Shown here: piece after piece, positions 1 to 64,000 of the stretch
How the letters are laid out: every line of letters begins with the position of its first letter
How positions within the stretch are numbered: the stretch's first letter is position 1
Source: Candidatus Omnitrophota bacterium
GTDB lineage: Bacteria; Omnitrophota; Gorgyraeia; Duberdicusellales; 4484-171
DNA length: 64,000 bases
Assembly (NCBI GenBank): GCA_041652815.1
Contig: JBAZGN010000004.1
Location: forward strand, 143,890 to 207,889
Direction: 5' to 3'
Made by a program: the position numbers and the translations under genes
The notes under the pieces: model-generated
The model's database searches: none
What the model saw: the letters and a program-made list of their open reading frames with translations, nothing else
Told to the model about the DNA's origin: nothing

Positions 1-80
1 GGCGATAGGTTGATAAGCGGCCGCATAAAACTTTTGGGATATTGTAATTAGCAAAAAATTTTCTTAAAAAAGGCCTAAAA

Positions 81-488
81 ATGGAAAAAATTAATAAAAA
101 ACTAAAATTTTCAGCTGCATTTAGGGACCTGATTATCCTTGGTTTGACTACTATTTTTGTGTTTATTGTCTCTTACTTTTTTAACATATTCAATTTTCTT
201 GTCAAAATTTTTTATCAAAACCCGCAGACGATAGTCTATATTGATGAAATTATTACTGTGCTTTTGACTTTAAGCGTCGGTCTAACTATTTTTTCCTGGC
301 GCAGATGGCAGGAATTTAGAAAGGAAGCTGCCGAGCATATAAAAAACCAGGAAATGCTTCGTGAAGTCGCCGAGACAAAAGCAGAGGTTGAAAGAATTAT
401 CAGTAAGCAGCTTCGCACCGATATGGACCAGCTTAAGCATGAAGTAAAGGAGATTCTTTATTTACTCACAACCAAGCATAAACAGTAA
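81..488 (+). CDS. hypothetical small membrane protein with C-terminal coiled-coil
   Basis: 135 aa ORF with two hydrophobic segments (LIILGLTTIFVFIVSYFF; IITVLLTLSVGLTIF) followed by a charged, heptad-like C-terminus. No recognisable family. Confidence 0.4.
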   Translation: MEKINKKLKFSAAFRDLIILGLTTIFVFIVSYFFNIFNFLVKIFYQNPQTIVYIDEIITVLLTLSVGLTIFSWRRWQEFRKEAAEHIKNQEMLREVAETKAEVERIISKQLRTDMDQLKHEVKEILYLLTTKHKQ

Positions 489-554
489 ACTGGTTTAAGG
501 AGCTAGTTTATATTTTGAGCTGGATTTGTTAAAAAAGCAAGAAAGGAGACAATT

Positions 555-956
555 ATGAAACTAGGTAAAAGGGTAATTATGTTTTTTGGGTTTATTCTGT
601 TTATTTTTTCCAATGTATTCGCCCAACAAATTAATCCCCAACCCGTCAAGGAACAATTTAAGAGTATAGACGAAAATAATGACAAATTTATAAGTTCCAA
701 TGAATTGCAGGCATATCAGGCTAAAAAATTTAATGAACTGGATAAAGACAAAAATGGAATCATTGACAAAGACGAACTGAAAGACGATAAATCAAAGATA
801 TTTGGAAAGGCAGATAAAAATAACGACAACCAAATCAGCCAGAAAGAAGCTTTTAAACAATTCAATGATTATTTCAACAGCATGGATGCCAATGGAGACA
901 AGAAAGTGACAGAGGACGAATTTGAAGAGTACTGGCCGATTAATTTAAGGCTTTAA
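555..956 (+). CDS. secreted EF-hand calcium-binding protein (four EF-hand loops)
   Basis: N-terminal signal peptide (VIMFFGFILFIFSNVFAQQ). Four canonical 12-residue EF loops: DENNDKFISSNE, DKDKNGIIDKDE, DKNNDNQISQKE, DANGDKKVTEDE. A GGAG-type RBS lies at 544-549. Confidence 0.7.
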   Translation: MKLGKRVIMFFGFILFIFSNVFAQQINPQPVKEQFKSIDENNDKFISSNELQAYQAKKFNELDKDKNGIIDKDELKDDKSKIFGKADKNNDNQISQKEAFKQFNDYFNSMDANGDKKVTEDEFEEYWPINLRL

Positions 957-999
957 TACAAACTGTAAAATAATTTACGGTTTCCTGCCGCATAATTCT

Positions 1000-2085
1000 A
1001 TGAAAAAAATTATTCCGGTTTTTTGTTTATGCTTTTTATGTATTTCTTTTAGCGAAAAAAACTGCGAAGCAGCTGCCGAGCGTGGCCTTTTTGTAACAGT
1101 TCTGCAGGAGCCGCAAGTGCTTTCCAGCCGAAAAGAAATTTTGCGATTGATTGATTTTGCGAAAAAAGCGCACATTAGAATTCTTTTTGTCCAGATTTAC
1201 CGTGCAAACAAAGCGTGGTTTCCTTCGCGCGTTGCAGATTCAAGGCCGTATGAAGTATGTTTAAAAAACGTTTCACGGGATCCTTTAGCGCTTCTTATAA
1301 GCGAGGCTCATAAATCCGGTATTGAAGTGCATGCCTGGCTTAATCTACTAAGCCTTAGCAATAATAAAGATGCAAAAATTCTTAAAAAATACGGCCTGGA
1401 AACTCTTACGAGGAATTTAAAGAAAAAAAGAACAATAGAAGATTACAAAATAGATAAACAATATTTCCTTGAGCCAGGAGATTTAAGGGTTAGGAGCGAG
1501 CTTTTGGCTGTGGTTAATGAAATTCTGCATAATTATCCAAAGTTAGATGGTATTCAATTCGATTATATCCGTTATCCTGACAGGAATCCTTCATATGGCT
1601 ACACGAAAAATAATATCGAGCGGTTTAAAAAAGCAACCGGAAATAAAGTAGTCAAAGAAGATACTATTGCCTGGCAAAACTGGAAACGTAAACAGGTAAC
1701 TGAGCTACTTACCCAGTTAGTTAAGCGGGCGCGGGCGCTCCATCCGGATATCCGGGTGTCAGCAACAGGTTGTGCTCCGTTTGTTCGTGCATATTATGAA
1801 GCATTCCAGGATTGGCCTTCCTGGGTTAATAGCGGCCTTGTTGATTTCGTCACAGTTATGACTTATTCGGATAAGGTATCTGAATTTGAAAAATATGCTA
1901 ATGAAGCCAAAAAGAAAATAATTACTTCCGGAAAAATCAATCTTGCTATCGGCGCTTACAAATTTAAGAATCATCCGGAAAACTTTACACAGGAATTCAA
2001 CATTTGTGAAAAATCCGGTAATGCTACTTGTGTCATATTAGGCTATGGCGATTTAGTTAAAAATTCCGCATTGCAAATTTTTTAA
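1000..2085 (+). CDS. glycoside-hydrolase-like family 10 (GHL10/DUF187, YngK-like) lipoprotein
   Basis: Signal peptide with Cys (FCLCFLCIS). Segment resembling GHL10/DUF187 (YngK-like) proteins (LDGIQFDYIRYPD...). TIM-barrel-like length of 361 aa. Confidence 0.6.
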   Translation: MKKIIPVFCLCFLCISFSEKNCEAAAERGLFVTVLQEPQVLSSRKEILRLIDFAKKAHIRILFVQIYRANKAWFPSRVADSRPYEVCLKNVSRDPLALLISEAHKSGIEVHAWLNLLSLSNNKDAKILKKYGLETLTRNLKKKRTIEDYKIDKQYFLEPGDLRVRSELLAVVNEILHNYPKLDGIQFDYIRYPDRNPSYGYTKNNIERFKKATGNKVVKEDTIAWQNWKRKQVTELLTQLVKRARALHPDIRVSATGCAPFVRAYYEAFQDWPSWVNSGLVDFVTVMTYSDKVSEFEKYANEAKKKIITSGKINLAIGAYKFKNHPENFTQEFNICEKSGNATCVILGYGDLVKNSALQIF

Positions 2086-2224
2086 TTAGAGAAAACAAAA
2101 TATCGCTTTCATACTTATTTTAGCGACACTTTTATCGCTTATAGCAGTTAATCGGCATACTGAGCCAGGAAATAAATAACTTTTCGATTGAATTTACCTG
2201 TAAAAATGGCATAATAAAAATATA

Positions 2225-2824
2225 ATGCAAAATATATTCGAACCTTACCTTCTAAGTTTCATACCTATATTTGTGGCAGTGGATGCTATTGGCAATGTCC
2301 CTATATTTGTATCGCTTATAGACGGCGCTAAAGGGCCAAAAAGGCGTAAAATCATAATAGACGCAGTAACAACTGCTACCGCAATGGCTGTTATATTTAT
2401 GGTAGCCGGAAAATATATCCTGCGCCTCCTTGGCATAACCATAAGCGATTTTCAGATTGCTGGTGGAGCATTTTTGTTTATTATTGCTGTCAGGCTGCTT
2501 TTCCCGGGAGCAGAGAAGAAGGTCAATTCAATAGGCGGCGATAAAGACGTAGGCATTTTTCCTTTAGGAACACCTCTTATTACCGGCCCCGCGGTGTTAA
2601 CTACCACGGTAATGATGATAGATAAATATAATATCATACCAACTTTTGTTTCACTTGTGCTAAATATGCTTATTGTTTGGATTAGCCTTGACCGGTCCGA
2701 AGCAATTATGAATGTAATTGGGCCAAGCGGAACCCGTGCGTTTTCAAAGATTATGTATATTTTGCTTGGGGCAATAGGCGTTATGATGATAAGGCACGGC
2801 ATCGAGGCTATATTTCTTCATTAA
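2225..2824 (+). CDS. MarC-family (UPF0056) integral membrane protein
   Basis: 199 aa with six predicted TM segments. N-terminal LLSFIPIFVAVDAIGNVPIFVSL resembles the MarC/UPF0056 N-terminal region. Confidence 0.7.
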   Translation: MQNIFEPYLLSFIPIFVAVDAIGNVPIFVSLIDGAKGPKRRKIIIDAVTTATAMAVIFMVAGKYILRLLGITISDFQIAGGAFLFIIAVRLLFPGAEKKVNSIGGDKDVGIFPLGTPLITGPAVLTTTVMMIDKYNIIPTFVSLVLNMLIVWISLDRSEAIMNVIGPSGTRAFSKIMYILLGAIGVMMIRHGIEAIFLH

Positions 2825-3170
2825 GAATAGGAATTACCTGCCTTAAAAATTGCTGTTTTTCTTGCAATATGATACTTTTCCGCTAAAATAGTAATACAGC
2901 CACACTTATCCTGCTGGTTGATTGAGTCTGCTAGTGGGAGTTTGCATAATCTCGATATAGTAACCCAAAACACATAATTATGAAAATCAGAGTCCGCATA
3001 TTTTTAGCAATATGTACCGCTGTATTTCTTCCTTCATTATTCTTTACTATTGCCGGTTATAAAGCACAAGAAAAGGCTCTTTTAGGCGGCGTAGGCCAAA
3101 ATTATCTCGCGCAAAAGAGTGTAGTCGTAAGCAAGGCAAATATGTTATATTATAGTATCAGAGCCTTTAT

Positions 3171-3566
3171 ATGAAATCTATTTTTGATAAGAAAAAAAGC
3201 ATTCTTGTGGTTGATGATGATGCGGATATCTGCAGCACCTTAGTTGATATTTTTAATGCCGAAGGTTATGCTACTGATATTGCGTATAATGCGGGTGCGG
3301 CTATTGAAAAGATACAGAAAAATAATTTCGACATCCTGCTTACTGATAGCAGAATGGAAAGTGTAGACGGATTACATCTGATTAAAAAAGTAACACAGAT
3401 AAATCCAAAGATAATTATTTTTATGATGACAGCTTATCCGCGCGATTCGCGCATCAGCGAGGCATATAATAGCGGCGTTGTAAAGATTTTCGAAAAGCCG
3501 TTTGAGGTCAAAGATATGCTTGAGATTTTTAAAAAAGAGATAGCTAAAAGAAATAAGAAAAATTAG
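3171..3566 (+). CDS. single-domain response regulator (CheY-like receiver)
   Basis: REC domain hallmarks: ILVVDDD acidic pocket, phospho-acceptor Asp in ILLTDSRM, conserved T (MMTAY) and K (EKPF). Confidence 0.8.
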   Translation: MKSIFDKKKSILVVDDDADICSTLVDIFNAEGYATDIAYNAGAAIEKIQKNNFDILLTDSRMESVDGLHLIKKVTQINPKIIIFMMTAYPRDSRISEAYNSGVVKIFEKPFEVKDMLEIFKKEIAKRNKKN

Positions 3567-3568
3567 AT

Positions 3569-5152
3569 ATGAAAAATCAGGAAAATATTGATAAAGCAAA
3601 AATTCTTATTGTTGACGATGACACATTGATGTGCGAGAACCTCGTGGAGATAATGCAATCTTTAGGGTATGACACTGATTGTACGACACACGCGGTAGAG
3701 GCGCGGGGTAAATTAAGCAAAAATTTTTACAATATTTTAATGGTTGACCTTAAGCTTTCTGATGGCGACGGGCTCGGCCTGTTAAAATATGTAAAAGAAA
3801 TAAATCCGGAGACCATGACCATTATTTTTACCGGATATGCTTCTCTTGAGAGCTCTATTTCTGCGTTGAATGAGGGCGCTTTCGGGTATTTGCAAAAGCC
3901 CATTAGCATAGAAGAAGTAAAGATACTTATAGGCAAGGCATTACGAATGCAGCAGCTTTCTATTGAGAATAAAGAGCTTTTAGAAAAATTAAAGGAGCTT
4001 AGCTTAAAAGATATCGAAACCGAAGTCTATAACCATAAATACCTTATTGAGCGCCTTAATTCCGAATTGTTGAGGGCAAAACGGTATGCTCTTTCTATTT
4101 CTCTTGCTATGATTGATGTGGATTATTTTAATTCAATCAACGGTTTATACGGCCATGCGTATGGCGATAAAATTCTGAAAGAGCTTGCAAAATATTTAAA
4201 ACAATTCATTCGCGGCATGGATGTGGTCACGCGCTACGGTGGGGAGGAGTTTATTATTATATTGCCTGATACCGACAAGCAAAGCACAATCCGTTTTACT
4301 GAGCGGCTTTTAGGCGACATAGAAAACCATATTTTTGACTCGCAGGATAAAAAAATAAAGTTGAAAGTCAGTATTGGTATTGCTAATTTTCCTGAAGATG
4401 ACCTGAATATTTCCGAAGCCTACGGCCTTATACATTTGGTTGAAAAAGCAGTTTCGCTTGCAAAAGAACGCGGCGGAGGACGCCTTCTTACTTTAAACGG
4501 CAAAGAAGCTGAAGGGCCTGGCGAAGACACACAGGAAAATATTGAAAACCTTAAGCAAAAACTATCAAAAATCGAGAAAAGAATGCATCAAACATTTCTG
4601 GAATCTATTTATGCTTTTGCTAAGACTATAGAAGCTAAAGATTTTTATACCGGAGAGCATTGCGAACATATGGTGTCTCTCGTTGTGTCTATCGGGAAAA
4701 AACTCAACCTTTCTGAAAAAGAAATGGAAGACTTGGGGCACGCGGCAATGCTTCATGATTTGGGTAAAATCGGTATACCAGATGAAATATTGCTGAAAAA
4801 AGGAAAACTGACCGATAGTGAGTCTGAGATTATCAGAAAACACCCCCAGATAGGTGCGGAAATAATAAGGCATATCCATTTCCTTAAAGACGTAGCTCCA
4901 ATTATTTTATATCACCATGAAAGGTTTGATGGTTTCGGCTATTGCAGCGGCTTAAAGGGCAAAGAAATACCTTTAGGCGCGCGAATAATTGCCATAGCTG
5001 ATGTATACCAGGCTTTAACCAGCGATAGGCCTTATCGTAAAGCCTATAGCATGGAAGAAGCTTTAAAAATAATTAAGGAAGGCTCTGGTACGCAATTTGA
5101 CCCGGAAATAGTGAAGGTATTCTTTGAGATAATCGAAGCAAAGAAAGAATAA
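3569..5152 (+). CDS. response regulator with REC-GGDEF-HD-GYP architecture (cyclic-di-GMP turnover)
   Basis: N-terminal REC (ILIVDDD...MVDLKL). Central GGDEF domain with RYGGEEF motif. C-terminal HD-GYP domain (HCEHM...HDLGKIGIP...YHHERFDGFGYCSGL). Confidence 0.85.
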   Translation: MKNQENIDKAKILIVDDDTLMCENLVEIMQSLGYDTDCTTHAVEARGKLSKNFYNILMVDLKLSDGDGLGLLKYVKEINPETMTIIFTGYASLESSISALNEGAFGYLQKPISIEEVKILIGKALRMQQLSIENKELLEKLKELSLKDIETEVYNHKYLIERLNSELLRAKRYALSISLAMIDVDYFNSINGLYGHAYGDKILKELAKYLKQFIRGMDVVTRYGGEEFIIILPDTDKQSTIRFTERLLGDIENHIFDSQDKKIKLKVSIGIANFPEDDLNISEAYGLIHLVEKAVSLAKERGGGRLLTLNGKEAEGPGEDTQENIENLKQKLSKIEKRMHQTFLESIYAFAKTIEAKDFYTGEHCEHMVSLVVSIGKKLNLSEKEMEDLGHAAMLHDLGKIGIPDEILLKKGKLTDSESEIIRKHPQIGAEIIRHIHFLKDVAPIILYHHERFDGFGYCSGLKGKEIPLGARIIAIADVYQALTSDRPYRKAYSMEEALKIIKEGSGTQFDPEIVKVFFEIIEAKKE

Positions 5153-5248
5153 GGTATTCTTAGATATACCGCTAATTTTCTCTTGAAATATGTTTTTGCT
5201 TGTGTAAAATAATATATGGCTTTGAAAAAAGCAGTTTTCCTACCTTTT

Positions 5249-5280
5249 GCCCACCCGGTTCGCGGGTGGGCTTTTTATTT
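5249..5280 (+). terminator. rho-independent terminator after the GGDEF/HD-GYP regulator
   Basis: 9 bp GC-rich stem GCCCACCCG/CGGGTGGGC with loop GTTCG, followed by TTTTTATTT. Confidence 0.75.
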
Positions 5281-5371
5281 ACGAAAGGTTCTTGCTTGCA
5301 TATCTTGATTGTTTTAGTAAAATGTAGCTTTCGTAAGTAGGTTCATCGTAAATTGTAAAAAAAATAAAACT

Positions 5372-6730
5372 ATGCTTGTATACGAATTATTAATAATAAT
5401 ACTTATGCTTTTGCTTAACGCCATATTCGCTGCCTATGAAATGGGCCTAGCTTCGGTTTCTAAGCCAAAGTTAGCTGTTTTGGCAGGCGAAAAGAAGAAG
5501 GGGGCTCCCGAGGCGCTTTATATGAAAGAACATATGGAAGCCAGCCTTGCATTTATACAGGTTGGTATTACATTGGTTGGCGCATTGGCTGCGGCAACCG
5601 GCGGAGCAGGAGTTGGCGAAAGTTTCGCTCCTTATTTGCAGAACACCTTTAATATGCCGGAACTTTTTGCCAAAATTTTGGCGGTTATTATTTTTATTAT
5701 TCCGTTGACTTGCGTTATTATCATTTTTGGAGAACTTGTGCCGAAAATGATTGCGCTTCAAAATAAAGAGTGGATGGTTTTAGGGCTTTCGCCTGTAATG
5801 AAGTCGCTTTCGGCTTTTATCGCACCTCTTATATCGGTAGTAGAGGTTATAGTAAAAAAAGTTGTCCGTATTTTTGTTATGTTTAGCCCCAAGGAGCTAA
5901 GCAATAAAGGCCATGACCTCCATGAGCTAAAGGCAGCAATTTCTTTAGCCAGAACTGCGAAAATTCTTGGCGCACGGGAAGAGCGCATCGTTCTTGCTGC
6001 GGCAAGTTTTACCTTGCGTCCGGTAAAAGACATTATAATACCGGCACACGATATTTCGATGATTTGGGCACAAGATAGCCTTGCGCAGGCACTTATCAAA
6101 GCCCATCTTGATATGCATACACGTTTTCCGGTATCCACAAAAGAAAACGATCCGCAGACCATAGTAGGTTACATTAACTTCAAAGACATAATAACTGTTT
6201 TAAGGACTAATCCGGTAAACCCGACCATAGCTTCAATAATGAGGCCTATAAATAAAATTTCTGAAGGCATGGTTATATCCCAGCTTCTTGAAACAATGAT
6301 TCAGGAGAAAGTGCATATCGTGCTTGTTGCTTCTGATAAGAATAAAATTCTTGGCATGGTAACCCTTGAAGATATTATGGAAGAGTTAACCGGCGATATT
6401 GAATCTGAGTTTGACCGGCTTCCGAATTACATTCATCCATACGGAACAACCTCTTGGATTATCGGCGGAGCAGTGCCAATGACTGTAGTTGCTTCAACCC
6501 TTGGGTTAAATTGGGAAGATAAATTTTCCGCCCACGGCGGTGCCGTATCAGGAGGAAAAGACACTAAGATTCCGACACTTGCTGAATGGTGCCGGCATAA
6601 AGCACATAAAAAACTTATTGGCGCGGATATTATTGAAATAGATGGCTTAAGGATTGTGCCGAGAAAATTTCGCAGAAAAAAGCTTTCTGAAGCAGCAGTA
6701 AGCCTCATTGAGCCTCAACCGCAGGCATAA
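5372..6730 (+). CDS. CNNM/CorC-family transporter-associated protein (DUF21 TM domain plus CBS pair) with extra C-terminal region
   Basis: N-terminal DUF21-like 4-TM region, an HlyC/CorC-type architecture. CBS-pair-like middle region and a ~100 aa C-terminal extension. Confidence 0.75.
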   Translation: MLVYELLIIILMLLLNAIFAAYEMGLASVSKPKLAVLAGEKKKGAPEALYMKEHMEASLAFIQVGITLVGALAAATGGAGVGESFAPYLQNTFNMPELFAKILAVIIFIIPLTCVIIIFGELVPKMIALQNKEWMVLGLSPVMKSLSAFIAPLISVVEVIVKKVVRIFVMFSPKELSNKGHDLHELKAAISLARTAKILGAREERIVLAAASFTLRPVKDIIIPAHDISMIWAQDSLAQALIKAHLDMHTRFPVSTKENDPQTIVGYINFKDIITVLRTNPVNPTIASIMRPINKISEGMVISQLLETMIQEKVHIVLVASDKNKILGMVTLEDIMEELTGDIESEFDRLPNYIHPYGTTSWIIGGAVPMTVVASTLGLNWEDKFSAHGGAVSGGKDTKIPTLAEWCRHKAHKKLIGADIIEIDGLRIVPRKFRRKKLSEAAVSLIEPQPQA

Positions 6731-6742
6731 TATAAAAATACT

Positions 6743-8383
6743 ATGGAGCAAAGACGCAGAATTTTAGTTACCAGCGCGCTTCCTTACGCAAATGGGAGCA
6801 TTCATCTTGGGCATTTGGTTGAATATATTCAGACCGATATCTGGGTAAGATTCCAGCGGCTAATCGGCAATGAGTGTTATTATATGTGCGCAGATGATAC
6901 CCACGGAACACCAATTATGATAAGCGCGCGTAAACAAAATATACCCCCCGAAGAATTAATCAGCAAGATGTATACTGAACATTTGCGCGATTTTAGCGCT
7001 TTTCGGATAAGCTTCGATAATTACTATTCAACCAACTCGGAAGAAAACCGTGAATTTTGCGAGTATATTTATTCAGAGGCAAAACAAAAAGGGGCAATTT
7101 ACGAAAAGGAAATAGAACAGTATTATTGCGAGCATGACGGTATGTTTCTTCCGGACAGGATGATAAAAGGAATCTGCCCTAGATGTAAAGCTGAGGACCA
7201 ATACGGAGATAACTGTGAAACGTGCTCTGCAACGTATGACCCAACCGAGCTTATTTCGCCGTTTTGCGCAATTTGCGGCGCAAAACCAATAATTAAAAAA
7301 TCAACCCATTACTATTTTAAACTTTCAAATTTTACCAATGAGCTTAGAGAATGGGTGAGCCAGGACCATCTTCGTCCGGAAATAAAAAATAAACTGCAGG
7401 AGTGGTTCACTCAAGGCATTAAGGACTGGGATATCTCCAGGGATGCGCCTTATTTTGGTTTCAAAATACCCGGCACGGAAAATAAATATTTCTATGTCTG
7501 GCTGGATGCCCCGGTTGGTTACATTGCAACGACAAAAAATTGGTGTAAAAGTAAGGGGATAAATTTCGATGAGATATGGCGGGGGAAAGATTTTGAAATA
7601 CATCATTTTATAGGAAAAGATATTTTGTATTTTCATACATTGTTCTGGCCGGCAATGCTTATGGTTTCCGGTTTTTCTACGCCGACAAAAGTAAATATCC
7701 ACGGGTTTTTGACGGTAAACGGAGAAAAAATGTCAAAGAGCCGAGGCACCTTCATGAATGCATCTGATTATCTAAAGCACGTTGACCCGGAATTCCTGCG
7801 GTATTATTATGCCGCAAAGCTTGGGGCAGGGGTTGATGACCTGGATTTAAACTTAAGCGATTTTGTTTTCAGAATCAACTCGGATGTTTTGGGAAAAGTA
7901 GTAAATATCGGGAGCCGCCTGGGAAAAATAGTGAATAAAAAATTGAACAATGCTTTAGGCGAAATCGATGCACAAGGGGCAAGCATTTTGGATGAAATGC
8001 GAAAAGCTTTGCCTAAAATAGCAAATTATTATGAGACACTGGATTATAATAAAGCAATGCGCGAAATTATGCCGCTTGCTGACATTGTTAATAAATATAT
8101 AAATGATACTGCTCCCTGGGAGCTTGTAAAAACAGACGAAAAAAAAGCGCAAAGTGTATGCACTACCGGTTTAAACGGGCTTTACCTCCTTACGGGGATG
8201 CTTAAACCGGTACTTCCCAGAATAGCAGAAGGGGTTGAAAAATTCCTTAATATACCTTCTATGAACTGGGAAAGCCTGAAAAAACCTATCACACAGCATA
8301 AAATAAACGAATACGAGCGTTTAGCTGAAAGAATTGAACTCTCAACCGTTGAAAAGATTCTGGGTACTAAACAGGAAAGCTAA
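6743..8383 (+). CDS. metG: methionyl-tRNA synthetase
   Basis: Class I aaRS HIGH motif (ALPYANGSIHLGHL). Four-Cys zinc knuckle (CPRC...CETC). KMSKS motif. Length 546 aa, a short-form MetRS. Confidence 0.95.
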   Translation: MEQRRRILVTSALPYANGSIHLGHLVEYIQTDIWVRFQRLIGNECYYMCADDTHGTPIMISARKQNIPPEELISKMYTEHLRDFSAFRISFDNYYSTNSEENREFCEYIYSEAKQKGAIYEKEIEQYYCEHDGMFLPDRMIKGICPRCKAEDQYGDNCETCSATYDPTELISPFCAICGAKPIIKKSTHYYFKLSNFTNELREWVSQDHLRPEIKNKLQEWFTQGIKDWDISRDAPYFGFKIPGTENKYFYVWLDAPVGYIATTKNWCKSKGINFDEIWRGKDFEIHHFIGKDILYFHTLFWPAMLMVSGFSTPTKVNIHGFLTVNGEKMSKSRGTFMNASDYLKHVDPEFLRYYYAAKLGAGVDDLDLNLSDFVFRINSDVLGKVVNIGSRLGKIVNKKLNNALGEIDAQGASILDEMRKALPKIANYYETLDYNKAMREIMPLADIVNKYINDTAPWELVKTDEKKAQSVCTTGLNGLYLLTGMLKPVLPRIAEGVEKFLNIPSMNWESLKKPITQHKINEYERLAERIELSTVEKILGTKQES

Positions 8384-8556
8384 GGTTGACTTTTGGCTCG
8401 CTTTGTGGTATATTTATTATGTTTCCTTTACGGTGAAGATATGCAGATAAACCGCAATTTAACCACAATTCTAAGTTTAACTCTTAAGTTAGTAGTAGCG
8501 GTATGCTCTGCTGTGAGGTTTTCACCGTAAGGTAACCAAATTTTAAAAAAATATCC

Positions 8557-8592
8557 CCTGTCGGTGAAAATCGGCAGGGGATTTCTTATTTT
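8557..8592 (+). terminator. rho-independent terminator downstream of metG
   Basis: Stem ATCCCCTG/CAGGGGAT around the loop TCGGTGAAAATCGG, followed by TTCTTATTTT. Confidence 0.6.
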
Positions 8593-8607
8593 ATGGATAC
8601 ATTTAAA

Positions 8608-8715
8608 ATAACCAAGTTCCAATTTCCAATAACCAAACAATGACCAATACGCAAATTCCAATAGCCAAACGGAGCGTTATAGAATTGTTTGATCATTGGT
8701 TATTGGCTATTTTGT
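8608..8715. repeat. empty, degenerate copy of TIR family 2 (the family that carries a four-helix-bundle gene at 40043-40526)
   Basis: ATAACCAAGTTCCAATTTCCAATAACCAAACAATGACCAATACGCAAATTCCAATAGCCAAAC is ~85% identical to the left arm at 40043-40110. A short inverted right arm follows (GTTTGATCATTGGTTATTGGCTATTTT). Confidence 0.6.
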
Positions 8716-8805
8716 AAAAACTTAGAATCCTATGTCAAACAAATACTTATTAAATCTAGTATTACTCGTAGTAGGTGCGCTTTCGCCGCCGGGCTAACCC
8801 AGTAT

Positions 8806-8845
8806 TTTTCTGTTTAGCCCCTGTTGGCGAAAGCTGACAGGGGCT
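8806..8845 (+). terminator. second rho-independent terminator-like hairpin in the metG-ilvB spacer
   Basis: Stem AGCCCCTGT/ACAGGGGCT with loop TGGCGAAAGCTG, followed by TTTTTTATT. Confidence 0.55.
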
Positions 8846-8864
8846 TTTTTATTGCTCAGATAAA

Positions 8865-8965
8865 TGTGCTATCAGCTATCAGTCATCAGCTCTCAGCTGT
8901 CAGCCGCTTTTCAGGGTTGCCTCTTAAGGGGACTGAAAGCTGAAGGCTGACGACTGAAAGCTTTT
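8865..8965. repeat. short palindromic repeat family 3 (CAGCTGTCAGC / CTGAAAGCTGA motifs) immediately upstream of ilvB
   Basis: Shares the modules GTCGTCAGCC (or its reverse complement), CCCTTAAGGGG and CTGAAAGCTGAAAGCTTTTAA with 27770-27890 and 53435-53480. All three copies end within ~40 bp of a start codon. Confidence 0.55.
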
Positions 8966-8983
8966 AAGAAAGGAGGTTTTAAT

Positions 8984-10648
8984 ATGCGTTACACCGGAGC
9001 ACAAATAATAATTAAATTACTTGAAAGGTATGGGATTCGTATTATTGCAGGCATTCCAGGAGGGGCTAATTTACCGCTCTATAATGCCCTTTATGAGAGT
9101 AAAATCAGGCATATTTTAGTCAGGCATGAGCAAGCTGCGGGTTTTATCGCTCAAGGCATGGCTCGTTCGACCGGCAAGCCTTCGGTTTGTTTTGCTACTT
9201 CCGGCCCCGGTGTTACAAATCTTTTAACGGCAATAGCCGACGCTAAATTGGATTCTATTCCAATAATTGCGATAACCGGGCAGGTGCCAACTGCTTTGAT
9301 AGGTACTGATGCATTCCAGGAAGTTGATACCTATGGAATGACTATCCCTATAACAAAACATAATTTCCTTGTTAAAAATTCGCGAGAACTTTTAACAATT
9401 ATTCCCGAAGCTTTTAATATTGCAACAAGCGGCCGTCCCGGCCCGGTTGCAATTGATGTGCCTAAGGATGTTCAGAACGAGCAGATAGAATTTGATACCT
9501 GGCCAAAAGCTGCTTTGCCTACGCAAAATTGCAAGATTAATGATTTATCAGCAAAAGAAATTGCGCAAACGATTAATGAATCAAAAAAACCTTTGATGTA
9601 CATAGGCGGAGGAATCATTGCGTCAGGTGCGCAAGATTTAGTTTTTAGGCTGGCAAAGAAAAATTCCATACCGGTTGCATTAACCCTTACAGGCTTAGGA
9701 AGTTTTCCTGCTGACAATGAACTTTATCTTGGAATGCTTGGAATGCATGGAGCATCTTACACTAATTTTATAGTCGAGGAGGCGGATTTAATTCTTGCTT
9801 TTGGCGTGCGCTTTGATGACAGAGCTACTGGTTTGTCTCAAAAATTTTGCCGTAATGCAAAAATTATACATATAGATATAGACAACGCTGAAATTAATAA
9901 AATCAAAAAGGCGCATCTTTCTCTTTGCGCAGATATTAACCAGGCCTTAAAGATAGTGATTCCATTAGTGCATAGAAATGATAGGAAAGATTGGCTTTCA
10001 CAAATTGGAAACAAAAAGAAAAAATATTCTATATTTACGTCAAAAGACCCGCTGCATCCGATTAATATAATTAAGGCGATAAGCGGTATGGTTTTTCCGG
10101 ATACAATAATTACAACCGACGTCGGCCAGCATCAAATGTGGGTTGCGCAAAGTTACCCTTTTAAAAAGCCCCGCACCTTGCTTACTTCAGGCGGCTTAGG
10201 CACAATGGGGTTTGGTTTGCCTGCGGCAATTGGAGCGGCTTTGGCAAATCCTAAAAAACGTATAGTTTGTATAAGCGGGGATGGCTCTATCTTAATGAAC
10301 ATCCAAGAATTGGCAACCTTGGCTGAATTAGGCCTTAATGTCACTATTGTAATAATGAACAACGGGCATTTAGGCTTGGTCCGTCAGCAACAGGAATTTT
10401 TTTACGGCAAAAAATATATTGCTTCAAAATTCCTGGCTAAACATTCTTTTAAAAAAATTGCGCAGGCTTTTGGCATGCGCTCTTTCGAATTGGGTTCGGG
10501 GGAGAAAGTGCATTTGATTTTGAAGAAAGCATTAAAGGCCAAAGGGCCCTCGCTGGTTGATATCAGTATCCACCATGCTTGTAATGTTACTCCGATGGTT
10601 AAGCCTGGTAGGTCAAATATAGAGATGATAGGAGGTAGCTATGAGTAA
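8984..10648 (+). CDS. ilvB: acetolactate synthase large subunit (TPP-dependent)
   Basis: N-terminal TPP-enzyme pyrimidine-binding motif (GIPGGANLPLYNAL). FAD-binding middle domain. C-terminal TPP-binding GDG motif (ISGDGSILMNIQELAT...NNGHLG). RBS AAGGAGG at 8967-8973. Confidence 0.9.
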   Translation: MRYTGAQIIIKLLERYGIRIIAGIPGGANLPLYNALYESKIRHILVRHEQAAGFIAQGMARSTGKPSVCFATSGPGVTNLLTAIADAKLDSIPIIAITGQVPTALIGTDAFQEVDTYGMTIPITKHNFLVKNSRELLTIIPEAFNIATSGRPGPVAIDVPKDVQNEQIEFDTWPKAALPTQNCKINDLSAKEIAQTINESKKPLMYIGGGIIASGAQDLVFRLAKKNSIPVALTLTGLGSFPADNELYLGMLGMHGASYTNFIVEEADLILAFGVRFDDRATGLSQKFCRNAKIIHIDIDNAEINKIKKAHLSLCADINQALKIVIPLVHRNDRKDWLSQIGNKKKKYSIFTSKDPLHPINIIKAISGMVFPDTIITTDVGQHQMWVAQSYPFKKPRTLLTSGGLGTMGFGLPAAIGAALANPKKRIVCISGDGSILMNIQELATLAELGLNVTIVIMNNGHLGLVRQQQEFFYGKKYIASKFLAKHSFKKIAQAFGMRSFELGSGEKVHLILKKALKAKGPSLVDISIHHACNVTPMVKPGRSNIEMIGGSYE

Positions 10649-10955
10649 ATTAAAAAATTATATTGTTGAGCTTAAGGTTAATAACCACGCTGGTGTTATG
10701 TCACACATAACCGGCCTATTTTCGCGAAGGAATTTTAACCTTGAAGGAATTTTATGTGTCCCTTTAAAAAAATCTACAAAAAGCCATATCTATTTAATTG
10801 TTAAGCAGGAGGAAAATATCGAGCAGATTATAAAACAACTTCAAAAGCTTTATGATGTTATCAAAGTCCGCCTACTAACAGGAAGTGCTGATATTTTAAT
10901 GCGTAAAATGGCGCGATTATTCAATCTGGGGAATATTTTGAAATTGCAGCGTTAA
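10641..10955 (+). CDS. ilvN: acetolactate synthase small (regulatory, ACT-domain) subunit
   Basis: 104 aa. Near-colinear with E. coli IlvN (ILELTVRNHPGVM vs IVELKVNNHAGVM; FNVEGILCLP vs FNLEGILCVP; KSHIWLLV vs KSHIYLIV). Start overlaps ilvB by 8 nt (translational coupling). Confidence 0.8.
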   Translation: MSKLKNYIVELKVNNHAGVMSHITGLFSRRNFNLEGILCVPLKKSTKSHIYLIVKQEENIEQIIKQLQKLYDVIKVRLLTGSADILMRKMARLFNLGNILKLQR

Positions 10956-10974
10956 AGATGATATAATAATATTA

Positions 10975-12072
10975 ATGAAACAAAAGATATCTATTTATTT
11001 GATGGTAATGTTTTCGGCTTTATCAGTGGTATTTGCAAAAGAAAAGACAGAAGAGCCGCATCCGGCACTTTACTGGCAAGCCGTGGGAGAAAAAGTGGTT
11101 CAGTGCCAGTTATGCCCTAGAAGGTGCATACTGCCACCCGGGCAGCGCGGCATATGCACTGTAAGAATAAATAAAGATGGCAAGCTCTATTCGCTTGGGT
11201 ATGGAAACCCCATAGCAGTGCACGTTGACCCAATCGAAAAAAAACCTTTTTTCCATGTATTGCCTGGAACGCCCGCCTTTTCTATAGCTGTTGCCGGCTG
11301 TAATATGCGATGTCTTTTTTGTCAGAACTGGCAGATATCCCAATCAAAGCCCGATGAAACCGAAAATTACCATATGTCTCCTATGGATGTAGTGAGCGCG
11401 GCAAAGGACGCAGGCTCGCCTTTTATCGTTTATACCTATACTGAACCAACTGTATTTTACGAATACATGCTTGATATATGCAGGCTTGCCAAGGCACAGG
11501 GTTTAAAAAACGGTATGCATAGCTGCGGCTATATAAATGAAGAGCCGTTAAAAGAGCTTCTTAAGTATATGGATGCAGTTAATATTGACTTAAAAGGCTT
11601 CAATAAAGAATTTTATAATAAAATGGGAATGATGGCGGAGTTAGAGCCGGTTTTAGCGACACTTAAAACAATAAGAAAAGAAGGAGTATGGCTTGAAATA
11701 ACCAATCTTATAATTCCCGGGCAGAATGATAATCCGCAAGAGATTCGTAAAATGTGCCTTTGGATTAAAGAAAATCTTGGCGACGAAGTGCCGGTGCATT
11801 TTAGCCGTTTTATGCCGTCTTTTAAACTGCAAAATCTTCCGCCCACGCCAACAGCAAAGCTTGAAGAGGCTTATGATATTGCAAAAGAAGTAGGGTTAAA
11901 GTATGTTTATATCGGTAATGTTCCGGGGCACCCACAGGAAAACACCTATTGTCCGAATTGTAAAAAAGTAGTTGTAGGCAGAATTGGTTACAGCATTCTT
12001 CAAAATAATATTAAAGAAGGTAAGTGTAAGTTTTGTGGATATAAAATTGCAGGAATATGGGAAGATAACTGA
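10975..12072 (+). CDS. AmmeMemoRadiSam-system-type radical SAM enzyme (PFL-activase-like fold)
   Basis: CxxxCxxC radical SAM cluster motif CNMRCLFCQNW. N-terminal CQLCPRRC...C and C-terminal CPNC...CKFC auxiliary cysteine pairs, typical of the TIGR04337-like family. Unusual hydrophobic N-terminus. Confidence 0.7.
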   Translation: MKQKISIYLMVMFSALSVVFAKEKTEEPHPALYWQAVGEKVVQCQLCPRRCILPPGQRGICTVRINKDGKLYSLGYGNPIAVHVDPIEKKPFFHVLPGTPAFSIAVAGCNMRCLFCQNWQISQSKPDETENYHMSPMDVVSAAKDAGSPFIVYTYTEPTVFYEYMLDICRLAKAQGLKNGMHSCGYINEEPLKELLKYMDAVNIDLKGFNKEFYNKMGMMAELEPVLATLKTIRKEGVWLEITNLIIPGQNDNPQEIRKMCLWIKENLGDEVPVHFSRFMPSFKLQNLPPTPTAKLEEAYDIAKEVGLKYVYIGNVPGHPQENTYCPNCKKVVVGRIGYSILQNNIKEGKCKFCGYKIAGIWEDN

Positions 12073-12184
12073 AAACTAATTAGATGCTAGATGCCGGATA
12101 CTAGATGCTAGTAAAAATTTTTGGCAAAAACCTCAACGAGTATCTATCATCCAGTATCGAGTATCCGTTTTGTTTAATTAAACT

Positions 12185-12841
12185 ATGCATGCCACTATAG
12201 TTACTGCTTTTCAACTTTTCGCAATAGGTTTTACTTTTAATATATCCGGCCCGTGTTTTTTGTCCTGTACACCGTTGCTTGCCACATATATTGCCGGAGC
12301 ACAAAGAAAGTTTTGGCGCTCGCTCTTGGATATTTTTATATTTTCCACAGGAAGGCTTTTGGCTTATATCTTACTTGGGTTTTTGGTGGTAGCTTTTATC
12401 GGTTTTTTTAGGCAATTTATTCACGCCGAGACAAAAATATTATTCAATTCTATAGCCGGAATAATAAGCGTATTTCTCGGTTGCCTTATTGTGTTATCAA
12501 GAAACAAAAGTTCCTGGAGTTGTAAATTCTTAGATGGATTTTTCGGCCGAAGTAATATTTTTTTGCTTGGATTTGTAATGGGGGTAATTCCCTGTTTTCC
12601 GCTGACGATATTGTTATTTGAAATCGGTATAATGTCGAAAAATGTGTTGATGGGGATGTTTTATGCATTTTTCTTTGGCCTGGGCACATTTGTATCAACG
12701 ATACTTATCCTTGGCAGCTTTTCAGGGATTTTGTCAGGATTTTTAAATAAAATATTGAAATCAGAAAAATCTAAACTTGTCCTCAGGATAGTATGTGCAA
12801 TTTTGCTTATCGCGCTCGGCGTAAAACTACTTTTTAGATAG
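12185..12841 (+). CDS. DsbD/CcdA-like transmembrane thiol-disulfide transporter family protein
   Basis: Six TM segments. N-terminal FAIGFTFNISGPCFLSCTPLLATYIAG resembles the CcdA signature ([26 protein letters not shown]). Confidence 0.5.
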   Translation: MHATIVTAFQLFAIGFTFNISGPCFLSCTPLLATYIAGAQRKFWRSLLDIFIFSTGRLLAYILLGFLVVAFIGFFRQFIHAETKILFNSIAGIISVFLGCLIVLSRNKSSWSCKFLDGFFGRSNIFLLGFVMGVIPCFPLTILLFEIGIMSKNVLMGMFYAFFFGLGTFVSTILILGSFSGILSGFLNKILKSEKSKLVLRIVCAILLIALGVKLLFR

Positions 12842-12888
12842 TAGATATCTATTTGCTCAACCGCCATCCGTCATCTTAGCTTAAGTTT

Positions 12889-15186
12889 ATGAATAAACAT
12901 TTAAATCGCATAATTGGTTTTTCAATAATTCTTTCCGGATTTGTCGCTCTTAGCACACAAATTGTATTTATAAGAGAATTCCTGGTTGTTTTTTACGGAA
13001 ACGAATTGTCTATCGGTTTTATTTTCGCAAGCTGGCTGATTTCAGTCGCAATCGGAAGTTTCACGTTCGGTATTTTTTCTAGACGAATAACACAGAAAGT
13101 TACTTTATTTTCATTGTGCCTTATTGCTTTAAGCTTGTTTCTGCCTGTTTGTCTTGTCTTCATACGCCTTTCTAAAACAATAATGAATTTCAATGTAGGA
13201 GAAATAGTTTCACTATTTCCTATTGCCGCAGCAAGCTTTGTATTACTTTTTCCTGTGTGTATATTTTTCGGATATATGTTTGCGCTTGCCTGTAACCTTT
13301 ATGCCACAAAGATTAAAGCTATTTCCGGTAAAATTTCCGGCGTATATATTCTGGAAGCAATAGGTTCAGGTATTGCAGGAATATTAGTTAGTTTTTTTCT
13401 TGTGCGCTTGTTTGATTCGCTTGAAATTATCGTATTTCTGTCTATTTTTAGCCTTATCTTTGCGCTTTTTTTGGTTTTCTTTTCTCAAGAACGTTTCCGG
13501 AAAGCTTTTATGGCGATTTGTGCTGCGCTTATTATTGCGTTTTCTCTATTGCTAATGGTTTCCGGAATTGAAAAGATTAATTCTTATGTATCCAGTATTC
13601 AATGGAAAGGATATAAGGTTATTGATTCAAAAAATTCAATCTATGCAAATATAACCGTAGCAAAGCGCGGCAGCCAAATAGTATTTTTTGAAAACGGGCT
13701 TTTGTCTGCCGCGATACCGGACAACAAAATGATTGCCGAGGAGAGCGTGCATTTTGCTTTACTTATGCACCCGAATCCTAAAACTGTTCTTTTAATTGGG
13801 GGAGGTATTGGGGGATTGCTTGATGAAATCTTAAAATATCCGGTTAAGCAGGTTGATTACCTTGAAATAGACCCGTTAATTATTAATCTTGCAAAAAAAC
13901 ACCTTCCGCAAGATTTTCGTAATGGCTTAAACGACAAAAAAGTAAACATAAAAAATATTGATGCCAGATTTTTCGTAAAATCAGGAAAAGCAAAATATGA
14001 TTGCATCCTTATTCATGCTGGCTCTCCGTTAAGCGCCCAAATAAACCGCTACTATACCGTTGAGTTTTTTGGGCAGCTTAAGAATATGCTTAACGATAAA
14101 GGCGTTGTTTCTTTTTCACTTAATTCCTCAGAAAACTATCTAAACCGGGAATTGAAATATTTTTTACAATCAATCTATGCTTCACTTAACCAAAATTTTT
14201 CCGATATAAAAATAATTCCCGCAGATACGACATATTTCATAGCTTCAAACCGCAAAGATTACTTAACTTATGACTATAAGGAAATTTTGAAACGCTTAAA
14301 TGAGCGAAATATTGATACAAAATATGTCAGAGAATATTATTTATTTTCCAAATTATCCGCGCAGAGGATTTCATACATTGAAAATGTTTTAAAAGAAAAG
14401 AACAATGCTGCACCAAATTATGATTTAAAGCCAACTGGATATTTTTATAACCTGGTATTCTGGACAACGTATTTTAAGGATTCAGTATTTACCTGGCTTC
14501 TAAAATCAGTAAATGCGCTAAATGTGTGGATGATTTTTGCAGGTTTTGTGCTTCTTACAGGCCTTGTCGGATTTGGGAGATTAAAATATATTAGTTTTCG
14601 AAATGAAGTCAGCCTTTTTTCTGTGGCAGTTACAGGCTTTAGCGCAATGGCTATTCAAATTGTAATTTTGCTTACTTTTCAAATTATCTATGGTTATTTG
14701 TTTTACAAATTAGGTTTTATCTTAAGCGCGTTTATGGCCGGGCTTGTATTAGGCAGTTATTGCGCTGTAGAGTTTTCAATCTTTAAAGAAGCGTTTAAGG
14801 CACTTAGGTTAATGCAATTTCTAATTTTTGTGTACGCGTTAATTTTGCCTTTTATTTTTAATTTACTTATTAACACAAAATCTTCCTCAATAAACAAATT
14901 AGGCGAAAATGTAATCTTCATACTGCTTCCGGCAATTTGCGGTATTTTGTGTGGTGCGCAATTTTCTTACGTGAATAAGGTTTGCTTGAAAAGAGAAGAA
15001 GATTGCGCGAGAATCGGCGGCTTAACTTATGCCTTGGATCTTTTCGGCTCTTGTATCGCTGCTTTTGCAACTGCTATTTTTCTAATCCCCGTGATAGGTG
15101 TCTTGCAGACTTGTTTATTGATAGCAGGAATGAATTTATTTGTTTGGTTTCTTTTATTATCCGGCTCCGCCAGTAAAAGCAGATAG
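12889..15186 (+). CDS. large polytopic membrane protein fused to a spermidine-synthase-like (aminopropyl/methyltransferase-fold) domain
   Basis: About 7 N-terminal and about 6 C-terminal TM helices. Central soluble domain with Rossmann-like LLIGGGIGGLLDEI...VDYLEIDPLII characteristic of spermidine synthase / PABS. Confidence 0.7.
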   Translation: MNKHLNRIIGFSIILSGFVALSTQIVFIREFLVVFYGNELSIGFIFASWLISVAIGSFTFGIFSRRITQKVTLFSLCLIALSLFLPVCLVFIRLSKTIMNFNVGEIVSLFPIAAASFVLLFPVCIFFGYMFALACNLYATKIKAISGKISGVYILEAIGSGIAGILVSFFLVRLFDSLEIIVFLSIFSLIFALFLVFFSQERFRKAFMAICAALIIAFSLLLMVSGIEKINSYVSSIQWKGYKVIDSKNSIYANITVAKRGSQIVFFENGLLSAAIPDNKMIAEESVHFALLMHPNPKTVLLIGGGIGGLLDEILKYPVKQVDYLEIDPLIINLAKKHLPQDFRNGLNDKKVNIKNIDARFFVKSGKAKYDCILIHAGSPLSAQINRYYTVEFFGQLKNMLNDKGVVSFSLNSSENYLNRELKYFLQSIYASLNQNFSDIKIIPADTTYFIASNRKDYLTYDYKEILKRLNERNIDTKYVREYYLFSKLSAQRISYIENVLKEKNNAAPNYDLKPTGYFYNLVFWTTYFKDSVFTWLLKSVNALNVWMIFAGFVLLTGLVGFGRLKYISFRNEVSLFSVAVTGFSAMAIQIVILLTFQIIYGYLFYKLGFILSAFMAGLVLGSYCAVEFSIFKEAFKALRLMQFLIFVYALILPFIFNLLINTKSSSINKLGENVIFILLPAICGILCGAQFSYVNKVCLKREEDCARIGGLTYALDLFGSCIAAFATAIFLIPVIGVLQTCLLIAGMNLFVWFLLLSGSASKSR

Positions 15187-15198
15187 AATCACTAAAAT

Positions 15199-15597
15199 TT
15201 ATAATTTAACCAGCCGTATCGCCCAGGTTATGACTACAACAAATGCAAATAAATAAGCCCAGGCTTTATACTGTAACCATAATGGAATTTTCTTAAAGCA
15301 TAAATAAATAATTATTACAGCCAGTAATATCATTGAAAGGGGATTAAAGGAAATTGCTTTCATAATTTTTAGCTGGCCTAGCGCTAAAAATGCTCTTGTG
15401 GTGCCGCAAAAAGGGCAATTGAAGCCGGTTAGAAGATGAAATAAACAAAAATGTGTTTTTGGTAAAAGTTCAAGGAAGTCTATTCTAAAAAAGTATAAAG
15501 CGATGCCTGAAGCAAAAGAACATAACAGTATACCGCTGGCAATAGTGCGAAGGATTAGAGAAGGGGATATGGCTATTTTTTTCATTTTTTTAAACAC
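15199..15597 (-). CDS. DUF2752-family membrane protein
   Basis: CPFCGTTRA motif diagnostic of DUF2752. Four TM segments. Confidence 0.6.
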   Translation of the reverse strand: MFKKMKKIAISPSLILRTIASGILLCSFASGIALYFFRIDFLELLPKTHFCLFHLLTGFNCPFCGTTRAFLALGQLKIMKAISFNPLSMILLAVIIIYLCFKKIPLWLQYKAWAYLFAFVVVITWAIRLVKL

Positions 15598-15640
15598 GAA
15601 TTGCTACTAATTTGTTTCTAATTTGTGGTCATTCATGTTA

Positions 15641-16003
15641 TTACCTACCAAAATATTTCTTAGTTTCCGGTTTTATCCAGAAAATAAGCAAAGGTATGGT
15701 TATGGGTAAGCAACAACAGCTGGTCATTCCGAAACAAATTAATACCAAATCATATACCCACACGCCTGGCCCGGGCTTAAGAAACAGCGCTATCAAATAA
15801 GCGAAAAAGAAAATTAAGCCGAAAATTGAGTAAAGCGGGCCAAAGAACGTAGCCGTAGCCATTCTTTCGCTGCTACCAGCTAATTCAGCAAGTTTCGGAT
15901 ACATAAATCCCATGCCTGTTACAAACAAATACAACACGCACATTAAAATGCAATAAGCAACAAACCATGGATACACCTTAGGCCTAGCCACCTGCATTTC
16001 CAT
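15641..16003 (-). CDS. hypothetical 4-TM membrane protein
   Basis: 120 aa, hydrophobic, no family recognised. Convergent with the upstream gene. Confidence 0.35.
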   Translation of the reverse strand: MEMQVARPKVYPWFVAYCILMCVLYLFVTGMGFMYPKLAELAGSSERMATATFFGPLYSIFGLIFFFAYLIALFLKPGPGVWVYDLVLICFGMTSCCCLPITIPLLIFWIKPETKKYFGR

Positions 16004-16201
16004 CTTCCACCTCCCTGTGTGTTTCTATAGTAAAAATTAAGTTTCAGATTTCTTGTACTTAACTTACATATCCAAAATATATCACTTTTACCTGCGAATT
16101 CAAGGGGGTTGTATAATCTAATGTTTATATTATAATATCATTACGTGTAGCTATTAAATTTGTGGGAATTCGTCCCAGATTCATGGCTATTCGTGTAAAA
16201 T

Positions 16202-16579
16202 ATGCCTAAACAACTACTTCTAGTCGGTGACAAAGTGCTAATTGAGCCTGATGAGGGCGAAAAGACTGAATCAGGGCTTTATCTTCCGCAAAACGTCCGG
16301 GAAAAAGAAAAGGTCCAAACAGGAAAAATCGTTCAGATTGGGCCAGGATACCCGGTTTATGACCCTGCGCTTCTCGAAGATGAACCCTGGGCTGGCAACA
16401 CTCCAAAAAAGAAATATTTTCCGCTTCAAGCAAAAACAGGGGATTACTGCATATTTTTACGCGACCAGGCAATAGAAATTACTTTCAATAAAAAAAACTA
16501 TATGGTTGCTTCGCAATCAGCGATTCTTGTGCTGATAAGAAACTCCGGAAACACAGGGATAGGTGCGGTTGAATCATAA
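16202..16579 (+). CDS. GroES/Cpn10-fold protein (stand-alone, extended)
   Basis: N-terminus LLLVGDKVLIEP...ESGLYLP...KVQTGKIVQIGPG aligns with GroES (LHDRVIVKR...AGGIVLT...STRGEVLAVGNG). 125 aa. No groEL adjacent. Confidence 0.5.
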   Translation: MPKQLLLVGDKVLIEPDEGEKTESGLYLPQNVREKEKVQTGKIVQIGPGYPVYDPALLEDEPWAGNTPKKKYFPLQAKTGDYCIFLRDQAIEITFNKKNYMVASQSAILVLIRNSGNTGIGAVES

Positions 16580-16676
16580 TTCTTGGCGATCACTTCTTTA
16601 AATTGGTCACAAATTTTAATGCTATAGCAATGAAATTTGTGACATCGTCAAACTCATAGGAACATAGGAATTAGAT

Positions 16677-17351
16677 ATGCGAAAGATAAAATACTTAACG
16701 ATTCTTATCCTAATAATAGCCTTGGGTTTTGTTTTCTATCATTTTGGCCTCAGGTATTTTATTGAAAATCAGATTTTAAAACAGGTTATCAGCCGTTTAA
16801 ACGCTGATTCGCGCGTTGCGCAGGTTATGGTTACTAACGTAAAGCACGACATGCTTGCAAATCGCGATTTTACTACTATAAAATTCGTTGAGTTTGATGT
16901 TAAAGGCAAACCACTTACGCCAAAATATTTTACTTTTACCGGAAATCTGATTCAGTTTCAGTCAATGGTTATACGCTTTAATGATTCTTATGTTGAGGCG
17001 GGAGACAGCCTGCGTGGAAAAAGTATTTATCTTTTCTGGAAAGTATTTATGCTGAATGACAAAAATACCGAGGTTTTTGATTTGGCAAACGTAAACGAAG
17101 TTCCAAGAGGGTATAAAATTTCAAATTCACGAAACCGTTTTGAAGAAAAAATCTGGAAAAATTTCTGGGGGTATGCCCTTAGTTCAAGAGCGGGGTTAAG
17201 TAAAGGTATTAAAAATGCCCAGATAGAAGCCCCAGGCACAAAGTTCATACCCGGCGTAATTTACACCATTAAAATAGAGCATGACGGTGGCCTGCGTATA
17301 GATACATCTGATATCCCCGAAATATTAAAAGGGGAAAAAGTCCCTTCCTGA
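16677..17351 (+). CDS. hypothetical membrane-anchored protein
   Basis: N-terminal signal anchor (LTILILIIALGFVFYHF). 224 aa. No family recognised. Confidence 0.4.
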   Translation: MRKIKYLTILILIIALGFVFYHFGLRYFIENQILKQVISRLNADSRVAQVMVTNVKHDMLANRDFTTIKFVEFDVKGKPLTPKYFTFTGNLIQFQSMVIRFNDSYVEAGDSLRGKSIYLFWKVFMLNDKNTEVFDLANVNEVPRGYKISNSRNRFEEKIWKNFWGYALSSRAGLSKGIKNAQIEAPGTKFIPGVIYTIKIEHDGGLRIDTSDIPEILKGEKVPS

Positions 17352-17354
17352 AAG

Positions 17355-18170
17355 ATGCTCAATAAGCTGATGCTTCGAGTTATCATCTATATAATATTGG
17401 GAATAGTTTCGCTTGCAATTTACGTAAAATATCTTGAGCAAAGAAATCTATTCTTCCCCTTTAGAGAAATCAACTACACTCCGCAAGAAATCGGCCTTTC
17501 TTACGAAGATATTTATTTTGCAACTCAGGATAACAAAAAGATAAATGGCTGGTTTATCCCGTCTAAAAACGCAAAGTACGCTATCTTGTTTTTCCACGGA
17601 AACGCCGGTAATATCAGCCACAGGCTGGATAAAATAAAAATTTTTCACGATTTAGGTTTAAATATTTTTATAATTGACTACAGAGGATATGGAAACAGCG
17701 AAGGTAAACCCTCGGAAACAGGGTTTTATCTTGACGCAAGAGCTTCCTATGGTTATCTTATTGATAAACTTAAGATAAAACCATCCTCGATAATACTTTA
17801 CGGAGAATCATTAGGCGGGGCAGTTGCATTTGAATTGGCTACGCAGGTTGATGTATTGGCAATTATAACCGAAGAAACATTCAGTAGCGTGCGTGATGTT
17901 GCAAAAGATATATACCCGTTTTTGCCATCTTTTTTTGTCGGCGATAAATTTAATTCTGTATCCCGAATAGGAAAATTGACTATTCCAAAATTGATTGTCC
18001 ACAGTAAAGACGATGAAATGATTCCTTTTAAACACGCGCAAAAGTTATACGAATCCGCAAAGGATCCGAAGATGCTCGTAGCTATCAGCGGAAGCCACAA
18101 CAGCGCATTTCTTGATTCAGGGAAAGATTATAAAAATCATATCCGGGAATTCATAGAAGGGCTTAAGTAA
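17355..18170 (+). CDS. alpha/beta-hydrolase (BEM46-like, membrane-anchored serine hydrolase)
   Basis: N-terminal TM segment. Oxyanion HGNAGN motif. Nucleophile elbow GESLGGAVA. Asp/His near the C-terminus (KDDEMIP...GSHN). Confidence 0.75.
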   Translation: MLNKLMLRVIIYIILGIVSLAIYVKYLEQRNLFFPFREINYTPQEIGLSYEDIYFATQDNKKINGWFIPSKNAKYAILFFHGNAGNISHRLDKIKIFHDLGLNIFIIDYRGYGNSEGKPSETGFYLDARASYGYLIDKLKIKPSSIILYGESLGGAVAFELATQVDVLAIITEETFSSVRDVAKDIYPFLPSFFVGDKFNSVSRIGKLTIPKLIVHSKDDEMIPFKHAQKLYESAKDPKMLVAISGSHNSAFLDSGKDYKNHIREFIEGLK

Positions 18171-19315
18171 TGATGGGTAAAATATTTAAAATTTTTCTAT
18201 TTGTTTCGATAATATTAATTTTATCGCTAATTGGTTTTAGAAATCATATCTTTAAAATTTACCTTGAAAGTTATGCAAGTAAAAGCTTAAAGGCAGAATT
18301 TAAAATCAAAAAGGCAAACTTATGGTTTAATTCTGTAAGCATTGAAGGTGCCGCGGTAAACGCTAAAGATTTTAATGTAATTGCAAAAAACATAACAATA
18401 AAATTTAAGGCTCAAAAGGAAAAGCCATATCTTTATCTTAGCGATGTTATTTTATCGGATGTTACTTTAAAAATAAAGTCGCTTGAAAATCTAAAGAACG
18501 CTTCGGGTAAAAAATCAACCCTCGCTGGGTTTCCGTTTTTTGCTAAACCACTCCGGTTAAATTTACAAAATATAAATATTGCGTTAAAGGATAAATCTTT
18601 GGAGATAAATTCAAGTTTCTCAATTATTGCCGATATGAACTCGGCTACATTTTTTATAAATGATGCAAGCGTCGCTAACCTTGATATTAGCTCGCAGGAT
18701 TTCGAAATCTCTAATTTGAGCCTTAATAAATTTAGAAAAAACAAATATTTGCTTAAAATCCCAAGCCTAAGGATTAAAGATAAAAGGTTTACAGATTTCC
18801 TTATACCCGTAAAGTCAAATGTAAACCAACTGCTTTTTCCAAGAGCGAAAAATCAATTTTTAGGCGCGAACGCGTTAGTGAGCGCGAAATGCGATTTTGC
18901 AGAGTATGATAAATTTTGTTTTGCTGCTAAATTCCAGGACGCTTCATTCGAGAAGATGGTTGACATATTTGCTTCTGAAGAAGCCTCTTTCAAGGGGTTA
19001 TTCGACGGTGCGCTGAAGGCTTGCGTAAGCGCATTCAGGATAAGTGAAATCAAGGCAGACTTTAAGAACAAAGGAAATGGTTTCATAAACGTAAAAAAAG
19101 AATCTTCGTTTGCGTTTTTAAAAACCTATCTTGATGCCGCTTCTTACAATGCTTTGATTGATAATTTCAAGAATTATGAGTATAATATAGGAATTATCAG
19201 TGCTAAGAAAGAAGCTAGCGCATTAAACCTTAATCTGGATTTTACGTCGGATACAATGGGTAAAAGGAATATAACTGTCAATTTGCATGACATTTTAGGC
19301 AGTGGCAAGCAATAA
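18170..19315 (+). CDS. hypothetical membrane-anchored periplasmic protein
   Basis: 381 aa with N-terminal TM. Low-complexity beta-rich sequence. No family recognised. Start overlaps the upstream stop (TAATG). Confidence 0.4.
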   Translation: MMGKIFKIFLFVSIILILSLIGFRNHIFKIYLESYASKSLKAEFKIKKANLWFNSVSIEGAAVNAKDFNVIAKNITIKFKAQKEKPYLYLSDVILSDVTLKIKSLENLKNASGKKSTLAGFPFFAKPLRLNLQNINIALKDKSLEINSSFSIIADMNSATFFINDASVANLDISSQDFEISNLSLNKFRKNKYLLKIPSLRIKDKRFTDFLIPVKSNVNQLLFPRAKNQFLGANALVSAKCDFAEYDKFCFAAKFQDASFEKMVDIFASEEASFKGLFDGALKACVSAFRISEIKADFKNKGNGFINVKKESSFAFLKTYLDAASYNALIDNFKNYEYNIGIISAKKEASALNLNLDFTSDTMGKRNITVNLHDILGSGKQ

Positions 19316-19330
19316 GAATCTTTAATTTTA

Positions 19331-19380
19331 GGTTACGAAGGTTATAATAAATGAAAGGTTGAAATTTAGCTTCCGTAACC
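19331..19380. repeat. partial copy of palindromic repeat family 4 (GGTTACGAAGG...CTTCCGTAACC)
   Basis: Shares the 11-14 bp arms with the nested palindrome at 35812-35915. Confidence 0.5.
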
Positions 19381-19402
19381 TGCAATGTAATGGAGGTATG
19401 CA

Positions 19403-19960
19403 ATGAAAAAAGTATTTTTCATTCTTTCGGCGATTGTACTCATAAGCTGTGCTAAAGTTAACCTTCAAACTTCCCAGCCGCTAAAAGTAGATATAAACAT
19501 GCGTGTTGACGTGTACCAGCATGTTGCAAAGGACGTTGAGTCAATCCAAGACCAGATTTATGGTTCTACCCCGAAACAAATAAATGCTATTTTGATGATG
19601 AGTGAAGCCTATGCGCAGGAATATTCTTCTGATGTTACTGCAGCTATTGAACGGAGAAAAACCAGAATAGAGGCGATTGAAAAATATTTCAGTAAAGGTT
19701 ATGTCGGCGAGAACAAAGATGCTTATCTTCAGTTTATTGGAAAAGAAAATATACTTACTGACTTAAAAAATACCATAGAAAGCACGATAGCAGAAGAAAA
19801 TGCCGATAGAAGCACGATATATAAGGCAATTGCGCAGAAAAACGGCGTTGACGTTTCAGAAACCTCTAAGGTGTTTTTTGACGACGACTACAAGAGAGCT
19901 CCAAGCGGATATTGGTTCGAAGTTTACGAAGGCGGCCGGTATACCTGGAAGCAGAAATAA
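19403..19960 (+). CDS. hypothetical lipoprotein
   Basis: Lipobox LISCAK. 185 aa. Strong RBS GGAGG at 19391-19395. Confidence 0.45.
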   Translation: MKKVFFILSAIVLISCAKVNLQTSQPLKVDINMRVDVYQHVAKDVESIQDQIYGSTPKQINAILMMSEAYAQEYSSDVTAAIERRKTRIEAIEKYFSKGYVGENKDAYLQFIGKENILTDLKNTIESTIAEENADRSTIYKAIAQKNGVDVSETSKVFFDDDYKRAPSGYWFEVYEGGRYTWKQK

Positions 19961-19964
19961 GTAA

Positions 19965-20348
19965 ATGCGAATACTTGTTTATTTAGTTGTTATTCTGTTG
20001 TGTGGTTGCGCTAAAATAGCGCATTTGAATGAGTTACTTACCCTCAAACGCGTTGGCGATAATCAGAAGCAGATAGAAATTTACCTGGCAAAGCAGGAAC
20101 GCGGTTTTAACAAATTAAGCGATGATATAAAAAACAGCAGGCTTATTAAAGGCCAATTGAAGCGTTCTGTAATTGCTAAATACAGCGAGCCGGTACTGAC
20201 AAAATGCCCAGGGCCTGAAAATGCCGGCATAAAAGAAATATTGCTTTACCGGCATCCTACCAATCGTTTAAAATCAGATAGAATATATCTTTACTTTGAC
20301 AACGCCAGCAGGCTGGTTTACTGGGAATTAAAGCCTGCTGATAATTAA
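19965..20348 (+). CDS. hypothetical small lipoprotein
   Basis: Lipobox LLCGCAK. 127 aa. Confidence 0.4.
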   Translation: MRILVYLVVILLCGCAKIAHLNELLTLKRVGDNQKQIEIYLAKQERGFNKLSDDIKNSRLIKGQLKRSVIAKYSEPVLTKCPGPENAGIKEILLYRHPTNRLKSDRIYLYFDNASRLVYWELKPADN

Positions 20349-20454
20349 TTGCAAAATATACGCTGTATGTTTTTTGATATGTTTTTAAAGATTTTATTGA
20401 TATCTATGTATTATTGTGTTATATTTAATTAAATTTTTGGAAGAAATCTGAATT

Positions 20455-21879
20455 GTGGATAAAATTAATAGCGATACAACACAGATATTAACTTATATCC
20501 AGGAAAAATATTCCAAGATAGGCGCAAAGGTTTTTCATCCGAAAGGCGCTTACGCTAAAAGTTCCGGTCCTGATGAGGATGTGCTTCGGGCATTGAGCCT
20601 TATCAGATTGTCCGGTAATGCTATATTTATTTCGCAGTCCCACGAACAAGGAGAAAGATTAGTTATTCAAGTATTACTTCGTCTTTCCGGGGGTAAACTT
20701 GATATTTATGCTATCCAATTAGATATCGGGGCATTAATTGCTGCAGATAGAGAACAGGCGGGGTTTAATTTTCAAAATATTATCCAGGACATTCAGGCAT
20801 CGGAAGGGAAAGTAACCTTGTTTATTACTGCCCTGGGAAAAGCGTTGGAAGATAAAAGTATTATTTCTGCGCTTTGTGAGTTAGTTGAACAAAAATCTAT
20901 CCCGATTTTAAGCGTTATAAGTATGAAAGATTTTCGTGGCCTTGAAGAAATACCTGAGCTTTCAGGCTTGTTTCGATTTATTCTTATTGAAAAGAGCAAT
21001 TGTGATAAGCGTGATAAATCTGTTCTTATCATCGGTGCAAGTTCTCTGTTTGGAAACGCAGTTTATCGTACTTTTACTCAGGAATATAAAAACGTTAAAG
21101 GAACGGGCTTTAGCAAAGCATCTTCTTTTGGCTTTGACAAATTGGATGTTACCTGCGAAGAAGAAGTAAAGGTATATTTTGCAAAACATCCTCATTTTGA
21201 TATTGTAATCTATATCGCTGGTGAGGCTAATGCGGATATAGCTGAAAAGGAAAAAGATAAAGCGCGTATGCTGAATGTCGATGCTGTTTCGACGATTGCG
21301 CATTATGCGAAGAATTGCAAATTTGTTTATATATCTTCAGAATATGTGTTTGATGGAAGCAACGGGCCTTATGGCTCCGGCTCCAAAGCTAATCCGATAA
21401 ATTATTACGGCTGGACCAAATTAGAGGGAGAGAAAGTTTCCTTAAAAAATTTTCCAGATAGCTTGGTGATACGCCTGGGCGCTCTTTATGGCTATAATGG
21501 CCCTGATGATAAAGAAACTACCGTAAGCAAACTTATTGCAAGCTTGGATAAGACTGAGCCGCTTAAAGCGGATAACGTTCAAATTAAGCACCCGTTATTA
21601 CTGGAAGATGCTGCTAAGACACTGTTAAAGCTCCTTGATTATGGTGCAAGCGGAATATACCAGACAAACGGCCCGGAAGGATTGAACAAACAGGAAATGA
21701 CAGAACGGATTGCGGCAGTAAGAAATAAAATGACCGGCAGCGTTTTTTCTTATCCGATTATCGGCATTGAGCAGGCAGGCTTAGCAGCCAAGCCGTTAAA
21801 TACCCATATGGTGAATGTGGACACTCCAAGGCCATTCGATGAAGGTATTCGTTTCGTGCTTAGCCAAAGGCAAGCGTAA
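20455..21879 (+). CDS. two-domain protein: unknown N-terminal domain (~190 aa) fused to a dTDP-4-dehydrorhamnose-reductase (RmlD)-like NAD(P)-binding domain
   Basis: C-terminal half has Rossmann VLIIGASSLFGNAV and the RmlD-type substrate-binding block YISSEYVFDG...NYYGWTKLEGE (YxxxK). Probable TTG/GTG start. Confidence 0.6.
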   Translation: MDKINSDTTQILTYIQEKYSKIGAKVFHPKGAYAKSSGPDEDVLRALSLIRLSGNAIFISQSHEQGERLVIQVLLRLSGGKLDIYAIQLDIGALIAADREQAGFNFQNIIQDIQASEGKVTLFITALGKALEDKSIISALCELVEQKSIPILSVISMKDFRGLEEIPELSGLFRFILIEKSNCDKRDKSVLIIGASSLFGNAVYRTFTQEYKNVKGTGFSKASSFGFDKLDVTCEEEVKVYFAKHPHFDIVIYIAGEANADIAEKEKDKARMLNVDAVSTIAHYAKNCKFVYISSEYVFDGSNGPYGSGSKANPINYYGWTKLEGEKVSLKNFPDSLVIRLGALYGYNGPDDKETTVSKLIASLDKTEPLKADNVQIKHPLLLEDAAKTLLKLLDYGASGIYQTNGPEGLNKQEMTERIAAVRNKMTGSVFSYPIIGIEQAGLAAKPLNTHMVNVDTPRPFDEGIRFVLSQRQA

Positions 21880-21884
21880 AAAAT

Positions 21885-23012
21885 ATGAACATTAACAAAA
21901 ACAACTCCGTTAACGCAAGCCTTGCGCAGGCGCCTACTCTAAGCATTGAAGAAATTGATTTTCTCACAAAGCAGCCGATTAAATTTATTGAAGGTAATTT
22001 TGCTGATTACATGTGGGGTGGATATCATCTTTACGATATGAAGGGGTTGCCTTACGACGAAAATAGCCGCATTGCAGCTGAGTCCTGGGAGATTTCCGGC
22101 CACAAAAAATATCCTTCGCGCGTTATGATGCCAAATGGCAGTATTTTTACTTTTATGGATTTGCTTAAAAACAGGCATTTGGCTGGTTTAATTCTGGGCG
22201 AAGCTGTCATCGAGCACTTTGGCCAGGATTTTCCTATCCTGGTTAAATTTGTTGATGTGCATAAACATATGTCAGCACATCTTCATCCATCAGCTGCATC
22301 AGCTAAGGCTTTAGGGGAAGATGACCCGGGCAAAGAAGAAGTTTTCATAGTTTTGGATTTACATGAAGACGCAGAAAGCGCATTATACCTGGGATTAAAA
22401 GACGGGGTAACACGCAAGGCGTTTGAGGAAGCAATTGACAAGGAAGAAAATATACTTGATTTATCGCATAAGATTTATGTTAGACCCGGTGAAATTTACC
22501 GCATACCATCTGGCGTTCTTCACTGCTGGACAGGTGGTTCAATAGCAGTAGAGATTACCGAGTCCAGTGATTTGACTTATCGCATGTATGATTTTCGAAG
22601 GCACCGGCCTACTCACATTAAGAAAGGCTTGGCATCTATTGATTATAACCGCGGGCAAGGTGTCCGATTGGAAAAGGAGTGCCGGGGCTTGTGGCAGCCA
22701 ACAGAAGCGCGCGGGCTTGATATTGTTAAGACGCATAACGCTTTAAGAGTTGAGCGGTTAAGCGCTGATTCAGCGGCAAGTGAGCCGGTTAAAATTGATA
22801 GCCGTGGTACCTTTGAAGTATTAATGGGGATTGAAGGCTTGCTTGAAATTGTATCTTTAAGCAATGATTGGGTTGTTAATTTAAGTAAAGGAAGGTCAAT
22901 TCTTATTCCCTCTAAAGCCGGCAGCTACAGAATTCGCGGGCTAGATCGTGAAAATAGCAATTGCGCGCTGCGTATCAGCATGAAAATTCCAGGCGGAAAC
23001 GGTGAAAGTTAA
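21885..23012 (+). CDS. type I phosphomannose-isomerase-like cupin
   Basis: Colinear with ManA blocks: NYAWGS vs ADYMWGG; ELWMGAHP..SRV vs ESWEISGHK..SRV; LLGEAV..FG.LPFLFKVL...SIQVHP vs ILGEAV..FGQDFPILVKFV...SAHLHP. Confidence 0.6.
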   Translation: MNINKNNSVNASLAQAPTLSIEEIDFLTKQPIKFIEGNFADYMWGGYHLYDMKGLPYDENSRIAAESWEISGHKKYPSRVMMPNGSIFTFMDLLKNRHLAGLILGEAVIEHFGQDFPILVKFVDVHKHMSAHLHPSAASAKALGEDDPGKEEVFIVLDLHEDAESALYLGLKDGVTRKAFEEAIDKEENILDLSHKIYVRPGEIYRIPSGVLHCWTGGSIAVEITESSDLTYRMYDFRRHRPTHIKKGLASIDYNRGQGVRLEKECRGLWQPTEARGLDIVKTHNALRVERLSADSAASEPVKIDSRGTFEVLMGIEGLLEIVSLSNDWVVNLSKGRSILIPSKAGSYRIRGLDRENSNCALRISMKIPGGNGES

Positions 23013-23094
23013 AGCTTTGCCTGGAGCCCCGCGAAGGGCGCGCTCCGCTTCGTATTTGCTACGGCCATGGCGGTAGCATTTAGCAAAGGGAACA

Positions 23095-23838
23095 ATGATA
23101 AATAGAATTTGCCCAGAAGAGAGCGAGGACAGTTCAGAAACTGGCACAGTTTACCCCGTCCAAAAAAACCACGAAAATAATCGTAAGCTAACATTATCAA
23201 AATGTGCTGTTTTCTTTGATTTTGATAATACGATTACCCCGCTTGATGTTATAGATGATATAGTAGAGCGTTTTTCTATAAATGAAAAATGGCGTAAAAT
23301 TGAGGAAGATTGGAAACGTGGGAAAATCGGCTCTAAGGAATGCCTTAAGGGCCAGTTTGCCCAAGTAAGAATTAAAAAAGACGCCTTCATCCGTTACCTT
23401 TCGACAATAAAAATCGATAAATATTTCCCTAAAATACTCGCGCTCCTTAAACGCCGCAAAGCTTCGGTTTATATAGTCAGCGACAGTTCTTCTTTTATTA
23501 TTAATAATATTTTAAAGAACAACAACATAAGAGGAATAAAGATATATTCAAACCGATTAAAACTCAATAACGATAAATTGGTTCTCGAATTTCCGCATTT
23601 CAACAAGCGTTGCCCGAAATGCGCAAATTGCAAGAAAAGCCACTTGCGCAAAGCCGATATTAAAGATAAAATTACTATCTATATCGGAGACGGCCTTTCG
23701 GATATTTGTGCCGCAGGCTATGCGGATATTGTATTTGCCAAAGCAAGTTTGCTTAAGCACTTTAAGAAACAAAATAAAAAATGTATCGAATTCGATACTT
23801 TAGCGGTTGTGTATAATTATCTAAAGGAGATTGCGTAA
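23095..23838 (+). CDS. HAD-superfamily phosphatase (subfamily IB, MtnX/phosphoserine-phosphatase-like)
   Basis: Motif I FFDFDNTIT (DxDxT). Motif IV YIGDGLSD. 247 aa. Confidence 0.65.
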   Translation: MINRICPEESEDSSETGTVYPVQKNHENNRKLTLSKCAVFFDFDNTITPLDVIDDIVERFSINEKWRKIEEDWKRGKIGSKECLKGQFAQVRIKKDAFIRYLSTIKIDKYFPKILALLKRRKASVYIVSDSSSFIINNILKNNNIRGIKIYSNRLKLNNDKLVLEFPHFNKRCPKCANCKKSHLRKADIKDKITIYIGDGLSDICAAGYADIVFAKASLLKHFKKQNKKCIEFDTLAVVYNYLKEIA

Positions 23839-25232
23839 TGACTAAGAAAAAGAAAGTTTCATCAAACTCGCAAAGCGAACTTTTGAAATTAGAAGAAAAA
23901 TATTGTTCATGGGGCGATACTGTCCATTATTCTAAACAGCCAAAAATATTCGAACGCGCCCGGGGCCCGTATTTATACGATGATAAAAATGTAGAATACC
24001 TTGATTTACAAATGTGGTATTCTGCCGCAAATTTTGGTTACGGCAATGAACGCTTAAACTCGGTTCTAAAAAAGCAAATCGATAAACTTCCTCAGCTTGC
24101 TTGCCAGTATCTGCACAAAGAAAAAATCGAGCTTGCTACCAAATTATGCCAGCTTAATGAAAAAAAATTTGATGCCAAGGGAAGAGTGCATTTTAGCGTA
24201 GGCGGTGCATCGGCCATTGAGGATTCGATGAAATTGATACGAAATACAACAGGGAAAAATTTAGTATTTGCATTTTTTGGCAGTTATCACGGAAGGACTC
24301 TTGAGGCAAGTTCTATCACCTCAAGTTACCGGTACCGGCGCCACTTTGGGCATTTCGCAAACCGCGCGCATTTTGTGCCATACCCGTATTGCTTTCGGTG
24401 TTTTTATGGAAAAGGTAAAGATACCTGCGGTTTATATTGCGTTAGGCAATTCGAAAAACTTTTTGAGTCGGAGTATTATTCTATTTATGATTCAAAAGGA
24501 GACGAATGTGAATTTACAGCATTTTACATAGAAGCTATTCAGGGAACAGGGGGTTATATCATCCCGCCAAAGGATTATTTTAAGGAGCTTAAGAAAATTC
24601 TGGACAGGTATAAAATATTATTGGTTGATGATGAAATACAAATGGGTTTTTACCGGACAGGTAAATTCTGGGCAGTAGAAAATTTCGGCATTACCCCGGA
24701 TATTATGGCATTCGGCAAAGCCTTAACTAACGGGCTTAACCCTTTAGGCGGAATATGGGCTAAGGAAAAGTTAATATCGCCTGGTGTTTTTCCTCCTGGT
24801 TCAACTCATTCAACATTTTCTTCCAATACTCTCGGTACCGCTGTTGGGCTTGAAACATTAAAGATTATCGAAGATTCTGATTTCGCAACAAGTATTAATC
24901 AGAAAGGAAATTATTTCGTAAAACAGTTTAAAGCTTTGCAAAAAAAATATCCTAACATCGGCGACGTAGATGGCATAGGCTTGGCGTTGCGGGTTGAAAT
25001 ATGCGAGGCAGACGGATTCACCCCAAGCCGCGCCCTTACTGATAAAATCTGTGAAAACGGTTTAAGCGGAAAATTATCAGCTCAAGGCAAACGCCGCGGC
25101 CTGATACTTGATGTCGGAGGGTATTATAAGAATGTATTTACTCTTGCGCCGTCATTTTATATGTCCAATCGTGAAATTGACCTAGCACTTGAGCTCTTCG
25201 AAGAAGCACTCATAAAAGCACTTAAGGCATAA
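23838..25232 (+). CDS. class III (omega) PLP-dependent aminotransferase
   Basis: GGASAIEDSMKL glycine-rich block. LLVDDEIQMGFYRTG. Schiff-base Lys in MAFGKAL. 464 aa. Start overlaps the upstream stop. Confidence 0.8.
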   Translation: MTKKKKVSSNSQSELLKLEEKYCSWGDTVHYSKQPKIFERARGPYLYDDKNVEYLDLQMWYSAANFGYGNERLNSVLKKQIDKLPQLACQYLHKEKIELATKLCQLNEKKFDAKGRVHFSVGGASAIEDSMKLIRNTTGKNLVFAFFGSYHGRTLEASSITSSYRYRRHFGHFANRAHFVPYPYCFRCFYGKGKDTCGLYCVRQFEKLFESEYYSIYDSKGDECEFTAFYIEAIQGTGGYIIPPKDYFKELKKILDRYKILLVDDEIQMGFYRTGKFWAVENFGITPDIMAFGKALTNGLNPLGGIWAKEKLISPGVFPPGSTHSTFSSNTLGTAVGLETLKIIEDSDFATSINQKGNYFVKQFKALQKKYPNIGDVDGIGLALRVEICEADGFTPSRALTDKICENGLSGKLSAQGKRRGLILDVGGYYKNVFTLAPSFYMSNREIDLALELFEEALIKALKA

Positions 25233-25388
25233 CCCGTTTATTTTAAAAAAGTCTTAAAAAGCCTTTTTTTTAATGTAGATATTCGTGGATGTAATGCAGA
25301 TAGCCGCAACCGATAGACGTATTGCAAAATAATCATCTGCGTAAATCTGTGCTAAAAATACTTTTCAAAGACCAGTAAAAGCATAACC

Positions 25389-26354
25389 ATGAAGTGTTCT
25401 GTGCCTGAAACCGGCCTTTGCGCAAATTCAATACGTATACTGGATTTTGACGGAAGTGTTTTAGCCCAAACTAACCTTCTTGATAGATATGCAAACCCCC
25501 CATATTCTGTTCAAGTAATTGATTTAAGAGATATTTCACCTTCCTGCCGGTATCTGGCGACTAAAAAAACTTTAGCCAGAATACGGGAACGGCTCGAAAA
25601 TTCTTCGCATAATTCAATAACGCTTTACGGATCAGGCGATTTTCATCATATTTCAAGCGTGCTATTGTCTTTTTTCAAAAAACCGCTGGGAGTAATTGTA
25701 TTTGACCATCATCCTGACTGGGATGGGTTTTCTCCTTGTGTAAGTTGTGGCTCATGGATTGCAGAGGTAAGTAAAATGGAAAATATCGAAAAAATAATTT
25801 TACTCGGGCCTTCCTCAGATGATTTATCGGCCCGTGGTTTGGTTACTGCATATCTTAAAAGCGTAAAAAGCGGGAAACTGGAAATTTTCCCTTATGAAAA
25901 AGATTCTTCGCAGGTATATTTTCGTTATTTCAAAGATACTAACTGCTTTACGGTTAAACGGGGTATTTTTGGTTCAACCCTGTGTTGGGCTAGCCTTAAA
26001 GAAAAAAGCGTTAGCTTTATAAAAGAATTACTAAAAAATATGCCGGTAAACGACGTATATATAAGCATTGATAAAGATTGTTTATCAAGCGCTTACGCAT
26101 TAACAAATTGGGAGCAAGGCTCTGTGCCCATTGATTGGCTGCTCAATGCGCTTTCAATAATAAAAGAAGAGAAGAATGTGGTTGGTATGGATATTACCGG
26201 AGAGTATTCGCCAATTATGATTAAAAATCCCTTAAAAAGATTTCTCTCATCGCTAGACCATCCGAAACAAACCGCAGAGGAGATTGAACCGTCCAAAATC
26301 GTTTCCGTAAACGAAACTACTAATTTAAAAATTCTTGATTTGTTTCTCAAATAG
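25389..26354 (+). CDS. arginase/agmatinase-fold (ureohydrolase superfamily) protein, divergent
   Basis: Metal-binding-like blocks GSGDFHHIS (cf. GGDHS), VFDHHPDWD (cf. DAHxD) and ISIDKDCL (cf. SxDxDxxDP). Assignment by motif only. Confidence 0.45.
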   Translation: MKCSVPETGLCANSIRILDFDGSVLAQTNLLDRYANPPYSVQVIDLRDISPSCRYLATKKTLARIRERLENSSHNSITLYGSGDFHHISSVLLSFFKKPLGVIVFDHHPDWDGFSPCVSCGSWIAEVSKMENIEKIILLGPSSDDLSARGLVTAYLKSVKSGKLEIFPYEKDSSQVYFRYFKDTNCFTVKRGIFGSTLCWASLKEKSVSFIKELLKNMPVNDVYISIDKDCLSSAYALTNWEQGSVPIDWLLNALSIIKEEKNVVGMDITGEYSPIMIKNPLKRFLSSLDHPKQTAEEIEPSKIVSVNETTNLKILDLFLK

Positions 26355-26367
26355 CAGTAAAGTCTAT

Positions 26368-26503
26368 AGGTTGCGTTATACGGTTGCGGTTACGCTGCTC
26401 GTTTCGCCATTCGTCTATCGGTTGCGTAATAAAAAGCATAAAAACGAACAACGCTTAACGCAACCGATATGAGCTGCGCAACCGCAACCGTTTGACACAA
26501 CCT
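26368..26503. repeat. empty MITE-like hairpin of TIR family 1 (GGTTGCGTTATACGGTTGCGGTTACGCTGCTC ... GAGCTGCGCAACCGCAACCGTTTGACACAACC)
   Basis: ~32 bp terminal inverted repeats plus internal inverted symmetry make a 136 bp near-perfect long hairpin. The same arms flank the four-helix-bundle gene at 52115-52657. Confidence 0.7.
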
Positions 26504-26531
26504 TACCTTCTAGAATACTTAAAACCAGACG

Positions 26532-27740
26532 TTACTTCCTCAAATTTTTATATTTCTCAAGGTTCCTCAAGGCAGGATCAAATTTCTGAGGTTCTATTAG
26601 TTTGATGATAGGTTTCATTAAAAGATTAAGCACGGGGTTAAAGCTTTTGACATATATCGACAGAGGAATTAGGGCAGCGCCTAGGCGTATTTTAGCATCG
26701 TAGTCACCTTGCCCGAGTTGGTAAAAACGAATATCATTTTTAATGCACCAGCCGATGTTGTGGGCAAAAGTAGTATAGTAAAGATTATATTTGAGGGCGA
26801 TTGAGTAATCAAAGCCGATAAATTTATCTATACAGGTATCTCCTTTTATAAAACATAAATTAAAAGCAACAATTTTACCATCATTTCGGGTAATGAAATA
26901 CTTTGCGATGGATGGCATATTGCGGCAGATATTCAGAAAAAAATCCGGTGTCAGTATTTCAAAGCGTATGTCAGAGTCGTTAAAATTATTCATGTATAAT
27001 TGATAAACTTCATCAATTATATTATCAATATTATCGGTTACTTCCGTTTCCAGTTTTGTCAGCTCGGCAGATTTACGAAGTTTTCTCCTTACGTCTTTTC
27101 TGGTGCTTGGGCCCAAATTATTTATGTAGCCTTCAAGGCTCTTTTCTTTTATTTCAAGGCGCGTTGTCGGAAGGTCTTCCATCATCGTAAATCCGTTGCT
27201 GTGCAGATATTCACGAAGTTCATTATGCTTATTGGTTAAGTTGTAAATTATTACCGTCTTTATCCTTTTCGCGCGGCTCACCTCATAAAGCTTACTTAAT
27301 GCTTTTGAAAAAATATCTGTTTTGTTTTCTTCATTCGATATCCCGATATAAAGTTCTTCCGCGGTCGGGCTCCCAATAAAGGCCAGGCGTACCATCAAAA
27401 ACCGCTTGAAGAATTTGCGGATGAAAAAAATTACCCGCTGAAGCGGCCCGCGGATGAGCGTTGTTAGCGAGAAATCCATGGTAAAGAAGGGGATTATTGC
27501 AACTAGGGCATTGTTTCGTTTTGCCGTAAGGTAAAATATTGAAAATTCTTTGAGGCGGGATTCTTCGAGCGTTTTGTGGTAGCCATAATTTTCGATTGTG
27601 TCTTTAGGAGAAAGCCTTTCCCAGTCTTTTTGAGGTATCGTGTTTATCGTATCAACTATTGCGAAGGTAAGCGGTGAATTGGTTTCTTGCATAAACGTTA
27701 GTATATCAAATCGATTATTAATTACAATATAATCTATCAA
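26532..27740 (-). CDS. FemAB/BioF2-like GNAT-fold acyltransferase (Acetyltransf_6-type)
   Basis: 402 aa. Overall similarity pattern to the FemAB / CelD-like acyltransferase family. No precise motif. Confidence 0.45.
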   Translation of the reverse strand: MIDYIVINNRFDILTFMQETNSPLTFAIVDTINTIPQKDWERLSPKDTIENYGYHKTLEESRLKEFSIFYLTAKRNNALVAIIPFFTMDFSLTTLIRGPLQRVIFFIRKFFKRFLMVRLAFIGSPTAEELYIGISNEENKTDIFSKALSKLYEVSRAKRIKTVIIYNLTNKHNELREYLHSNGFTMMEDLPTTRLEIKEKSLEGYINNLGPSTRKDVRRKLRKSAELTKLETEVTDNIDNIIDEVYQLYMNNFNDSDIRFEILTPDFFLNICRNMPSIAKYFITRNDGKIVAFNLCFIKGDTCIDKFIGFDYSIALKYNLYYTTFAHNIGWCIKNDIRFYQLGQGDYDAKIRLGAALIPLSIYVKSFNPVLNLLMKPIIKLIEPQKFDPALRNLEKYKNLRK

Positions 27741-27769
27741 AGCTTTTAGTCATTGGCTTTGGCTAAAAG

Positions 27770-27890
27770 GAAAAGCCAAACCACGGCCCTCTGGCCAGCA
27801 GTCGTCAGCCTACAGTTCCCCTAAGGGGCGCCCTTGAAGGGCGGCTGATACCTGATATCTGAAAGCTGAAAGCTTTTAATAAGGGCTTTA
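27770..27890. repeat. repeat family 3 copy upstream of the esterase gene
   Basis: Contains GTCGTCAGCC, CCCCTAAGGGG and CTGAAAGCTGAAAGCTTTTAATAAGGG, shared with 8865-8965. Confidence 0.55.
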
Positions 27891-27926
27891 TGGAAAGAAA
27901 ATATATGATATAATACAAAAATTCAT

Positions 27927-28757
27927 ATGGAACCTGCTAATGGAAAATATAAAATATTTCTCAAGGGTGGAAAAAACGCAATTCTGCTTATCCACGGCAT
28001 TACCGGTACGCCTTCTGAAATGCGTTACCTGGCAAAATACTTTAATCGAGCCGGATACACTGTCCTTTGTAATACCCTTCCACATCACTGCTCAACATTA
28101 GAGGAGCTTAAACGTGCTACCTGGCAGGAAATCGTCGCCTTATGCATTGAAGATTTTAAATTGCTTAAAAACGAGCACGAAAAAGTCTTTGTTGCAGGTT
28201 TATCTATGGGCGCATTGGTTTCCATACATCTCGCATCAAAATTTCCTGGCGATGTCGCCGGCATTATTGCCTTTGCTCCCACGCTATTTTATGATGGCTG
28301 GGCAGTGCATAAAGGCCAAGTTTTGCTTCCGCTTGCCTGGCACATACCTTATTTTCGTAACAGAATCGATATAAGGGAAAACCCACCTTACGGCCTTAGA
28401 GATGAAAGTTTACGTAATACAATTCACGCTTTCTACAGCAACGCAGGGAAAAGTAATCCGAATGAAAAAGTCGTTTTATTCGGAAGCCCTTTTTTCCCGT
28501 TGGCAAGCCTTTATCAGCACCATAAATTTTCAAAAGTCGTAAAAAAAGAATTACCTAAAGTGAAAACACCTATCCTTATAATGCATGCCAAAGAAGACGA
28601 TATGACAAGCCTTAAGAATGCTAAGTACATATTTAAAAATATCGGTTCACCGGATAAGTTGCTTATTGTCCTTGAAGATTCCTATCACATGATTGTAATT
28701 GACAAGGAAAAAGAGCGTGTCGCCAGTGAGACGATAAAATTCATGTCCAGGCTATAA
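27927..28757 (+). CDS. alpha/beta-hydrolase carboxylesterase / monoacylglycerol-lipase-like
   Basis: HGITGTPSEM oxyanion region. Nucleophile elbow GLSMGALVS. Asp (HAKEDDM) and His (DSYHMIV). Confidence 0.75.
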   Translation: MEPANGKYKIFLKGGKNAILLIHGITGTPSEMRYLAKYFNRAGYTVLCNTLPHHCSTLEELKRATWQEIVALCIEDFKLLKNEHEKVFVAGLSMGALVSIHLASKFPGDVAGIIAFAPTLFYDGWAVHKGQVLLPLAWHIPYFRNRIDIRENPPYGLRDESLRNTIHAFYSNAGKSNPNEKVVLFGSPFFPLASLYQHHKFSKVVKKELPKVKTPILIMHAKEDDMTSLKNAKYIFKNIGSPDKLLIVLEDSYHMIVIDKEKERVASETIKFMSRL

Positions 28758-28771
28758 AAATATTTATTCAA

Positions 28772-30265
28772 ATGAAATATGATGCGATAGTTATCGGTGC
28801 AGGTGTGGGCGGCCTTGCTGCGGCGCTTAAGCTTTCAGCGAGCGGGAAGAAGGTTTTGGTTATTGAAAGGCAACCCATACCCGGCGGCTGCGCAACAGCT
28901 TTTACCCGTAAAGGGTTTACTTTTGAATCCGCAATGCATTGTATTGGCACTCTCGGGCCTGATGGCGAGGTTCGGAGTTTTCTTGAGGAATTCGGTATCG
29001 ATAAAATGGTAGATTTCATTGAGCTTAAAGATTTCTGCCGCATAATCTATCCCGAGCATGATTTTGTCGTTGATTTCAGCAAAGAGAACTTCCTGAATTT
29101 CCTGAAGGAAAAATTTCCTCAGGAATGCCAGAATATAGATAAGCTTTTTTTGCGGTTGGATAAATTTTATAAGCAATTTGATAATTTTTGCCTTTCAAAA
29201 TTACCGCTCGTTTTACAACTTATTTTAAGCCCATTGATTTATCCTGAAATTATAAAACTTTCAAGCCTCACCGTAGCAGAGCTTCTTGGTAAATATCTAA
29301 AAGATGAAAAAATTAAAAGTATCATAGCGGATTTATGGAGATTTGTCGGTGTGCCACCAAGCGCGCTTTCTGCGTTTTATTTTCTGATTATTTTGCGGGC
29401 TTATTATTTCGAAAAAACCTGCTATGTAAAAGGCGGCTACAGTCAGCTTTTTAGGAAAATTGCGAAAAAGATAGAGGAAAACGGCTCGGAAATAAAATAT
29501 AACACAGCTGTTAAAACCATAGTTACCGAAAAAAATCGCGTAAAAGGTGTTATTACCGATAAAGGAGAGGAGTTTTTCGCAAAAACAATAATTTCCAATG
29601 CCAATGCGATTGAAACTTTAAGTGAACTTATTGACAACGCGGGAATTAGAGAAAAATACAGCAATGAGATAACTAGCCTGGAGAAGTCGGTGTCGGTATT
29701 CCAGGTATATTTAGGATTAACCGTACCTGCTAAAACGCTGGGAATGCGTAACTTTATGATTTCTTTAAATACCAGCTACGACCATGATAAAAGTTTTCGC
29801 GACAGCATAAGTGCAGAGCGTGATAATTGTCTTATTGAAATCGTTGACCACGCGCAATTGGATTCATCTTTAGCTCCTCAGGGTAAAGGAACGCTTCTGA
29901 TTATGACATTTGATTCGTACAAAAACTGGGAGGGATTGACTGATGAAGAATATAGGCAAAAGAAAAAAAGTCTTGCAGATAAGTTGATAAAACGGGCAGA
30001 AAAATTGCTTCCCGGGCTATCTCAACGTATAGAACTTATGGAAGTTGCTACCCCAAAGACAATGTACCGCTACACACTTTCTCCGGAAGGAGCAATCTAT
30101 GGTTTTGCTCATTCAGTAAAACAATCGGGAATATTCAGGCTAAGCCAGGAAACTTGCATAAAAGGATTGTTTCTTGCGGGCGCTTGGACTCGTCCGGGTG
30201 CCGGCGTGCATGCGTGTTTTATTTCCGGCCTTGATGCGGCAGAACTCGCGTTGAAACGCAAATAA
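28772..30265 (+). CDS. CrtI/phytoene-desaturase-family FAD-dependent oxidoreductase
   Basis: N-terminal dinucleotide fold YDAIVIGAGVGGLAAALKLSASGKKVLVIERQPIPGGCATAF. 497 aa. C-terminal GxW...PGAG typical of the CrtI / amine-oxidase fold. Confidence 0.75.
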   Translation: MKYDAIVIGAGVGGLAAALKLSASGKKVLVIERQPIPGGCATAFTRKGFTFESAMHCIGTLGPDGEVRSFLEEFGIDKMVDFIELKDFCRIIYPEHDFVVDFSKENFLNFLKEKFPQECQNIDKLFLRLDKFYKQFDNFCLSKLPLVLQLILSPLIYPEIIKLSSLTVAELLGKYLKDEKIKSIIADLWRFVGVPPSALSAFYFLIILRAYYFEKTCYVKGGYSQLFRKIAKKIEENGSEIKYNTAVKTIVTEKNRVKGVITDKGEEFFAKTIISNANAIETLSELIDNAGIREKYSNEITSLEKSVSVFQVYLGLTVPAKTLGMRNFMISLNTSYDHDKSFRDSISAERDNCLIEIVDHAQLDSSLAPQGKGTLLIMTFDSYKNWEGLTDEEYRQKKKSLADKLIKRAEKLLPGLSQRIELMEVATPKTMYRYTLSPEGAIYGFAHSVKQSGIFRLSQETCIKGLFLAGAWTRPGAGVHACFISGLDAAELALKRK

Positions 30266-30313
30266 TCACATATTTAAACGGATTAACACAGATTTAGTAT
30301 ATCGTAAATCGTC

Positions 30314-30420
30314 CATCGGTTGCCTGCCCGCCTTCGGCGGGCGAGCTCGTTTCGTCATTCGTCAGACGTCTTACGTAAAACGCAACCGTGACGAGCTGCG
30401 TAACCGCAACCGTTTGACAA
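30314..30420. repeat. variant empty copy of TIR family 1
   Basis: Right arm ACGAGCTGCGTAACCGCAACCGTTTGACAA and internal GAGCTCGTTTCGTCATTCGT match the family. Left arm is partly replaced by a CTGCCCGCCTTCGGCGGGCGAG hairpin. Confidence 0.6.
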
Positions 30421-30470
30421 ATATTATTATCTGCGATCATCTGCTTTTACCATCCGTGATCATCTGCGTA

Positions 30471-30854
30471 TTAACTCAACGTAACCAAAATTATTCCGAT
30501 TACAACGAACAACGTTCCAAACCAGCGGCTGGCACCTACTTTTTCTTTTAAAATCAATTTAGCGCTGGCTGCTATAAATATATAATGCATGCTGTCTAAA
30601 GAAAAGGCAAAATTTAAGTCAGCTTTCGAAAGAACCAGCAGGTAGAAAAGAAGTGAAAGTATACTGCATAAAAAGCCTAACCATACTCTGCGCTTTCTTA
30701 AAAGCTCGGATATAAACTTTATAAGGCTGCGTATATTTCTTGGGCTTTCGGCATCCAGGCCATTAATGGCTGATTTTAAGAATAGCTCTCTCGCCGTATC
30801 AAAAGTGTTGCTTATGGCAACTAAACCTAAAATAAGTAAAATGTTAGGATTCAT
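30471..30854 (-). CDS. EamA/SMR-fold 4-TM subunit (ArnE/ArnF-like undecaprenyl-phosphate-aminosugar flippase subunit)
   Basis: 127 aa with four TM helices. Paired and overlapping by 11 nt with a second paralogous 4-TM gene, the typical ArnE/ArnF arrangement. Confidence 0.5.
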   Translation of the reverse strand: MNPNILLILGLVAISNTFDTARELFLKSAINGLDAESPRNIRSLIKFISELLRKRRVWLGFLCSILSLLFYLLVLSKADLNFAFSLDSMHYIFIAASAKLILKEKVGASRWFGTLFVVIGIILVTLS

Positions 30855-31257
30855 TTATTTTTTCTTTACTGCTTAAAGAAGTAAGTAGTATCCCTGATAG
30901 TATGAAAAATATACCTACCCATCTTAACGGGCTGATTGTTTCTTTCAGGAATATAATTGAGCATAAAGGCACCAGTATATAGCTAAAACTTGCAACCGGA
31001 ACAGCTACGCTTAAGTCGATTTTGGAAAGTATTGTTGACCAGATAACGAATATTACTAAAACAGTGCAAATTCCCAGCCATAAAAACGGCGAAACAGAAA
31101 CTGTTTTAATAAAAGCGAAGGCATCAGCTAAATTTGTGACACTAACGCCTGTTACAGGAATAGTACTTTTTTTAAAGCAGAATTGTATGAAAGTTTCCAG
31201 AATATCTGATAAAATAAGAAACAAGAGTATTTTTAAGGTTAGTCTTTTTCTAAACAT
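30844..31257 (-). CDS. EamA/SMR-fold 4-TM subunit (ArnE/ArnF-like), partner of 30471-30854
   Basis: 137 aa. EamA-like block LSKIDLSVAVPVASFSYILV...FLKETISPLRWVGIFFILSGILL. Confidence 0.5.
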   Translation of the reverse strand: MFRKRLTLKILLFLILSDILETFIQFCFKKSTIPVTGVSVTNLADAFAFIKTVSVSPFLWLGICTVLVIFVIWSTILSKIDLSVAVPVASFSYILVPLCSIIFLKETISPLRWVGIFFILSGILLTSLSSKEKINES

Positions 31258-31360
31258 CTAATTTTTGGTGTTATAATATAAACTAGAAAGAATAATTAAA
31301 ATTATTCTATCATAAAATTATTCTGTTTCATACAAATTTATCTAATTTAAATTAAAAATT

Positions 31361-32575
31361 ATGTCTATTTTCAAAGAAATCCCTCCAACCAGCGGCTGGC
31401 CGTTTCGTATTAAGGATTTATTTTCTAAATGCACCGCCGGCAGCTTAGAGGAAGATTTTAAAAACTATCTTGGCGTTAGCGATTTATACATAACCTATTC
31501 AGGCACTGCAGCTTTATATCTTATTTTTGAATCGCTTAAAAAAATATCTCCCAAAAAAACCGTAATCATACCTTCCTATGTATGCCCGTTGGTTGCACTC
31601 GCCGCGCAAAAATCCGGCTTACGTATTAAAGTATGCGATATAAATAAAGATAGTTTTGATTTTAATTACGATTGCCTTAAAGCTTTATGCTCGACAGACA
31701 GCGATATCCTGGCTATAGTTGTAGTTCATCTGGGAGGCATTGCGTTAGACTTTGACAGGATAAATGAAATAGCCGAAGTCCATAAAATATTTACCATAGA
31801 AGATTGCGCTCACGCATTAGGAGCAAAATATAAAGAAAAAAAATGTGGAACCCTCAGTGACTTTTCTTTTTTCAGCCTTTGCAGGGGAAAAGGCCTTACG
31901 ATATACGAAGGAGGAGTGCTTGTTGTAAATAGAAAAGAGCATTCAGAAGTTGTTGCAAATACCATAAAACAAATTGTTCGCAAAAACTATTTTTCAGAGA
32001 TTATAAAAATAATCGAACTCTTGGGTTACTGGATTTTTTACCGGCCCCAACTTTTCTGGTTTGTTTTTAAATTACCGCAGATTTTTTGGAATTTAGGTAA
32101 AAATCCGGTTAAAGCATTCGGTGAGGAATATGATACTAATTTCGATACCCATAGCGTCTCCGGATTTAGAAAATTACTGGGGCATAAGAGTTTTTATCGC
32201 CTGGAAAACGAAATCTCACAGCAAAGAGAAAAAGCATTATTTTACATCGAAGCTTTACGCGCGATAAAAGGGGTTAAGGTAATGCAGGGAGATCTAAAAA
32301 CTTACGTAACTTATCCTTTTTTGGTAGTGCTTTTTGATGAAGCAAAAAAACGCAACGAGCTGCTTAAAAAAGTAGGAAATTGCGGCCTTGGCGTTTCAAT
32401 CGTTTATCTTAATGCTATTTGCGATTACTCTTACCTGAAAGATAAACTTATTTGTGAAGTTTGTGGAAACGCGTGCGATTTTTCAGAAAGACAATTAACT
32501 TTATCCACGAGTGTATTTTTAAAAAATAAAGATGCGCAATTTATAATAAATTCCATAAAGCAAGTTTTATCATAG
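31361..32575 (+). CDS. DegT/DnrJ/EryC1/StrS-family (ArnB-like) PLP-dependent aminosugar aminotransferase
   Basis: Colinear with family blocks: SGTAALYLIF...VIIPSYVCPLVA...VVVHLGG...EDCAHALGAKY...GTLSDFSFFSL (PLP Lys region GKG). Confidence 0.7.
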   Translation: MSIFKEIPPTSGWPFRIKDLFSKCTAGSLEEDFKNYLGVSDLYITYSGTAALYLIFESLKKISPKKTVIIPSYVCPLVALAAQKSGLRIKVCDINKDSFDFNYDCLKALCSTDSDILAIVVVHLGGIALDFDRINEIAEVHKIFTIEDCAHALGAKYKEKKCGTLSDFSFFSLCRGKGLTIYEGGVLVVNRKEHSEVVANTIKQIVRKNYFSEIIKIIELLGYWIFYRPQLFWFVFKLPQIFWNLGKNPVKAFGEEYDTNFDTHSVSGFRKLLGHKSFYRLENEISQQREKALFYIEALRAIKGVKVMQGDLKTYVTYPFLVVLFDEAKKRNELLKKVGNCGLGVSIVYLNAICDYSYLKDKLICEVCGNACDFSERQLTLSTSVFLKNKDAQFIINSIKQVLS

Positions 32576-32729
32576 TAGCACGGCAACGCTTAAGGTTTCT
32601 GAATAGGCTAATCGATATCGTCGAAAATACCAATAACGGTTAACTTCTTATGCTTGACTTGTAACTGCTTTTAGAATAAAATTAATTTATAACATAGCTC
32701 TTGAAACTCATAAAAACGGAGGTAGAAGC

Positions 32730-33914
32730 ATGCGAAATATTCTTATTTTTATTTTTGTCTTAATCTCAACCCTAACCTTCTTGCCAATTTCCCAAGCTCA
32801 AAATCAAGAAACCGTGACTATTGCTACTTATTACCCCGCACCTTTCGGAGTTTACAATGAATTAAGAGCTCAGAGAGTGGCAATAGGCGAACATTATGTT
32901 GACAGCACCCAGTATTGTTGGGAGGGAGTCTGTCCTGCCGCTGGAATTCCTAATATTGATTTAGCGGTAGAGGGCCAGACAAGGCTTGGAGCATTATCTG
33001 AAAACCCGCTTGCACCCGGCCCAGCCCTGCTAGTCAGAAAGCCAACTAACTCTGTTTCCGGAGATGCCTCAACTGCGGTAGCTATCTTTCGTTCTCAAGA
33101 TGCAAACTCGACAGATCCAAATCTGTATGGTGACCTTACAATCTATGGTTTTCATGATTCGAACGAAAATTATATGGATAATACAATGATGTTGTATGCT
33201 TCCAGCGGCGGCTACGCCGATAATATTGAAATAGCCGCGAGCGACCCTAATGGCACTATCCGGTTTAATACTGCCGGATCTTTGGAGGCTCACGAGCGCA
33301 TGCGGATTACAAATACCGGCAATGTGGGAATTGGCACAACCAGCCCGCAAGCAAAGTTAGATGTGAATTCAACAACTAGCGGTTTTCTCCCGCCTCGTAT
33401 GACAGAGGCGCAAAGAAATGCAATTTCTTCTCCGGCACAGGGCTCTGTTATTTTTAATACGTCCTCACAGCGAATAAATTATTATGATGGAAGTAGATGG
33501 AGATTGATGATAGGATTCGCTGGAATATATCATATCCAGCGGCGGTCGGACGCGTATGAATTTACATCGGTAGATGGTGCAACGTCGCTATTACCCTATA
33601 GCGCAAGTTGGCCCCCTAATTCAGTGCATTGCTCTACTGACAATCGAATTTGTCTGCAAAAGGGCGACAACACGACACATCCCGGAGTTTTACAGCTGCG
33701 ACTAGAGCCTTATGCTCGCAATTATTGTATTGTAACCCATAATGATGACGATGGCGGTAAGAAACTATATGTAAATCATGATAATGGAGGTAATGCGTGT
33801 AGTAATATGCCCAATGGATGCTTAATGATAAGCACTGAATCTTTTTTTTCCTACCGGCCGGATGTAGATCCCTTGGGCGCAGGCAGCGATTCGTTAGGTT
33901 TTCTTTGTTTCTAA
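32730..33914 (+). CDS. secreted protein with tail-fibre-like G-[IV]-G-T-x-x-P...KLDV motif and Cys-rich C-terminal region
   Basis: Signal peptide FIFVLISTLTFLPISQAQN. Motif NTGNVGIGTTSPQAKLDV typical of phage tail-fibre / surface adhesin repeats. Ten Cys in the last 130 aa. RBS GGAGG at 32717-32721. Confidence 0.45.
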   Translation: MRNILIFIFVLISTLTFLPISQAQNQETVTIATYYPAPFGVYNELRAQRVAIGEHYVDSTQYCWEGVCPAAGIPNIDLAVEGQTRLGALSENPLAPGPALLVRKPTNSVSGDASTAVAIFRSQDANSTDPNLYGDLTIYGFHDSNENYMDNTMMLYASSGGYADNIEIAASDPNGTIRFNTAGSLEAHERMRITNTGNVGIGTTSPQAKLDVNSTTSGFLPPRMTEAQRNAISSPAQGSVIFNTSSQRINYYDGSRWRLMIGFAGIYHIQRRSDAYEFTSVDGATSLLPYSASWPPNSVHCSTDNRICLQKGDNTTHPGVLQLRLEPYARNYCIVTHNDDDGGKKLYVNHDNGGNACSNMPNGCLMISTESFFSYRPDVDPLGAGSDSLGFLCF

Positions 33915-34036
33915 TCGTGTTCTGAAGTATTTAATCGTAGCGCTAAATATTAATTATATTTAGTTAAATCCTTCATTTTAAAAATCGGCCATTCAAAAAC
34001 CCTCCGAAATAAATCCAAGACTTAACCGAATAGAAA

Positions 34037-35812
34037 ATGAATAGCGAATTTTTACCGGTTTCAAAACACGATTTCAAAAAGCGGGGATGGGCTGAGCTTG
34101 ACATAATCCTGGTCACCGGAGACGCTTATGTGGACCACCCTTCTTACGGCGCTGCTGTTGTAGGACGCGTTCTTGAGGCAGAGGGTTTTAAGGTTGGCAT
34201 TATTGCCCAGCCTAACTGGCGAAGCACGGATGATTTTTTAAAGTTAGGCCGGCCTAAACTTTTCTTTGCGATTACTTCCGGTAACGTTGATTCGATGGTT
34301 GCAAATTATACGGCTAACAAACGCCCAAGAGCTGTGGATGATTATTCTCCCGGTTCAAGGGCAGGTCTACGGCCGGACAGGGCTTTGATAGTTTACGCAA
34401 ACAAAGTAAAACAGGCTCATAAAGATTGCCCGATAATTCTCGGTGGCCTCGAAGCCAGTCTTCGCCGGCTATCTCATTATGACTATTGGGATAATGAGTT
34501 AAGGCACTCTGTGCTTCTTGATTCAAAGGCCGATATTTTAGTCTACGGAATGGGGGAGATGCAAACGCTCGAAATAGCAAAACGCCTTAGAAGCGGAGAG
34601 AACGTTCATTCGCTCAACGATATACGCGGAACAGTAGTTATACGAAAAGATTTAACTTTGTTAGAAGATTATAAACTTATTCCTTCTTTTGAGGAAGTAA
34701 AAGAGGACAAAGATAAATACAATTTGGCGTTTCGCGAGATTTATTCTCAAATGAACCCGTTTAGCGCAAAAACAATAGCTCAAAAGCATGCTGATAGATT
34801 TATCGTACAGCTGCCGCCGGCATATCCGCTATCAACAGAGGACCTCGACCGTATATACGAACTTAATTACGCACGAAGCGGGCACCCTGTATATAACAAG
34901 CTTGGAGGAATCAAGGGTTTTGAGACCGTGCGTTTTTCGATAACATCTCACAGGGGCTGCTGCGGTATGTGCAGTTTCTGTTCGCTTTATATGCACCAGG
35001 GTCGTATTATTCAAAGCCGCAGCGAAGAATCTATTTTAAAAGAAGCAAAATTGATTTCTCGAATGCCAAATTTTAAAGGGACAATAACCGATATCGGCGG
35101 GCCAACGGCAAATTTGTATCAGGCAAGCTGCAGGCGCTGGGCAAAACAAGGCTTTTGTGAAAACAAAAATTGTATAAACCCTTCTCAATGTAAAAATCTT
35201 GAATTGGGATACAAAAAGAGCATTGATTTATACAGAAAAATTGCGCAGATTCCCGGAGTTAAACATGTTTTTATAAGCAGCGGTTTCAGGTATGATTTAT
35301 TAACCGAAGACAATGCAGAAGAATATTTAACCCAAGTTTGCAAATTCAATATCAGCGGGCAGATGAAAGTGGCACCCGAGCATATAGTTGAGGCGGTTTT
35401 AAAAAATATGAATAAACCATATGTTTCTTCGTATGAAAAATTCCTTAAAAAGCTCGATAAAATAAATATGAAGATTAAAAAAAAGACGTATCTCGTTAAT
35501 TATTTTATAGCGAGCCATCCTTCATCCGGCCTAAAAGAATCGCTTGAACTTGCTTTATATCTTTCAAAGCGAAGAATTAACCCTGAGCAGATTCAGGATT
35601 TTATACCTTTGCCGATGACTTTTGCCTCTTGCCTTTACTATACAGGTGTAAACCCCATAACTTCCGAGCATGTTTATAGCGCAAAGACATTTAAAGAGCG
35701 AAAAATGCAAAGAGCCCTTATTCAGCATAAGAACCCCAAGAATAGGCAATTAGTACTTGAGGCTTTGAGGATTTTAAAGGCTGAACATTTGGGCCGGGTT
35801 TTCTTTAAATAG
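34037..35812 (+). CDS. ygiQ: YgiQ-family (UPF0313) radical SAM protein
   Basis: Highly characteristic N-terminus FLP.SKHDFKKRGWAELDIILVTGDAYVDHPSYGAAVVGRVLEAEGFKVGIIAQPNW. Radical SAM cluster CCGMCSFC. 591 aa. Confidence 0.9.
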   Translation: MNSEFLPVSKHDFKKRGWAELDIILVTGDAYVDHPSYGAAVVGRVLEAEGFKVGIIAQPNWRSTDDFLKLGRPKLFFAITSGNVDSMVANYTANKRPRAVDDYSPGSRAGLRPDRALIVYANKVKQAHKDCPIILGGLEASLRRLSHYDYWDNELRHSVLLDSKADILVYGMGEMQTLEIAKRLRSGENVHSLNDIRGTVVIRKDLTLLEDYKLIPSFEEVKEDKDKYNLAFREIYSQMNPFSAKTIAQKHADRFIVQLPPAYPLSTEDLDRIYELNYARSGHPVYNKLGGIKGFETVRFSITSHRGCCGMCSFCSLYMHQGRIIQSRSEESILKEAKLISRMPNFKGTITDIGGPTANLYQASCRRWAKQGFCENKNCINPSQCKNLELGYKKSIDLYRKIAQIPGVKHVFISSGFRYDLLTEDNAEEYLTQVCKFNISGQMKVAPEHIVEAVLKNMNKPYVSSYEKFLKKLDKINMKIKKKTYLVNYFIASHPSSGLKESLELALYLSKRRINPEQIQDFIPLPMTFASCLYYTGVNPITSEHVYSAKTFKERKMQRALIQHKNPKNRQLVLEALRILKAEHLGRVFFK

Positions 35813-35915
35813 TTACGAAGGTTACAGCAATCAAGTGATTTCAATGTAACATTCGTAACTTAATCCTTCTGCCGAAGGCAGAAGGATTAACGTAACGTCC
35901 GTAACCTTCGTAACC
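35812..35915. repeat. nested palindrome, repeat family 4 (GTTACGAAGGTTAC...GTAACCTTCGTAAC with internal 13 bp stem TAATCCTTCTGCC/GGCAGAAGGATTA)
   Basis: Perfect 14 bp outer inverted repeats and a perfect 13 bp inner stem. Starts at the ygiQ stop codon. A partial relative lies at 19331-19380. Confidence 0.65.
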
Positions 35916-36049
35916 TACAAAAAAAGACCCCTCCCCCCGTAAAGGAGAGAGGGTCCGTGGCTTTGGCCCTCTTACGAGAGCCCTATATAAAAAATAACAT
36001 TTTTGTATGTATATATTCAATGCTTTTAGGGGGTATTTATGAAAACGTT

Positions 36050-36230
36050 TACGGTAGCGCGAATGCACGCGAACTTAAACCTTGATAGTTTTATAAAGTA
36101 TAAACACGAATATACGCTAATCAAATGCTGATAACTACGAATGAGAAACAAAGGCGGTAAAAACCATTCGCGACTATTCGTGTTAGATTCGCGAATATTC
36201 GCGTTATGGGGTTTACCCCGTTAGAGAATT
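36050..36230. promoter_or_regulatory. cluster of TTCGCGAA-type palindromic half-sites upstream of the KS/CLF operon (candidate operator region)
   Basis: GCGCGAATGCACGCGAACT at ~36057. CATTCGCGACTATTCGTGTTAGATTCGCGAATATTCGCG at ~36166-36205. The self-complementary TTCGCGAA core occurs repeatedly within 180 bp. Confidence 0.3.
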
Positions 36231-36393
36231 GGTTTTTATGTTGTTTTTACTCAAAGGTTTTGTTAAAGCAGGTATATATTTTTTCTCTAATGGGGTTTAC
36301 AAAATGTAAATTTAGGTTAAAATAATTAAGTCCCATATACATTCTGTCCAATAGGGTGGTTTTAGTTGATCGAGAAAGAGATAAAATATTAAA

Positions 36394-37638
36394 ATGAGAC
36401 AGCAGGAGTTCGTCATAAGTTCGTTAGGCATAGTTAGCCCTAATGGTATAGGAAAAGAGGCGTTTTGGAAGTCGCTTGAAGAAGGCCGTTCTGCGATTTC
36501 AAATATTGAGTCTTTTTCAACGGAGAAATTTTCCGTCAATTGCGCAGGGGAAATAAAGAATTTCGACCCGAAAGTGTTTCTTGGCCCAAAAGGCCTGCGG
36601 AATTTAGACAGAAGTTCACTGTTTTTGATGACAGCGGCAAAATTAGCACTTGATGATGCCAAACTCGCAATAACCGAATCAAACACTGACGACATCGGAG
36701 TTGTAACCGGTACAACTTTTCCGCATTTATGGTCTATGATTGAATTCGACAGAGAAGTTTTTAAGGAAGGATTGGATTTTTCAAATCCCGCGCTTTTTCC
36801 CTCAACTGTTTTAAATGCAGCTTCTTCTCAAGTGTCTATCCGTTTTAATATTCAAGGGTTTAATGCTTCTGTAAGCACAGGCTATACTTCCGGCCTACAA
36901 GCTTTAAAGTATTCGCTTATGATGCTTGAGACAGGTAAAGCCAAAACGGTTTTTTGCGGGGCGGTTGAGGCGCTCGCGCTTTCTTTATTTTTTGGTTTCT
37001 ATAAATTAGGTTATATGGCAGGAATAAACGGGCAAATGATTAGTTGCCCGTTTGACAAGCGCAGAAATGGGCCAATGTTTTCAGAAGCGGCTGCGGTTTT
37101 TTCTATAGAGCATCCTGAAACCGCACAAGCGCGTCAGGCTGAAATTTTAGCGAAGATACGAAGTGTCGCGTGCTATTTTGATGGTTTTAAGATAGCAAGA
37201 ATTCATCCGGATGGAGAAGGCCTTGAAAAAGCAATAGTAAAAGTTTTAGATGAGGCAGGTGTGGCTACAACTGATATTGATTATATTTCAAGCTGTGCCA
37301 ATTCTTCATTTGAAATGGATAAGACGGAAGTGAAAGTTTTACAGAAAATTTTTGGCGATAACCTTTCAAGGATACCAGTAAGTTCTATAAAATCAATGCT
37401 GGGAGAAACGCTTTCTGCAGCCTCAGTTTTGCAGATAGCTTCTTGCATCGGAGCGATGAAGAGCGGCATAATCCCGCCTACAATAAACTACAAAGAAAAA
37501 GACCCGGAATGTGATATTGATTGTGTTCCCAATAAAGCGCAGAAAAAGGATGTAAAATTAGCTTTAGTTGTTTCTTTCGGCCCTGGAGGGTATAATAGTG
37601 CGTGTGTTTTGGAGAAATACGCAGATGATCACGGATAA
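36394..37638 (+). CDS. beta-ketoacyl synthase-fold protein lacking the Cys-His-His catalytic triad (chain-length-factor / KS-beta-like)
   Basis: Aligned to FabF, the ATACTSG active-site Cys is STGYTSG here (Tyr). The first His block HGTST is CANSS. The second, GHxxGAAG, is GETLSAAS. Overall KS fold retained (414 aa). Confidence 0.75.
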   Translation: MRQQEFVISSLGIVSPNGIGKEAFWKSLEEGRSAISNIESFSTEKFSVNCAGEIKNFDPKVFLGPKGLRNLDRSSLFLMTAAKLALDDAKLAITESNTDDIGVVTGTTFPHLWSMIEFDREVFKEGLDFSNPALFPSTVLNAASSQVSIRFNIQGFNASVSTGYTSGLQALKYSLMMLETGKAKTVFCGAVEALALSLFFGFYKLGYMAGINGQMISCPFDKRRNGPMFSEAAAVFSIEHPETAQARQAEILAKIRSVACYFDGFKIARIHPDGEGLEKAIVKVLDEAGVATTDIDYISSCANSSFEMDKTEVKVLQKIFGDNLSRIPVSSIKSMLGETLSAASVLQIASCIGAMKSGIIPPTINYKEKDPECDIDCVPNKAQKKDVKLALVVSFGPGGYNSACVLEKYADDHG

Positions 37639-37759
37639 AAAGCAGATAGTCACAGATTATTTAAAACGTATCAGGTCCCACGTAACAGGTAACAAGTTTT
37701 TACGAACGTGATACCTGCTACTTGATACGTGTTACTTTTTAAACAATTTACGATCATCT

Positions 37760-38515
37760 GTGCAAGATATGAAAGACCTAAAAAACAAAACTGTAATTAT
37801 AACTGGGGGTTCAAGAGGGATAGGCAAGGCTTGTTGTCTTGCATTTGCCAAGGCCGGCGCCAATATAATTTTTACTTTTAACAAAAGCCAGAAAGAAGCT
37901 GACGAACTGGCTGCGCAAATTAAAAATCTTGGCGTGGAGTGTTTAAGCATACAGGCAGATGTGCGGGAATATAATCAGTGCCGTACAATTATTGAAAAAG
38001 CAATCGAACGGTTTAAGGAAATAGATGTTTTGATAAATAATGCTGGTATTACAAAAGATAAATCGCTTTTTATGATGCTTCCGGAAGAGTGGCATGATGT
38101 TATAAATACAAACCTTAACGGAACTTTCAATATGACGAAAGCCACAATCATAACCTTTTTAAAGCAGAAAAAAGGCTGCATAATCAATATGAGTTCAGTA
38201 AGCGGCATTGTGGGGCTGCCGGGACAATCGAATTACAGCGCCTCCAAGGCAGGTATAATAGGTTTTTCAAAAGCGCTGGCAAAAGAAGTCGCAGGGCAAA
38301 ATGTCCGAGTAAATGTAGTTTGTCCGGGTTTTATCGAAACTGATATGGTTGGTTCTATACGCGAAGACATCAAAAAAGAAGTCTTAAAAAGCATTCCGCA
38401 AAAACGTTTGGGAAAAGCAGAAGAAGTTGCGGATTTGTGCGTGTTCTTAGCTTCCGATAAAGCATCATATATTACAGGGGAAACAATAAAGATAGATGGC
38501 GGGTTGGCGATTTGA
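37760..38515 (+). CDS. 3-oxoacyl-ACP reductase (FabG-like SDR)
   Basis: TGGSRGIGKA cofactor motif. NNAG. Catalytic SSVSG...YSASKAG (S-Y-K). 251 aa. Colinear with FabG. Confidence 0.85.
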   Translation: MQDMKDLKNKTVIITGGSRGIGKACCLAFAKAGANIIFTFNKSQKEADELAAQIKNLGVECLSIQADVREYNQCRTIIEKAIERFKEIDVLINNAGITKDKSLFMMLPEEWHDVINTNLNGTFNMTKATIITFLKQKKGCIINMSSVSGIVGLPGQSNYSASKAGIIGFSKALAKEVAGQNVRVNVVCPGFIETDMVGSIREDIKKEVLKSIPQKRLGKAEEVADLCVFLASDKASYITGETIKIDGGLAI

Positions 38516-38626
38516 ACATAGAAGCGGATTACCGCGGAACAAGACACGGATAAACGCAAAGATATCTGTGCGTAAATCCGCGTTTAGATCCGCGACTATC
38601 CGCTTCTAATTATTAAAGGAGGATTT

Positions 38627-38875
38627 ATGTCTGACATAGGTGATTACAAAAGTGAGATTAAAAAGCTGGTTGCTGATATTGCCGAAAAAACTCCGGAAGA
38701 AATAACGGATGATGCCAAGTTCAGCGAAGATTTAGGCATTGACAGTATGATGGCGCTTGAAATAGTCGCCAGCATAGAAAAGAAATATAAAGTTGTTATT
38801 CCTGAAGGCGAAATTCCAAACATACGGTCTTTACAGAATATATATGATTTAATAGAAAAATTAGTTTCAAAATGA
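38627..38875 (+). CDS. acyl carrier protein
   Basis: 82 aa. Phosphopantetheine attachment motif DLGIDSMMALEIV. RBS AAGGAGG at 38614-38620. Confidence 0.85.
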   Translation: MSDIGDYKSEIKKLVADIAEKTPEEITDDAKFSEDLGIDSMMALEIVASIEKKYKVVIPEGEIPNIRSLQNIYDLIEKLVSK

Positions 38876-38881
38876 TGTTTT

Positions 38882-38967
38882 GCACCGCAAAACCGCAAAG
38901 AAGACGCAAAATCGCAAAAAAAAAAAAATCATTTGCGCTTTTACGGCCTTTTGCGTCTTTGCGGTGC
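38882..38967. repeat. long imperfect palindrome with central A13 tract (terminator-like or MITE-like) between ACP and the TA pair
   Basis: GCACCGCAAAACCGCAAAGAAGACGCAAAATCGCAAA, then A13, then TTTGCGCTTTTACGGCCTTTTGCGTCTTTGCGGTGC. Followed by a TTGACA...TATGATACACT promoter-like sequence at ~38980-39008. Confidence 0.5.
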
Positions 38968-39012
38968 GGAGAAGTCATCTTGACATAGTTCATCAAATAT
39001 GATACACTTTCT

Positions 39013-39255
39013 ATGGAGGTGGATGATATGCCTACGAAGAACCCGCGTTTAAATGTAGTTTTAGAACCGCCAGTATATAACGTTCTAAATGTTCTGGCAC
39101 ACCGCAAGGGAATTTCTTTGTCGCTTTTGGCCAGGGATTTAATAAAAGAAGCATTGGAAATTTATGAGGATCTTTATTGGCAGCGTGTTGCAAATTTACG
39201 GGAGAAAACCTTTTCCTATAAAAAAGCTTTGTCGCACAAAGATATTTGGGAATAA
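39013..39255 (+). CDS. ribbon-helix-helix antitoxin (RelB/ParD/CopG-like)
   Basis: NVVLEPPVYNVLNVLAHRKGISLSLLARDLI has RHH topology. Probable true start at 39028 (MPTKN). Overlaps the toxin gene by 10 nt. Confidence 0.6.
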   Translation: MEVDDMPTKNPRLNVVLEPPVYNVLNVLAHRKGISLSLLARDLIKEALEIYEDLYWQRVANLREKTFSYKKALSHKDIWE

Positions 39256-39527
39256 TGGCGTACAACATTTTTTATCATTACGATATCCCAAAGGACCTTT
39301 CAAAAATTCCCGGTAATATAAAGAAACGTATACGTAAGGCAATTGAACAGCGTTTATCGGAAGAACCCTTGAAATATGGAGAACCTTTAAAAAGGAGCCT
39401 TCACGGTTATTGGAAGTTGCGAGTAGGAGACTTTAGGGTTATTTTTAAAATCGAAAAAGAAAATATCGTAATTTTAAAAATTGGCCACAGGCATGATATT
39501 TATTCTAAAGTCGACTCACGCTTGTAA
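39246..39527 (+). CDS. RelE/ParE-family type II toxin
   Basis: 93 aa. Family signature ...LHGYWKLRVGDFRVIFKIEKENIVILKIGHRHDIY. Confidence 0.75.
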   Translation: MGIMAYNIFYHYDIPKDLSKIPGNIKKRIRKAIEQRLSEEPLKYGEPLKRSLHGYWKLRVGDFRVIFKIEKENIVILKIGHRHDIYSKVDSRL

Positions 39528-39567
39528 ATGAAATCTGTGATCATCTGTGTAATATAAAATTATAAAT

Positions 39568-40035
39568 ATGGAAGGCATTTGGGATATAAATAAAATTCAG
39601 GAAATACTGCCGCAGAGGTACCCTTTTTTATTTATTGATAGAGTTATATCAATTGATGAAAAAGAGGGTAAAGTAACCTGCCTTAAAAACTTTACTGCAA
39701 ACGATTATTTTTTCACCGGCCACTTTCCCGGTAAGCCGGTTGTGCCTGGTGTCATTATTATTGAAGCAATGGCGCAGGCAAGTATTATTGGTTTTGCCGC
39801 AATTAAGCCTGAAATTGCAAGTAAGCATCCAACTTATTATCTCGGCAAGGTAGAAGCAAAATTCAGAAAAGCCGTAACTGTGGGCGACCAACTTATCATA
39901 GAAGTAAAAAAAGAAAAAATAGTAAATAATGCAGGCGTAGTTACTGCTGTGGCAAAACTTAATGGAGAAGTGGCGGCTGAAGCTAAAATTATGTTTGGAG
40001 TAATTCCAAATAATCAAGCAAGTGATAATAAATAG
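39568..40035 (+). CDS. 3-hydroxyacyl-ACP dehydratase (FabZ-like hot-dog fold)
   Basis: Catalytic motif FFTGHFPGKPVVPGVIIIEAMAQA (HxxxGxxxxP). Hot-dog length of 155 aa. Confidence 0.85.
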   Translation: MEGIWDINKIQEILPQRYPFLFIDRVISIDEKEGKVTCLKNFTANDYFFTGHFPGKPVVPGVIIIEAMAQASIIGFAAIKPEIASKHPTYYLGKVEAKFRKAVTVGDQLIIEVKKEKIVNNAGVVTAVAKLNGEVAAEAKIMFGVIPNNQASDNK

Positions 40036-40042
40036 CTGGAGA

Positions 40043-40526
40043 AATAACCAAGCTCCAAGATACAAAAACCAAACAATGACCAATAATCAAATTCCAATAA
40101 TCAAACAAAAGGGCTAAAGAATTCGATTTGGAAAAAAGAACTACCGAATTCGCCAAGGCTGTAATCAGGATATGTAAAGATTTACCCAGAAATTCAATGA
40201 ATGATAGATTGATAGGTCAAGTAGTTGGAGCATCTGGTTCTGTTGGGGCAAACTATCGAGAAGCAAATGATGCTTTGGGAAAAAAGGATTTTATTCAAAG
40301 ACTTAAGATTGCTCGAAGAGAAGCCAAAGAAAGTCATCATTGGCTTGAGCTTATTTCTGAAGCTAACACGCATAAAGTAGATGAGATCAAACCGTTGACA
40401 CAAGAAGCTGTAGAGCTTAAAAATATTTTATCAGCAATTATCAATAAGTCAGAATAGTTTTGTTTGGTTATTGATTGTTGAGATTTGTATATTGTTTGGA
40501 GCTTGTATCTTGGTTATTGGTTATTC
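40043..40526. mobile_element. miniature TIR element (family 2) carrying a four-helix-bundle protein gene as cargo, inserted between fabZ-like and the active KS gene
   Basis: Left arm AATAACCAAGCTCCAAGATACAAAAACCAAACAATGACCAATAATCAAATTCCAATAATCAAACAAAA. Right arm is its imperfect reverse complement (...TTTTGTTTGGTTATTGATTG...CTTGGTTATTGGTTATT). An empty relative lies at 8608-8715. Confidence 0.65.
40128..40457 (+). CDS. four-helix-bundle protein (TIGR02436 / 23S-rRNA-intervening-sequence protein family)
   Basis: LIGQVVGASGSVGANYREA...GKKDFIQRLKIARREAKESHHWLELI matches the family core (..SIGANIAEG..R.S.KDF..FL.IA.GS..E....L.L). Confidence 0.8.
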   Translation: MEKRTTEFAKAVIRICKDLPRNSMNDRLIGQVVGASGSVGANYREANDALGKKDFIQRLKIARREAKESHHWLELISEANTHKVDEIKPLTQEAVELKNILSAIINKSE

Positions 40527-40550
40527 ATTTAAATATTTGTGTAAAACAAT

Positions 40551-41756
40551 ATGATTAACAGAGAGGTCGTGGTAACTGGTCTAGGCGCTGTTACCTCAAT
40601 AGGTATAGGAAAGGAAGAATTCTGGTCAAATGTTTTAAAAGGCAAATCCGGCATAAGCGATGTCACTTTATTCGATACTTCAAAATTTAAACGTCATCGC
40701 GCCGGTGAAATAAAAAATTTTAATTCATCCGATTTTATACCTGAAAGTATCGCAAAGTTCATCGGCAGGGCTTCCCAATTTGCTATAGCTGCAACTAAAC
40801 TTGCCCTTGAGGATGCCAATCTTACCTTAGATGACATTGAAATGCAAAAACTTGCAATAATTATCGGTACAACAATGGCTGAATCCAATGTAATGGATTT
40901 TTCCGGAGAAATGTTTATCAAAGAAGAGTGGGGTAGAATTACAAAACAGCTTCTGGTAAACACATTTTCTCCTTCCATTACAAGAAGCATAGGTTATTTT
41001 CTAAAAGCGAAAGGCGAAAATCTCCTAATACCCAATGCCTGCGCAGCCGGAAATTACGCAATCGGATATGGTTTTGATTTGATACGAAAGGGTGAAATTG
41101 AATTTGCTATAGTTGGCGGTGCTGAGGCATTATCGAGAGTAGCATTTCAAGGTTTTCAAAGATTATATGCAATGTCACCTGAAGTTTGCTCGCCATTTGA
41201 CAAGAACCGGCAAGGTATGCTTCTTGGAGAAGGCGCCGGCATTTTGATATTAGAATCTTTGGAAAGAGCAGTAAAAAGAAACGCGCCCATATATGCAAAA
41301 GTTTTGGAATATGGTTTATCCTGTGATGCTTACAATATGACAATTCCAAATAGAATTGGAATAAAAAAAGCTATGGCAAAAGCTATAAAAAATGCAAATA
41401 TCTCGCCCAATGAGATAGATTATATCAACGCTCACGGAACCGGTACAGTGCAGAACGATAAAGAAGAATCGAATGCAATAAAGGAAATTTTTAGAGATGA
41501 AAAAGTAGCTGTCAGTTCCATAAAATCAATGTTGGGACACACTATGGGTGCCGCAAGCGCCTTAGAGGCACTTACCTGTTGTCTTGCCTTAAAAGAAGAT
41601 ATAGCTCCTCCTACTATCAACTTTAAAACCCCTGACCCGCAATGTAACATTGATTGTGTTCCTAACCAAGCAAGAAAAATCAAAATCAACAAAGTTCTAA
41701 ATAATGGTTTTGCCTTTGGCGGTAATAACTGTTGTGTGGTTCTGGGGAAAGCATAG
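40551..41756 (+). CDS. beta-ketoacyl-ACP synthase, catalytically intact (KS-alpha / FabF-like)
   Basis: Active-site Cys in IPNACAAGNYAIG. His blocks INAHGTGT and SMLGHTMGAAS. N-terminal VVVTGLGAVTSIGIG. 401 aa. Confidence 0.85.
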   Translation: MINREVVVTGLGAVTSIGIGKEEFWSNVLKGKSGISDVTLFDTSKFKRHRAGEIKNFNSSDFIPESIAKFIGRASQFAIAATKLALEDANLTLDDIEMQKLAIIIGTTMAESNVMDFSGEMFIKEEWGRITKQLLVNTFSPSITRSIGYFLKAKGENLLIPNACAAGNYAIGYGFDLIRKGEIEFAIVGGAEALSRVAFQGFQRLYAMSPEVCSPFDKNRQGMLLGEGAGILILESLERAVKRNAPIYAKVLEYGLSCDAYNMTIPNRIGIKKAMAKAIKNANISPNEIDYINAHGTGTVQNDKEESNAIKEIFRDEKVAVSSIKSMLGHTMGAASALEALTCCLALKEDIAPPTINFKTPDPQCNIDCVPNQARKIKINKVLNNGFAFGGNNCCVVLGKA

Positions 41757-41938
41757 TCAAAATTAGCTATTTATGTGGTGTAGTAAAAATAGTTATGCCG
41801 AAAATAACGTACAAAATAGAAATAGTTAGCTTGTCCAGGCCTTATCTTATGAACGATTTGTCAAAGATACCCACTATATTTACTTGTTTATTAGAATAAG
41901 CGCTAATATATATATAGCTTATAAATTACAAAATAAAA

Positions 41939-43021
41939 ATGGAAAACAATTTTATAATTAAAAGATGTAAACGCTGTGGATTGCCAAGCGCTTATCCGGG
42001 GATTCTATTGAATGCAAACAAAACTTGCAATTACTGTTCATATTTTGATTTGTATAAGGATAGAGAAATAATTATCAAGAGGCAATTAAAAGAAGATTTT
42101 ACTAGAATTATAAATAATGTTAAAAGAAAAAACAATAAATACGATTGCATTGTAGCCTATAGCGGAGGAAAAGATAGTTCATTTCTCCTATCGTTTCTCA
42201 AAAAGAAATTTAAACTAAAAATTTTAGCACATACCTTAGATCATAGTTTTACTTCAGCGCAGGCGTTTGTAAATATAAAAAAAATTACAAAAGCTCTTAA
42301 GATCGATTCAAAAATTACGAAACCTGACATACGAGTTATGAAAGAATTGTTTCGATTTGCTTTAACAGAAAATATACCTTACCCAAAAGAAATATTGGCA
42401 ATGATGAGCCAAGTTTGCGCTGTCTGTTGGGGAATGGTATTTGGTACAACAATACATTTAGCTACTCAGCTAAAAATACCTCTTATGTGCATAGGATTTA
42501 CTCCTGGCCAATATCCCTCCATAAGTTTAGAGAATTTTTTGAAGGTTGAATCATGTTTATTTCTTTCGAAAAAAGTATATAAAGATGACCCTATGGATGT
42601 AATAAAAATCCTTACCGATCCAATAATTGAAAAATTTGGCGAGAAAGTTCGTAAATATTATTTCAGAAGTCAGTATATTCCAAACGACTTATTCGTTCCA
42701 AAAATATTACTTCCTTTCCATGTGCTCATTGATTACGATGAGAAAACGATACTTAAAGAAATCACAAACTTAGGGTGGATTAAGCCTTCAGATACTGACT
42801 CTTGTTCGACAAATTGCCTTATAAATACCTTAAGTAGTTATATCACTGTAAACAAAAACGGCTATCATCCTTATATAGGTGAATTAAGCCAGCTCGTCCG
42901 TGAAGGAAAAATAAAACGAGAAGAAGCTATAGAAGCCGAAAAAATTGAAAAAGAATCTTATGCAATGAAATTTTCGTGTAAAAAGTTAAAGTTAAATAAA
43001 CATTATCTAATTAAAAGATAA
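41939..43021 (+). CDS. PP-loop ATP-pyrophosphatase superfamily enzyme, WbuX-like (N-acetyl-sugar amidotransferase family) with N-terminal Cys4 zinc ribbon
   Basis: C-x2-C...C-x2-C (CKRCGLP...CNYCSYFD), then the PP-loop SGGKDSS in CIVAYSGGKDSSFLLSFL. Pattern typical of TIGR03573-like proteins. Confidence 0.6.
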   Translation: MENNFIIKRCKRCGLPSAYPGILLNANKTCNYCSYFDLYKDREIIIKRQLKEDFTRIINNVKRKNNKYDCIVAYSGGKDSSFLLSFLKKKFKLKILAHTLDHSFTSAQAFVNIKKITKALKIDSKITKPDIRVMKELFRFALTENIPYPKEILAMMSQVCAVCWGMVFGTTIHLATQLKIPLMCIGFTPGQYPSISLENFLKVESCLFLSKKVYKDDPMDVIKILTDPIIEKFGEKVRKYYFRSQYIPNDLFVPKILLPFHVLIDYDEKTILKEITNLGWIKPSDTDSCSTNCLINTLSSYITVNKNGYHPYIGELSQLVREGKIKREEAIEAEKIEKESYAMKFSCKKLKLNKHYLIKR

Positions 43022-43024
43022 AAA

Positions 43025-44635
43025 ATGCCAGAAAAATATAATAATTGTCCTTCACAGGTAAAGAATTTTAAAAGTGTAATAAATAAAAGTTTACATATAC
43101 TGAATAACGTTGATTCAAAAGTTTTTTTCTCGCCATATTCTACAATTCCAATCATTTCGCAAATGTTAGGACTTAACACTCCTATAGCGGGTAGTGGAGA
43201 TTACCCTTATTCAATTACCTCAATTATTTTTCAGATTGAGAAGGAAAAACAAATATTGCAAGAATTATTCAATATCCCACTTATTGAAAAACGGAAAATT
43301 ATTGATGAAATATATGAAATGATAGCACCAGTTTTATTAGGTGAAGAGGACAATTATATAGAGCTTTTGTTCAATATTAAATATAAAAATGAATTAAGGT
43401 TTGCGTCAATCGATAGTAAAAATAATTTTAAGAGATTATTTAAGGAAAAATTTTCTATACTGCAACCATTTATCGCGCGTTTCAATAATAAGAAAGGTGA
43501 TTTTGGGTATATCGTTCATTACGGTTATTTAGAAGATTTATATAGGGAATATGATTTTTTACAAAAAATTCCAAACTCGCTTGCTAATGAATGGCGTCAA
43601 TATTCTTATCCGATAGTCAACGAAATATTAATAAAAGGTGTTAATACCCGCGTTCCAGGCGTTAAATCCGATATCAATGGTTGGGTAATTTTTGTTACTA
43701 ACCACACACGAGAATTACTTGAAAGCGGAAAGCTACGAAAACATAAGATTCTACAGGCTGCGCGATTAGCGGAAAAATTAGGAGCTAAAATTATCGGTAT
43801 GGGCGGGCTTATTGCCTCATTTGCACAGGGTGGGTATTGGCTTTCTGAACAAATGCCAAATGTTGGTTTCACTACGGGGCATGTATATACTATCGGAAAT
43901 ATTATAGAAATGGCGAGAAATTGTTCAAAAAAAATTAATCTAAATATTAAAAAAGCAACGATAGCGATAGTAGGAGCGGCAGGTTCTATTGGTTCTGGTT
44001 GCGCTAAACTTATTGCGGAAGACAAGCCTAAACATTTTATTCTTCTTGATCTTAGTACGTTTAGCGCAACTCAGAAATTGGAGGAACTTAAAAACAATTT
44101 GCAAAACATTTCTCCGAAAACAAAAATAGTATTATCTAATAATTTCTTTGATGTTAGACAGGCTGACTTGGTGATTGTCGCTACAAATTCTCCCACGTCT
44201 ATTATAAAGCCAGAATATCTCAAAAAGGGAGCAATAATTATTGACGATTCTTTTCCGAAAAACGTTTCCAAGGAAATTCTAAAGATAAGGAATGACATAA
44301 TTTTATTAGAAGGAGGAATGATGCGGCTACCAATTTCCATAGATATTACTTCGGCACGTAATATGCCTGACCTAATGGATCTGCCATTAACACGTGCAGC
44401 TAGTTGTAAGGAAACTTATGGTTGCCTTGCGGAAGTTTTAGTTTTGGCTTTGTATGGTTATAAAAAAAATTATGCTTTAGGATACGCTGATCCAGTATTA
44501 GCTAAAGATATAGTAAACCGCGCAAAAAAAATCGGTTTTTCTTCAGCTCCTCTGCAATGTTTTGACGAAGCGATTGACGACAAAAAATTCATATTAATAA
44601 AGAGGATTTTAAAAAAAGAAAGACAAATTGTTTAA
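43025..44635 (+). CDS. long-chain acyl-[ACP] reductase (cyanobacterial Aar)-like domain with a ~160 aa N-terminal extension of unknown function
   Basis: From ~aa 160 colinear with S. elongatus Aar: ISALGGFTSI vs IIGMGGLIASFA; FTTGNTHTAYVI vs FTTGHVYTIGNI; ATVAVVGATGDIGSAVCRWL vs ATIAIVGAAGSIGSGCAKLI; VLIDGGYPKNL vs IIIDDSFPKNV; YVLNGGVVE vs ILLEGGMMR. Confidence 0.6.
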   Translation: MPEKYNNCPSQVKNFKSVINKSLHILNNVDSKVFFSPYSTIPIISQMLGLNTPIAGSGDYPYSITSIIFQIEKEKQILQELFNIPLIEKRKIIDEIYEMIAPVLLGEEDNYIELLFNIKYKNELRFASIDSKNNFKRLFKEKFSILQPFIARFNNKKGDFGYIVHYGYLEDLYREYDFLQKIPNSLANEWRQYSYPIVNEILIKGVNTRVPGVKSDINGWVIFVTNHTRELLESGKLRKHKILQAARLAEKLGAKIIGMGGLIASFAQGGYWLSEQMPNVGFTTGHVYTIGNIIEMARNCSKKINLNIKKATIAIVGAAGSIGSGCAKLIAEDKPKHFILLDLSTFSATQKLEELKNNLQNISPKTKIVLSNNFFDVRQADLVIVATNSPTSIIKPEYLKKGAIIIDDSFPKNVSKEILKIRNDIILLEGGMMRLPISIDITSARNMPDLMDLPLTRAASCKETYGCLAEVLVLALYGYKKNYALGYADPVLAKDIVNRAKKIGFSSAPLQCFDEAIDDKKFILIKRILKKERQIV

Positions 44636-44646
44636 TTTTTTTTATT

Positions 44647-46080
44647 ATGGATAGATACGATGTGGTTGTAATCGGAGCAGGTATTGGAGGGCTAATCTGT
44701 GGCATTTATTTAGCTAATGCTGGTTTAAAAGTATGCATCATAGAAAAAAATGCTAATGTGGGAGGTTATTGTGCTTCCTTTACAAGAAATAACTATAAAT
44801 TCGATATAGGTGTTCACTATCTGGGTGGTATCAAAAAAGGACTTTTAGGTAAGATTCTGGAAGAACTTGACTTAAAAGATAGAATACAGTTTAATCAATT
44901 TGATCCGGCCGACAAGATTATTATCGATGGAAAAAAAATTTATATTAGAGCAGATCCAAAAGAGACAATCAAAGAATTTATAATTAATTTTCCAAAACAG
45001 AAAGACAATATTGAGAAATTTTTCAGCTTTATAATGGAAAATAATTTTGCTCAAATATATAAGAAAGTTAGCGGTTTAACATTTAGGAATTTATTGGATA
45101 GTTTTTTTGACGATTATGAACTAAAAACGATGATTGAAGGATTAACATATAACATTGGTATTTCAGCCAAATTTGTAGCAGCAATAACTGCAGTGATTTT
45201 ATATAAAGAATACTTATTGGACCCTGGGTATTATCCCATTGGGGGAATGCAGAATTTTCCAGATGCGTTAGCCAATAAATTTGAACAGAATGGCGGTAAA
45301 ATAGTTTTAAATAAGGAAGTTGAAAATATATTTATCCAAAATAAAAAAGTGAAAGGAGTGAAGTTAACTACTGGAGAATTAATAAACTCTAAAATTTTAA
45401 TTTCTAACGTTGATGCTAATCATACATTTAAAAAACTTTTAAATAAAGTAAACAGTAAAGGATATAATCTTTTAAAAAAGCTATATATATCTCCTTCTTT
45501 GTTCGTTGTCTATCTAGGGCTTAAAGAAAATCTAACTAACCTTACAAATGAAACTTGTAATATATGGAGTTTTGATAATCCAATCCAGGACAGCTATTTT
45601 TCTAACTTAAAGAAAAATCTTAAAAATATACCATTTGTCATGGTGAGTTTTCCATCTGCTCACGAATATAGAGAAGAAGACAAAATATCTAATAAAAGTA
45701 CTATGCAAATTTTTCAATTTGCACCATTTGAATCTAAAAGATTTTGGGAAGGCAGTAAAGACTTGATGTATCAAAAAACTATTGAGCGAGTGGAAAAAAT
45801 TTTACCTGGTTTAAAAGATGAAATAAAAATAAGCGTTCTTGCTACTCCTTTTACTTTTTATAAGTATACCTATAGTAAAAATGGCGCTGCTTTTGGTTGG
45901 CTTTCTACCATTGATCAACTAAAATCAACAATATTTCCATGGAAAAGTGAAATAAGCAATCTTTTTTTTGTGGGTCATTGGGTCACCACGGGCGAAGGAC
46001 AAGGTGGTATTTCAAAAGTGATATTTTCTGCAAGAAAAATAGCTATGTTAATTCTTCATGAGATAAGACAAAAAAAGTAA
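44647..46080 (+). CDS. CrtI/phytoene-desaturase-family FAD-dependent oxidoreductase (second paralogue)
   Basis: YDVVVIGAGIGGLICGIYLANAGLKVCIIEKNANVGGYCASF dinucleotide fold. 477 aa. C-terminal GHW...GEGQGG. Confidence 0.75.
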   Translation: MDRYDVVVIGAGIGGLICGIYLANAGLKVCIIEKNANVGGYCASFTRNNYKFDIGVHYLGGIKKGLLGKILEELDLKDRIQFNQFDPADKIIIDGKKIYIRADPKETIKEFIINFPKQKDNIEKFFSFIMENNFAQIYKKVSGLTFRNLLDSFFDDYELKTMIEGLTYNIGISAKFVAAITAVILYKEYLLDPGYYPIGGMQNFPDALANKFEQNGGKIVLNKEVENIFIQNKKVKGVKLTTGELINSKILISNVDANHTFKKLLNKVNSKGYNLLKKLYISPSLFVVYLGLKENLTNLTNETCNIWSFDNPIQDSYFSNLKKNLKNIPFVMVSFPSAHEYREEDKISNKSTMQIFQFAPFESKRFWEGSKDLMYQKTIERVEKILPGLKDEIKISVLATPFTFYKYTYSKNGAAFGWLSTIDQLKSTIFPWKSEISNLFFVGHWVTTGEGQGGISKVIFSARKIAMLILHEIRQKK

Positions 46081-46082
46081 AT

Positions 46083-48260
46083 ATGACTTTATTTGCAGCC
46101 TCATCTTTATTAATATTTGTTACTAGTTTGAGTTTAGCAATTTTTTTATTATGGGATAAAGCTAGGCAAAAACTTAGAAGGATTCTAGCAATCTTTTGCC
46201 TTTTTGCTGTCATATGGGGTTGGGCCGGTTTTAAGTTGGCTGTTGCAGGCTCTATTGAAAAGGCGTTTTATTGGTGGCAGATAGGATATATCTGCATAAT
46301 CTTTACACCGGTTATATATTCTCACTTTGTTTTTACCTTTCTAAATTACCGCAAAAAATTTTTAATTTTTTCATTTTACAGCTTAGCGCTAATTTTCTTA
46401 TTGTTTACATTTCTATCAGAAAAACTATTTTTAGGCAATTTGCGTTTTTCCTTTGAACAAATTTATTGGGTTGATTGGGTAAAATATAAAAATCCGATAT
46501 GGCTGGTATTTTACATTTATTTTTATTGGATAATATTAGGATATTCATTTATGCTGCTCCTAAAAGAATTAAGATGTTCATCTGGATTGAAAAAAGAGCA
46601 GATTAAATATTTCATTCTTGGTTCAATGATGGGATGGCTAGGCGCTCACGGAGATTTCCTTCCTGTCTTTAGGATAGAAATATATCCATACTCCAATTTC
46701 CTAATTGTAATATATCCCGCTATTTGGGCCTACGCCATCCTGAAATACCGTCTCATGGACATCCGCGTTTTTATTTCTCGCGCCGTTACGTTTATAATAA
46801 GCTATACCTTTTTATTAGGCGTTCCTTTTTTCTTTGCTTACAGAATGTATCCAGTTTTATACCCTATATGGGGAAAGCATTGGTGGCTTGCACCGGTTGG
46901 CCTTATGACATTTTTTGCAACACTCGCTCCTTTAGCTTATGATCAAATACGAAGAGGGGTTGAGAATAGATTTTTAGCTGAACAAAAACGCTATCAAAAA
47001 TTATTACTTCAGGCAGCAAGCGGAATGGCAAGGGAACATAATTTAAATAGATTATCGAAGCTCATTGTGTATATTGTTAAAAGGATTGTTAAGATTGATT
47101 TTGCTGCAATTTTTCTTGAGGATAAAGAACATAAAACATATAGACTTAAGGCAATACGTGATTCTGGAGTAGGGGGCTATACTTTAGAGTTTGCTTATGA
47201 TACTGAGTTTATTAGATTTTTAAAAAATAACAAAGAGCCCTATTTATATGAAGAGCTTCCTCTTGGTGTGCAGAGTTCGCTAACTTTTCCAAAACGTATA
47301 AGTCTGATTTTACCGTCTTTGATTGAAGATAATCTTTTGGGTTTCGTGGTTCTGGGAGAAAAAAGCAATCGTGAACCATATTCAGAAGATGACATAAATG
47401 TATTTAAGATACTTACCAATCAGGCAGCGATGACTATCGAGAACTGTTTGTTTTTCGATGAATTTAAAAACGCGCAAGAAAAAATATTTACTGCGGAAAA
47501 ATTAGCTTCAATAGGCGGTATGGCTGACGGAGTTGCGCATCAGATAAAAAACCGGCTTAATCATTTTTCTATAGCATCAGGAGAACTCAAGTGCGAAATA
47601 GAAGATTTCATTTCTAAGCGCAAACCACTTGTTGAACAAAATCCTGATTTAGCTAAAACTTTTGAGTACGCTATTGAAATAGCCAATTCTTTGATAAAGA
47701 ATGTAAAGATGACAGATGGTATTGTAAGAGGCATATTAACTTATGCTCGTGTTGAAGAAAAAGAAACATTCTTTTCTCATTTTTCCCTGAAGGAAGTCAT
47801 CGATGCTGCACTTGAGTTGCTTAAGATAAAACATGAGCTTCAGGAATTTCCTTTGCAGATTGACTTAGATAATTGTGATATGATTTATGGTGTAAAAGCG
47901 CAGATTATGGAATCAATGTATAACATTCTCGACAACGGCTATGAGGCTAGTTTGGATAAGAAACATCATCTCTCAAGAGAGGAAAAGGAAAAATTTACGC
48001 CTTTGATTAAGCTTAAGCTTACAGAAGGAAGTAATAATTACCGTATTGAAATTTCCGATAATGGATCAGGCATTAAAGATGAAGCCAAACAAAAGATATT
48101 CGCCCCATTTTTTACCACAAAATCCTCCTACAAATCAGGAACCGGCATTGGTATGTATGTGGTTAGAAGAATTGTCGAAGAAAACCACAAAGGCCGAATC
48201 TGGTTCGAATCCGCCCATATGCAGGGAACAAAGTTCATAATCGAATTGCCGAAAAAATAA
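46083..48260 (+). CDS. sensor histidine kinase: N-terminal ~8-TM sensor module, GAF domain, HisKA, HATPase_c
   Basis: Polytopic N-terminus. GAF-like middle. H-box GGMADGVAHQIKNRLN. N/G boxes ISDNGSGI...FTTK...GTGIGMYVV. Confidence 0.8.
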   Translation: MTLFAASSLLIFVTSLSLAIFLLWDKARQKLRRILAIFCLFAVIWGWAGFKLAVAGSIEKAFYWWQIGYICIIFTPVIYSHFVFTFLNYRKKFLIFSFYSLALIFLLFTFLSEKLFLGNLRFSFEQIYWVDWVKYKNPIWLVFYIYFYWIILGYSFMLLLKELRCSSGLKKEQIKYFILGSMMGWLGAHGDFLPVFRIEIYPYSNFLIVIYPAIWAYAILKYRLMDIRVFISRAVTFIISYTFLLGVPFFFAYRMYPVLYPIWGKHWWLAPVGLMTFFATLAPLAYDQIRRGVENRFLAEQKRYQKLLLQAASGMAREHNLNRLSKLIVYIVKRIVKIDFAAIFLEDKEHKTYRLKAIRDSGVGGYTLEFAYDTEFIRFLKNNKEPYLYEELPLGVQSSLTFPKRISLILPSLIEDNLLGFVVLGEKSNREPYSEDDINVFKILTNQAAMTIENCLFFDEFKNAQEKIFTAEKLASIGGMADGVAHQIKNRLNHFSIASGELKCEIEDFISKRKPLVEQNPDLAKTFEYAIEIANSLIKNVKMTDGIVRGILTYARVEEKETFFSHFSLKEVIDAALELLKIKHELQEFPLQIDLDNCDMIYGVKAQIMESMYNILDNGYEASLDKKHHLSREEKEKFTPLIKLKLTEGSNNYRIEISDNGSGIKDEAKQKIFAPFFTTKSSYKSGTGIGMYVVRRIVEENHKGRIWFESAHMQGTKFIIELPKK

Positions 48261-48263
48261 GTA

Positions 48264-49883
48264 TTATTTAATTTGTGTGATTGGTATCTTTATCGTAACC
48301 TTTGTTCCCTTTATTTCACCACTTTCCACCCCAATCTCTCCCTTATGTTCCTTGATTATGCCATAGATAATTGACATACCTAAGCCGGTTCCTGTATCTT
48401 TGGTAGTGTAGAAAGGGTCAAAGATATGTTCTAAATCTTTCTTAGCAATACCTTTTCCAGTGTCACTGATGGTTAGTTCGATATAATCAGGGTTTGCTTT
48501 AGTTGCTACACTTAACTGCCCACCTTCTTTCATTGCATCAATTGCATTTAAAAATAAATTACAAAATACCTGCTGCATTTGATTCGGATCTATACTTAAA
48601 AGAGGGAGCGAGTTGTCATAATTCCTGACCAGTGCGATTTTATACTTAATAAGGCTATTGCTAAGCAGGGAAAGCGTCTGATCAATGACTTGATGGATAT
48701 TAACTTCGCGTAACTGTAGTGGCTTTGGCTTGGAGAAATCCAGGAGTTGCTGAACGATGTCGTTTATTTTGTTTACTTCCATGCTTACAATCTTATGAAA
48801 TTTCTCAACAAACTTAGGGTCAGTGTATTTCTCGGGCAGGTATTCAGTAAAAGTCTTAATGCCGGTTAAAGGATTTTTTATCTCATGTGCCATACCAGCA
48901 GCAAGAGTACCCACTGCCTTAAGACGTTCCGCGCGTTTTAATTCTTCTTGTGCTTTTTGAAGCTCGTCAGCTAGAGCTGCTTGGGAACCCTTGAAAAAGT
49001 ATTTATCAATAAAGGATTGGATGGCATTCTTCAAGGGCTGGAATAGTAAAGTAAATATAATCAAAAAACCTATAGTCAAGGATATAGATTTATAACCTAC
49101 GAATCCACGGAAAGAAGATTCTACGATGTAGATTAGAATAAAATAACTTACAGTAATTAATGTAACTAAAATCGAATAAACAGCAGTTCTTTTAATGACA
49201 ATGTTTATATCGAGCAAATGATGGCGGAGGATGGCGTAGGTAGCAATTCCTGCCCAGAGACTTCCGAGATAAGTTAAAAATGGCAAAAGGGGAACATTTA
49301 CGTCGTATCCTAGAAGAAAATTTCCGCTACCTCCTGCAAATCCAAGAAACGTGCTCCAAAATAAATATTTCAATTGATTTCGTCTTCCTCCTGATGAATT
49401 TATGTATGCCTCGAATAATTTGCGTAGAGAATATACAACGCAAATACTATAAAAGATAGCCAGAAAGTGATAAGCTAAACCCGGTATGGCAAAATATTTA
49501 ACATAAAATTTAGGTACCACATCTGCTACCATATATTTTGTTGGAGACAGGCCGATAAATATAATATTTAATAAATAAGCAAGGCGTATTGCCCAGCCTT
49601 TATTCTTGATTTGTAAAAACGAAATAGTGAAATGGAAGAAAAATGTTGATATAAAGAATACCCCGATTAAAAGTAAGTGTGCCCAAAAAAAAGCCGTTTG
49701 ATATTTATCGCAGGATATCAACCAAATTTGACTAAAACTCCACAAGAATACACTAAAAGAGTGCAAACCGTAAAGCTTATGGCTTTTCTCGGTGCCTTTA
49801 ACAAACAGAAAAATTCCAAAAAATAACGATACCAAAGCTTCAATCCATAAGGCAATAACAAAATTAATTAGTAAAGAGTTCAT
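48264..49883 (-). CDS. sensor histidine kinase with polytopic N-terminal sensor domain (tandem paralogue A)
   Basis: H-box LAAGMAHEIKNPLTGI. HATPase ISDTGKGI...FYTTK...GTGLGMSII. About 100 aa of the catalytic core are identical to the upstream paralogue. Confidence 0.8.
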   Translation of the reverse strand: MNSLLINFVIALWIEALVSLFFGIFLFVKGTEKSHKLYGLHSFSVFLWSFSQIWLISCDKYQTAFFWAHLLLIGVFFISTFFFHFTISFLQIKNKGWAIRLAYLLNIIFIGLSPTKYMVADVVPKFYVKYFAIPGLAYHFLAIFYSICVVYSLRKLFEAYINSSGGRRNQLKYLFWSTFLGFAGGSGNFLLGYDVNVPLLPFLTYLGSLWAGIATYAILRHHLLDINIVIKRTAVYSILVTLITVSYFILIYIVESSFRGFVGYKSISLTIGFLIIFTLLFQPLKNAIQSFIDKYFFKGSQAALADELQKAQEELKRAERLKAVGTLAAGMAHEIKNPLTGIKTFTEYLPEKYTDPKFVEKFHKIVSMEVNKINDIVQQLLDFSKPKPLQLREVNIHQVIDQTLSLLSNSLIKYKIALVRNYDNSLPLLSIDPNQMQQVFCNLFLNAIDAMKEGGQLSVATKANPDYIELTISDTGKGIAKKDLEHIFDPFYTTKDTGTGLGMSIIYGIIKEHKGEIGVESGEIKGTKVTIKIPITQIK

Positions 49884-51490
49884 GTGTTAAATGGTAATTT
49901 AATTATAAAACTTGTTCCTTTGTTTTCTTTAGATTCTACTTCAATAGTTCCCCTATGTTCCTTGATTATCCCATAGATAATTGACATACCTAAGCCGGTT
50001 CCGGTTTCTTTGGTGGTGTAGAAAGGATCGAAGATATGTTCCAGGTCTTTTTCAGAAATGCCTTTGCCGGTGTCGTTGACAGTTATTTCTGCGTAGTCAG
50101 GCATTGCTTTGGTAGCAACACTTAACTTACCGCCTCCTTTCATTGCCTCTATGGCATTGAGAAAGAGATTGCAGAATACTTGCTGCATCTGATTAGGGTC
50201 TATAGAAACAGAGGATAGAGAACTATCGTAATTCCTAATCAGTTTAATTTTATATTTGATAAAGCTATTGCTAAGCAGGGAAAGAGTTTGGTTAATGATT
50301 TTATGGATATTGGATTCCTGCAATTTTAACGGTTTTGGCTTGGAGAAATCTAAGAGCTGCTGGACAATATCGTTTATTTTGTTTACTTCCATACTTACTA
50401 TCTTATGAAACTTCTCAACAAACTTAGGGTCAGTGTATTTCTCAGGCAGGTATTCAGTAAAAGTCTTAATGCCGGTTAAAGGGTTTTTAATCTCATGTGC
50501 CATTCCTGCAGCTAAAGTACCTACTGCTTTAAGGCGCTCAGCGCGTTTTAACTCTTCCTGGGCTTTTTGGAGTTCATCCGCGAGAACAGCTTGGGAGGTT
50601 TTAAAGAAATATTTATCCACAAAAGACTGGATTAAATTCTTAAGTGGCTGGAATATTAAGATAAAAAGAGCAATAACACTCAACGTCCAGGGGACAGATT
50701 TATAACCTACAAAACCTCGGAAGAGCGATTCCATAATATATACGATAACAAAGTAAGCAATGGTAATCATGGTAACTAGAATAGAATAAACTGCAGTTTT
50801 CTTGATGGCGATATTTATATCGAGCAAATGGTGGCGGACGATGGCATAAGACATAATAGCTATATAAAGAATTACAAAAATGAATCCAAAAGGATAAAAT
50901 TCAACACCATAGTTTTGAATAAAATCAACAGCTGCAAAGGTATAAACAAACAAGGCTAACGGGATATATTTCATTTTTGTGTATTGATTGGAAGAGAGAT
51001 TTTTTCGTTCTTTTTGTATAAATATATATGATGTTAAAAAAATCCAAACAACAAGACATGTAAAAAATAATAAATAGATTGGATGTAAAGAAGATGCTTT
51101 TGGATAATAACCCCAATAATATTTATAATATCCTTGGATAAAATAATTGGTATCCCATAATAATAAAACGAAAAAGCAACCCAATAAATAAGCAGCTATA
51201 ATTATCTTTTTTTGTTTATTAGCAAAACCCAGAAAAATCGCATTGAAATGAAGCCCTGTAATCGCAAGGAATATCACCCCTGTGTATCCAATCTTTAACC
51301 ATACCGAGGCGATATCTATTTCTTTGAACTGATATGAAATAGCGTAAGATAGTAACCAGATAAAATTAAAAAAACCGAACAAGCCAAATATTTTATTTAT
51401 AAAAGCAGCTCTATCTTTAGCAAAAACAAATATACTCAATGAGATGACTAAAAACGCTGCAATAAAATATGGTATTGAATAAATGTTCAT
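49880..51490 (-). CDS. sensor histidine kinase with polytopic N-terminal sensor domain (tandem paralogue B)
   Basis: Same catalytic core as 48264-49883 (identical from LADELQKAQEELKRAERLKAVGTLAAGMAHEIKNPLTGIKTF... to ...DFSKPKPL). Divergent membrane sensor region. Confidence 0.8.
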   Translation of the reverse strand: MNIYSIPYFIAAFLVISLSIFVFAKDRAAFINKIFGLFGFFNFIWLLSYAISYQFKEIDIASVWLKIGYTGVIFLAITGLHFNAIFLGFANKQKKIIIAAYLLGCFFVLLLWDTNYFIQGYYKYYWGYYPKASSLHPIYLLFFTCLVVWIFLTSYIFIQKERKNLSSNQYTKMKYIPLALFVYTFAAVDFIQNYGVEFYPFGFIFVILYIAIMSYAIVRHHLLDINIAIKKTAVYSILVTMITIAYFVIVYIMESLFRGFVGYKSVPWTLSVIALFILIFQPLKNLIQSFVDKYFFKTSQAVLADELQKAQEELKRAERLKAVGTLAAGMAHEIKNPLTGIKTFTEYLPEKYTDPKFVEKFHKIVSMEVNKINDIVQQLLDFSKPKPLKLQESNIHKIINQTLSLLSNSFIKYKIKLIRNYDSSLSSVSIDPNQMQQVFCNLFLNAIEAMKGGGKLSVATKAMPDYAEITVNDTGKGISEKDLEHIFDPFYTTKETGTGLGMSIIYGIIKEHRGTIEVESKENKGTSFIIKLPFNT

Positions 51491-51692
51491 TGCATTTATA
51501 TGCCTTTAGTTAAAATAAAAGTGCTCATAGAAAACGAGGTTGTAGTCTCAACCAATGAGGCGATGATATAATTGAGGAGTAGGTAATTCATATAAATTAA
51601 GCAGCAAGCGTTAAGTAGCACGTTTCACGTAGCCTCGCCACCGTATAAAAACATTTAGGCGAGTCCACCTGGGGTGGAGGTAACACGTCTTT

Positions 51693-51735
51693 TAAAACGT
51701 GTTACGTGTTACTTGTTACGTGATACTATTTGGGG
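51693..51735. repeat. direct repeat copy 1 (GTTACGTGTTACTTGTTACGTGATACTAT), flanks the RR/4HB/XRE module with 53263-53305
   Basis: A 31 nt core is nearly identical to 53277-53307. A related reverse-oriented fragment lies at ~37700-37740. Confidence 0.6.
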
Positions 51736-52108
51736 ATTTTAAAACTTTCTGGACAGTTTCTTTTACTAAAGAAGATTCAAACGGTTTGGTAATGTATTCA
51801 AGGATGCCGTATTTACTTGCTTCAGCAGCCGTTTCAACGCTTTGGTATCCGGTAACCATAATCACTTTTATGTTTGGCTTTTTCTGGCGCAGTTCTTTTA
51901 GCGCTTCAAGTCCGTTCTTCTGGGGCATTTTTATATCCATAATGATTAAATCAGGGTTTGCTTTCTCAAGATAACGTAAAGCTTCGTTGCCATTGCCGGT
52001 AAAGGCCAGATTATAATCTTCGCCCAGGATAAGGTTTAATGATTCCCGGACGCCTTCTTCGTCATCGCAGATAAGGATTGTTTTTCTTTCATTCATAGTT
52101 ACCTCCAT
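51716..52108 (-). CDS. single-domain response regulator (CheY-like receiver)
   Basis: ILICDDEE acidic pocket. Phospho-acceptor Asp in LIIMDIKMP. T in IMVTGY. K in TKPF. 130 aa. The C-terminal 7 codons lie inside the direct repeat. Confidence 0.85.
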   Translation of the reverse strand: MEVTMNERKTILICDDEEGVRESLNLILGEDYNLAFTGNGNEALRYLEKANPDLIIMDIKMPQKNGLEALKELRQKKPNIKVIMVTGYQSVETAAEASKYGILEYITKPFESSLVKETVQKVLKSPNSIT

Positions 52109-52114
52109 GTTTCT

Positions 52115-52657
52115 GGTTGCGTTGAACGGTTGCGGTTACGCTGCTCGTTTCGTCATTCGTTTAACGGTTACGTTCGGCTTTCCGTTCCCCAAATTTATCC
52201 CAGGCAAGTGCCAGATTGTAACACTGTCTGCTAATTTTGTCATAAGCATCGATTAGTTTTTCGCATAATTTGATGTCAACAAAAGAAAAATATAGATCTT
52301 TGGCTTGAGTTAGAGAAACTATCGTTTCGTTAGATTCGGTCATTGCATCATCTAAATACTTTTGAAAACCTTTCCTTTGGTGCCTTTTAGAATGACCTTC
52401 GGCTATTAAACGAGGAATCGCTTTAACTGAGCGTCTAAGCTGATCAACCAAATCATATTTTTCTTCGCTCGGCAATTTGGGCAAAATATCCTTAAACGCT
52501 TCACACATTGCTTGGTAGCTACTTTGGTAAACCTCCAAATCCTGAAAACTTCGTATAGGCTTTTTATCTTCCATAATGTTTTAGATTTTTTTCACTACGT
52601 TTTACGATAAACGTAACCGATACTAGCCGCGCAACCGCAACCAATTGACGCAACCTT
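52115..52657. mobile_element. TIR family 1 element carrying a four-helix-bundle protein gene (543 bp), inserted between the XRE-cupin regulator and the response regulator
   Basis: Left arm GGTTGCGTTGAACGGTTGCGGTTACGCTGCTCGTTTCGTCATTCGT. Right arm AACGTAACCGATACTAGCCGCGCAACCGCAACCAATTGACGCAACC. Both match the empty hairpins at 26368-26503 and 30314-30420. Confidence 0.7.
52161..52574 (-). CDS. four-helix-bundle protein (23S rRNA intervening-sequence protein family)
   Basis: N-terminal IRSFQDLEVYQ...LPSEEKYDLVDQLRRSVKAIPRLIAEGHSKR matches the S23/IVS-protein signature (F.DL.VWQ...FPK.E.Y.L..QIRRAA.SI..NIAEG). The C-terminal codons are encoded inside the element arm. Confidence 0.85.
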   Translation of the reverse strand: MEDKKPIRSFQDLEVYQSSYQAMCEAFKDILPKLPSEEKYDLVDQLRRSVKAIPRLIAEGHSKRHQRKGFQKYLDDAMTESNETIVSLTQAKDLYFSFVDIKLCEKLIDAYDKISRQCYNLALAWDKFGERKAERNR

Positions 52658-53208
52658 TATAGAGCAACGGGTGTTACTACGCAAAGACACATTGCATCCC
52701 CTTTACCTATATTTTTAATGTAGTGCGGTTGAGAGGCATCAAAATAAAGAGTTGTGCCTTTTTCTAAAATCTCTTTATTTGTGCCAATTATAATTTCGAT
52801 TTTTCCACTTAAGACATAGATAAATTTTTCTGCGCCGAGTTTTAATTCTTCTTTATGGGTTTTTCCGCCGCGTTTTAGCTCAATAAGCACCGGCAGCATC
52901 TTTTTATTAAAAATATCTTTGGTTAAAATAGTGGAGGAAGCATCTTTGTTGTGGACAAACATATTGGCGCGATATTCTTGTTCTGGTTCGGTTTGGTTGG
53001 CTTTAAGTTTGTCTACTTCGCTGTAGAATTGTGGTAGTGTTAGGCCAAGGGCTTTGGCAATTTGCATATGCGATTCCAGAGTTCCGGTCATTTTCCCGGT
53101 TTCAATGCGGCTTAAGGTTGCGAGGGCAACATTACTTTTTTGCGAAAGCTCGGCCAAAGTCAGCCCCGCATCTTTACGTAAGTTTCTAATTACTGCGCCT
53201 ATATTCAT
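52657..53208 (-). CDS. XRE-family HTH transcriptional regulator with C-terminal cupin domain
   Basis: N-terminal HTH IRNLRKDAGLTLAELSQKSNVALATLSRIETGK. C-terminal cupin (GKTHKEEL...FIYVLSGKIEI...LYFDASQPHYIKNIG). Confidence 0.8.
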   Translation of the reverse strand: MNIGAVIRNLRKDAGLTLAELSQKSNVALATLSRIETGKMTGTLESHMQIAKALGLTLPQFYSEVDKLKANQTEPEQEYRANMFVHNKDASSTILTKDIFNKKMLPVLIELKRGGKTHKEELKLGAEKFIYVLSGKIEIIIGTNKEILEKGTTLYFDASQPHYIKNIGKGDAMCLCVVTPVAL

Positions 53209-53262
53209 TGTGTTATTTTTGTAAGTTAAAAAGTATCAAGTAACAGGTATCGCGCAGCGTGT

Positions 53263-53305
53263 TTTTAAAGACTTGTTACGTGTTACTTGCTACGTGATAC
53301 TATCT
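53263..53305. repeat. direct repeat copy 2 (GTTACGTGTTACTTGCTACGTGATACTAT)
   Basis: See 51693-51735. This copy gives rise to a spurious ORF beginning MLRVTCYVIL, as does copy 1. Confidence 0.6.
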
Positions 53306-53434
53306 AAGTATTACCAGTGTAACTTATTTTTGCTGAATAGTCAACTAAATTTTGTGAATAAGCAAATGTTTAAAGCCCTCAATTCAAAAGAGCAAATAAA
53401 AGTCTTTTTTCCCAAAACAAAATGCGATATACTG

Positions 53435-53480
53435 ATGGAGAGCTGTCAATCGTCAGCTTTCAGCTATCAGCAATTGACAG
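53435..53480. repeat. repeat family 3-related palindrome upstream of the heptosyltransferase gene
   Basis: GCTGTCAATCGTCAGCTTTCAGCTATCAGCAATTGACAGC: inverted GCTGTCAAT/ATTGACAGC arms enclosing the CGTCAGCTTTCAGCT module. Confidence 0.5.
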
Positions 53481-53493
53481 CAAATAATAATTT

Positions 53494-54576
53494 ATGGAAA
53501 TAAAAAAAGTACTAGTCTTTAATCCTTTTGGCATCGGAGATGTTTTATTCAGTACGCCGTTGGTGCGGAATTTGAAAGAAAACCTACTCGGCGTTTCTGT
53601 GCACTATCTTTGCAATAAGCGCGTTTACCCGTTGCTTAAGAACTATTCATTTCTTGATAAGGTATTTATTTTTGAAAAAGATGAGTGGAGGGATGCGCTA
53701 AAAAAATCAAAATTAGCGTTTCTTAAAAAAACGGTTTCCTTTTTCAGGGAGATAAAAAAAGAAAAATACGATGTTGTTTTCGACCTTTCTTTAAATTCTC
53801 AATACGGCTTTTTCCTAAAAATGAGCGGTATTAAAAAACGTATAGGTTTTAATTTTAAAAACAGAGGAAGGTTTCTCACAGATAAAATAGATATAACTTA
53901 TGGCTATAGCGATAAACACGTTGCAAGATATCATCTCGAGCTTCTCAAATTCCTGAATATTACACCAAAAGATTATAAGCTTGATTTGGTTCTTTCCAGA
54001 GAATCACTGCAAAGGGTAAAAGAAATTTTTGAAAAAAACAATATTTGCGAAAAAGATACGCTAATTGCCATTTGTCCTGGGTCAGGAGATAGCTGGCGCG
54101 ATACTGCTTATTTTAAGCGCTGGCCGCAGGAAAATTTTTTGAAACTTTGCGAAGAACTTAAGGAAGGTCTAAAAGTGAAAATATTGCTTTTTGGTTCTAA
54201 GGCTGAGATAGATGTATGTTCTTATATCGAAAGTGAGCTAAAAAACGATGTTATAAATTTGTGTGGAAAAATAGATTTGGAGGAATTCTGCACTGCTATT
54301 TCTTTATGTAACCTTATTGTTACTAATGACGGTGGGCCTTTTCATATTGCGCAGGCCCTGGGCAAAAAAGCAATAGTTTTGTTCGGCCCGGTAGATGAAA
54401 AAGTTTACGGCGCATACCCGGTAACAGATAATTGTGTAGTTTTCGCTAAGCACATTTCCTGCCGGCCGTGTTACAAATCTTTTCGTTTCAGCGGTTGTAA
54501 TATAGATAAACAATGCCTTAGGGGAATAAGTGTTGATGAAGTATTCCTTGCAGCAAAAACGCTTTTAAAACCCTAG
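53494..54576 (+). CDS. glycosyltransferase family 9 (ADP-heptose:LPS heptosyltransferase-like)
   Basis: N-terminal KVLVFNPFGIGDVLFSTPLVRNLK. C-terminal donor-binding region (ICPGSG...GNDGGPFHIAQALGKKAIVLFGP). 360 aa. Confidence 0.8.
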   Translation: MEIKKVLVFNPFGIGDVLFSTPLVRNLKENLLGVSVHYLCNKRVYPLLKNYSFLDKVFIFEKDEWRDALKKSKLAFLKKTVSFFREIKKEKYDVVFDLSLNSQYGFFLKMSGIKKRIGFNFKNRGRFLTDKIDITYGYSDKHVARYHLELLKFLNITPKDYKLDLVLSRESLQRVKEIFEKNNICEKDTLIAICPGSGDSWRDTAYFKRWPQENFLKLCEELKEGLKVKILLFGSKAEIDVCSYIESELKNDVINLCGKIDLEEFCTAISLCNLIVTNDGGPFHIAQALGKKAIVLFGPVDEKVYGAYPVTDNCVVFAKHISCRPCYKSFRFSGCNIDKQCLRGISVDEVFLAAKTLLKP

Positions 54577-54676
54577 AATCTAGGGCTAATTTTTCTTTAC
54601 AATCATACTTTCCGGTTGTATAATTTAAAATCTGTAAAGTATTAACGGGTTTTCTTAAAAGGATACGGAGGTTGAT

Positions 54677-55552
54677 GTGAAAGTTCTAAAATTAGGCATA
54701 CCAAAAGGAAGTTTACAGGAAAAAACTTTAGAGATTTTTAAAAATGGCGGGTTTAATATTTCTGTAGGTTCACGTTCCTACACGCCTTCCATCGATGATA
54801 TCGAAATAAAGCTAACGCTTTTACGCGCGCAGGAAATGTCGCGTTATGTTGCGGATGGGGTGCTGGATTGCGGCATAACCGGCGAGGATTGGATTCTTGA
54901 GAATAATTCAGATGTTATACGCGTTGATGAGCTTTTGTATGCCAAAAGAACCTTAAATTCTGTGCGTTGGGTGATTGCTGTACGTGATGACTCTAAGATA
55001 AAAAAACTAAAAGACTTAGAAGGAAAAAGAATAGCCACCGAGTTGGCGAATTACACTAAGAAATTTTTTAAGGAGCAAAAAATAAATGTCGAAGTAGAAT
55101 TTAGCTGGGGCGCAACAGAAGTAAAAGTTAAAACCGGATTGGTTGACGCAATAGTTGAGCTTACAGAAACCGGTGAAAGCTTACGCGCAAACGGCTTAAC
55201 GGAAATAGGCACTGTGTGTTCTTCGACAACCAAATTTATCGCAAATAAAGAAGCATACAAGGATGAATGGAAAAAGAAAAAAATTAACTACATACTGCTT
55301 CTTTTAAAGGGTGCGCTTGAAGCAAGAGATAAGGTTGGTTTAAAGCTTAATGTTAAGAAAGAAAATCTTCAGAAAATTTTATCAATACTCCCGGCGCTTA
55401 AGAAACCGACAATCTCATCTCTGACGCTCGAAGGATGGTATGCACTTGAAGTTATAATTGAAGAAAAAGAAGTAAGAAAGCTTCTGCCGCTTTTTAAAGA
55501 AAATGGGGCAGAGGGTATAATTGAATACCCCTTGAATAAGTTAATTTATTAG
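54677..55552 (+). CDS. hisG: ATP phosphoribosyltransferase, long form with C-terminal regulatory domain
   Basis: LKLGIPKGSL...RAQEMSRYVADGVLDCGITGEDWILE. 291 aa. GTG start preceded by GGAGG. Confidence 0.85.
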   Translation: MKVLKLGIPKGSLQEKTLEIFKNGGFNISVGSRSYTPSIDDIEIKLTLLRAQEMSRYVADGVLDCGITGEDWILENNSDVIRVDELLYAKRTLNSVRWVIAVRDDSKIKKLKDLEGKRIATELANYTKKFFKEQKINVEVEFSWGATEVKVKTGLVDAIVELTETGESLRANGLTEIGTVCSSTTKFIANKEAYKDEWKKKKINYILLLLKGALEARDKVGLKLNVKKENLQKILSILPALKKPTISSLTLEGWYALEVIIEEKEVRKLLPLFKENGAEGIIEYPLNKLIY

Positions 55553-55652
55553 CAAAGGAACCAGAAACTAGAGAATAATAATTAGAAAGGGATTCTGTTA
55601 TCTGTACTCTGTAATCTGGTTTCTCCAGAGCGACTAAGAGGAGCGATGGAAA

Positions 55653-55742
55653 ATGCCTTGTGGAAGGAAAAGAAAGCTGAAAAAAGTGAAAAGACACTGG
55701 TTTAAGAAGAGAAGAAAACAACAGAGACATAAATCTAGATAA
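55653..55742 (+). CDS. candidate unannotated 29-aa highly basic peptide (bS22 / DUF1713-like ribosomal-type peptide?)
   Basis: ATG at 55653 gives MPCGRKRKLKKVKRHWFKKRRKQQRHKSR, with 18 of 29 residues K/R/H. AGGAG lies 11 nt upstream. The stop is immediately followed by a perfect 19 bp inverted repeat. Below the six-frame track's size cutoff. Confidence 0.3.
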   Translation: MPCGRKRKLKKVKRHWFKKRRKQQRHKSR

Positions 55743-55798
55743 TATAATTGGCTGCGCCAAACCTAAGTTCTTGTTTTGCGCAGCCAATTATATTATGT
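55741..55798. repeat. perfect 19 bp inverted repeat (ATAATATAATTGGCTGCGC ... GCGCAGCCAATTATATTAT) with 20 nt loop
   Basis: Seen directly. Lies between the small basic ORF / hisG and the TPR gene. Possible terminator or protein-binding palindrome. Confidence 0.6.
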
Positions 55799-55811
55799 TT
55801 GGTAAACTTCT

Positions 55812-56948
55812 ATGATATTTTTTCGAATGTCTACTTCTGTCAAACGCGCAAATATCGAAAACGCTGTTAATTTTATAAAATCTGCGGCAGTAAGCCCCGT
55901 TAGAGAATTGCGTTATCTGAGGATTTATCGCGCTGACTCCGCTAGAAAAATATTCTCTAACGGGGTAAAGCAAAATTTTTTCTTGCCGCTTGTAATCTTT
56001 TTTATCTCCTGCCTTGGCGCTCTAAATCTCTTTGCCGCGAGCGAACAATCTATTAAAAAGCTTTATGGCGATTATCTCAAAGGTTTGTTCTATGCTGAGG
56101 AAGGTAGTTTTGAGCAAGCGTTGACGGAACTTAATAAAGTAAAAAAAGTTGACCCTAATTCCATATATGTAAGATTAAAAATAGCAAGCGTTTTAATACG
56201 GATGGGCGCCCTTGAAAAAGCGGAAGCCGAACTTAAAGAAGCAAAGGCGCTTAATCCGGAAAGTTTTGATGCTTCTCTTGGCCTAATTTTTCTCTATTCT
56301 TACGGCCAGAAAGATGTAGAGCTTGAAGGTGAATATGAGGAGTTTTTAAAAAAAGCTCATAAATTGAAGCCGGGAGATGTGAAAATCTCCGAATATCTTG
56401 CGCAGTTTTATTTTTATAAAAAACAGCCGCAGGAAGCATTAGCGATTTACGAAAATATCGTAAAACAGCAGCCCGAGTATGTTGATGCGCTTTTTTGGCT
56501 TGGTTTTTTATATGAAGACCTTAAACGGCGTGATGATGCGATAAAAACCTGGAAAAAGGCTTTGCAAATTTCGCCTAACCATTCCCAGACCTTGAATTCT
56601 CTCGGTTATTTATACGCCGAAGAAGGTAAAAACCTCGATGAAGCTGAAAGCATGCTTAAAAAGGCTTTAGAGGCAGAGCCTGATAACGGTGCATATCTTG
56701 ATAGCATTGGCTGGATTTATTTTAAAAAGAAAGATTACAAAAAAGCGCAGGACTACCTGAAGAAAGCTATAAAATACCAGGAAGACCCGGTTATTTATGA
56801 ACATATGGGCGATCTCTACATAGCTTTGAGTAAAAAAGAAGATGCGCTTGATTTTTACAAGAAAGGCCTGGAGCGTTTCCCCGATAATAAAGAACTAAAA
56901 AATAAAGTAGATAGATATGGAGCAGAAAATAAAGTACCTAAAAAATAA
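55812..56948 (+). CDS. tetratricopeptide-repeat protein with N-terminal membrane anchor
   Basis: TM segment FFLPLVIFFISCLGALNLF, then at least 7 TPR-like 34-mers (e.g. AEAELKEAKALNPESFDASLGLIFLY; ALFWLGFLYEDLKRRDDAIKTWKKALQISP). Confidence 0.7.
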   Translation: MIFFRMSTSVKRANIENAVNFIKSAAVSPVRELRYLRIYRADSARKIFSNGVKQNFFLPLVIFFISCLGALNLFAASEQSIKKLYGDYLKGLFYAEEGSFEQALTELNKVKKVDPNSIYVRLKIASVLIRMGALEKAEAELKEAKALNPESFDASLGLIFLYSYGQKDVELEGEYEEFLKKAHKLKPGDVKISEYLAQFYFYKKQPQEALAIYENIVKQQPEYVDALFWLGFLYEDLKRRDDAIKTWKKALQISPNHSQTLNSLGYLYAEEGKNLDEAESMLKKALEAEPDNGAYLDSIGWIYFKKKDYKKAQDYLKKAIKYQEDPVIYEHMGDLYIALSKKEDALDFYKKGLERFPDNKELKNKVDRYGAENKVPKK

Positions 56949-57768
56949 GGCTAACGAAATAAGAAAGCTTATCATCGAGATGCTTGCCAAAGCAGGAAGC
57001 GGCCATCCGGGCGGCTCTCTTTCGTCGTCAGATATAATCGCCTGTCTTTACTTTGAAGTTATGCGTCATGACCCTAAAAATCCCGCATGGCCGGATAGAG
57101 ACAGGTTTCATTTGTCCAAAGGGCATTGCGCCCCCGCGCTTTACGCAACTCTCGCGTTAAGCGGTTATTTTCCACGGGAGGCTTTATGGACTTTACGTAA
57201 GCTTAATTCCATACTTCAGGGCCATCCCGACAAACGTGTTCCCGGGGTAGAAGTTGCCAGCGGCTCGTTGGGGCAGGGTTTATCCATTGCTTTGGGAATG
57301 GCGCTTTCTGCCAAAGTAGATAAAAAAGATTACCGCGTGTATTGTCTTATGGGTGATGGTGAAATACAGGAAGGCAATATCTGGGAAGCAGCTATGGCTG
57401 CGGCACATTTTAAAGCAGATAATTTGTGCGGTATAGTTGACTATAATCATTTTCAGATTGACGGTAGAACTGATGATATCATGAACCTGGAGCCTCTTTT
57501 GAATAAATGGGAAGCTTTCGGCTGGCATGCCCTGTCCTGCGATGGACATAATCTTAAAGAACTGCTCGAGGCTTTTAGGATTGCAAAGACGGTTAAATTA
57601 AAACCAACAGTTATAATTGCTCACACAGTAAAAGGCAAGGGTGTTTCTTTTATGGAACACGTGGTTGATTTCCACGGAAGAGCGCCTACGGAAAAAGAAA
57701 GGGAAATCGCCCTTCGTGAACTTAGTGAAATCGAAAAAGCTGAAGAAGGCATAGAGGAAGAGGAATAA
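56917..57768 (+). CDS. transketolase, N-terminal (TPP-binding) subunit of a split enzyme
   Basis: SGHPGGSLSSSDI...HCAP...GSLGQGLSIALGMA...GDGEIQEGNIWEA motifs. 283 aa. The stop overlaps the start of the C-terminal subunit gene. Confidence 0.9.
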   Translation: MEQKIKYLKNKANEIRKLIIEMLAKAGSGHPGGSLSSSDIIACLYFEVMRHDPKNPAWPDRDRFHLSKGHCAPALYATLALSGYFPREALWTLRKLNSILQGHPDKRVPGVEVASGSLGQGLSIALGMALSAKVDKKDYRVYCLMGDGEIQEGNIWEAAMAAAHFKADNLCGIVDYNHFQIDGRTDDIMNLEPLLNKWEAFGWHALSCDGHNLKELLEAFRIAKTVKLKPTVIIAHTVKGKGVSFMEHVVDFHGRAPTEKEREIALRELSEIEKAEEGIEEEE

Positions 57769-58703
57769 TGGCCATAGAACAATTATACCAACGCGATGTT
57801 TACGGTAAAACTCTTGTTGAGCTTGGCAAAAAAGACGCAAGGGTTATTGTGTGTGATGCGGATTTATCCGGCTCAACGAGAACGATTTTGTTTGCGAAAG
57901 AGTTTCCCGACAGATTTTTTAATTTTGGTGTAGCCGAGCAGAATCTGATGGCGACTGCGGCAGGAATTGCCAGTTGCGGCAAGATAGTATTTGCCTCAAC
58001 TTTTGCGATGTTTGCCAGCGCGAGAGCGCTAGATCAGGTCAGAAACAGCATATGTTATAATAATTTAAACGTCAAAATCGTAGCAACTCATAGCGGAATA
58101 ACTGTTGGCGAAGACGGCGCATCTCATCAGGCCTTGGAAGATATAAATTTTATGCGCGCGATACCTAATATGAAAATAATAGTTCCTGCTGACGGCCCTG
58201 AAACTCGCGCAGCTATACTTGCTGCCTTCGAAACTAACGGCCCGTTTTACGTTAGATTAGGAAGGTCAAAGGTGGCTTCTATCGAAAGTAAAAAAGATTT
58301 TGTTCTGGGGAAGGGCTATATGTGCCGGGAAGGAAAGGGCATAGCATTAATTGCGTGTGGTGTTATGGTCAATGAAGCTTTGGCCGCCGCCGCTGCACTT
58401 ACGGATAAAAAAATAGATGCTGCAGTATTTAATATTCACACCATAAAACCATTAGATAAATCCTTGATCGTTGATATCGCTAAAAAATACGGCAAAATTA
58501 TTGTTTGCGAGGAACATCAGGTAACCGGCGGATTATATTCAGCAGTATGTGAAACATTGTCTCATGACTGCCCTGTTTTGGTTGAACATATAGGTGTTGA
58601 AGACAGGTTCGGCCAATCGGGTTCACCAAAAGAGCTTATGGAATGCTATGGACTCTCGGCTAATTGTATCGCGAAAAAATGCGAAGAATTTTTACGGAAG
58701 TAA
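57768..58703 (+). CDS. transketolase, C-terminal (pyrimidine-binding / C-terminal domain) subunit
   Basis: FGVAEQNLMATAAGIA...THSGITVGEDGASHQALEDI...IVPADGPE. 311 aa. Confidence 0.9.
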   Translation: MAIEQLYQRDVYGKTLVELGKKDARVIVCDADLSGSTRTILFAKEFPDRFFNFGVAEQNLMATAAGIASCGKIVFASTFAMFASARALDQVRNSICYNNLNVKIVATHSGITVGEDGASHQALEDINFMRAIPNMKIIVPADGPETRAAILAAFETNGPFYVRLGRSKVASIESKKDFVLGKGYMCREGKGIALIACGVMVNEALAAAAALTDKKIDAAVFNIHTIKPLDKSLIVDIAKKYGKIIVCEEHQVTGGLYSAVCETLSHDCPVLVEHIGVEDRFGQSGSPKELMECYGLSANCIAKKCEEFLRK

Positions 58704-59538
58704 AATAAAGGTCTTAAGCCCCGCCAAAATAAACCTTTACCTTAATATTCTAGGCAAATATCCTTCTGGCTACCATAAAATCGAAAGTATCGCCGAACGA
58801 ATTTCTCTTTTCGATGAATTAACTATTACGATAGCAAAGCATAACGATATAAAAATTTCCTGCAATAAAAGAAATCTCGCCAACAAAGAAAACCTTTGTG
58901 TCAAATCTGCAAGATTGCTGAAGAAAAAATATAAAATTCAACACGGCTTCGATATTCGTCTTTTAAAAAGAATACCTGTCGGTTCTGGCCTTGGGGGAGG
59001 CTCATCTAATGCGGCTTTAACAATGCTTGCAATAGATGAGCTTTGCGGGTTAAGCCTGGATAAAAATACTTTATACGAATTAGGTAGTTGCATAGGAAGC
59101 GATGTCAATTTTTTTCTTGCGCAAAGCCGGTTCGCAGTAATTAGCGGTAGAGGAGAAAAAGTGTTACCCATAGAGGGAAAAACCTTTAAACATACAATCA
59201 TCTGGCCAGGGTCAAGTCTTGCTACAAGCAAGGTTTATGGTAACTATAGAGCTAAATTGACAAATTTTCTTAATAATGTTAAGATGCTGACTTACGCATT
59301 AAAAAAAGGCGATTGCCAGTTGTTAAAAAACAATATTTTTAATGCATTGGAGAATGTCGCTCTTTGTCTTTGTATGGAGTTGTCTGCAGCCAAGATTAAG
59401 CTTTTAAAGAATGGAATTTTTTCAAGAGTAACCGGCAGCGGCAGTGCAATATACACGCTTTGTGAAAATTCTTTGCAAAAAAAAGTAAAAAGCATTTTGC
59501 CGAAAGATTGGTTCATTTTCCATGTGCAGACATTTTAA
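58594..59538 (+). CDS. ispE: 4-diphosphocytidyl-2-C-methyl-D-erythritol kinase
   Basis: KVLSPAKINLYLNILGK...YHKIESI. GHMP kinase motif PVGSGLGGGSSNAA. The biological start is probably the in-frame ATG at 58648, which would shorten the overlap with the transketolase gene. Confidence 0.85.
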   Translation: MLKTGSANRVHQKSLWNAMDSRLIVSRKNAKNFYGSKIKVLSPAKINLYLNILGKYPSGYHKIESIAERISLFDELTITIAKHNDIKISCNKRNLANKENLCVKSARLLKKKYKIQHGFDIRLLKRIPVGSGLGGGSSNAALTMLAIDELCGLSLDKNTLYELGSCIGSDVNFFLAQSRFAVISGRGEKVLPIEGKTFKHTIIWPGSSLATSKVYGNYRAKLTNFLNNVKMLTYALKKGDCQLLKNNIFNALENVALCLCMELSAAKIKLLKNGIFSRVTGSGSAIYTLCENSLQKKVKSILPKDWFIFHVQTF

Positions 59539-59675
59539 CCCAGGTATGTTTAATCCCTTTGCTGTAATTACACGGGCACGTCTTCGACAGCCCGTATAAA
59601 ATGACGGAAGGGGGCGTCGCCCGCCTAAAGCGGGCTCCAGAACAATTTCTTATAAATAAGTAATTGTTCTTTAAA

Positions 59676-59718
59676 CGTGTTTTTACTAGCAGCTTACCCA
59701 ACAGGGCTTCGGCCTGTT
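59676..59718 (+). terminator. terminator-like hairpin downstream of ispE
   Basis: CTTACCCAACAGGG-CTTCGG-CCTGTTGGGTAAG: a 14 bp perfect stem with a GC-containing loop, followed by GCAGGGCAAATTTGTTTT (weak U-tract). Confidence 0.45.
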
Positions 59719-59816
59719 GGGTAAGGCAGGGCAAATTTGTTTTACTAAAGAAAGATACAAATCTTTCAGGTTTTGATTTGTAAAATTTCTTTAATCAGTT
59801 ATGCAGTTGTTAATTA

Positions 59817-59824
59817 TGTATAAT
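59817..59824 (+). promoter_or_regulatory. extended -10 promoter element (TGTATAAT) upstream of spoVG
   Basis: TGnTATAAT at 59817-59824, about 105 nt upstream of the spoVG ATG. No good -35 hexamer. The 5'-UTR has a short GCCTC/GAGGC hairpin. Confidence 0.35.
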
Positions 59825-59928
59825 TGCCTCGTGAGGCGCGGGGCGGCAAAAACTGTGTAAGGGCAAATTTTGCTTTGTTTGTTCCGAGCTATTATCGGAG
59901 CAGAGCTTGGGTTAAAGGAGGTAAGCTC

Positions 59929-60342
59929 ATGGAGATTACAGAAGTCAGGATTTCACTCAGGGAAAATGAAGGCAAGCGTCTTAAGGCATACGCAACAGTT
60001 ACATTCGATAACTCTTTTGTTGTAAAGAATATTAAGGTTGTAGAAGGTAATAGTGGCTTGTTTGTGGCTATGCCGGCCAGAAAAGCAAAGCAATTTTGCC
60101 CGCGTTGCGGAAAAAAAGTAGACATGGGAAGCCACTATTGCAATCATTGCGGCGTGCAATTACCTCCGCCCCCTAAAGACTTGGGAACAAATAGGCAAAC
60201 AACGCACCAGGACCTCGCGCATCCTATAAATCAGGAGTTTCGCGATTATCTTCAAAGTAAGGTTTTGGACGCTTATCAAAGCGAAAAAACATTAGGGCCA
60301 AGAGAGGAGATTAAAGAAGAAAGTCCGGAAATGCAAAGTTAG
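59929..60342 (+). CDS. spoVG: SpoVG-family protein carrying an internal CxxC...CxxC zinc-ribbon insertion
   Basis: MEITEVRISLRENEGKRLKAYATVTFDNSFVVKNIKVVEGNSGLFVAMPARK is colinear with SpoVG. After ...AMPARKAKQ comes the insertion FCPRCGKKVDMGSHYCNHCGVQLPPPP, then the usual DLAHPIN...LDAY. RBS AAGGAGG at 59914-59920. The track ORF starts earlier at 59824, but the RBS supports 59929. Confidence 0.8.
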   Translation: MEITEVRISLRENEGKRLKAYATVTFDNSFVVKNIKVVEGNSGLFVAMPARKAKQFCPRCGKKVDMGSHYCNHCGVQLPPPPKDLGTNRQTTHQDLAHPINQEFRDYLQSKVLDAYQSEKTLGPREEIKEESPEMQS

Positions 60343-60431
60343 AGAAAGGTTAAGGCTAAGGTCAAGGCTAATTAAAAAACGGATTTATTATATTCTCGAC
60401 CTTAACCTCAGCCTTTTTTGTTTTTATAGAT

Positions 60432-60590
60432 TGCCCGGTAGTGTCCCTGAACCAGAGTCGCCTTCGGCAACACGGTTCAGGGTTAAAAAATTGGTAACAC
60501 AGCAGAATTTGCCGTGAATCAGAGCAAAGCACGGTTCACGGCAACCCTATACCGTGCGAGCAAAGCGAGCTCTGGTATAGGGTTGGGTCA
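60432..60590 (+). other. partial tRNA-Gln copy (acceptor/D-arm/anticodon-stem 5' part) interrupted by two small hairpin insertions
   Basis: TGCCCGGTAGTGT + [CCCTGAACCAGAG...GGTTCAGGG hairpin] + AATTGGTAACACAGCAGAATTTG + [~70 nt double-hairpin element CCGTGAATCAGAG...GGTATAGGG] + TTGGGTC, then unrelated sequence. Confidence 0.6.
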
Positions 60591-60594
60591 AAAC

Positions 60595-60867
60595 ATGCAC
60601 TGTGTTTATATCTTATATAGTAAAAAGATTAAGCGATTCTATATTGGCTATACTGAAAATTTGCCAAGAAGGATAGCCGAACATGAACGAGGAAGCACTT
60701 GGACAACGGCTAGGTTGCCAGGATTCGAATTGATATTTTGTGAATATTTTGTTTCTCGTCTAGATGCTGTAAGGCGAGAAAAATATTTCAAGACTACAAA
60801 AGGAAAAAGATCATTGAAGCTAATTTTGAGAGATTCACTCAACGACAACGATTGCCCGGTAGTGTAA
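60595..60867 (+). CDS. GIY-YIG nuclease-superfamily protein (short YhbQ/UPF0213-like type)
   Basis: VYILYSKKIKRFYIGYTENLPRRIAEHERG is the GIY-(10)-YIG...R...E signature. Likely start at 60595 (MHCVY). The track ORF from 60514 reads through the hairpin element upstream. The 3' end overlaps the tRNA start. Confidence 0.7.
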   Translation: MHCVYILYSKKIKRFYIGYTENLPRRIAEHERGSTWTTARLPGFELIFCEYFVSRLDAVRREKYFKTTKGKRSLKLILRDSLNDNDCPVV

Positions 60868-60924
60868 TTGGTAACACAGCAGAATTTGGGTCTGTTTTTT
60901 GTGGTTCGAGTCCACACCGGGCAG
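60854..60924 (+). tRNA. tRNA-Gln (anticodon UUG), intact
   Basis: Folded by hand. Acceptor TGCCCGG/CCGGGCA with U1:A72 and G73 (Gln identity). U8. D-stem GTGT/ACAC with GG in the loop. Anticodon stem GCAGA/TCTGT. Loop ATTTGGG (U33, anticodon TTG). T-arm TGTGG-TTCGAGT-CCACA. No encoded CCA. Confidence 0.7.
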
Positions 60925-60942
60925 ATAGATTACTTAGTAGTA

Positions 60943-61065
60943 CAGCAGAATTTGCCGTGAACCAGAGCAAAGCACGGTTCACGGCAACCCTATACTGTGC
61001 GAGCAAAGCGAGCTCTGGTATAGGGTTGGGTCTGTTTTTTGTGGTTCGAGTCCACACCGGGCAGT
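60943..61065 (+). other. partial tRNA-Gln copy (anticodon stem to 3' end) carrying the same ~70 nt double-hairpin insertion in the anticodon loop
   Basis: CAGCAGAATTTG + CCGTGAACCAGAGCAAAGCACGGTTCACGGCAACCCTATACTGTGCGAGCAAAGCGAGCTCTGGTATAGG + GTTGGGTCTGTTTTTTGTGGTTCGAGTCCACACCGGGCAG. The 3' 41 nt are identical to the intact tRNA. Confidence 0.6.
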
Positions 61066-61209
61066 ACTTCGACTCGTTCGCCCTTCGTTTACGAAGGGCT
61101 CACTCGCTCAGTACAAGTTTTTAATATTAAACCTCGGGGTGAACGAGGAGAAGTATCCTGAGCGAACGACGAGCGATCCATAATAAGCGTAACCTAATTA
61201 AAGCGAGGA

Positions 61210-61488
61210 GTGAGTCGAAGGATAATGTGGTATGTGTATATTCTCAGTTGCGAGAACGGAGATTTGTACACTGGCATTACAAATAATCTTAAGCGTCGAT
61301 TCGAAGAGCATGCATCGGGCAAAGGTGGTCATTTCACGAAATCGTTTATAGCGAAAGATATTTTATTTTCCGAAGAGCATCCCGATAAGTCGTCAGCGTT
61401 AAGACGCGAAGCTCAAATTAAAGGTTGGACGAGGAAAAAGAAATTAGCGTTGGCCAAAAAAGATTTAGAGCTTTTGAATAAACTATAG
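61210..61488 (+). CDS. GIY-YIG nuclease-superfamily protein (YhbQ/UPF0213-like), second copy
   Basis: WYVYILSCENGDLYTGITNNLKRRFEEHASGKGGHFTK...LRREAQIKGW is colinear with E. coli YhbQ. The start is either the GTG at 61210 or the ATG at 61225. Confidence 0.75.
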   Translation: MSRRIMWYVYILSCENGDLYTGITNNLKRRFEEHASGKGGHFTKSFIAKDILFSEEHPDKSSALRREAQIKGWTRKKKLALAKKDLELLNKL

Positions 61489-61773
61489 CTAATGTTATAA
61501 GTATGATACTTTACGAAGAAATATTGCGGGAGTTTCAAAAAAATAAAGCATCTGGCCGCGATAAAGATTTGGAAGATATTAAATATCTAAAATTGGTTAA
61601 AAAATCAAAATGAAGTTTGGCTGGAAAACTCAAAAAGAAAAAATTTCTCGAGGTGCAAAAATGTCTGCTGCGAAAAAACTTGAAGGCATCAGGTTGATGA
61701 ATGAATTAGCAGATAGAGTATTATCTATCCGGCAAAAACTTTTAAGGCGCAAATTAAGAGAAGGTAATTAATC

Positions 61774-63054
61774 ATGAAAAACTTTACCGCAATAATACTT
61801 GCAGCAGGCAAGGGTGTGAGGATGAAATCCAATCTTCCGAAAGTTCTTCACGAACTTAGGGAGAAGCCTCTCATCGGCCATGTGCTTTCGCAATTAAAAA
61901 AAGTTAAAGCCGTAAAACAAGTAATAGTTGTAACAGGTTATAAAGCATCTTTGGTTGAGGCATATGTAAAAAATAATTTTAAAGGCATTAATTTCGTTCG
62001 CCAGCATAAATTACAAGGAACTGCTGACGCCGTTAAAAGCGCGCAGGGCAAAGTAAAACACGATAATGTTTTAATCCTTTGCGCAGATACGCCATTAATA
62101 ACAGAAAAAACAATTTCTTCATTTATTTTATCTTACCAAAAACAAAATGCTAAGTGTGCGGTAATTTCAGCGTGTGTTGAAACAAACAATGACTTAGGCA
62201 GGATTATAAGAGATAGCAACAATAACATTGAAGCTATTTGCGAAAAGCAGGATTTAACGGTATACCTTTCAGGCAGCCAGAGCTTACGGGAGGTTAATAG
62301 CGGAATATATGCTTTTGATAAACTTGTACTTTTTGCTAATCTTAAGGAAATCAAAAAGAATGAAAAAAAGGGGGAATATTTTTTCACCGATATAATCGAA
62401 ATTCTTTATCGAAAAGGCATTCCTATAGAGTCTTATCTTTTAAGCGATAACGATGAGATTGTGGGTGTAAACAGCCGCGGGGAATTGGCCCTTGCGGAAA
62501 AGATTTTAAATACTCGGGTAGTTGAGGAGTTTATGGAGGGCGGGGTGCGCATTATTGATCCCCAAACCACATTCATCAAAGATAACGTGAAAATAGGCAA
62601 AAATACTTTAATTTACCCCTTTACCTTTATAGAAAAGAATGTTATAATTGGCAGTCATTGTCGCCTTGGCCCGTTCATCCATTTGAGGGAAGGTACGCGC
62701 GTTGATAGCGGTGTTGGGCTGGGAAACTTTGTTGAGATTTGCCGTTCCAAGATAGGAAAAACAACACGAATTAAGCATTTTAGTTATATTGGCGACGCAA
62801 CAATCGGAACAAACGTAAACATAGGCGCCGGCACTGTTGTTGCAAATTATGACGGCAAAACGAAGAGTAAGACCGTAATCGGAAACAACTCTTTTATAGG
62901 TTCAGATAGCGTTTTGGTTGCGCCGCTTAATATAGGTAATCATGCCGTAACAGGAGCGGGAAGTGTTGTACGCAGGAACGTTAAATCGAAAACAGTAGTA
63001 GTAGGTGTTCCCGCAAGGTTTTTAAAAAAAATAAATAAAAAAACTAAGGGCTAA
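61774..63054 (+). CDS. glmU: bifunctional UDP-N-acetylglucosamine pyrophosphorylase / glucosamine-1-phosphate N-acetyltransferase
   Basis: N-terminal nucleotidyltransferase AIILAAGKGVRMKSNLPKVLH. C-terminal left-handed beta-helix hexapeptide repeats (IGKNTLIYPFTFIE...IGSHCRLGP...). 426 aa. Confidence 0.9.
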   Translation: MKNFTAIILAAGKGVRMKSNLPKVLHELREKPLIGHVLSQLKKVKAVKQVIVVTGYKASLVEAYVKNNFKGINFVRQHKLQGTADAVKSAQGKVKHDNVLILCADTPLITEKTISSFILSYQKQNAKCAVISACVETNNDLGRIIRDSNNNIEAICEKQDLTVYLSGSQSLREVNSGIYAFDKLVLFANLKEIKKNEKKGEYFFTDIIEILYRKGIPIESYLLSDNDEIVGVNSRGELALAEKILNTRVVEEFMEGGVRIIDPQTTFIKDNVKIGKNTLIYPFTFIEKNVIIGSHCRLGPFIHLREGTRVDSGVGLGNFVEICRSKIGKTTRIKHFSYIGDATIGTNVNIGAGTVVANYDGKTKSKTVIGNNSFIGSDSVLVAPLNIGNHAVTGAGSVVRRNVKSKTVVVGVPARFLKKINKKTKG

Positions 63055-63056
63055 CT

Positions 63057-64000
63057 ATGGATAAAATGATTGTTTTTAGCGGAAATTCAAACCAGAATTT
63101 AGCTTCTAAGATTTGCAAAAATCTCAAGCTTAAAATGGGGGGAGGCTTAATCTCTCGTTTTAGCGACGGTGAAGTGAGAATAAAAATCGAAGAAAATGTC
63201 AGAGGCAAAGATGTCTTTATTGTTCAGTCCACTTGCGCACCGGTAAATGAAAATATAATGGAACTTTTGATAATGATAGATGCTTTAAAGCGTGCATCTG
63301 CAAACCGCATTACTGCGGTAATGCCTTATTTCGGGTATGCTCGTCAGGATAGAAAAGACCAGCCGAGAGTCCCGATAACGGCAAAGCTGATTGCTAATCT
63401 GTTAACTGTTGCGGGTGCAAACCGCGTTTTAGCTTTAGATTTACATGCCGGCCAAATACAGGGATTTTTTGATATTCCGGTAGACCACATCTTCGCGATA
63501 GATGTTTTCGTAGATTACTTTAAAGAAATAGGCGTAAATAATCTTGTGATTGTTTCGCCGGACGTCGGCGGGATAAAAATGGCAAGGGCATATGCAAAAA
63601 AATTTCGCGCCGGGCTTGCCATAGTGGATAAAAGAAGAAACACTCCGGACGCAACTGAAGTTATGCATATATTAGGTGAAGTTGAAGGTAAAAACGTAAT
63701 AATTGTTGACGATATAATTGCAACTGGAAGTTCTTTAGTTGAAGCAGCTGGGGCAATAAGGCGTGCCGGAGCAAAGAAAATATTTGCTGCCATATCTCAC
63801 GGAATTTTATCGGCAAATGCCGTAGAGAAGCTGGAAAGCTCTGATATCGATTATCTTGTCATCACAGACTCTATTCCTTTGGACGAGGAAAAGAAGAGCA
63901 AAAAAATAAAAATAGTTTCTGTAAGCAAGCTTTTTGCGGAAGCAATAAAACGTATACATTTTGAACAGTCTATAAGCGTGCTTTTTGATTCGATAAGGCG
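63057..64000 (+). CDS. prs: ribose-phosphate pyrophosphokinase (PRPP synthetase), 3'-truncated by window edge
   Basis: MDKMIVFSGNSNQNLASKICKNL...FSDGEVRIKIEENVRGKDVFIVQS...YFGYARQDRK, and the PRPP-binding loop VIIVDDIIATGSS. Runs to the window end without a stop. Confidence 0.9.
   Translation, partial: MDKMIVFSGNSNQNLASKICKNLKLKMGGGLISRFSDGEVRIKIEENVRGKDVFIVQSTCAPVNENIMELLIMIDALKRASANRITAVMPYFGYARQDRKDQPRVPITAKLIANLLTVAGANRVLALDLHAGQIQGFFDIPVDHIFAIDVFVDYFKEIGVNNLVIVSPDVGGIKMARAYAKKFRAGLAIVDKRRNTPDATEVMHILGEVEGKNVIIVDDIIATGSSLVEAAGAIRRAGAKKIFAAISHGILSANAVEKLESSDIDYLVITDSIPLDEEKKSKKIKIVSVSKLFAEAIKRIHFEQSISVLFDSIR

Follow-up and report, generated by a model that had tools for sequence, protein, structure and literature searches.

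The window analysed here is a 64 kb stretch of DNA from an uncultured Omnitrophota bacterium, in which all eight cluster genes are located on the forward strand; profile matches bear out the gene calls, positions and strand given for all eight in a sequence-only reading of this DNA. Two modules make up the locus: module A (36394-41756, +), with genes encoding a CLF, FabG, an ACP, FabZ and a KS, and module B (41939-46080 and the first ~220 kinase codons, +), with genes encoding the PP-loop enzyme PPL, the Aar-like enzyme AARL and a CrtI-like enzyme. A promoter-like site (TTTACA-16-TAAAAT, 36296..36323, +) is located 70 nt 5' of the first gene and agrees with the consensus at 10 of 12 positions, which is a consensus match only, and no strong forward-strand terminator was detected inside 36394-48260. 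The order CLF-KR-ACP-DH-KS-PPloop-AarLike(-CrtI) is repeated in independent genomes, and the gene arrangement is thus not due to chance.

Three small ORFs inserted at the locus were absent from the earlier reading. An RHH antitoxin (39013-39255, +; PF07878) and a RelE/ParE toxin (39246-39527, +; PF05016) form a pair that is missing in the syntenic relative L028 and is a strain-specific insertion outside the pathway, and the ORF encoding a four-helix-bundle/23S rRNA IVP protein (40128-40457, +; TIGR02436, 85 bits), missing at the corresponding position in L028, is likewise a strain-specific insertion. Regarding other genes of fatty acid synthesis, the reported absence of fabD, fabH and fabI from the cluster extends to the 64 kb, since neither these nor acc or plsX were detected among the scanned ORFs of at least 120 aa, which make up most ORFs of the window; no AT, KSIII or ER was found in the cluster or elsewhere in the window.

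Module A and its anammox relatives

The first gene (36394..37638, +; PF00109/PF02801) encodes a CLF-like, catalytically dead FabF homologue. As had been read from the sequence, its product lacks the catalytic triad: alignment with E. coli FabF gives Tyr/Cys/Glu instead of Cys/His/His (Cys to Tyr, His to Cys and His to Glu), the His to Glu change being common to all CLF partners aligned. The best PDB match is amxFabFmut (9s5h_C, 299.5 bits; canonical FabFs score ~216), to which the protein is 39% identical, compared to 30% for E. coli FabF, and among the solved CLFs listed amxFabFmut is nearest by a wide margin. The active FabF-like ketosynthase (40551..41756, +), previously described as catalytically intact, does have Cys/His/His in the alignment; its PDB matches are led by amxFabF2 (9s5h_B, 463.6 bits), followed by Iga11 (351 bits) and B. 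subtilis FabF (325 bits); its identity is 51% with amxFabF2, compared to 36% with E. coli FabF. The assignment to a KS/CLF-type system rather than canonical FAS-II agrees with these best solved matches (463 and 299 bits, with Iga11 next). The anammox pair amxFabF2/amxFabFmut is a heterodimer by experiment and decarboxylates malonyl-ACP (preprint 10.64898/2026.05.19.726425), and by analogy the ketosynthase of the window and its triad-less partner would form a heterodimer that probably primes itself.

Genes encoding a FabG-type 3-oxoacyl-ACP reductase (37760..38515, +; TIGR01830 310.6 bits, cutoff 297.75), in which the S...YxxxK motif is visible, and a FabZ-type 3-hydroxyacyl-ACP dehydratase (39568..40035, +; NF000582 147.6 bits, cutoff 113) are also present; FabZ scores 126 bits with amxFabZ and 121 bits with canonical FabZ, which is no real margin. 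The dedicated ACP (38627..38875, +; PF00550) has the DS phosphopantetheine motif and is divergent, reaching ~52 bits against AcpP models, all of whose cutoffs (70-106) are higher, and its best PDB matches are amxACP (9s5i_E) and 7auf. Anammox proteins therefore rank first in the PDB for KS, CLF and ACP alike.

The set of KS/CLF, ACP, FabZ and CrtI-like enzyme is that of anammox 'cluster I' (preprint 10.64898/2026.05.19.726425; PMC10139942), a putative ladderane cluster (kuste3603-3608) comprising amxACP, amxFabZ, amxFabF2, amxFabFmut, the phytoene-dehydrogenase-like PDH and a B12 radical SAM protein. On sequence comparison, the module A proteins are placed in the same family as the proteins of this cluster, for which a role in ladderane synthesis is only proposed. 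Common to both systems are an active FabF-like KS, a triad-less partner in which His is likewise changed to Glu, a dedicated ACP of divergent sequence, FabZ and a flavoenzyme of the CrtI family; however, the window cluster is without the B12 radical SAM, has its own FabG and occurs together with the PP-loop/Aar-like pair and a 7TM kinase, the identities are moderate (KS 51%, CLF 39%) and the host belongs to the Omnitrophota.

The PPL/AARL pair

The first gene of module B (41939..43021, +) encodes PPL, a NASAT/WbuX-like PP-loop ATP pyrophosphatase with the NASAT fold. Like the NASAT enzymes (WbuX, WbpG, PseA, LpNASAT 8wex), it has an SGGKDS PP-loop and a tetracysteine motif for zinc binding (CxxC...CxxC), but there are three further invariant Cys, and its genomic partners are an ACP and the Aar-like enzyme; in its conserved neighbourhood there are no HisH/HisF-type ammonia donor or sugar-nucleotide genes, nor is a glutaminase or other ammonia-donor gene conserved beside it. 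Against the curated WbuX model (TIGR03573), PPL falls short of the threshold, at 18% identity, and its substrate is not readable from sequence. In the window, as in each of the 16 informative non-redundant loci, the PPL gene is found directly 5' of that for AARL and usually overlaps it; this adjacency holds at every locus examined across four phyla (Omnitrophota, Planctomycetia, Acidobacteriota and a spirochaete). An ACP gene is always near the pair, and the minimal version, in the spirochaete, is ACP-PPL-AARL-FAAL, with a fatty acyl-AMP ligase and no KS.

AARL (43025..44635, +) is predicted to be an NAD(H) enzyme of Aar/TAD-like type that depends on Cys, and it has a helical N-terminal domain specific to its family, the novelty of which had been suggested and is borne out by its presence in only 18 representative clusters among 1.84 billion. 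The C-terminal part matches Aar as proposed, including the catalytic Cys: AARL and cyanobacterial Aar share the TTG motif and the equivalent of Cys294 (FACFAE in Aar, YGCLAE in AARL), and Cys467, D342 and D407-D408-S409 are conserved in AARL. It differs from Aar in its score (81 bits vs the TIGR04058 cutoff of 450), in the additional N-terminal domain of 153 residues and in having an acidic residue and DDSFP where Aar has TAR (NADPH-type) and DGGYP, and it is not accompanied by the aldehyde-deformylating oxygenase Ado of the Aar system. The acidic residue closes Rossmann strand beta2, is an NAD-type feature and occurs in 110/110 of the AARL family; the DD(S/A)xP loop occurs in 107/110.

Regarding these two features, AARL resembles TAD, a putative terminal amidation domain present in the NRPSs for carmabin, vatiamide and hectoramide (PDB 9e4s, 9e4x), and not Aar or PigE, the latter having DVALP; TAD also has an invariant Cys at the catalytic position, and its DDSxP loop lies beside the nicotinamide. 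TAD is, however, a C-terminal domain of an NRPS module for which no conserved nitrogen-supplying partner was found, whereas AARL is free-standing, with an ACP and a constant PP-loop partner, and their sequence match is limited to the Rossmann core (83 bits, partial). Overall, AARL has higher similarity to Aar and PigE, both true reductases (111-120 bits, full length), than to TAD, with the N-terminal region of PigE as its best NCBIfam and PDB match, so that a simple aldehyde-forming reductase is fully possible. The earlier proposal of reductive release as an aldehyde thus has the Aar match and the Cys in its favour, but it is not secure, since the cofactor-site motifs are shared with TAD and AARL has an obligate amidotransferase-type partner.

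Type II KS/CLF pairs and an ACP, followed by an Aar-like (COG5322) domain, are also found in the koreenceine cluster (kecA-K, Pseudomonas koreensis) and with PigE of prodigiosin synthesis, where this domain is proposed to reduce the thioester, nitrogen then being added at the chain end (PMC6498172). In KecF and PigE, the characterised Aar-like relatives, the domain is in both cases fused to a nitrogen-installing PLP aminotransferase, whereas AARL has its unique helical N-terminal domain and an ATP-dependent PP-loop partner instead; a nitrogen-bearing end group on the released product is plausible. The combination at the locus had been regarded as matching no described pathway. Precedents for its parts do exist (anammox cluster I, koreenceine, TAD), and, judged from sequence comparison, what appears new is the PPL/AARL release pair, of which no earlier description was found in the literature.

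Separate inheritance of module B

The third gene of module B (44647..46080, +) encodes a CrtI/CrtISO-family flavoenzyme (PF01593; TIGR02734 E=1e-42, below the cutoff), homologues of which follow AARL in L004, L009-L011, L016 and L024. The adjoining gene encodes the 7TM-GAF histidine kinase HK1 (46083..48260, +; PF16927, GAF, HATPase), which is chimeric relative to L028, with 18-31% identity over aa 1-200 and 78-96% after aa 250, the breakpoint coinciding with the boundary of the sensor and cytoplasmic parts. The swapped segment, whose GC content is the lowest of any 5-kb interval in the 64 kb, includes the 7TM sensor (about aa 1-220, 46083-46742), and a close relative has a third KS where the window has module B. 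Module B is thus a compositionally foreign, separately inherited cassette, and module A occurs without it in L028 and L029 while the release pair also occurs without module A; the view of the locus as one single cluster does not hold.

The next gene downstream encodes a 7TM kinase in the window as well as in L009, L011, L013, L015, L021 and L022, and the HK1 sensor is 44% identical to that of the cassette-adjoining kinase of L009. A sensor of this type (44% identical) is also present on another kinase in L028, which is without the cassette, and this weakens a strict pairing of cassette and sensor. Regarding distribution, one complete genome of 1.5 Mb has module A standing alone amid housekeeping genes, and CLF-type proteins with at least 53% identity form more than 120 clusters (at 90% identity), the named ones nearly all from Omnitrophota, which fits a core more than a specialised function.

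Proposed pathway and alternatives

A two-module lipid or polyketide-type pathway, in which module A builds the chain and module B off-loads and tailors it, is the reading we prefer, and we give it an even chance of being correct. The module A ketosynthase would pair with the CLF-like protein and, by analogy with the characterised anammox heterodimer, probably self-prime by malonyl-ACP decarboxylation, the product being a short- to medium-chain acyl-ACP. The chain was earlier taken to stay unsaturated; it would remain enoyl or polyenoyl if no enoyl reductase acts in trans, and such an enzyme or the CrtI-like enzymes could change its saturation. AARL would then accept the ACP-bound acyl chain on Cys467 and use NAD(H), and PPL, its obligate and translationally coupled partner, would spend ATP on adenylating the carbonyl oxygen and put nitrogen in its place, while the CrtI-like flavoenzyme may alter the double-bond pattern. 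The released product would most likely be a C1-modified lipid, with an aldehyde on the one hand and an amide-derived amidine or nitrile, or an amine, on the other about equally likely, and it probably acts at the membrane or is sensed there by the adjoining 7TM histidine kinase.

Module A might instead be the main FAS-II elongation system of Omnitrophota, using a KS/CLF-type heterodimer with FabD and enoyl reductase encoded elsewhere, and module B an optional addition that turns part of the acyl-ACP into fatty aldehyde or alcohol, which might serve ether or wax-type membrane lipids, for instance. The abundance of CLF-type clusters in Omnitrophota and the five-gene core standing alone in the 1.5 Mb genome agree with such a role, as do the scores of FabG and FabZ above NCBIfam cutoffs, that of the KS exactly on the PRK07314 cutoff and the fatty acid synthesis capability reported for Omnitrophota MAGs (PMC8542988). 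We nevertheless consider it rather unlikely, as the KS is below the fabF equivalog cutoff (401 vs 494 bits), the ACP falls short of AcpP cutoffs and best matches the specialised amxACP, fabD, fabH and fabI are absent within 64 kb, and the homologous pair is found alongside a canonical FabF in anammox bacteria and in Acidobacteriota (a 4.9 Mb Terriglobia genome). Extended from the sequence-only reading, a further alternative is that all the genes form one secondary-metabolite cluster for a conjugated polyene of aryl-polyene or ishigamide style, with AARL releasing a polyenal and the PP-loop enzyme and CrtI tailoring it later. Highly reducing type II PKSs (ishigamide Iga10-16, aryl-polyene Ape) do have this architecture of KS/CLF, KR, DH and ACP without ER, Iga11 is the second-best solved KS match, and AARL has the Aar fold and catalytic Cys, with koreenceine as precedent for an Aar-like releasing domain; the cluster, however, lacks the adenylating starter enzyme, thioesterase, acyl and glycosyl transferases and LolA/MMPL export genes, all aryl-polyene accessory genes being absent. 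The modules are also separable and differ in composition, the AARL cofactor-site motifs are TAD-type, the spirochaete version with its fatty acyl-AMP ligase and no KS indicates that the release pair needs no polyene, and the characterised anammox FabZ and KS/CLF relatives favour short saturated substrates, which together make a polyenal cluster improbable.

Homology to amxFabF2, amxFabFmut, amxACP and the CrtI-like PDH would also accord with synthesis of ladderane-type or other cyclised, methylated lipids, as proposed for the homologous anammox cluster, and a further locus that is related, L007, also contains three B12-radical-SAM genes and one for a cyclopropane-synthase-like methyltransferase. 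Ladderanes are known from anammox bacteria only, and Omnitrophota are not known as ladderane makers. Against the ladderane model TIGR04072 (cutoff 360), the radical SAM proteins of L007 reach no more than 43-83 bits, and the window cluster neither contains nor adjoins a gene for a B12-binding radical SAM protein, YgiQ at 34037 belonging to a different family, so this explanation is very improbable.

An alpha/beta-hydrolase and a second CrtI/CrtISO-like flavoenzyme are encoded at 27927..30265 (+; Pfam and NCBIfam matches) and may, very tentatively, be accessory genes; the Terriglobia version of the cluster contains a hydrolase and a second CrtI inside it, the two hydrolases being barely alike (E=2e-4 over 73 aa).

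Gene content and relatives of the chain-building core

All eight genes that the sequence-only reading had placed in the cluster were borne out by profile matches and alignment in their coordinates, their location on the plus strand and their family assignments. The first five, hereafter module A, encode a dead ketosynthase (CLF; 36394-37638), a FabG ketoreductase (KR; 37760-38515) that scores above the TIGR01830 cutoff, an ACP (38627-38875) that reaches about 52 bits and falls below every AcpP cutoff, a FabZ dehydratase (DH; 39568-40035) and an active ketosynthase (KS; 40551-41756). As that reading had held, the CLF has a KS fold without the catalytic triad, with Tyr/Cys/Glu at the Cys/His/His positions in an alignment with E. 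coli FabF, and lies beside a KS with an intact Cys/His/His triad, so that the pair is of KS/CLF type; the anammox (amx) sequences in this alignment were taken from HMMER alignments. Module A is followed by module B, with genes encoding PPL (41939-43021), a PP-loop enzyme that matches the WbuX family across its full length (E=2e-39, below the cutoff), AARL (43025-44635), in which a body resembling the cyanobacterial acyl-ACP reductase Aar follows about 155 residues without a family match, and a divergent CrtI-family flavoprotein (44647-46080). The window stems from a metagenome-assembled genome (MAG) of Candidatus Omnitrophota, and the 536-aa AARL is identical to NCBI M0R48_03095 of Candidatus Omnitrophica bacterium.

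Two insertions in module A had not been listed previously, namely a RelB/RHH-RelE toxin-antitoxin pair (39013-39527) between the ACP and DH genes and a four-helix-bundle "23S rRNA IVP" gene (40128-40457) between the DH and KS genes. Both are absent from the same positions in the syntenic relative L028, a locus from the same metagenome. A second IVP gene is located at 52161-52574 on the minus strand.

In comparisons with all solved structures, the active KS matched best 9s5h_B (463.6 bits), ahead of Iga11 (351 bits) and Bacillus subtilis FabF (325 bits), the dead KS matched best 9s5h_C (299.5 bits, with canonical FabFs at about 216), and the ACP matched best 9s5i_E (46.9 bits), closely followed by 7qv0_D (46.6) and 7auf (45.5). 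Entries 9s5h and 9s5i represent the anammox amxFabF2/amxFabFmut heterodimer with amxACP; a 2026 preprint showed that the two proteins pair as a KS/CLF-like heterodimer with malonyl-ACP-decarboxylating activity (10.64898/2026.05.19.726425), and it is for these anammox homologs only that heterodimer formation has experimental evidence. For both proteins, identity to the anammox counterpart exceeds that to E. coli FabF, with 51% (amxFabF2) versus 36% for the KS and 39% (amxFabFmut) versus 30% for the CLF, and the second catalytic His is replaced by Glu in all CLF-like proteins examined, including amxFabFmut. This structure ranking, together with the identities and the shared His to Glu replacement, makes module A, as judged by sequence, a member of the amx-type KS/CLF family. 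FabZ has no meaningful preference (126 bits to amxFabZ, 121 bits to canonical FabZ).

The corresponding anammox cluster I (kuste3603-3608) encodes ACP, FabZ, two FabFs, a phytoene-dehydrogenase-like protein and a B12 radical SAM protein; it has been described from ladderane producers only, with a proposed but unproven role in ladderane formation (PMC10139942; PMC4790861). The cluster studied here shares with it the amxFabF2/amxFabFmut-type KS pair, the amxACP-type ACP, FabZ and a CrtI-like gene, but has its own FabG and is without the B12 radical SAM gene. No cobalamin-dependent radical SAM protein was detected in 27.9-52 kb of the window, where YgiQ reaches 17 bits against TIGR04072 (the ladderane model), and a radical SAM protein encoded at 10975-12072 is without a B12 domain. 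The occurrence of the same type of KS/CLF pair, ACP, FabZ and CrtI-like enzyme in Omnitrophota, non-anammox Planctomycetia and Acidobacteriota bears on the ladderane problem, as these clusters provide comparators from other lineages for anammox cluster I and set a generic chain-building core apart from the B12 radical SAM component, which may be ladderane-specific. The most anammox-like arrangement among the loci seen is that of L007, from an unclassified MAG (JBLIRO010000013.1, 12222-21040), with three B12-binding radical SAM genes downstream of AARL, along with three CrtI-like ORFs and a methyltransferase resembling cyclopropane synthase. It was considered as a ladderane cluster outside the anammox bacteria and rejected, since its radical SAM proteins reach 43-83 bits against TIGR04072 (cutoff 360) and its KS shares no more than 55% identity with amxFabF2.

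Regarding other KS/CLF systems, an active KS beside a triad-less homolog is shared with type II PKSs; however, classical aromatic type II PKSs have Gln in place of the active-site Cys of the CLF, whereas this residue is Tyr in the CLF of the window and Phe, Cys, Ala, Ile or Val in those of related loci. In the Omnitrophota locus L009 the CLF (5035-6261) has kept the active-site Cys (STGCASS) while both catalytic His residues are missing. Aryl-polyene clusters carry genes for a starter-adenylating enzyme, a thioesterase, LPLAT/GT and LolA/MMPL export beside their KS/CLF genes, none of which were detected in the ORFs scanned in the window.

The distribution of module A raises the alternative that it may be the main elongation system of the phylum Omnitrophota. 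In a complete Omnitrophota genome of 1.5 Mb, the genes CLF-KR-ACP-DH-KS occur alone among unrelated housekeeping genes, and more than 120 clusters are close to the CLF-like protein, far more than for AARL, nearly all of the named ones being from Omnitrophota; module A is therefore widespread and self-sufficient, and module B is an optional cassette. Compared with housekeeping FAS-II, the ACP and KS both fall below the equivalog cutoffs, and the reported lack of fabD, fabH and fabI in the cluster was confirmed and extended to the scanned ORFs, representing most of the 64 kb, among which acc and plsX were likewise not detected.

The PP-loop enzyme and its Aar-like partner

Homologs of AARL are rare, with about 150 clusters in 5.8 billion proteins, and are found in Omnitrophota, Planctomycetia/Pirellulales, Acidobacteriota, Poribacteria and one spirochaete. 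The N-terminal domain, called novel in the sequence-only reading, is represented by 18 representative clusters out of 1.84 billion, each time in the same architecture. A scan of genome contigs with the single AARL sequence gave no matches, and the AARL loci in genome contigs were obtained by an alignment-based scan. The PPL gene is located directly upstream of AARL in each of the 16 non-redundant loci that include upstream sequence, as well as in the window, usually with an overlap of a few bases, and an ACP gene is nearby in nearly all loci. Gene order is CLF-KR-ACP-DH-KS-PPL-AARL(-nitroreductase)-CrtI(-7TM kinase) in Omnitrophota and one Planctomycetia locus, PPL-AARL-ACP-CrtI-KS-CLF-KR-hydrolase-CrtI in Acidobacteriota, and ACP-PPL-AARL with only a fatty acyl-AMP ligase in the spirochaete (L005, 8.6-13.5 kb). 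The nitroreductase-family flavoprotein (about 195 aa), not present in the window, has its gene downstream of AARL and ahead of the CrtI-like gene in four loci of Omnitrophota (L009, 11608-12204; L010, 10617-11204; L011, 11592-12179; L012, 11575-12063). In two further Omnitrophota loci from Tibet (L013, 7217-12173, and L022), genes for a FeeM-like N-acyl amino acid synthase (GNAT) and a PilZ protein lie directly ahead of ACP-PPL-AARL-7TM kinase; these loci have no KS/CLF genes and have type IV pilus/T2SS genes upstream.

AARL has the Aar fold and catalytic Cys (equivalent to Cys294), with an overall similarity of 111-120 bits to Aar and PigE over the full length and 83 bits to the terminal amidation domain (TAD) over the Rossmann core only. 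The end of Rossmann β2 is acidic in 110 of 110 AARL sequences, where TAD has LCDV, Aar has LILTAR and PigE has no acidic residue, and the nicotinamide loop is DD(S/A)xP in 107 of 110, as compared to DDSGP in TAD, DGGYP in Aar and DVALP in PigE; AARL thus differs from the NADPH-type cofactor site of Aar in an acidic residue for Thr-Ala-Arg and in DDS for DGG. TAD is an Aar-like domain proposed to release primary amides; besides an invariant Cys, it has an Asp specific for NAD and the loop Asp-Asp-Ser-Gly-Pro, in which the second Asp (Gly in Aar) lies against the nicotinamide. The nitrogen source of TAD was left open and no conserved partner was found (10.1101/2024.10.28.620694). AARL shares the invariant Cys, the NAD-specific Asp and an Asp-Asp-Ser-x-Pro loop with TAD, but is a free-standing protein of 536 aa in a window without NRPS genes, whereas TAD is the C-terminal domain of a terminal NRPS module. 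With TAD-type motifs and an overall similarity nearer to Aar and PigE, AARL is an intermediate form between them; it very probably uses an acyl-Cys intermediate and probably NAD(H). The earlier assignment of an Aar-like enzyme stands for the fold and the catalytic Cys; AARL scores 81 bits against TIGR04058, the cutoff of which is 449.7, and has TAD-type cofactor-site motifs. No gene resembling that of aldehyde-deformylating oxygenase (Ado), the partner of Aar, is present in the window.

PPL has the fold of N-acetyl sugar amidotransferases (NASAT), the SGGxDS PP-loop and the tetracysteine motif CxxCxn[GN]xCxxC, but differs from NASAT/WbuX in its score (135.8 bits against TIGR03573, cutoff 203.2), and neither a HisH/HisF-like ammonia donor nor a sugar context was found beside PPL in any examined locus. 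In polysaccharide loci, distant PPL relatives (33-36% identity) are encoded next to an AMP-binding enzyme and a small protein resembling a carrier, and PPL-type enzymes therefore seem in general to act with carrier-bound acyl groups. In two such glycosyltransferase-rich loci (L026, 6155-8990; L027, 5141-8975) the carrier-like protein of this trio has about 90 aa, and L027 has an additional second PP-loop gene, which is NAD-synthase-like.

Cassette exchange and the neighboring 7TM kinases

The close relative L028 has module A proteins 87-91% identical to those of the window and is syntenic from position 26.7 kb up to the end of the KS gene, with synteny resuming at about codon 220 of the kinase gene that follows the cluster. 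In place of PPL-AARL-CrtI, L028 has a third KS-family gene (14367-15671), whose 434-aa product scores 190 bits to the fabF model over its C-terminal two-thirds. At 31.1% GC, the swapped segment of the window (41757-46742) is poorer in GC than any other 5-kb stretch of the 64 kb, for which the mean is 37.6% (sd 2.4).

The kinase is chimeric in comparison to L028, with 18-31% identity over residues 1-200 (the 7TM sensor) and 78-96% over residues 250-725. Its sensor is closest (44%) to that of the kinase following the PPL-AARL-CrtI cassette in the distant L009, while the cytoplasmic part resembles that of L028 (88% identity, against 32% with L009). A HisKA_7TM kinase directly follows the cassette in the window, L009, L011, L013, L015, L021 and L022. 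Because the biosynthetic cassette has been swapped together with the sensor domain of the neighboring kinase, the product may be a sensed signal, a pattern resembling the synthase-receptor co-variation of quorum-sensing loci. However, a 44%-identical sensor is also present on a different kinase in L028, which weakens the pattern and the case for strict pairing of cassette and sensor. Two shorter Aar-like paralogs in Omnitrophota (370-418 aa; L015, 8370-9482, and L008, 2-1258), which have neither the N-terminal domain nor a PPL partner and keep Aar-type NADPH motifs, are each encoded directly upstream of a 7TM kinase; Aar-like proteins are therefore linked to 7TM kinases beyond the cassette as well. 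A sensed signal would be a first handle on signaling in a phylum without cultured, genetically tractable members.

Three HisKA_7TM histidine kinases are encoded together in the window (46083-48260, plus strand; 48264-49883 and 49880-51490, minus strand), followed by a response regulator (51716-52108) and an XRE-cupin regulator (52657-53208), both on the minus strand. The two minus-strand kinases have near-identical cytoplasmic halves and different 7TM halves. Besides the kinase, recurrent neighbors of the cassette are XRE-cupin regulators and PilZ proteins.

Proposed chemistry, precedents and flanking genes

Beyond the observed gene identities, motifs, homologies, synteny and modularity, we infer a route from self-priming to kinase sensing, in which the KS/CLF pair would prime itself from malonyl-ACP and, with KR and DH, build an acyl-ACP, the saturation of which would depend on an enoyl reductase acting in trans. 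AARL would take the chain onto Cys467, and the chain would leave as an aldehyde or a nitrogen-terminated lipid by means of NAD(H) and an ATP-dependent O to N exchange by PPL; the CrtI-like enzyme would change double bonds, and the product would be sensed by, or act on, the membrane kinase. Chemically reasonable routes would be an amide formed on the acyl-enzyme and then converted to an amidine in the manner of NASAT or to a nitrile in the manner of QueC, or conversion of the thioester to a thioimidate and reduction to an amine, by analogy with QueF.

The strict pairing of PPL and AARL offers a testable candidate for how Aar-like Cys enzymes could put nitrogen on a thioester, a question left open by the structural work on TAD. 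We regard as improbable the combined reading that PPL and AARL perform a new off-loading chemistry and that the cassette and the co-swapped 7TM sensor form a signal-synthase/receptor pair with pherotype-like versions in close Omnitrophota, for which the hypervariable agrB-D-C region of staphylococci would be an analog. If true, PPL and AARL would turn an ACP thioester, ATP, ammonia and NAD(H) into an amidine, nitrile or primary amine, and PPL would be the missing type of nitrogen-handling partner for TAD-like enzymes.

The locus is classified as a type II FAS/PKS-like system whose off-loading cassette is undescribed, and misses at least one defining feature of each known system compared. The view that the combination is found in no described pathway holds, in the literature covered, for the PPL-AARL pair but not for the parts, which have precedents in anammox cluster I (for module A), TAD, NASAT, highly reducing type II PKSs, and koreenceine and PigE, where a KS/CLF or thioester is followed by an Aar-like domain and then by installation of nitrogen (PMC6498172). 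In the literature covered, which is partial and thus weak evidence of absence, no description was found of the PPL-AARL pair, of the N-terminal domain or of amx-type clusters outside anammox bacteria, and nothing specific on an Omnitrophota ketosynthase, FabF or lipid; the supplements of the Ace Lake paper hold no fab gene detail.

Regarding the surroundings of the cluster, a single tRNA was detected in the window with Rfam models, the 580-nt upstream gap gave no riboswitch, and the promoter and terminator scan barely exceeded the shuffled expectation. An upstream hydrolase and second CrtI gene were considered as members of the system, since the Terriglobia cluster has both, and were kept as low-confidence accessories because similarity between the hydrolases is limited to E=2e-4 over 73 residues. 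Further upstream, genes encoding a 765-aa spermine-synthase-domain protein, a class-III aminotransferase and an arginase-family protein (12889-15186 and 23838-26354) suggest polyamine metabolism, with no link to the cluster seen. Between the hydrolase/CrtI pair and the cluster (30471-35812) are an ArnE/ArnF-like small-transporter pair on the minus strand, a DegT-type sugar aminotransferase, a secreted PTL_trimer-domain protein and the YgiQ radical SAM protein; the envelope-type genes of this region are not conserved in other loci and are syntenic in L028.

Follow-up and report, generated by a model that had tools for sequence, protein, structure and literature searches.

Four-helix-bundle gene cassettes with heptamer-repeat arms in operon spacers of Omnitrophota: probable IVS-type hairpin modules

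Intervening sequences (IVSs) that carry an S23p open reading frame (ORF) have been described in the 23S rRNA of Leptospira, Coxiella, Xanthomonas, and Brucella (Ralph & McClelland 1993; Warrier et al. 2016, PMC4990558). The Coxiella IVS contains tandem GACAGAT heptamers, is excised by RNase III, and has been termed a selfish element (PMC4990558). Heptamer repeats have also been described as the cyanobacterial STRR, Xanthomonas GGGAATC, and Nostoc GGGGAYT sequences (PMC4692102) and as TAACTGA (PMC4679880). Such simple-sequence repeats are over-represented in some bacteria (PMC4692102, PMC4679880), the Xanthomonas heptamers include 70-75 pairs in convergent (inverted) orientation (PMC4692102), and the cross-phylum distribution of heptamer repeats has been taken to suggest horizontal transfer (PMC4679880). 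Neither of the latter two papers mentions four-helix-bundle (4HB)/S23p genes or rRNA IVSs, and we found no published account that joins rRNA IVSs, heptamer repeats, and the 4HB family. The proteins of this family (PF05635) are homologous to the Avd protein of diversity-generating retroelements (DGRs) and have a four-helix-bundle fold (PMC10053308).

We analyzed a 64-kb stretch of an Omnitrophota genome, hereafter the window, in which two 4HB genes are found in spacers between protein-coding genes (Table 1). As a sequence-only reading of this DNA had proposed, each gene is bracketed by long inverted arms, which proved to be imperfect. In the family 1 cassette, positions 52115-52152 pair with 52618-52655 at 79% complementarity, and the pairing reaches further in (52162-52174 with 52610-52622), so that the 3′ codons of the gene, including the stop, do lie within the arm, as had been claimed. 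In the family 2 cassette, 40030-40110 pairs with 40458-40538; the true ends of this unit (40043 and 40525) were fixed by comparison of copies. The units share an architecture in which the start codon follows closely behind the 5′ arm, without a Shine-Dalgarno sequence, and the final codons enter the 3′ arm. The window's family 2 gene has lost its canonical ATG; either translation begins six codons later, at a TTG, or the gene is in decay. Four independent assemblies (L001-L004) have an identical family 1 locus, which excludes an artefact of assembly. The GGTTGCGGTTRCG pattern occurred 5 times compared to 0.06 expected by chance. Searches against Rfam, for the whole window at gathering thresholds and for the ORF-less hairpin at E ≤ 10, returned nothing beyond a tRNA and a snoRNA match that is spurious, and no rRNA was found within the window. 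The PADLOC defence models gave no match. A GIY-YIG ORF at 61210 was considered as a third type of cargo and rejected, as no arms bracket it.

Table 1. Coordinates of the two cassettes and of other hairpins in the window
Feature	Position	Strand	Remarks
Family 1 cassette, entire	52115..52657	-	Cupin-HTH stop codon (52657-52659) on one side, response-regulator RBS GGAGG (52100-52105) on the other
Family 1 5′ arm (relative to the gene)	52600..52657	-	Contains the conserved core GGTTGCGGTTGCGCGGCT
Family 1 4HB gene, 137 aa	52161..52574	-	PF05635/TIGR02436; no Shine-Dalgarno sequence
Family 1 3′ arm	52115..52175	-	Inner portion encodes the final codons and stop of the gene
Family 2 cassette, entire (483 bp)	40043..40525	+	Spacer between fabZ-like gene and fabF; ends set by three other copies
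Family 2 5′ arm	40043..40108	+	CCAA-type heptamer words
Family 2 4HB gene, 109 aa, TTG start	40128..40457	+	AGG (40110-40112) stands where the 115-aa homologues have their canonical ATG
Family 2 3′ arm	40460..40525	+	
ORF-less family 1 hairpin	26368..26503		Between convergent genes
Partial family 1 hairpin	30311..30418		Left arm replaced by a nested G+C-rich hairpin
ORF-less family 2 hairpin	8607..8711		5′ arm complete, 3′ arm shortened
Heptamer hairpin of another family	8868..8973		ATCAGCT / AGCTGAA words; related copy at 27840-27885
Nested heptamer hairpins	37620..37770		Outer words CAGATGA; inner words GTATCAC/GTAACAG
Heptamer hairpin, 90 nt	38519..38608		GCGGATT-type words
GTTACGT-family hairpin, nested stems	51612..51740		Downstream of the response-regulator gene; related copies at 53230-53306 and 37664-37737
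GTTACGAAGGTTAC-type hairpin	35813..35912		Perfect inner stem, nested

The assignment of both ORFs to the 4HB family, made earlier from the translations, was confirmed by Pfam and NCBIfam HMM searches and by PDB sequence and fold searches. The family 1 ORF matched PF05635 with an E value of 2.5e-18 and TIGR02436 with 4e-15, and the family 2 ORF matched the same models with 3e-18 and 3e-24; the scores passed the curated cut-offs of PF05635 (66.7 and 66.4 bits versus 33.8) and TIGR02436 (55.9 and 85.3 bits versus 24). An AlphaFold (AF2) monomer model of the 137-aa ORF was predicted to form four helices (pLDDT 83.7), and the PDB folds nearest to it were 2RLD (TM-score 0.84, normalised to the target) and 2GSC (0.82). 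Both structures belong to the S23 ribosomal protein family, and a profile built from alignment A2 matched them at 1e-22 and 1e-18, respectively, in a search of PDB sequences. With each other, the two proteins of the window showed no BLAST-detectable similarity (E = 13), and judged by their sequences they are very distant subfamilies; the suggestion that the same small protein gene sits in both elements was therefore not upheld.

The arms are arrays of degenerate tandem heptamers. In the window arms, the lag-7 match was 0.44, compared with a null value of 0.28 (z = 12.1); z was 10.7 for lag 14, and no other lag stood out. The corresponding z values for arms from other loci were 6.2 (lag 7) and 7.2 (lag 14). 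Although their sequences differ, the two arm families are thus of one class. The arms measure 45-85 nt, their mutual complementarity is only 72-82%, and they are 465 and 347 nt apart in the two cassettes. Folding predicted arm duplexes with 39-67 inter-arm pairs at -56 to -68 kcal/mol. A single mismatch is conserved in the main stem, and the sense strand folded slightly better than the antisense strand in three of four cassettes. Arm-to-arm mismatches comprised 32 G-U versus 37 A-C, hence no sense-strand excess of G-U. In an alignment of family 1 hairpins, compensatory changes were found in 1 of 15 predicted pairs, a covariation test made uninformative by the near invariance of both arms. With few compensatory changes and no G-U excess, selection for RNA pairing as such lacks support; the arm sequences rather resemble a conserved site for recognition, which could operate at the DNA level. 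Promoter-like and terminator-like sites were not commoner than in shuffled sequence, and the arms have no U-tract and so do not resemble an intrinsic terminator (a short G+C-rich stem-loop followed by a U-tract). This result, together with the recurrence of the arm families described below, agrees with the earlier view of the arms as real families, not locus-specific terminators. We note that the automatic routine for ORF boundaries fails where heptamer arrays remain open frames, which makes several negative z-scores of flanks artefactual; flanks at these loci were judged by eye.

Comparison with other genomes established that family 2 is a discrete mobile unit. Four copies with exact boundaries were found in four unrelated operon spacers of two phyla, and their alignment runs precisely from AATAACCAA to TTGGTTATT. 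The flanks of the copies are unrelated, as one lies in a fab operon, a second in a T2SSE operon, a third between the genes for two ABC permeases, and the fourth between T2SSF and a pseudopilin gene (Margulisiibacteriota). Family 2 was absent from the viral contigs searched. At the family 1 site, related Omnitrophota show insertion polymorphism. In L125, whose response regulator (RR) is 89% identical to that of the window, the cupin-to-RR spacer is empty (13 nt, TAAcGGAGG). In L130 the same spacer holds another 4HB gene, 33% identical and flanked by GTATCAC-type arms; in L128 it holds a Fic and a GxxExxY gene with a third, ACGGATG-type arm, and in L127 a decayed remnant. Likewise, a second 4HB cassette is present in L152 and missing from L153. 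As had been proposed, gene and arms together behave as a discrete transposed unit, of which ORF-less versions exist. No target-site duplication was seen at any insertion compared with empty or unrelated sites, and no transposase was found within the 64-kb window or near 49 family 1 hairpins. The cargo gene was co-oriented with the flanking genes at 13 of 13 loci in metagenome-assembled genomes; in cyanobacterial plasmids, such agreement was missing for two of three 4HB genes. Selection following random insertion could also produce both the placement beside stop codons and the orientation shared with the operon.

Cassettes decay to ORF-less hairpins, several of which lie in the window. The hairpin at 26368-26503 is, as previously described, a family 1 element without cargo: 59 nt on its left side match the 52115 arm at 90% identity, and 54 nt on its right side match the 52604 arm at 83%. 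The family 2 hairpin reported near 8608-8715 was recovered as well; 65 nt of it align with the 5′ arm at 40042, at 86% identity. The assignment of 30314-30420 to family 1 held for the right arm and inner stem only, the left arm being a nested G+C-rich hairpin. About a third of the spacers carry hairpins of the ORF-less type (12 of 41, with a folding z-score of ≤ -4), and in related genomes orthologous spacers have hairpins from different word families.

We further examined whether gene and arms travel together across phyla. Family 1 arms accompanied 5/5 examined genes of the same protein clade (Omnitrophota, Planctomycetota, and Dehalococcoidia), and family 2 arms 4/4 genes of their own clade. 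Protein clade is strictly tied to arm family; the arms have long been inherited together with their gene, which is no captured cargo. In family 1 the two occur together in L043 (Dehalococcoidia) and L112, and also in L155 (Sedimentisphaerales) and L156, which were picked by protein similarity alone. Identity at third codon positions among family 1 genes is 45-50% (dS saturated), with dN of 0.21-0.28. The family 1 arms stay conserved though the synonymous sites of the gene are saturated: the 3′ arm, which played no part in locating these loci, is ∼83% identical between the window and L043 (our own count, alignment A1), and a 45-nt arm consensus is conserved over several phyla. An 18-nt arm pattern was scanned against 596 Gb of contigs, where at least 118 matches compared with ∼140 expected by chance (our own estimate); because the pattern is too weak for 596 Gb, this total is meaningless, and the 49 genuine family 1 hairpin loci were identified solely by common flanks beyond the pattern. 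No neighbour protein recurs near them, and a profile search for 4HB genes in their vicinity recovered L043 and L112 only, because most of these loci are ORF-less. The sole family 1 match in a viral contig was rejected as a coincidence in G+C-rich coding sequence. A metagenome scan for syntenic loci with the 477-aa neighbouring protein yielded a single distant match. No arms were detectable at the second 4HB gene of L043 or at several viral 4HB loci.

The same build was seen in a classical IVS. In the helix-45 IVS of Azospirillum 23S rRNA (L135), GAGGACG/GATGACA heptamers form inverted arms around the 4HB ORF, and heptamer arms also surround 4HB genes of cyanobacterial plasmids (L132-L134) and viral contigs (L139-L147); the examined cyanobacterial genes are flanked by arrays of just the kind known as bacterial heptamer repeats. 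Of the two explanations offered by the sequence-only reading, the one with an IVS-like stem-loop that can also insert outside rRNA is therefore the closer.

Taken together, these data make it probable that the cassettes are IVS-type selfish hairpin modules in mRNA spacers. The unit is ∼0.5 kb long and consists of a 4HB (S23p/Avd-like) gene between two arms of degenerate heptamers, with sister elements that have a GxxExxY PD-(D/E)XK gene in its place. It inserts into intercistronic spacers without target-site duplication and, at the loci from metagenome-assembled genomes, always on the strand of the operon. It would have no promoter of its own and would be transcribed by read-through from the host operon. 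By analogy with pre-23S rRNA, the arms may pair in RNA into a long duplex that RNase III cuts, and this would excise the cassette RNA while sparing the upstream cistron and the downstream RBS. Such excision would account for the tolerance of insertions in essential operons. In phage T7, hairpins between the cistrons of polycistronic RNAs are RNase III sites, and the cleaved mRNAs remain functional; these are short, fixed regulatory hairpins that are immobile and have no gene inside. We propose T7-like cleavage between cistrons as the reason that the cassettes are tolerated. Because the arms are conserved in primary sequence and are clade-specific, a sequence-specific factor is suggested to act on them in propagation, most simply the encoded 4HB protein together with host enzymes.

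A more far-reaching reading, which we consider rather unlikely, takes the cassettes for previously unrecognised autonomous mobile elements with the 4HB protein (or the GxxExxY nuclease) as their own propagation factor. The 4HB protein would recognise those heptamer arms that belong to its family and, as its homologue Avd does, bring in a nucleic-acid enzyme, possibly by a route that combines the RNase III-excised hairpin RNA with a reverse transcriptase. ORF-less hairpins would then be non-autonomous derivatives, and the rRNA IVSs and the STRR, GGGAATC, and TAACTGA repeats would be products of the same machinery. Mobility could instead be supplied from elsewhere. Classical MITE/TIR transposons, whose arms would be bound by a DDE transposase encoded at another locus with the 4HB gene as a passenger, would account for inverted ends, discrete boundaries, ORF-less derivatives with the same ends, arms conserved by primary sequence and not by covariation, and mismatches without G-U bias. 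We nevertheless regard such transposons as improbable, given the absence of target-site duplications at all compared sites, the long and only partly complementary heptamer arms, and the lack of a transposase in the window or of a recurring protein near the 49 hairpins. Clade-arm coupling at 9/9 loci across phyla would also be unexpected for passengers. Combined with the distance between the two proteins, the single heptamer class, and the missing MITE hallmarks, this coupling contradicts the earlier idea of a gene hitch-hiking in two unrelated MITEs. Mobilisation of the hairpins as single-stranded DNA by an HUH/Y1 enzyme, in the manner of REP/RAYT or IS200/IS605, would leave no target-site duplication and would fit many-copy extragenic hairpins of several families within one genome, as well as the conserved single mismatch of the main stem, which is typical of recognised hairpins. 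It earns little credence from us, as REPs are 20-40-nt, lineage-specific sequences with a conserved 5′ tetranucleotide, whereas here long heptamer arrays form one family spanning several phyla; moreover, the ends of IS200/IS605 elements are not mutually complementary, and no Y1 gene was found in the window or near the hairpins.

Two further explanations fared worse. Host regulatory or terminator hairpins that arose by heptamer slippage in place, with the 4HB genes as ordinary residents, would be in keeping with hairpins in about a third of the spacers, the over-representation of heptamer repeats in some bacteria (PMC4692102, PMC4679880), and the slightly better folding of the sense strand. We find this very improbable in view of a 483-bp unit with identical ends at four unrelated loci, a site that is empty or differently filled in close relatives, arms without a U-tract, terminator-like sites that are not enriched, and the joint conservation of arm sequence and gene across phyla. 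That the cassettes are remnants or parts of DGRs, with the 4HB protein as Avd, draws on the homology of PF05635 proteins to Avd (PMC10053308) and is hardly credible, as no reverse transcriptase and no template/variable repeat pair was found beside either gene or in the window, and the neighbours are housekeeping operon genes.

The reading of the cassettes as IVS-type modules bears on three puzzles of ∼30 years' standing that have so far been separate: the origin and mobility of rRNA IVSs, the abundance of tandem heptamers in some bacteria, and the role of the very large 4HB (S23p) family. Our data suggest that these are one phenomenon, a moving heptamer-arm hairpin cassette that is not confined to rRNA. 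The 483-bp family 2 unit, the cupin-to-RR spacer, and the 45-nt family 1 arm consensus provide concrete objects for tests. Cassettes were located in essential operons (fab, T2SS, ABC transporter, and cas), where they can mislead annotation by guilt by association; 4HB genes have been listed as cas-associated (PMC3936711).

Compared with known systems, the cassettes share with DGRs the homologous four-helix-bundle fold of Avd (PMC10053308), but they have no reverse transcriptase or TR/VR, and Avd genes have not been reported within hairpin arms. MITEs and REP/BIME-type palindromes are, like the ORF-less hairpins, short, intergenic, non-autonomous-looking hairpin families related to a longer gene-bearing form, and the cassettes have the terminal inverted repeats and multiple copies of MITEs. 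They differ in having heptamer arms, in lacking a target-site duplication or a matching transposase/RAYT (in the window and near the 49 hairpins), and in that the longer form carries a gene for a 4HB or GxxExxY protein instead of one for a transposase. Bacterial heptamer repeats are likewise tandem and intergenic, but the repeats here are more degenerate and form paired arms around a gene or its remnant. In contrast to the rRNA IVSs, which lie in 23S helices 9, 25, or 45, the cassettes sit between protein genes of operons, belong to many sequence families per genome, are insertion-polymorphic, and occur at several unrelated sites; RNase III excision, demonstrated for rRNA IVSs (PMC4990558), is putative for the cassettes, by analogy. 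With these IVSs, the cassettes have in common a PF05635 protein, an ORF in the loop of a long stem, tandem-heptamer flanks, a poor or absent Shine-Dalgarno sequence, decay of the ORF to ORF-less versions, and a sporadic, seemingly horizontal spread.

The two window genes encode four-helix-bundle (4HB) proteins, as the sequence-only reading had assigned them: in an HMM search both ORFs exceeded the curated score thresholds for PF05635 (23S_rRNA_IVP) and TIGR02436 (four helix bundle protein). A profile built from proteins of this kind matched 2RLD (1e-22) and 2GSC (1e-18), the two members with solved structures, and the AlphaFold model of the 137-aa protein, with four helices and a pLDDT of 83.7, superposed best on the same two structures; BLAST detected no similarity between the 137-aa and 109-aa proteins. 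Each gene is surrounded by long imperfect inverted repeats where that reading had placed them. Of the three ORF-less hairpins (arms without a gene) it had proposed, two were found with matching arms and the third is a partial copy only. Four independent assemblies carry the family 1 locus with no sequence difference, and the window locus is also present in GCA_023227945.1.

The arms are built as arrays of heptamers rather than as terminators. Pooled window arms showed autocorrelation at lag 7 (match 0.44 vs 0.28 for the null; z = 12.1) and lag 14 (z = 10.7), with no outstanding signal at other lags, and the heptamer signal was absent from coding-sequence controls. The arms have no U-tract, and no enrichment of promoter-like or terminator-like sites was found around the elements; therefore the alternative raised at the outset, ordinary terminators unique to each locus, fails. 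Many further window spacers carry long hairpins built of other degenerate heptamer words (ATCAGCT, GTTACGT/GTGATAC, GCGGATT, CAGATGA, and AAGGCTA), and 12 of the 41 window spacers of at least 40 nt fold at z <= -4.

For family 1, species-representative genomes were scanned with an 18-nt arm pattern. Most matches were chance occurrences in G+C-rich genomes; at least 49 loci shared an extended consensus far beyond the search pattern (ggtt.CGTtaaaCGGTTGCGGTTGCGC.GCTCGTaTCGgTtg.cgttta.cGt), with hosts named as Omnitrophota, several Planctomycetota orders, Lentisphaerae, Armatimonadota, Cloacimonadota, Dehalococcoidia, and Desulfobacteraceae. The majority of the 49 listed loci are ORF-less hairpins of 60-200 nt, a close homologue of the 137-aa protein sits between the arms in two (L043 and L112), and no recurrent neighbour protein was found around them. 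At E <= 1e-8 the clade of the 137-aa protein numbers 2861 proteins, and their named sources are the phyla of the family 1 hairpins. L155 and L156 were picked by protein similarity alone, independently of arm DNA, and both have family 1 arms, in variants beyond the reach of the 18-nt pattern; family 1 arms were thus present with 5/5 examined genes of this clade. In L112, the start codon that can be annotated, with AGGAGG ahead of it, precedes the 5′ arm, so that the arm would be translated as MKENSDGCGCAARNDNS... Homologues of the 137-aa protein are 132-175 aa long, which suggests that their reading frames often extend into the arms.

The clade of the 109-aa protein is very large: it comprises 2141 proteins at E <= 1e-10 and includes over 120 clusters that share 73-91% identity, with a typical length of 115 aa. 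We examined the genomic context of three members (L150, L154, and L152/L153, the last being two Margulisiibacteriota assemblies of one locus). Similarity to the window copy starts exactly at AATAACCAA and stops exactly at TTGGTTATT, the flanks are mutually unrelated, and no duplicated bases were seen at the ends. Family 2 arms accompany 4/4 examined genes of the clade, and the family 2 element is a discrete unit occupying unrelated sites. At the position of the ATG start in three other copies, the window gene reads AGG, and gene callers give products of 86 or 109 aa instead of 115 aa; loss of the ATG is possibly an early decay step. An antitoxin-like ORF and a ParE toxin gene (Pfam) lie inside the fatty-acid synthesis operon, with a single gene between them and the family 2 cassette downstream.

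Positions and contexts of features in the window and in comparison loci from other contigs or assemblies (L-numbers); cupin-RR, spacer between the cupin-HTH and response regulator genes
Feature	Locus	Position	Strand	Description
Family 1 cassette	window	52115-52657	-	fills cupin-RR spacer
Family 1 4HB gene	window	52161-52574	-	137 aa
Family 2 cassette	window	40043-40525	+	fabZ-like/fabF spacer
Family 2 4HB gene	window	40128-40457	+	109 aa
AGG in place of ATG	window	40110-40112
ORF-less hairpin	window	26368-26503
ORF-less hairpin	window	8607-8711
Partial hairpin copy	window	30311-30418
Family 1 cassette	L155 (Sedimentisphaerales)			between HNH and trigger factor genes
Family 1 cassette	L156			between aspartyl-tRNA synthetase and FtsX genes
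Start codon upstream of 5′ arm	L112	1860-1925
Family 2 copy	L150			T2SSE operon
Family 2 copy	L154			between two ABC permease genes
Family 2 copy	L152/L153			between T2SSF and pseudopilin genes, Margulisiibacteriota contig
Extra 4HB cassette	L152	3898-4440		143 aa, after pseudopilin stop
Site without extra cassette	L153	3890-3900
Cupin-RR	L125/L126			13 nt (TAAcGGAGGtaatatcATG); response regulator shares 89% identity with window's
Cupin-RR	L130			121-aa 4HB gene, 33% identity to window's; arms GTATCACGT.../...ACGTGATAC
Cupin-RR	L128/L129			Fic gene, then GxxExxY gene (TIGR04256, E 8e-38) within ACGGATG-type arms
Cupin-RR	L127			273-nt GxxExxY cassette remnant, arms still on both sides
Antitoxin-like ORF and ParE gene	window	39028-39527		75 and 90 aa; between acpP and fabZ-like gene
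Third kinase gene	window	46083-48260		divergent orientation
Two HisKA_7TM kinase genes	window	48264-51490		tandem paralogues
GT9-to-HisG spacer	window	54577-54676		100 nt
GT9-to-HisG spacer	L127	8285-8620		extra unannotated ORF, 111 aa
GT9-to-HisG spacer	L128	7340-8512		extra unannotated ORF, 390 aa
Basic ORF	window	55653-55742		29 aa (MPCGRKRKLKKVKRHWFKKRRKQQRHKSR); own GGAGG; HisG-to-TPR spacer
tRNA-Gln cluster	window	60431-61064
GIY-YIG ORF	window	about 60596-60867
Intact tRNA-Gln(UUG)	window	60852-60925
Hairpin, CGAACGA/CTCGTTCG type	window	61065-61155		precedes second GIY-YIG ORF
Second GIY-YIG ORF	window	61210-61488		92 aa; PF01541 E 5e-20

Related Omnitrophota have orthologues (78-89% identity) of the cupin-HTH gene that borders the family 1 cassette, and the content of the spacer to the response regulator gene varies among them. 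Every insert there follows the stop codon and precedes the next gene's GGAGG. The extra 4HB cassette of L152 (arms GTAATTAGAAATGGGAAATGAG... and ...CCCACATCTAATTAC) is absent from L153, and in orthologous spacers elsewhere in the region the hairpin word families differ between genomes. The cargo gene is co-oriented with both neighbours in 13/13 cassettes from metagenome-assembled genomes. Taken together, these data show that the elements are discrete gene-plus-arm units at unrelated sites, with presence varying between relatives, that their arms stay specific to the protein clade from phylum to phylum, and that they degenerate into hairpins without an ORF.

Several other features of the window were recorded. 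The very basic 29-aa ORF is kept in all four related contigs, with a different upstream hairpin word family in each, and the GT9-to-HisG spacer is a second variable insertion spot of the region. The SpoVG-to-GlmU spacer is 1431 nt in the window vs 236 nt in the related contig L125, which also has three such histidine kinase genes (HisKA_7TM) in tandem; the two tandem window paralogues are 77% identical over 300 nt (48282-48581 vs 49892-50191). Two tRNA-Gln-like copies flank the intact tRNA-Gln(UUG), interrupted in the anticodon-loop region just after GAATTTG by an insert of ~75 nt with two hairpins (CCGTGAAyCAGAGC...GGTATAGGGTTG). Of these two copies, the upstream one carries a further hairpin where its D-loop would be and has a GIY-YIG ORF after it; Rfam found no group I intron. 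The second GIY-YIG ORF was considered as arm-bracketed cargo and rejected, as inverted arms are absent around it.

Among the window, L043, and L112 4HB genes, dN is 0.21-0.28, with third-codon-position identity of 45-50% and saturated synonymous sites. For the 3′ arm, which played no role in finding L043 and L112, a count on the alignment gives about 83% identity of the window with L043. Selection, as read from these alignments, acts on both the 4HB gene and the arms. Across 23 family 1 hairpins the primary sequence of both arms is conserved (3′ arm consensus, ACGAAACGAGCnGCGCAACCG), RNAalifold found 15 pairs with a double change in just one, and G-U did not exceed A-C among sense-strand arm-to-arm mismatches (32 vs 37), which makes the arm constraint look like recognition of a sequence, not mere stem upkeep. 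The sense strand folds slightly better in 3/4 cassettes.

These properties bear on how the elements move. Target-site duplications, proposed earlier as a check, were looked for at the cupin-RR inserts and the family 2 copies and none was seen; this absence, together with the sequence conservation in each arm and the restriction of arm types to protein clades, speaks against the usual DDE MITE model and would allow the encoded protein to be the specificity factor. The 64-kb window contains no gene for a transposase, integrase, reverse transcriptase, or RNase III, no PADLOC model or Rfam family matched the elements, and neither family was found in IMG/VR. By analogy with 23S rRNA intervening sequences (IVSs), the cassette would be transcribed by read-through and RNase III would cut the arm duplex, whereby the cassette would be lost from the operon RNA and the downstream RBS at the element edge spared.

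Related arrangements occur elsewhere. By tblastn, 17 4HB genes lie on plasmids, chiefly cyanobacterial, and those of Nostoc, Leptolyngbya, and Oscillatoria plasmids are flanked by inverted GCAGGGA, GGAGAGN, and GGGAGAG heptamer arrays; viral-contig 4HB genes have arms of AGTAGGG, TCGGCNN, and CAACAGC words. An Azospirillum match is an unannotated ORF within a 23S rRNA gene, a classical IVS with a stem formed by GAGGACG GATGACA GAGGACG GAGGACA and its inverse. The Coxiella IVS has tandem GACAGAT heptamers ahead of its S23p ORF, is excised by RNase III, and shows ORF decay, and IVS mobility is an old idea as told in the same paper (PMC4990558). 4HB genes between cas genes have been taken as cas-associated (PMC3936711), and PF05635 is homologous to Avd of DGRs (PMC10053308). 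Papers on Xanthomonas/Nostoc and TAACTGA heptamer repeats mention neither 4HB genes nor IVSs, and a full-text literature search found no paper that connects 4HB genes with both heptamer arms and insertion outside rRNA, although such papers may exist outside the searched collection. Compared with rRNA IVSs, the window elements would work alike but without the defining rRNA location; because of this they are not strict members of the IVS class, and we file them as elements that appear to work like IVSs.

Follow-up and report, generated by a model that had tools for sequence, protein, structure and literature searches.

Two probable mobile cassettes with structured modules and minimal Slx1-like GIY-YIG genes in a tRNA-Gln gene of an Omnitrophota bacterium

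Certain integrative elements insert into tRNA genes and make good the loss with their own copy of the sequence that they displace. Their integrases are of the tyrosine or serine type, their length is in the kilobase range, and it is usually the 3' part of the tRNA that is duplicated. Group I introns interrupt the anticodon loops of bacterial tRNA genes, with tRNA-Leu(UAA) as a known host, and some carry homing endonuclease genes. IS200/IS605 ends, REP/RAYT and integron attC sites have imperfect palindromes, with conserved extrahelical bases, close to or at the ends of the element; HUH (Y1) transposases or tyrosine recombinases act on them. The target or cleavage site of IS200/IS605 pairs with a short sequence adjacent to the hairpin. 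We know of no GIY-YIG enzyme with a role in hairpin-end transposition or recombination.

Among GIY-YIG proteins, eukaryotic Slx1 cuts branched and stem-loop DNA, and SegB of phage T4 belongs to the I-TevI-like fold class of larger, multi-domain proteins. SegB is a free-standing homing endonuclease encoded in a tRNA gene cluster; the site that it recognises takes in the T-psi-C stem-loop motif, which is conserved in tRNA genes, and cleavage of recipients that lack its gene allows this gene to spread along with the tRNA genes next to it (PMC2330249). A 2006 survey of the superfamily described the prokaryotic Slx1-like family as minimal, mostly vertically inherited and either of unknown function or involved in repair, and mentioned neither linkage to tRNA genes nor mobility (PMC1564403). 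Linkage of minimal GIY-YIG genes to tRNA genes, and the hairpin module reported here, were undescribed in the freely accessible full texts that we searched.

We analyzed a stretch of 64,000 nucleotides (the window) from a Candidatus Omnitrophota bacterium. We consider it likely (probability about 0.7) that the approximately 1.4 kb between spoVG and glmU is a tRNA-Gln gene that has been colonised by two mobile cassettes, each consisting of a structured non-coding module and a minimal Slx1-like GIY-YIG gene. Cassette 1 (about 60512-61028) would occupy the anticodon loop, after TTG. It would consist of a double hairpin followed by the GIY-YIG gene G1, a whole tRNA-Gln(UUG) as replacement, a short spacer and the double hairpin again. 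What is left of the resident tRNA would be the two outer halves, 60432-60511 (later entered by the hairpin h0) and 61029-61064. Directly 3' of the resident tRNA would lie cassette 2 (61065-61488 and perhaps beyond), which is of the type of the second gene, G2. The features, all on the + strand, are as follows.

60432-60444, + strand: positions 1-13 of the resident tRNA-Gln (5' strands of the acceptor and D stems), in a 16-nt exact repeat shared with the start of the intact tRNA; the native flank ATAGAT lies directly upstream.
60445-60488, + strand: h0, a solo hairpin of hp1 type (CCCTGAACC-A-...-GGTTCAGGG, 60445-60482) plus TTAAAA, in the D loop of the 5' piece, recognised by its inverted repeat and motif repeats.
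60489-60511, + strand: positions 14-36 of the resident tRNA-Gln with the anticodon TTG at the end, a 23-nt exact repeat shared with the intact tRNA.
60512-60585, + strand: I_L, the left double-hairpin module (hp1 60512-60541, CAA 60542-60544, hp2 60545-60582, second TTG 60583-60585), from inverted repeats and nhmmer (E=1.3e-8); included in alignment A3, whose structure is supported by covariation.
60586-60589, + strand: GGTC, tRNA positions 37-40 and the last tRNA homology in the 5' piece, at the end of the 99-nt repeat.
60595-60867, + strand: G1, a gene for a 90-aa Slx1-like minimal GIY-YIG protein, a predicted nuclease (Pfam PF01541, 3e-14; UPF0213/Slx1 PDB matches).
60853-60924, + strand: intact tRNA-Gln(UUG), read as the putative cassette-borne (cargo) copy (ARAGORN; Rfam tRNA 55.6 bits against a gathering score of 29).
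60925-60931, + strand: spacer ATAGATT, read from the sequence; it repeats 60426-60432, which comprises the first base of the 5' piece and the 6 nt before it.
60932-60954, + strand: b' (ACTTAGTAGTACAGCAGAATTTG), which matches tRNA positions 14-36 at 83% identity and comprises a degenerate D arm, the anticodon stem and the anticodon.
60955-61028, + strand: I_R, the right double-hairpin module (hp1 60955-60984, CAA 60985-60987, hp2 60988-61025, TTG 61026-61028), from inverted repeats and nhmmer (E=1.1e-8).
61029-61064, + strand: 3' part of the resident tRNA-Gln, positions 37-73, abutting the G2 leader, within a 39-nt repeat (61026-61064) identical to the intact tRNA.
61065-61224, + strand: leader of the second (G2) cassette, with conserved blocks in more than 20 loci and an RNAalifold structure.
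61225-61488, + strand: G2, a gene for an 87-aa Slx1-like minimal GIY-YIG protein of a second subfamily, a predicted nuclease (Pfam 4.5e-20; UPF0213 5e-20).

The intact tRNA-Gln(UUG) was the sole tRNA called by ARAGORN in the window (60852-60925). It was flanked by a 5' tRNA piece (60432-60589) and a 3' tRNA piece (60932-61064), and one 74-nt double hairpin was common to both, 3' of the anticodon. The earlier note on this DNA had described such an arrangement at essentially these coordinates, and the tRNA that it placed at 60854-60924 was confirmed by ARAGORN and Rfam. Other details of that description were also borne out: the 5' piece contained both the D-stem hairpin insert and the anticodon-loop double hairpin with its repeated TTG; G1 overlapped the start of the intact tRNA by its last four codons and its stop codon, which lies within the D loop; the repeats and the Pfam matches recovered the 3' fragment with the same insertion and the second GIY-YIG gene; and the ORFs starting at 60514 and 60852 were mechanical read-throughs of the hairpins.

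The direct repeats at the locus were 99 nt (95% identity) and 39 nt (100% identity) in length. I_L and I_R differed at two positions, both C/T and each leaving a G.T pair, and the intact tRNA and the resident halves were identical at all comparable positions. The ATAGATT repeat of the upstream flank also fits an origin of the right-hand hairpin copy by tandem duplication or aberrant repair. The h0 insert (44 nt, a 38-nt hairpin plus TTAAAA) was not present at the corresponding site in the related loci L004 and L007, and is thus a recent gain. The source MAG and L002, an ENA assembly made independently from a different sample, had exactly this locus sequence. Between spoVG and glmU, only the GIY-YIG ORFs matched known families, and no recombinase, integrase or HUH (Y1) transposase was found. 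On the + strand, no terminator was found within 60420-61500, and no promoter was found at the locus by a scan for the sigma-70 consensus, which is uninformative for this phylum. Both GIY-YIG genes are probably read from the tRNA promoter.

Both proteins scored well above the Pfam PF01541 cut-off of 22.6 bits (G1, 53.5 bits; G2, 72.2 bits) and were 36% identical to each other in a pairwise comparison. The GIY-YIG domain spanned residues 1-73 of these 87-90 aa proteins. Y5, Y16-I17-G18, R26, H30 and E62 were invariant in 24 members of the G1 family, including the window protein, and G2 had the equivalent invariant residues of its own family alignment. The AlphaFold2 model of G1 (mean pLDDT 82.9) consisted of a single domain. 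Its best Foldseek matches were 1zg2, Slx1 (6seh, 7cq3 and 4xm5) and 1ywl, with UvrC and I-TevI at E>0.3; a profile search ranked the families as Foldseek did, UPF0213 and Slx1 first. G1 and G2 share their fold and size with the prokaryotic Slx1-like minimal proteins (UPF0213; BH0048, 1zg2; EF2693, 1ywl; the YhbQ group), which were also their best sequence and structure matches, in keeping with the YhbQ-type label given to them earlier. These comparisons and the model suggest that G1 and G2 are minimal GIY-YIG nucleases of the Slx1-like/UPF0213 branch. The NCBIfam model for group I intron endonucleases gave only 17-20 bits (cut-off 56), and PADLOC detected no defence system, its partial, sub-significant matches being to the GIY-YIG motif only.

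Like segB, G1 and G2 are GIY-YIG genes among tRNA genes. Unlike the phage protein, their products are of 87-90 aa and Slx1-like, the genes themselves are chromosomal, and viral contigs have almost no members of the G1 family; a search of 2.9 million such contigs gave only two weak matches, and thus the cassettes are not phage-borne. Further, I-TevI and the Seg proteins have a separate DNA-binding domain and a long recognition site, whereas no separate domain for site specificity was present in G1 or G2, judging from the extent of the Pfam match and the AlphaFold2 model. SegB is not accompanied by a hairpin module and splits no tRNA gene, in contrast to cassette 1, which has the module and, on our reading, splits the gene.

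The hairpins are a conserved cis module of the GIY-YIG cassette and not random damage. An nhmmer profile built from curated seeds matched the + strand of the window only at I_L and I_R, and hairpin motifs in the 64 kb were confined to the locus (three matches versus 0.27 expected). Of 80 G1-family loci, at least 50 had the module; it was on the + strand and ended 1-260 nt upstream of the ATG. In the module structure, 96.1% of cells were paired compared with 74% in shuffles, compensatory changes occurred in 22 of 25 pairs, and sliding the pair partner by 1-3 columns left only 32-37% paired. A bulged A and a bulged T were invariant in all 37 modules. The module also showed dyad symmetry: hp1 was closer to the reverse complement of hp2 than to hp2 itself in 34 of 37. 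G.T wobbles numbered 16 and A.C mismatches 8, which are small counts on which to weigh DNA-level against RNA-level folding. In searches of the window locus and 29 related loci, Rfam matched only the tRNA; the module, the G2 leader and the ORF-less inserts were unmatched.

The spacer between the two hairpins was the reverse complement of the flanking target nucleotides, a rule obeyed by eight different sequences (TTG/CAA, CTG/CAG, TAA/TTA, TA/TA, CA/TG, CG/CG, GAC/GTC and CCA/TGG), and the bases of two independent hairpins paired with flanking triplets. Across phyla and tRNA types, modules lay at the junction of tRNA and cassette; they also occurred after the tRNA 3' end and in the D and T loops of dead fragments. 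Past the module, the tRNA sequence continued for 4-8 nt, as GGTC does in the window, in L008, L012, L053, L057, L076 and L080. Solo hairpins were seen inside tRNA remnants (h0, L039 and L046); dispersed palindromic repeats of the MITE, REP or RPE type, by comparison, have many copies spread over a genome independently of any single gene family. Covariation-supported bulged hairpins at the boundary of the element, a trait of IS200/IS605-type ends, are present here, and the complementarity of the spacer to the flanking target nucleotides is likewise similar to IS200/IS605. The cassette differs from IS200/IS605, REP/RAYT and attC in that its two hairpins are inverted relative to each other and in its target, a tRNA gene.

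Both genes have relatives next to tRNA genes in many bacterial phyla. The G1-like family comprised approximately 3,800 clusters (50% identity; E<=1e-10), and its members were found in Omnitrophota, Patescibacteria, Bacteroidota, Planctomycetota and other phyla. Cultured Flavobacteriaceae with the cassette were Muriicola jejuensis KCTC 22299, Aureisphaera galaxeae NBRC 110018 and Lentiprolixibacter aurantiacus M415. A tRNA gene lay on the same strand within 400 nt in 61 of 80 loci of the G1 family and on the opposite strand in two, and the far flanks contained just 12 tRNAs in 296 kb. The neighbouring tRNAs were of the Gln, Leu, Tyr, Asn, Met, Glu and Arg types. Exact copies of tRNA positions 1-36 preceded the gene in L007, L008, L012, L053, L057, L071 and L080, fragments of the tRNA 3' end followed it in L010, L017, L042, L056 and L058, and older tandem tRNA fragments were present in L008, L021 and L082. 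Protein clades followed the target tRNA, 109 of 130 pairs with at least 70% identity sharing the target. Several copies were present in single MAGs (L041 and L042; L068 and L073). The window, L004 and L007 had G1, whereas the spoVG-tRNA-Gln-G2 loci L089, L092 and L108 lacked it, as did L107, with the same tRNA-Gln-G2-glmU layout. Presence and absence at the same site in relatives, as in free-standing homing endonuclease genes, thus applies to G1 and also to G2. Unlike the family as surveyed in 2006, the two subfamilies here are tied to tRNA genes and structured modules.

G2 is not part of the element that contains G1: it represents another type of cassette, which has a structured leader of its own and is located at the 3' end of tRNA-Gln. 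In more than 20 loci, the blocks of the leader, of about 160 nt, followed the tRNA 3' end and preceded the ATG, in the order TACTTCGACTCG, a variable hairpin, CTCGCTCAGTACAAG, CGAGGAGAAGTATCCTGAGCGA and GAGTCGAAGGA, the last of which overlaps the Shine-Dalgarno sequence. RNAalifold predicted the helices P1 (TTCGACTC/GAGTCGAA), P2, which covaries, and P3 (TCGCTCA/TGAGCGA). Among the 30 closest relatives of G2, 20 had a same-strand tRNA within 400 nt, tRNA-Gln in 17 cases, and those near a tRNA were mostly 57-160 nt downstream of tRNA-Gln. The same-strand link was found in only 5 of 50 distant relatives (less than 50% identity to G2). G2 was absent from the corresponding tRNA 3' end of the close relative L007.

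A two-ended form with hairpins on both sides was found in three phyla, in the window, L026 and L039, and a second hairpin copy was present in only 3 of 20 anticodon-side loci. In L026, the two outer hairpin-bearing pieces join to form a perfectly folding tRNA-Leu, which differs from the inner intact tRNA-Leu by compensatory changes in the anticodon stem and the T stem. Thus, the cassette of L026 split the resident tRNA and brought its own. By analogy, the intact tRNA-Gln(UUG) of the window would be the cargo of its cassette.

The two-cassette reading is supported by the architecture, the conservation and covariation of the module, the same-strand linkage, the target-derived nucleotides, the cargo tRNA of L026 and the pattern of presence and absence. 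The mode of movement can be proposed only conditionally. The nuclease, probably a symmetric dimer, may recognise folded or cruciform hairpins or the loops of tRNA genes, and its break would start the copying. A copy would then be installed through recombination-dependent repair with the conserved tRNA sequence as homology, which may keep each clade to one tRNA type. The cargo and resident tRNAs have identical 3' parts, and recombination between these may convert the two-ended form into the commoner form with one hairpin. Since the regenerated intact tRNA should stay a target, immunity is unexplained in this model.

An unlikely alternative, which concerns the right-hand hairpin, is that the nuclease cut a second or regenerated tRNA and that repair copied the module from the 5' piece by gene conversion or tandem duplication, leaving an immune, dead tRNA copy. 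The occurrence of ATAGATT at both 60426-60432 and 60925-60931 is consistent with such a by-product, as are the similarity of the spacer of L039 to the 3' end of the GIY ORF, the 97-100% identity of the upstream and downstream modules in all three two-ended cases and the older tandem fragments mentioned above. However, both in the anticodon stem and in the T stem, the 3' piece of L026 agrees with the outer 5' piece rather than with the inner tRNA, so that a resident tRNA split by insertion is the simpler account.

The earlier note had proposed an element integrated into an already disrupted tRNA gene, with the shared sequence as attL/attR. In the classical form of this model, a small tRNA-bearing circle would have recombined through an att site into a tRNA gene carrying the hairpin. 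The 99-nt direct repeats do bracket G1 and the intact tRNA, the outer halves of L026 form one tRNA around a foreign inner one, and the junction of the tRNA end with ATAGATT fits a circle or a tandem form. However, no integrase or recombinase gene was present in or near the 1.4 kb, which speaks against the classical attL/attR model. The 99-nt repeats consist mainly of the hairpin module and were missing in 17 of 20 comparable loci, most loci having a single module without an attR-like copy. Further, the landing pad would have to be a non-functional tRNA, and the supposed prior disruption is the cassette's own module, conserved in at least 50 of the 80 loci. We therefore regard classical integration as improbable. 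What is supported of the proposal is that a mobile element disrupted tRNA-Gln and supplies a functional tRNA, for which L026 is a parallel; the prior disruption is not. Like integrative elements, the cassette would use a conserved tRNA gene as a landing site and bring a replacement; unlike them, it is about 0.5 kb long, has no recombinase, would insert into loops and has as its cargo either a complete tRNA or the 5' part of one.

It is very unlikely that the genes are immobile, with housekeeping GIY-YIG proteins of repair or RNA metabolism co-transcribed with tRNAs and hairpins acting as signals for RNA processing or attenuation. The strictly same-strand linkage, the terminator-free interval between tRNA and gene and the ability of the G2 leader to sequester its Shine-Dalgarno sequence agree with this view, and the 2006 survey held prokaryotic Slx1-like proteins to be vertically inherited (PMC1564403). 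In contrast, the genes are flanked by duplicated tRNA fragments, the inner tRNA of L026 is foreign, several tRNA types and loops are occupied, presence varies among close relatives, single MAGs hold multiple copies, and the module is dyad-symmetric with nearly all pairs Watson-Crick.

Scarcely credible is an intron-like role, in which a symmetric dimeric nuclease would cut the double hairpin from the pre-tRNA at the hairpin bases and a ligase would rejoin a functional tRNA. The insert does lie directly 3' of the anticodon with an exact anticodon triplet on each side, its pseudo-two-fold symmetry resembles that of splicing endonuclease substrates, and both I_L/I_R substitutions retain G.U pairing on the tRNA strand. 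However, all hairpin-bearing copies are truncated or lack an acceptor strand and have an intact copy adjacent, and the module also occurs past the 3' end and in the D and T loops of dead fragments. No bulge-helix-bulge motif was found, the supported structure having nowhere two 3-nt bulges with a 4-bp helix between them, and Rfam detected no group I intron core at E<=10 in the window locus or at E<=0.05 in the 29 related loci. GIY-YIG enzymes are, to our knowledge, DNA nucleases. The cassette resembles group I introns in interrupting the anticodon loop in association with an endonuclease gene, and differs from them in having no ribozyme core, an insert of only about 70-74 nt and a function kept by a second tRNA copy. 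Finally, simple decay of a tandem tRNA-Gln triplet or an assembly artefact, suggested by the three tRNA-Gln-derived segments in series, is contradicted by the identical locus in an independent assembly, by relatives that hold one tRNA-Gln, with or without cassettes, and never the three tandem intact copies that were sought, and by inserts that form a conserved, covarying module.

Tentatively, the two cassettes may represent a new class of prokaryotic transposable elements. Their sole enzyme would be an Slx1-like GIY-YIG structure-specific nuclease of about 90 aa acting on dyad-symmetric, bulged DNA hairpins at the element ends; a guide-like spacer of 0-3 nt would pair with the target, tRNA-gene loops and 3' ends would serve as targets, and the damage would be offset by the carried tRNA or part of it. 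If this is true, GIY-YIG would join the DDE, HUH, tyrosine, serine and Cas1 enzymes as a catalyst of transposition. The module is a conserved DNA or RNA structure and a candidate substrate of the nuclease, and tool builders would have an interest in a structure-guided nuclease of very small size whose short spacer pairs with the target, for which these proteins are candidates. The cassettes account for odd annotations such as tRNA fragments, 'pseudo-tRNAs', hairpin inserts and ORFs that enter tRNAs. Minimal Slx1-like GIY-YIG proteins (UPF0213/YhbQ) are abundant in bacteria and their function is not agreed; two subfamilies of them would be the coding part of compact, selfish tRNA-gene cassettes.

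The locus at 60-62 kb of the window consists of two nested, minimal GIY-YIG cassettes that target tRNA genes. The earlier note had described a scrambled tRNA-Gln locus, with an intact tRNA between partial copies interrupted by hairpins and with two GIY-YIG genes, and every item was borne out by ARAGORN, Rfam and motif searches of the 64 kb. ARAGORN and Rfam agreed on the intact tRNA-Gln as the sole tRNA at the locus, and the hairpin motifs were not found elsewhere in the 64-kb window; the observation was thus confirmed. The window exactly matched a MAG contig (GCA_023227945.1, JALOCC010000007.1), and its nearest relatives carry the label Candidatus Omnitrophota. An independent ENA assembly of a different sample (L002) carries the locus identical base for base; it is therefore not an assembly artefact.

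Features of the tRNA-Gln locus (window positions)
59929-60342: spoVG, upstream border of the locus
60345-60416: terminator-like inverted repeat after spoVG
60432-60444: tRNA-Gln positions 1-13
60445-60488: 44-nt insert, hairpin h0 (60445-60482) and TTAAAA
60489-60511: tRNA positions 14-36, anticodon TTG at the end
60512-60585: left double hairpin I_L (hp1, CAA, hp2, TTG)
60586-60589: GGTC, tRNA positions 37-40
60595-60867: G1, first GIY-YIG gene, 90 aa
60853-60924: intact tRNA-Gln(UUG), G1 stop codon inside
60925-60931: ATAGATT
60932-60954: degenerate D arm and anticodon stem
60955-61028: right double hairpin I_R, differing from I_L by 2 substitutions
61029-61064: remaining tRNA part, within a 39-nt repeat (61026-61064) that matches the intact copy at every base
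61065-61224: 160-nt leader of G2
61225-61488: G2, second GIY-YIG gene, 87 aa, 36% identity to G1
from 61774: glmU, downstream border of the locus

Several features of the surroundings were also recorded. SpoVG (59929-60342) has a zinc-ribbon insert (PF13240, residues 56-75) within the SpoVG domain and a C-terminal tail, a form also found in the related loci L004 and L007. The terminator-like hairpin at 60345-60416 consists of 12-nt tandem units, AAGGTTAAGGCT / AAGGTCAAGGCT, paired with CCTTAACCTCAGCCTTT, behind which lies a T run; owing to the long loop, the simple terminator scan did not pick it up. Transketolase (56917-58703) is encoded as two separate genes for the N-terminal and C-terminal halves; ispE follows directly and overlaps the second gene at its end.

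The same design was present in close relatives. In the sister species L004 (G1 homologue 79% identical) and in L007 (88% identical), the order was spoVG, tRNA positions 1-36, the same double hairpin, a few tRNA bases, G1 and intact tRNA-Gln; h0 was absent from both. A more distant Omnitrophota genome (L005/L008, 59% homologue) carried the design at a different locus, on tRNA-Gln(CUG), where the triplets flanking the hairpins were CTG, CAG and CTG, in contrast to TTG, CAA and TTG in the window.

When a profile of G1 relatives was run against one genome per species, 261 relatives were obtained, of which 80 loci were kept. Of the 80 loci, 61 had a same-strand tRNA no more than 400 nt away and 2 had an opposite-strand tRNA; the background density was 12 tRNAs in 296 kb of far flanks. 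Hosts include Omnitrophota, Patescibacteria, Bacteroidota (three cultured Flavobacteriaceae among them) and Planctomycetota, as well as MAGs labelled Gammaproteobacteria, Zixibacteria and Kiritimatiellia. The family comprised 3,839 clusters at 50% identity (E<=1e-10) and was practically absent from viral contigs. The cultured carriers, Aureisphaera galaxeae NBRC 110018, Muriicola jejuensis KCTC 22299 and Lentiprolixibacter aurantiacus M415 (loci L036, L043 and L060), are possible experimental hosts; at L036 and L043 the cassette adjoins tRNA-Asn. Roizmanbacteria CP066689 and Fulvivirga OZ245762 are further complete genomes that contain it.

Two layouts recurred among these loci. In layout (a), an intact tRNA (Tyr, Asn, Gln, Met, Glu or Arg) is followed by the double hairpin, which begins within or just past the discriminator/CCA, by a 13-170 nt spacer and by the gene, often with a tRNA 3'-end fragment of 12-31 nt downstream. 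In layout (b), a tRNA 5' part (mostly positions 1-36, at times to the D or T loop) comes first, then the double hairpin with another 4-8 tRNA bases behind it, and then the gene, whose ORF end is abutted or overlapped by an intact tRNA; the targets of this layout are tRNA-Gln, Leu, Glu and Met. The hairpins were all inserted in a cloverleaf loop, on the border of the anticodon stem or at the tRNA 3' end. Layout and tRNA type were shared by 109 of 130 protein pairs at least 70% identical versus 40 of 1011 pairs below 55%: protein clades track their target tRNA, with occasional switches among the 3'-end targets.

The nuclease ORFs of several lineages share a CPVV or CPGV C-terminus (window 60853-60867; proteins P0002, P0003, P0039, P0054 and P0085), as their final codons and stop codon are supplied by the first 15 nt of the tRNA-Gln gene. 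Trimming of the overlapping tRNA by RNase P would then deprive the mRNA of its stop codon. Separately, tRNA-Glu 5' fragments (positions 1-13 and 13-36) recur with a 241-nt period upstream of an intact tRNA-Glu in L082 (1668-2224), which suggests several insertion rounds at one tRNA.

The structure of the double hairpin is conserved. With an nhmmer profile derived from 13 curated modules it was detected in 50 of the 80 loci, on the + strand and with its end 1-260 nt before the start codon; five loci (L053, L057, L076, L080 and L034) have a short-loop variant that escapes the profile. In an alignment of 37 modules, standard pairs occupied 96.1% of cells (873 Watson-Crick, 16 G.T and 8 A.C pairs) versus 74% in shuffles, pairing was only 32-37% when the partner was slid by 1-3 columns, and both-sided changes occurred at 22 of 25 pairs. 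No Rfam family matched the double hairpin. Each hairpin has an outer stem of 9 bp and an inner stem of 3-7 bp, with an unpaired A after the 5' arm of hp1 and an unpaired T before the 3' arm of hp2, both invariant in 37/37 modules. Since hp1 was closer to the reverse complement of hp2 than to hp2 itself in 34 of 37 modules, the module is an inverted pair of one asymmetric hairpin, and either DNA strand can therefore adopt the same fold. Target nucleotides take part in the outermost pairs, and the two hairpins are separated by a spacer of 0-3 nt that is reverse-complementary to the nucleotides on either side of the module. This rule holds for eight different flank/spacer sequences (TTG/CAA, CTG/CAG, TAA/TTA, TA/TA, CA/TG, CG/CG, GAC/GTC and CCA/TGG). 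The module follows CTG in the anticodon stem in L014 and L020 and the anticodon CTG in L008, which suggests that the triplet matters in site choice.

A second module copy, 97-100% identical and lying downstream past an intact tRNA and before the tRNA remainder, was found at three loci in three phyla: the window, L026 (Patescibacteria, tRNA-Leu UAA) and L039 (Planctomycetia, tRNA-Gln CUG). When the stretch from the left to the right module of L026 was removed, the outer pieces joined into a perfectly folding tRNA-Leu(UAA). Further, the rejoined and inner tRNAs differed by compensatory changes in the anticodon stem (GGGGGA/TCCCCT versus GGGAGA/TCTCCT) and the T stem (GAGAG/CTCTC versus GCGGG/CCCGC). 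Thus, the outer pieces are one resident gene split by the insertion, and the inner tRNA arrived with it. The arrangement in L004 and L007, where the inner tRNA has a CCA end followed by its own terminator-like hairpin and the resident tRNA is reduced to its last 11-17 nt downstream, agrees with a split resident and an incoming tRNA. In the window, the inner tRNA equals the outer halves at all comparable positions and, by analogy with L026, may be regarded as cargo. The window locus is an unusually complete specimen in that both hairpin modules are present. I_R may be either an element end or a by-product of repair; the ATAGATT spacer, which duplicates the native upstream flank, fits the latter. 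If the cargo and resident tRNAs recombined through their identical 3' parts, the two-ended form could give rise to the commoner one-module form.

The earlier note's proposal that a mobile element carrying a replacement tRNA had disrupted the gene stands. Its view of the hairpins as prior damage to the tRNA does not, the double hairpin being conserved, and att-type integration was rejected, as no integrase or recombinase gene was found in or near the 1.4 kb.

ORF-less inserts of 100-200 nt were also noted, each with an intact tRNA on one side and, on the other, a residual tRNA fragment that starts at the T loop (L004 4331-4510, L007 2516-2715, also L096, L021, L029 and L042). The intact tRNA beside them has a CCA end and then its own terminator-like hairpin, and Rfam gave no match for the inserts, which look like another kind of tRNA-restoring insertion or a cassette remnant.

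Close homologues of G2 number in the hundreds, mainly on short contigs. A same-strand tRNA lay within 400 nt in 20 of the 30 closest metagenome relatives (17 of them tRNA-Gln), mostly 57-160 nt upstream of the gene, versus 5 of 50 more distant relatives, which served as an internal control. Three Omnitrophota loci (L089, L092 and L108) carry spoVG, a single tRNA-Gln(UUG) and G2 without G1, and L107 carries tRNA-Gln, G2 and glmU; in the close relative L007, G1 is present without G2, and 82 nt separate the tRNA 3' end from glmU. The two cassettes were thus gained and lost independently. The G2 leader, from the tRNA 3' end to ATG, conserves in order (T)ACTTCGACTCG, a variable covarying hairpin, CTCGCTCAGTACAAG, CGAGGAGAAGTATCCTGAGCGA and GAGTCGAAGGA. 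RNAalifold paired TTCGACTC with GAGTCGAA beside the Shine-Dalgarno sequence and TCGCTCA with TGAGCGA; an alternative partner of the 5' block, read from the sequences, is GAGAAGT. The predicted ACTTCGACTC/GAGTCGAAG pairing may hide the Shine-Dalgarno sequence. Given these pairings, including the alternative one, the leader may be a translational switch or, at the DNA level, a pair of terminal inverted repeats.

Between G2 and glmU (61489-61773) lie a 53-aa ORF (61610-61771), unmatched in Pfam, and a shorter upstream reading frame; this stretch may belong to the G2 cassette because all of it is missing in L007. Another locus with both cassette types stacked is L085 (2086-2500), where tRNA-Ser is followed in turn by a G2-type GIY-YIG ORF, a tRNA 3' fragment, a hairpin and a G1-type gene.

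Both G1 and G2 passed Pfam GIY-YIG and kept the invariant residues of their respective families. Profiles matched the NMR structures of two UPF0213 proteins, BH0048 and EF2693, with a weaker match to Slx1. For G1, AlphaFold2 gave a model with a mean pLDDT of 82.9 whose nearest structures were 1zg2 and Slx1 in complex with branched DNA; UvrC and I-TevI were not among them. Prokaryotic Slx1-like proteins were described in a 2006 survey as a minimal form of the domain; tRNA linkage and mobility go unmentioned there (PMC1564403).

We established the architecture of the cassettes, their conservation, tRNA-gene linkage, the cargo tRNA of a parallel locus and presence or absence between relatives; the mechanism that we propose would run as follows. 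A sigma-70 consensus scan, uninformative for this phylum, recognised no promoter of the cassette's own, and a simple scan found no + strand terminator between tRNA and cassette, so that expression is probably from the tRNA promoter. A dimer of the Slx1-like nuclease would recognise the two-fold symmetric hairpins (cruciform or single-stranded) or tRNA-gene loops and make the break, which would be repaired from a cassette-bearing copy with the near-universal tRNA sequence as homology. Such homology would keep each clade on one tRNA type and permit spread between species, and the replacement tRNA or tRNA part would render the insertion harmless. Older tandem fragments in L008, L021 and L082 suggest that the regenerated tRNA is sometimes re-cut.

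The closest functional parallel is T4 SegB, a GIY-YIG homing endonuclease that has the T-psi-C motif of tRNAs in its recognition site and takes tRNA genes with it as it spreads (PMC2330249); unlike the cassettes, SegB is a phage protein and lacks a hairpin module. Integrase-type tRNA-targeting islands likewise restore the tRNA but use another enzyme. Folded hairpins with extrahelical bases also occur in IS200/IS605, REP/RAYT and attC sites, and in IS200/IS605 guide-like pairing as well, but the enzymes there differ; group I introns likewise occupy the anticodon loop, but with a ribozyme that the cassettes lack. Full-text searches of literature available without subscription turned up no published description of tRNA-linked GIY-YIG cassettes. 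Homing-type nuclease genes and tRNA-restoring insertions are kinds already known, and the cassettes vary on both; there is a real chance that their mechanism represents a new class of hairpin-guided transposition.
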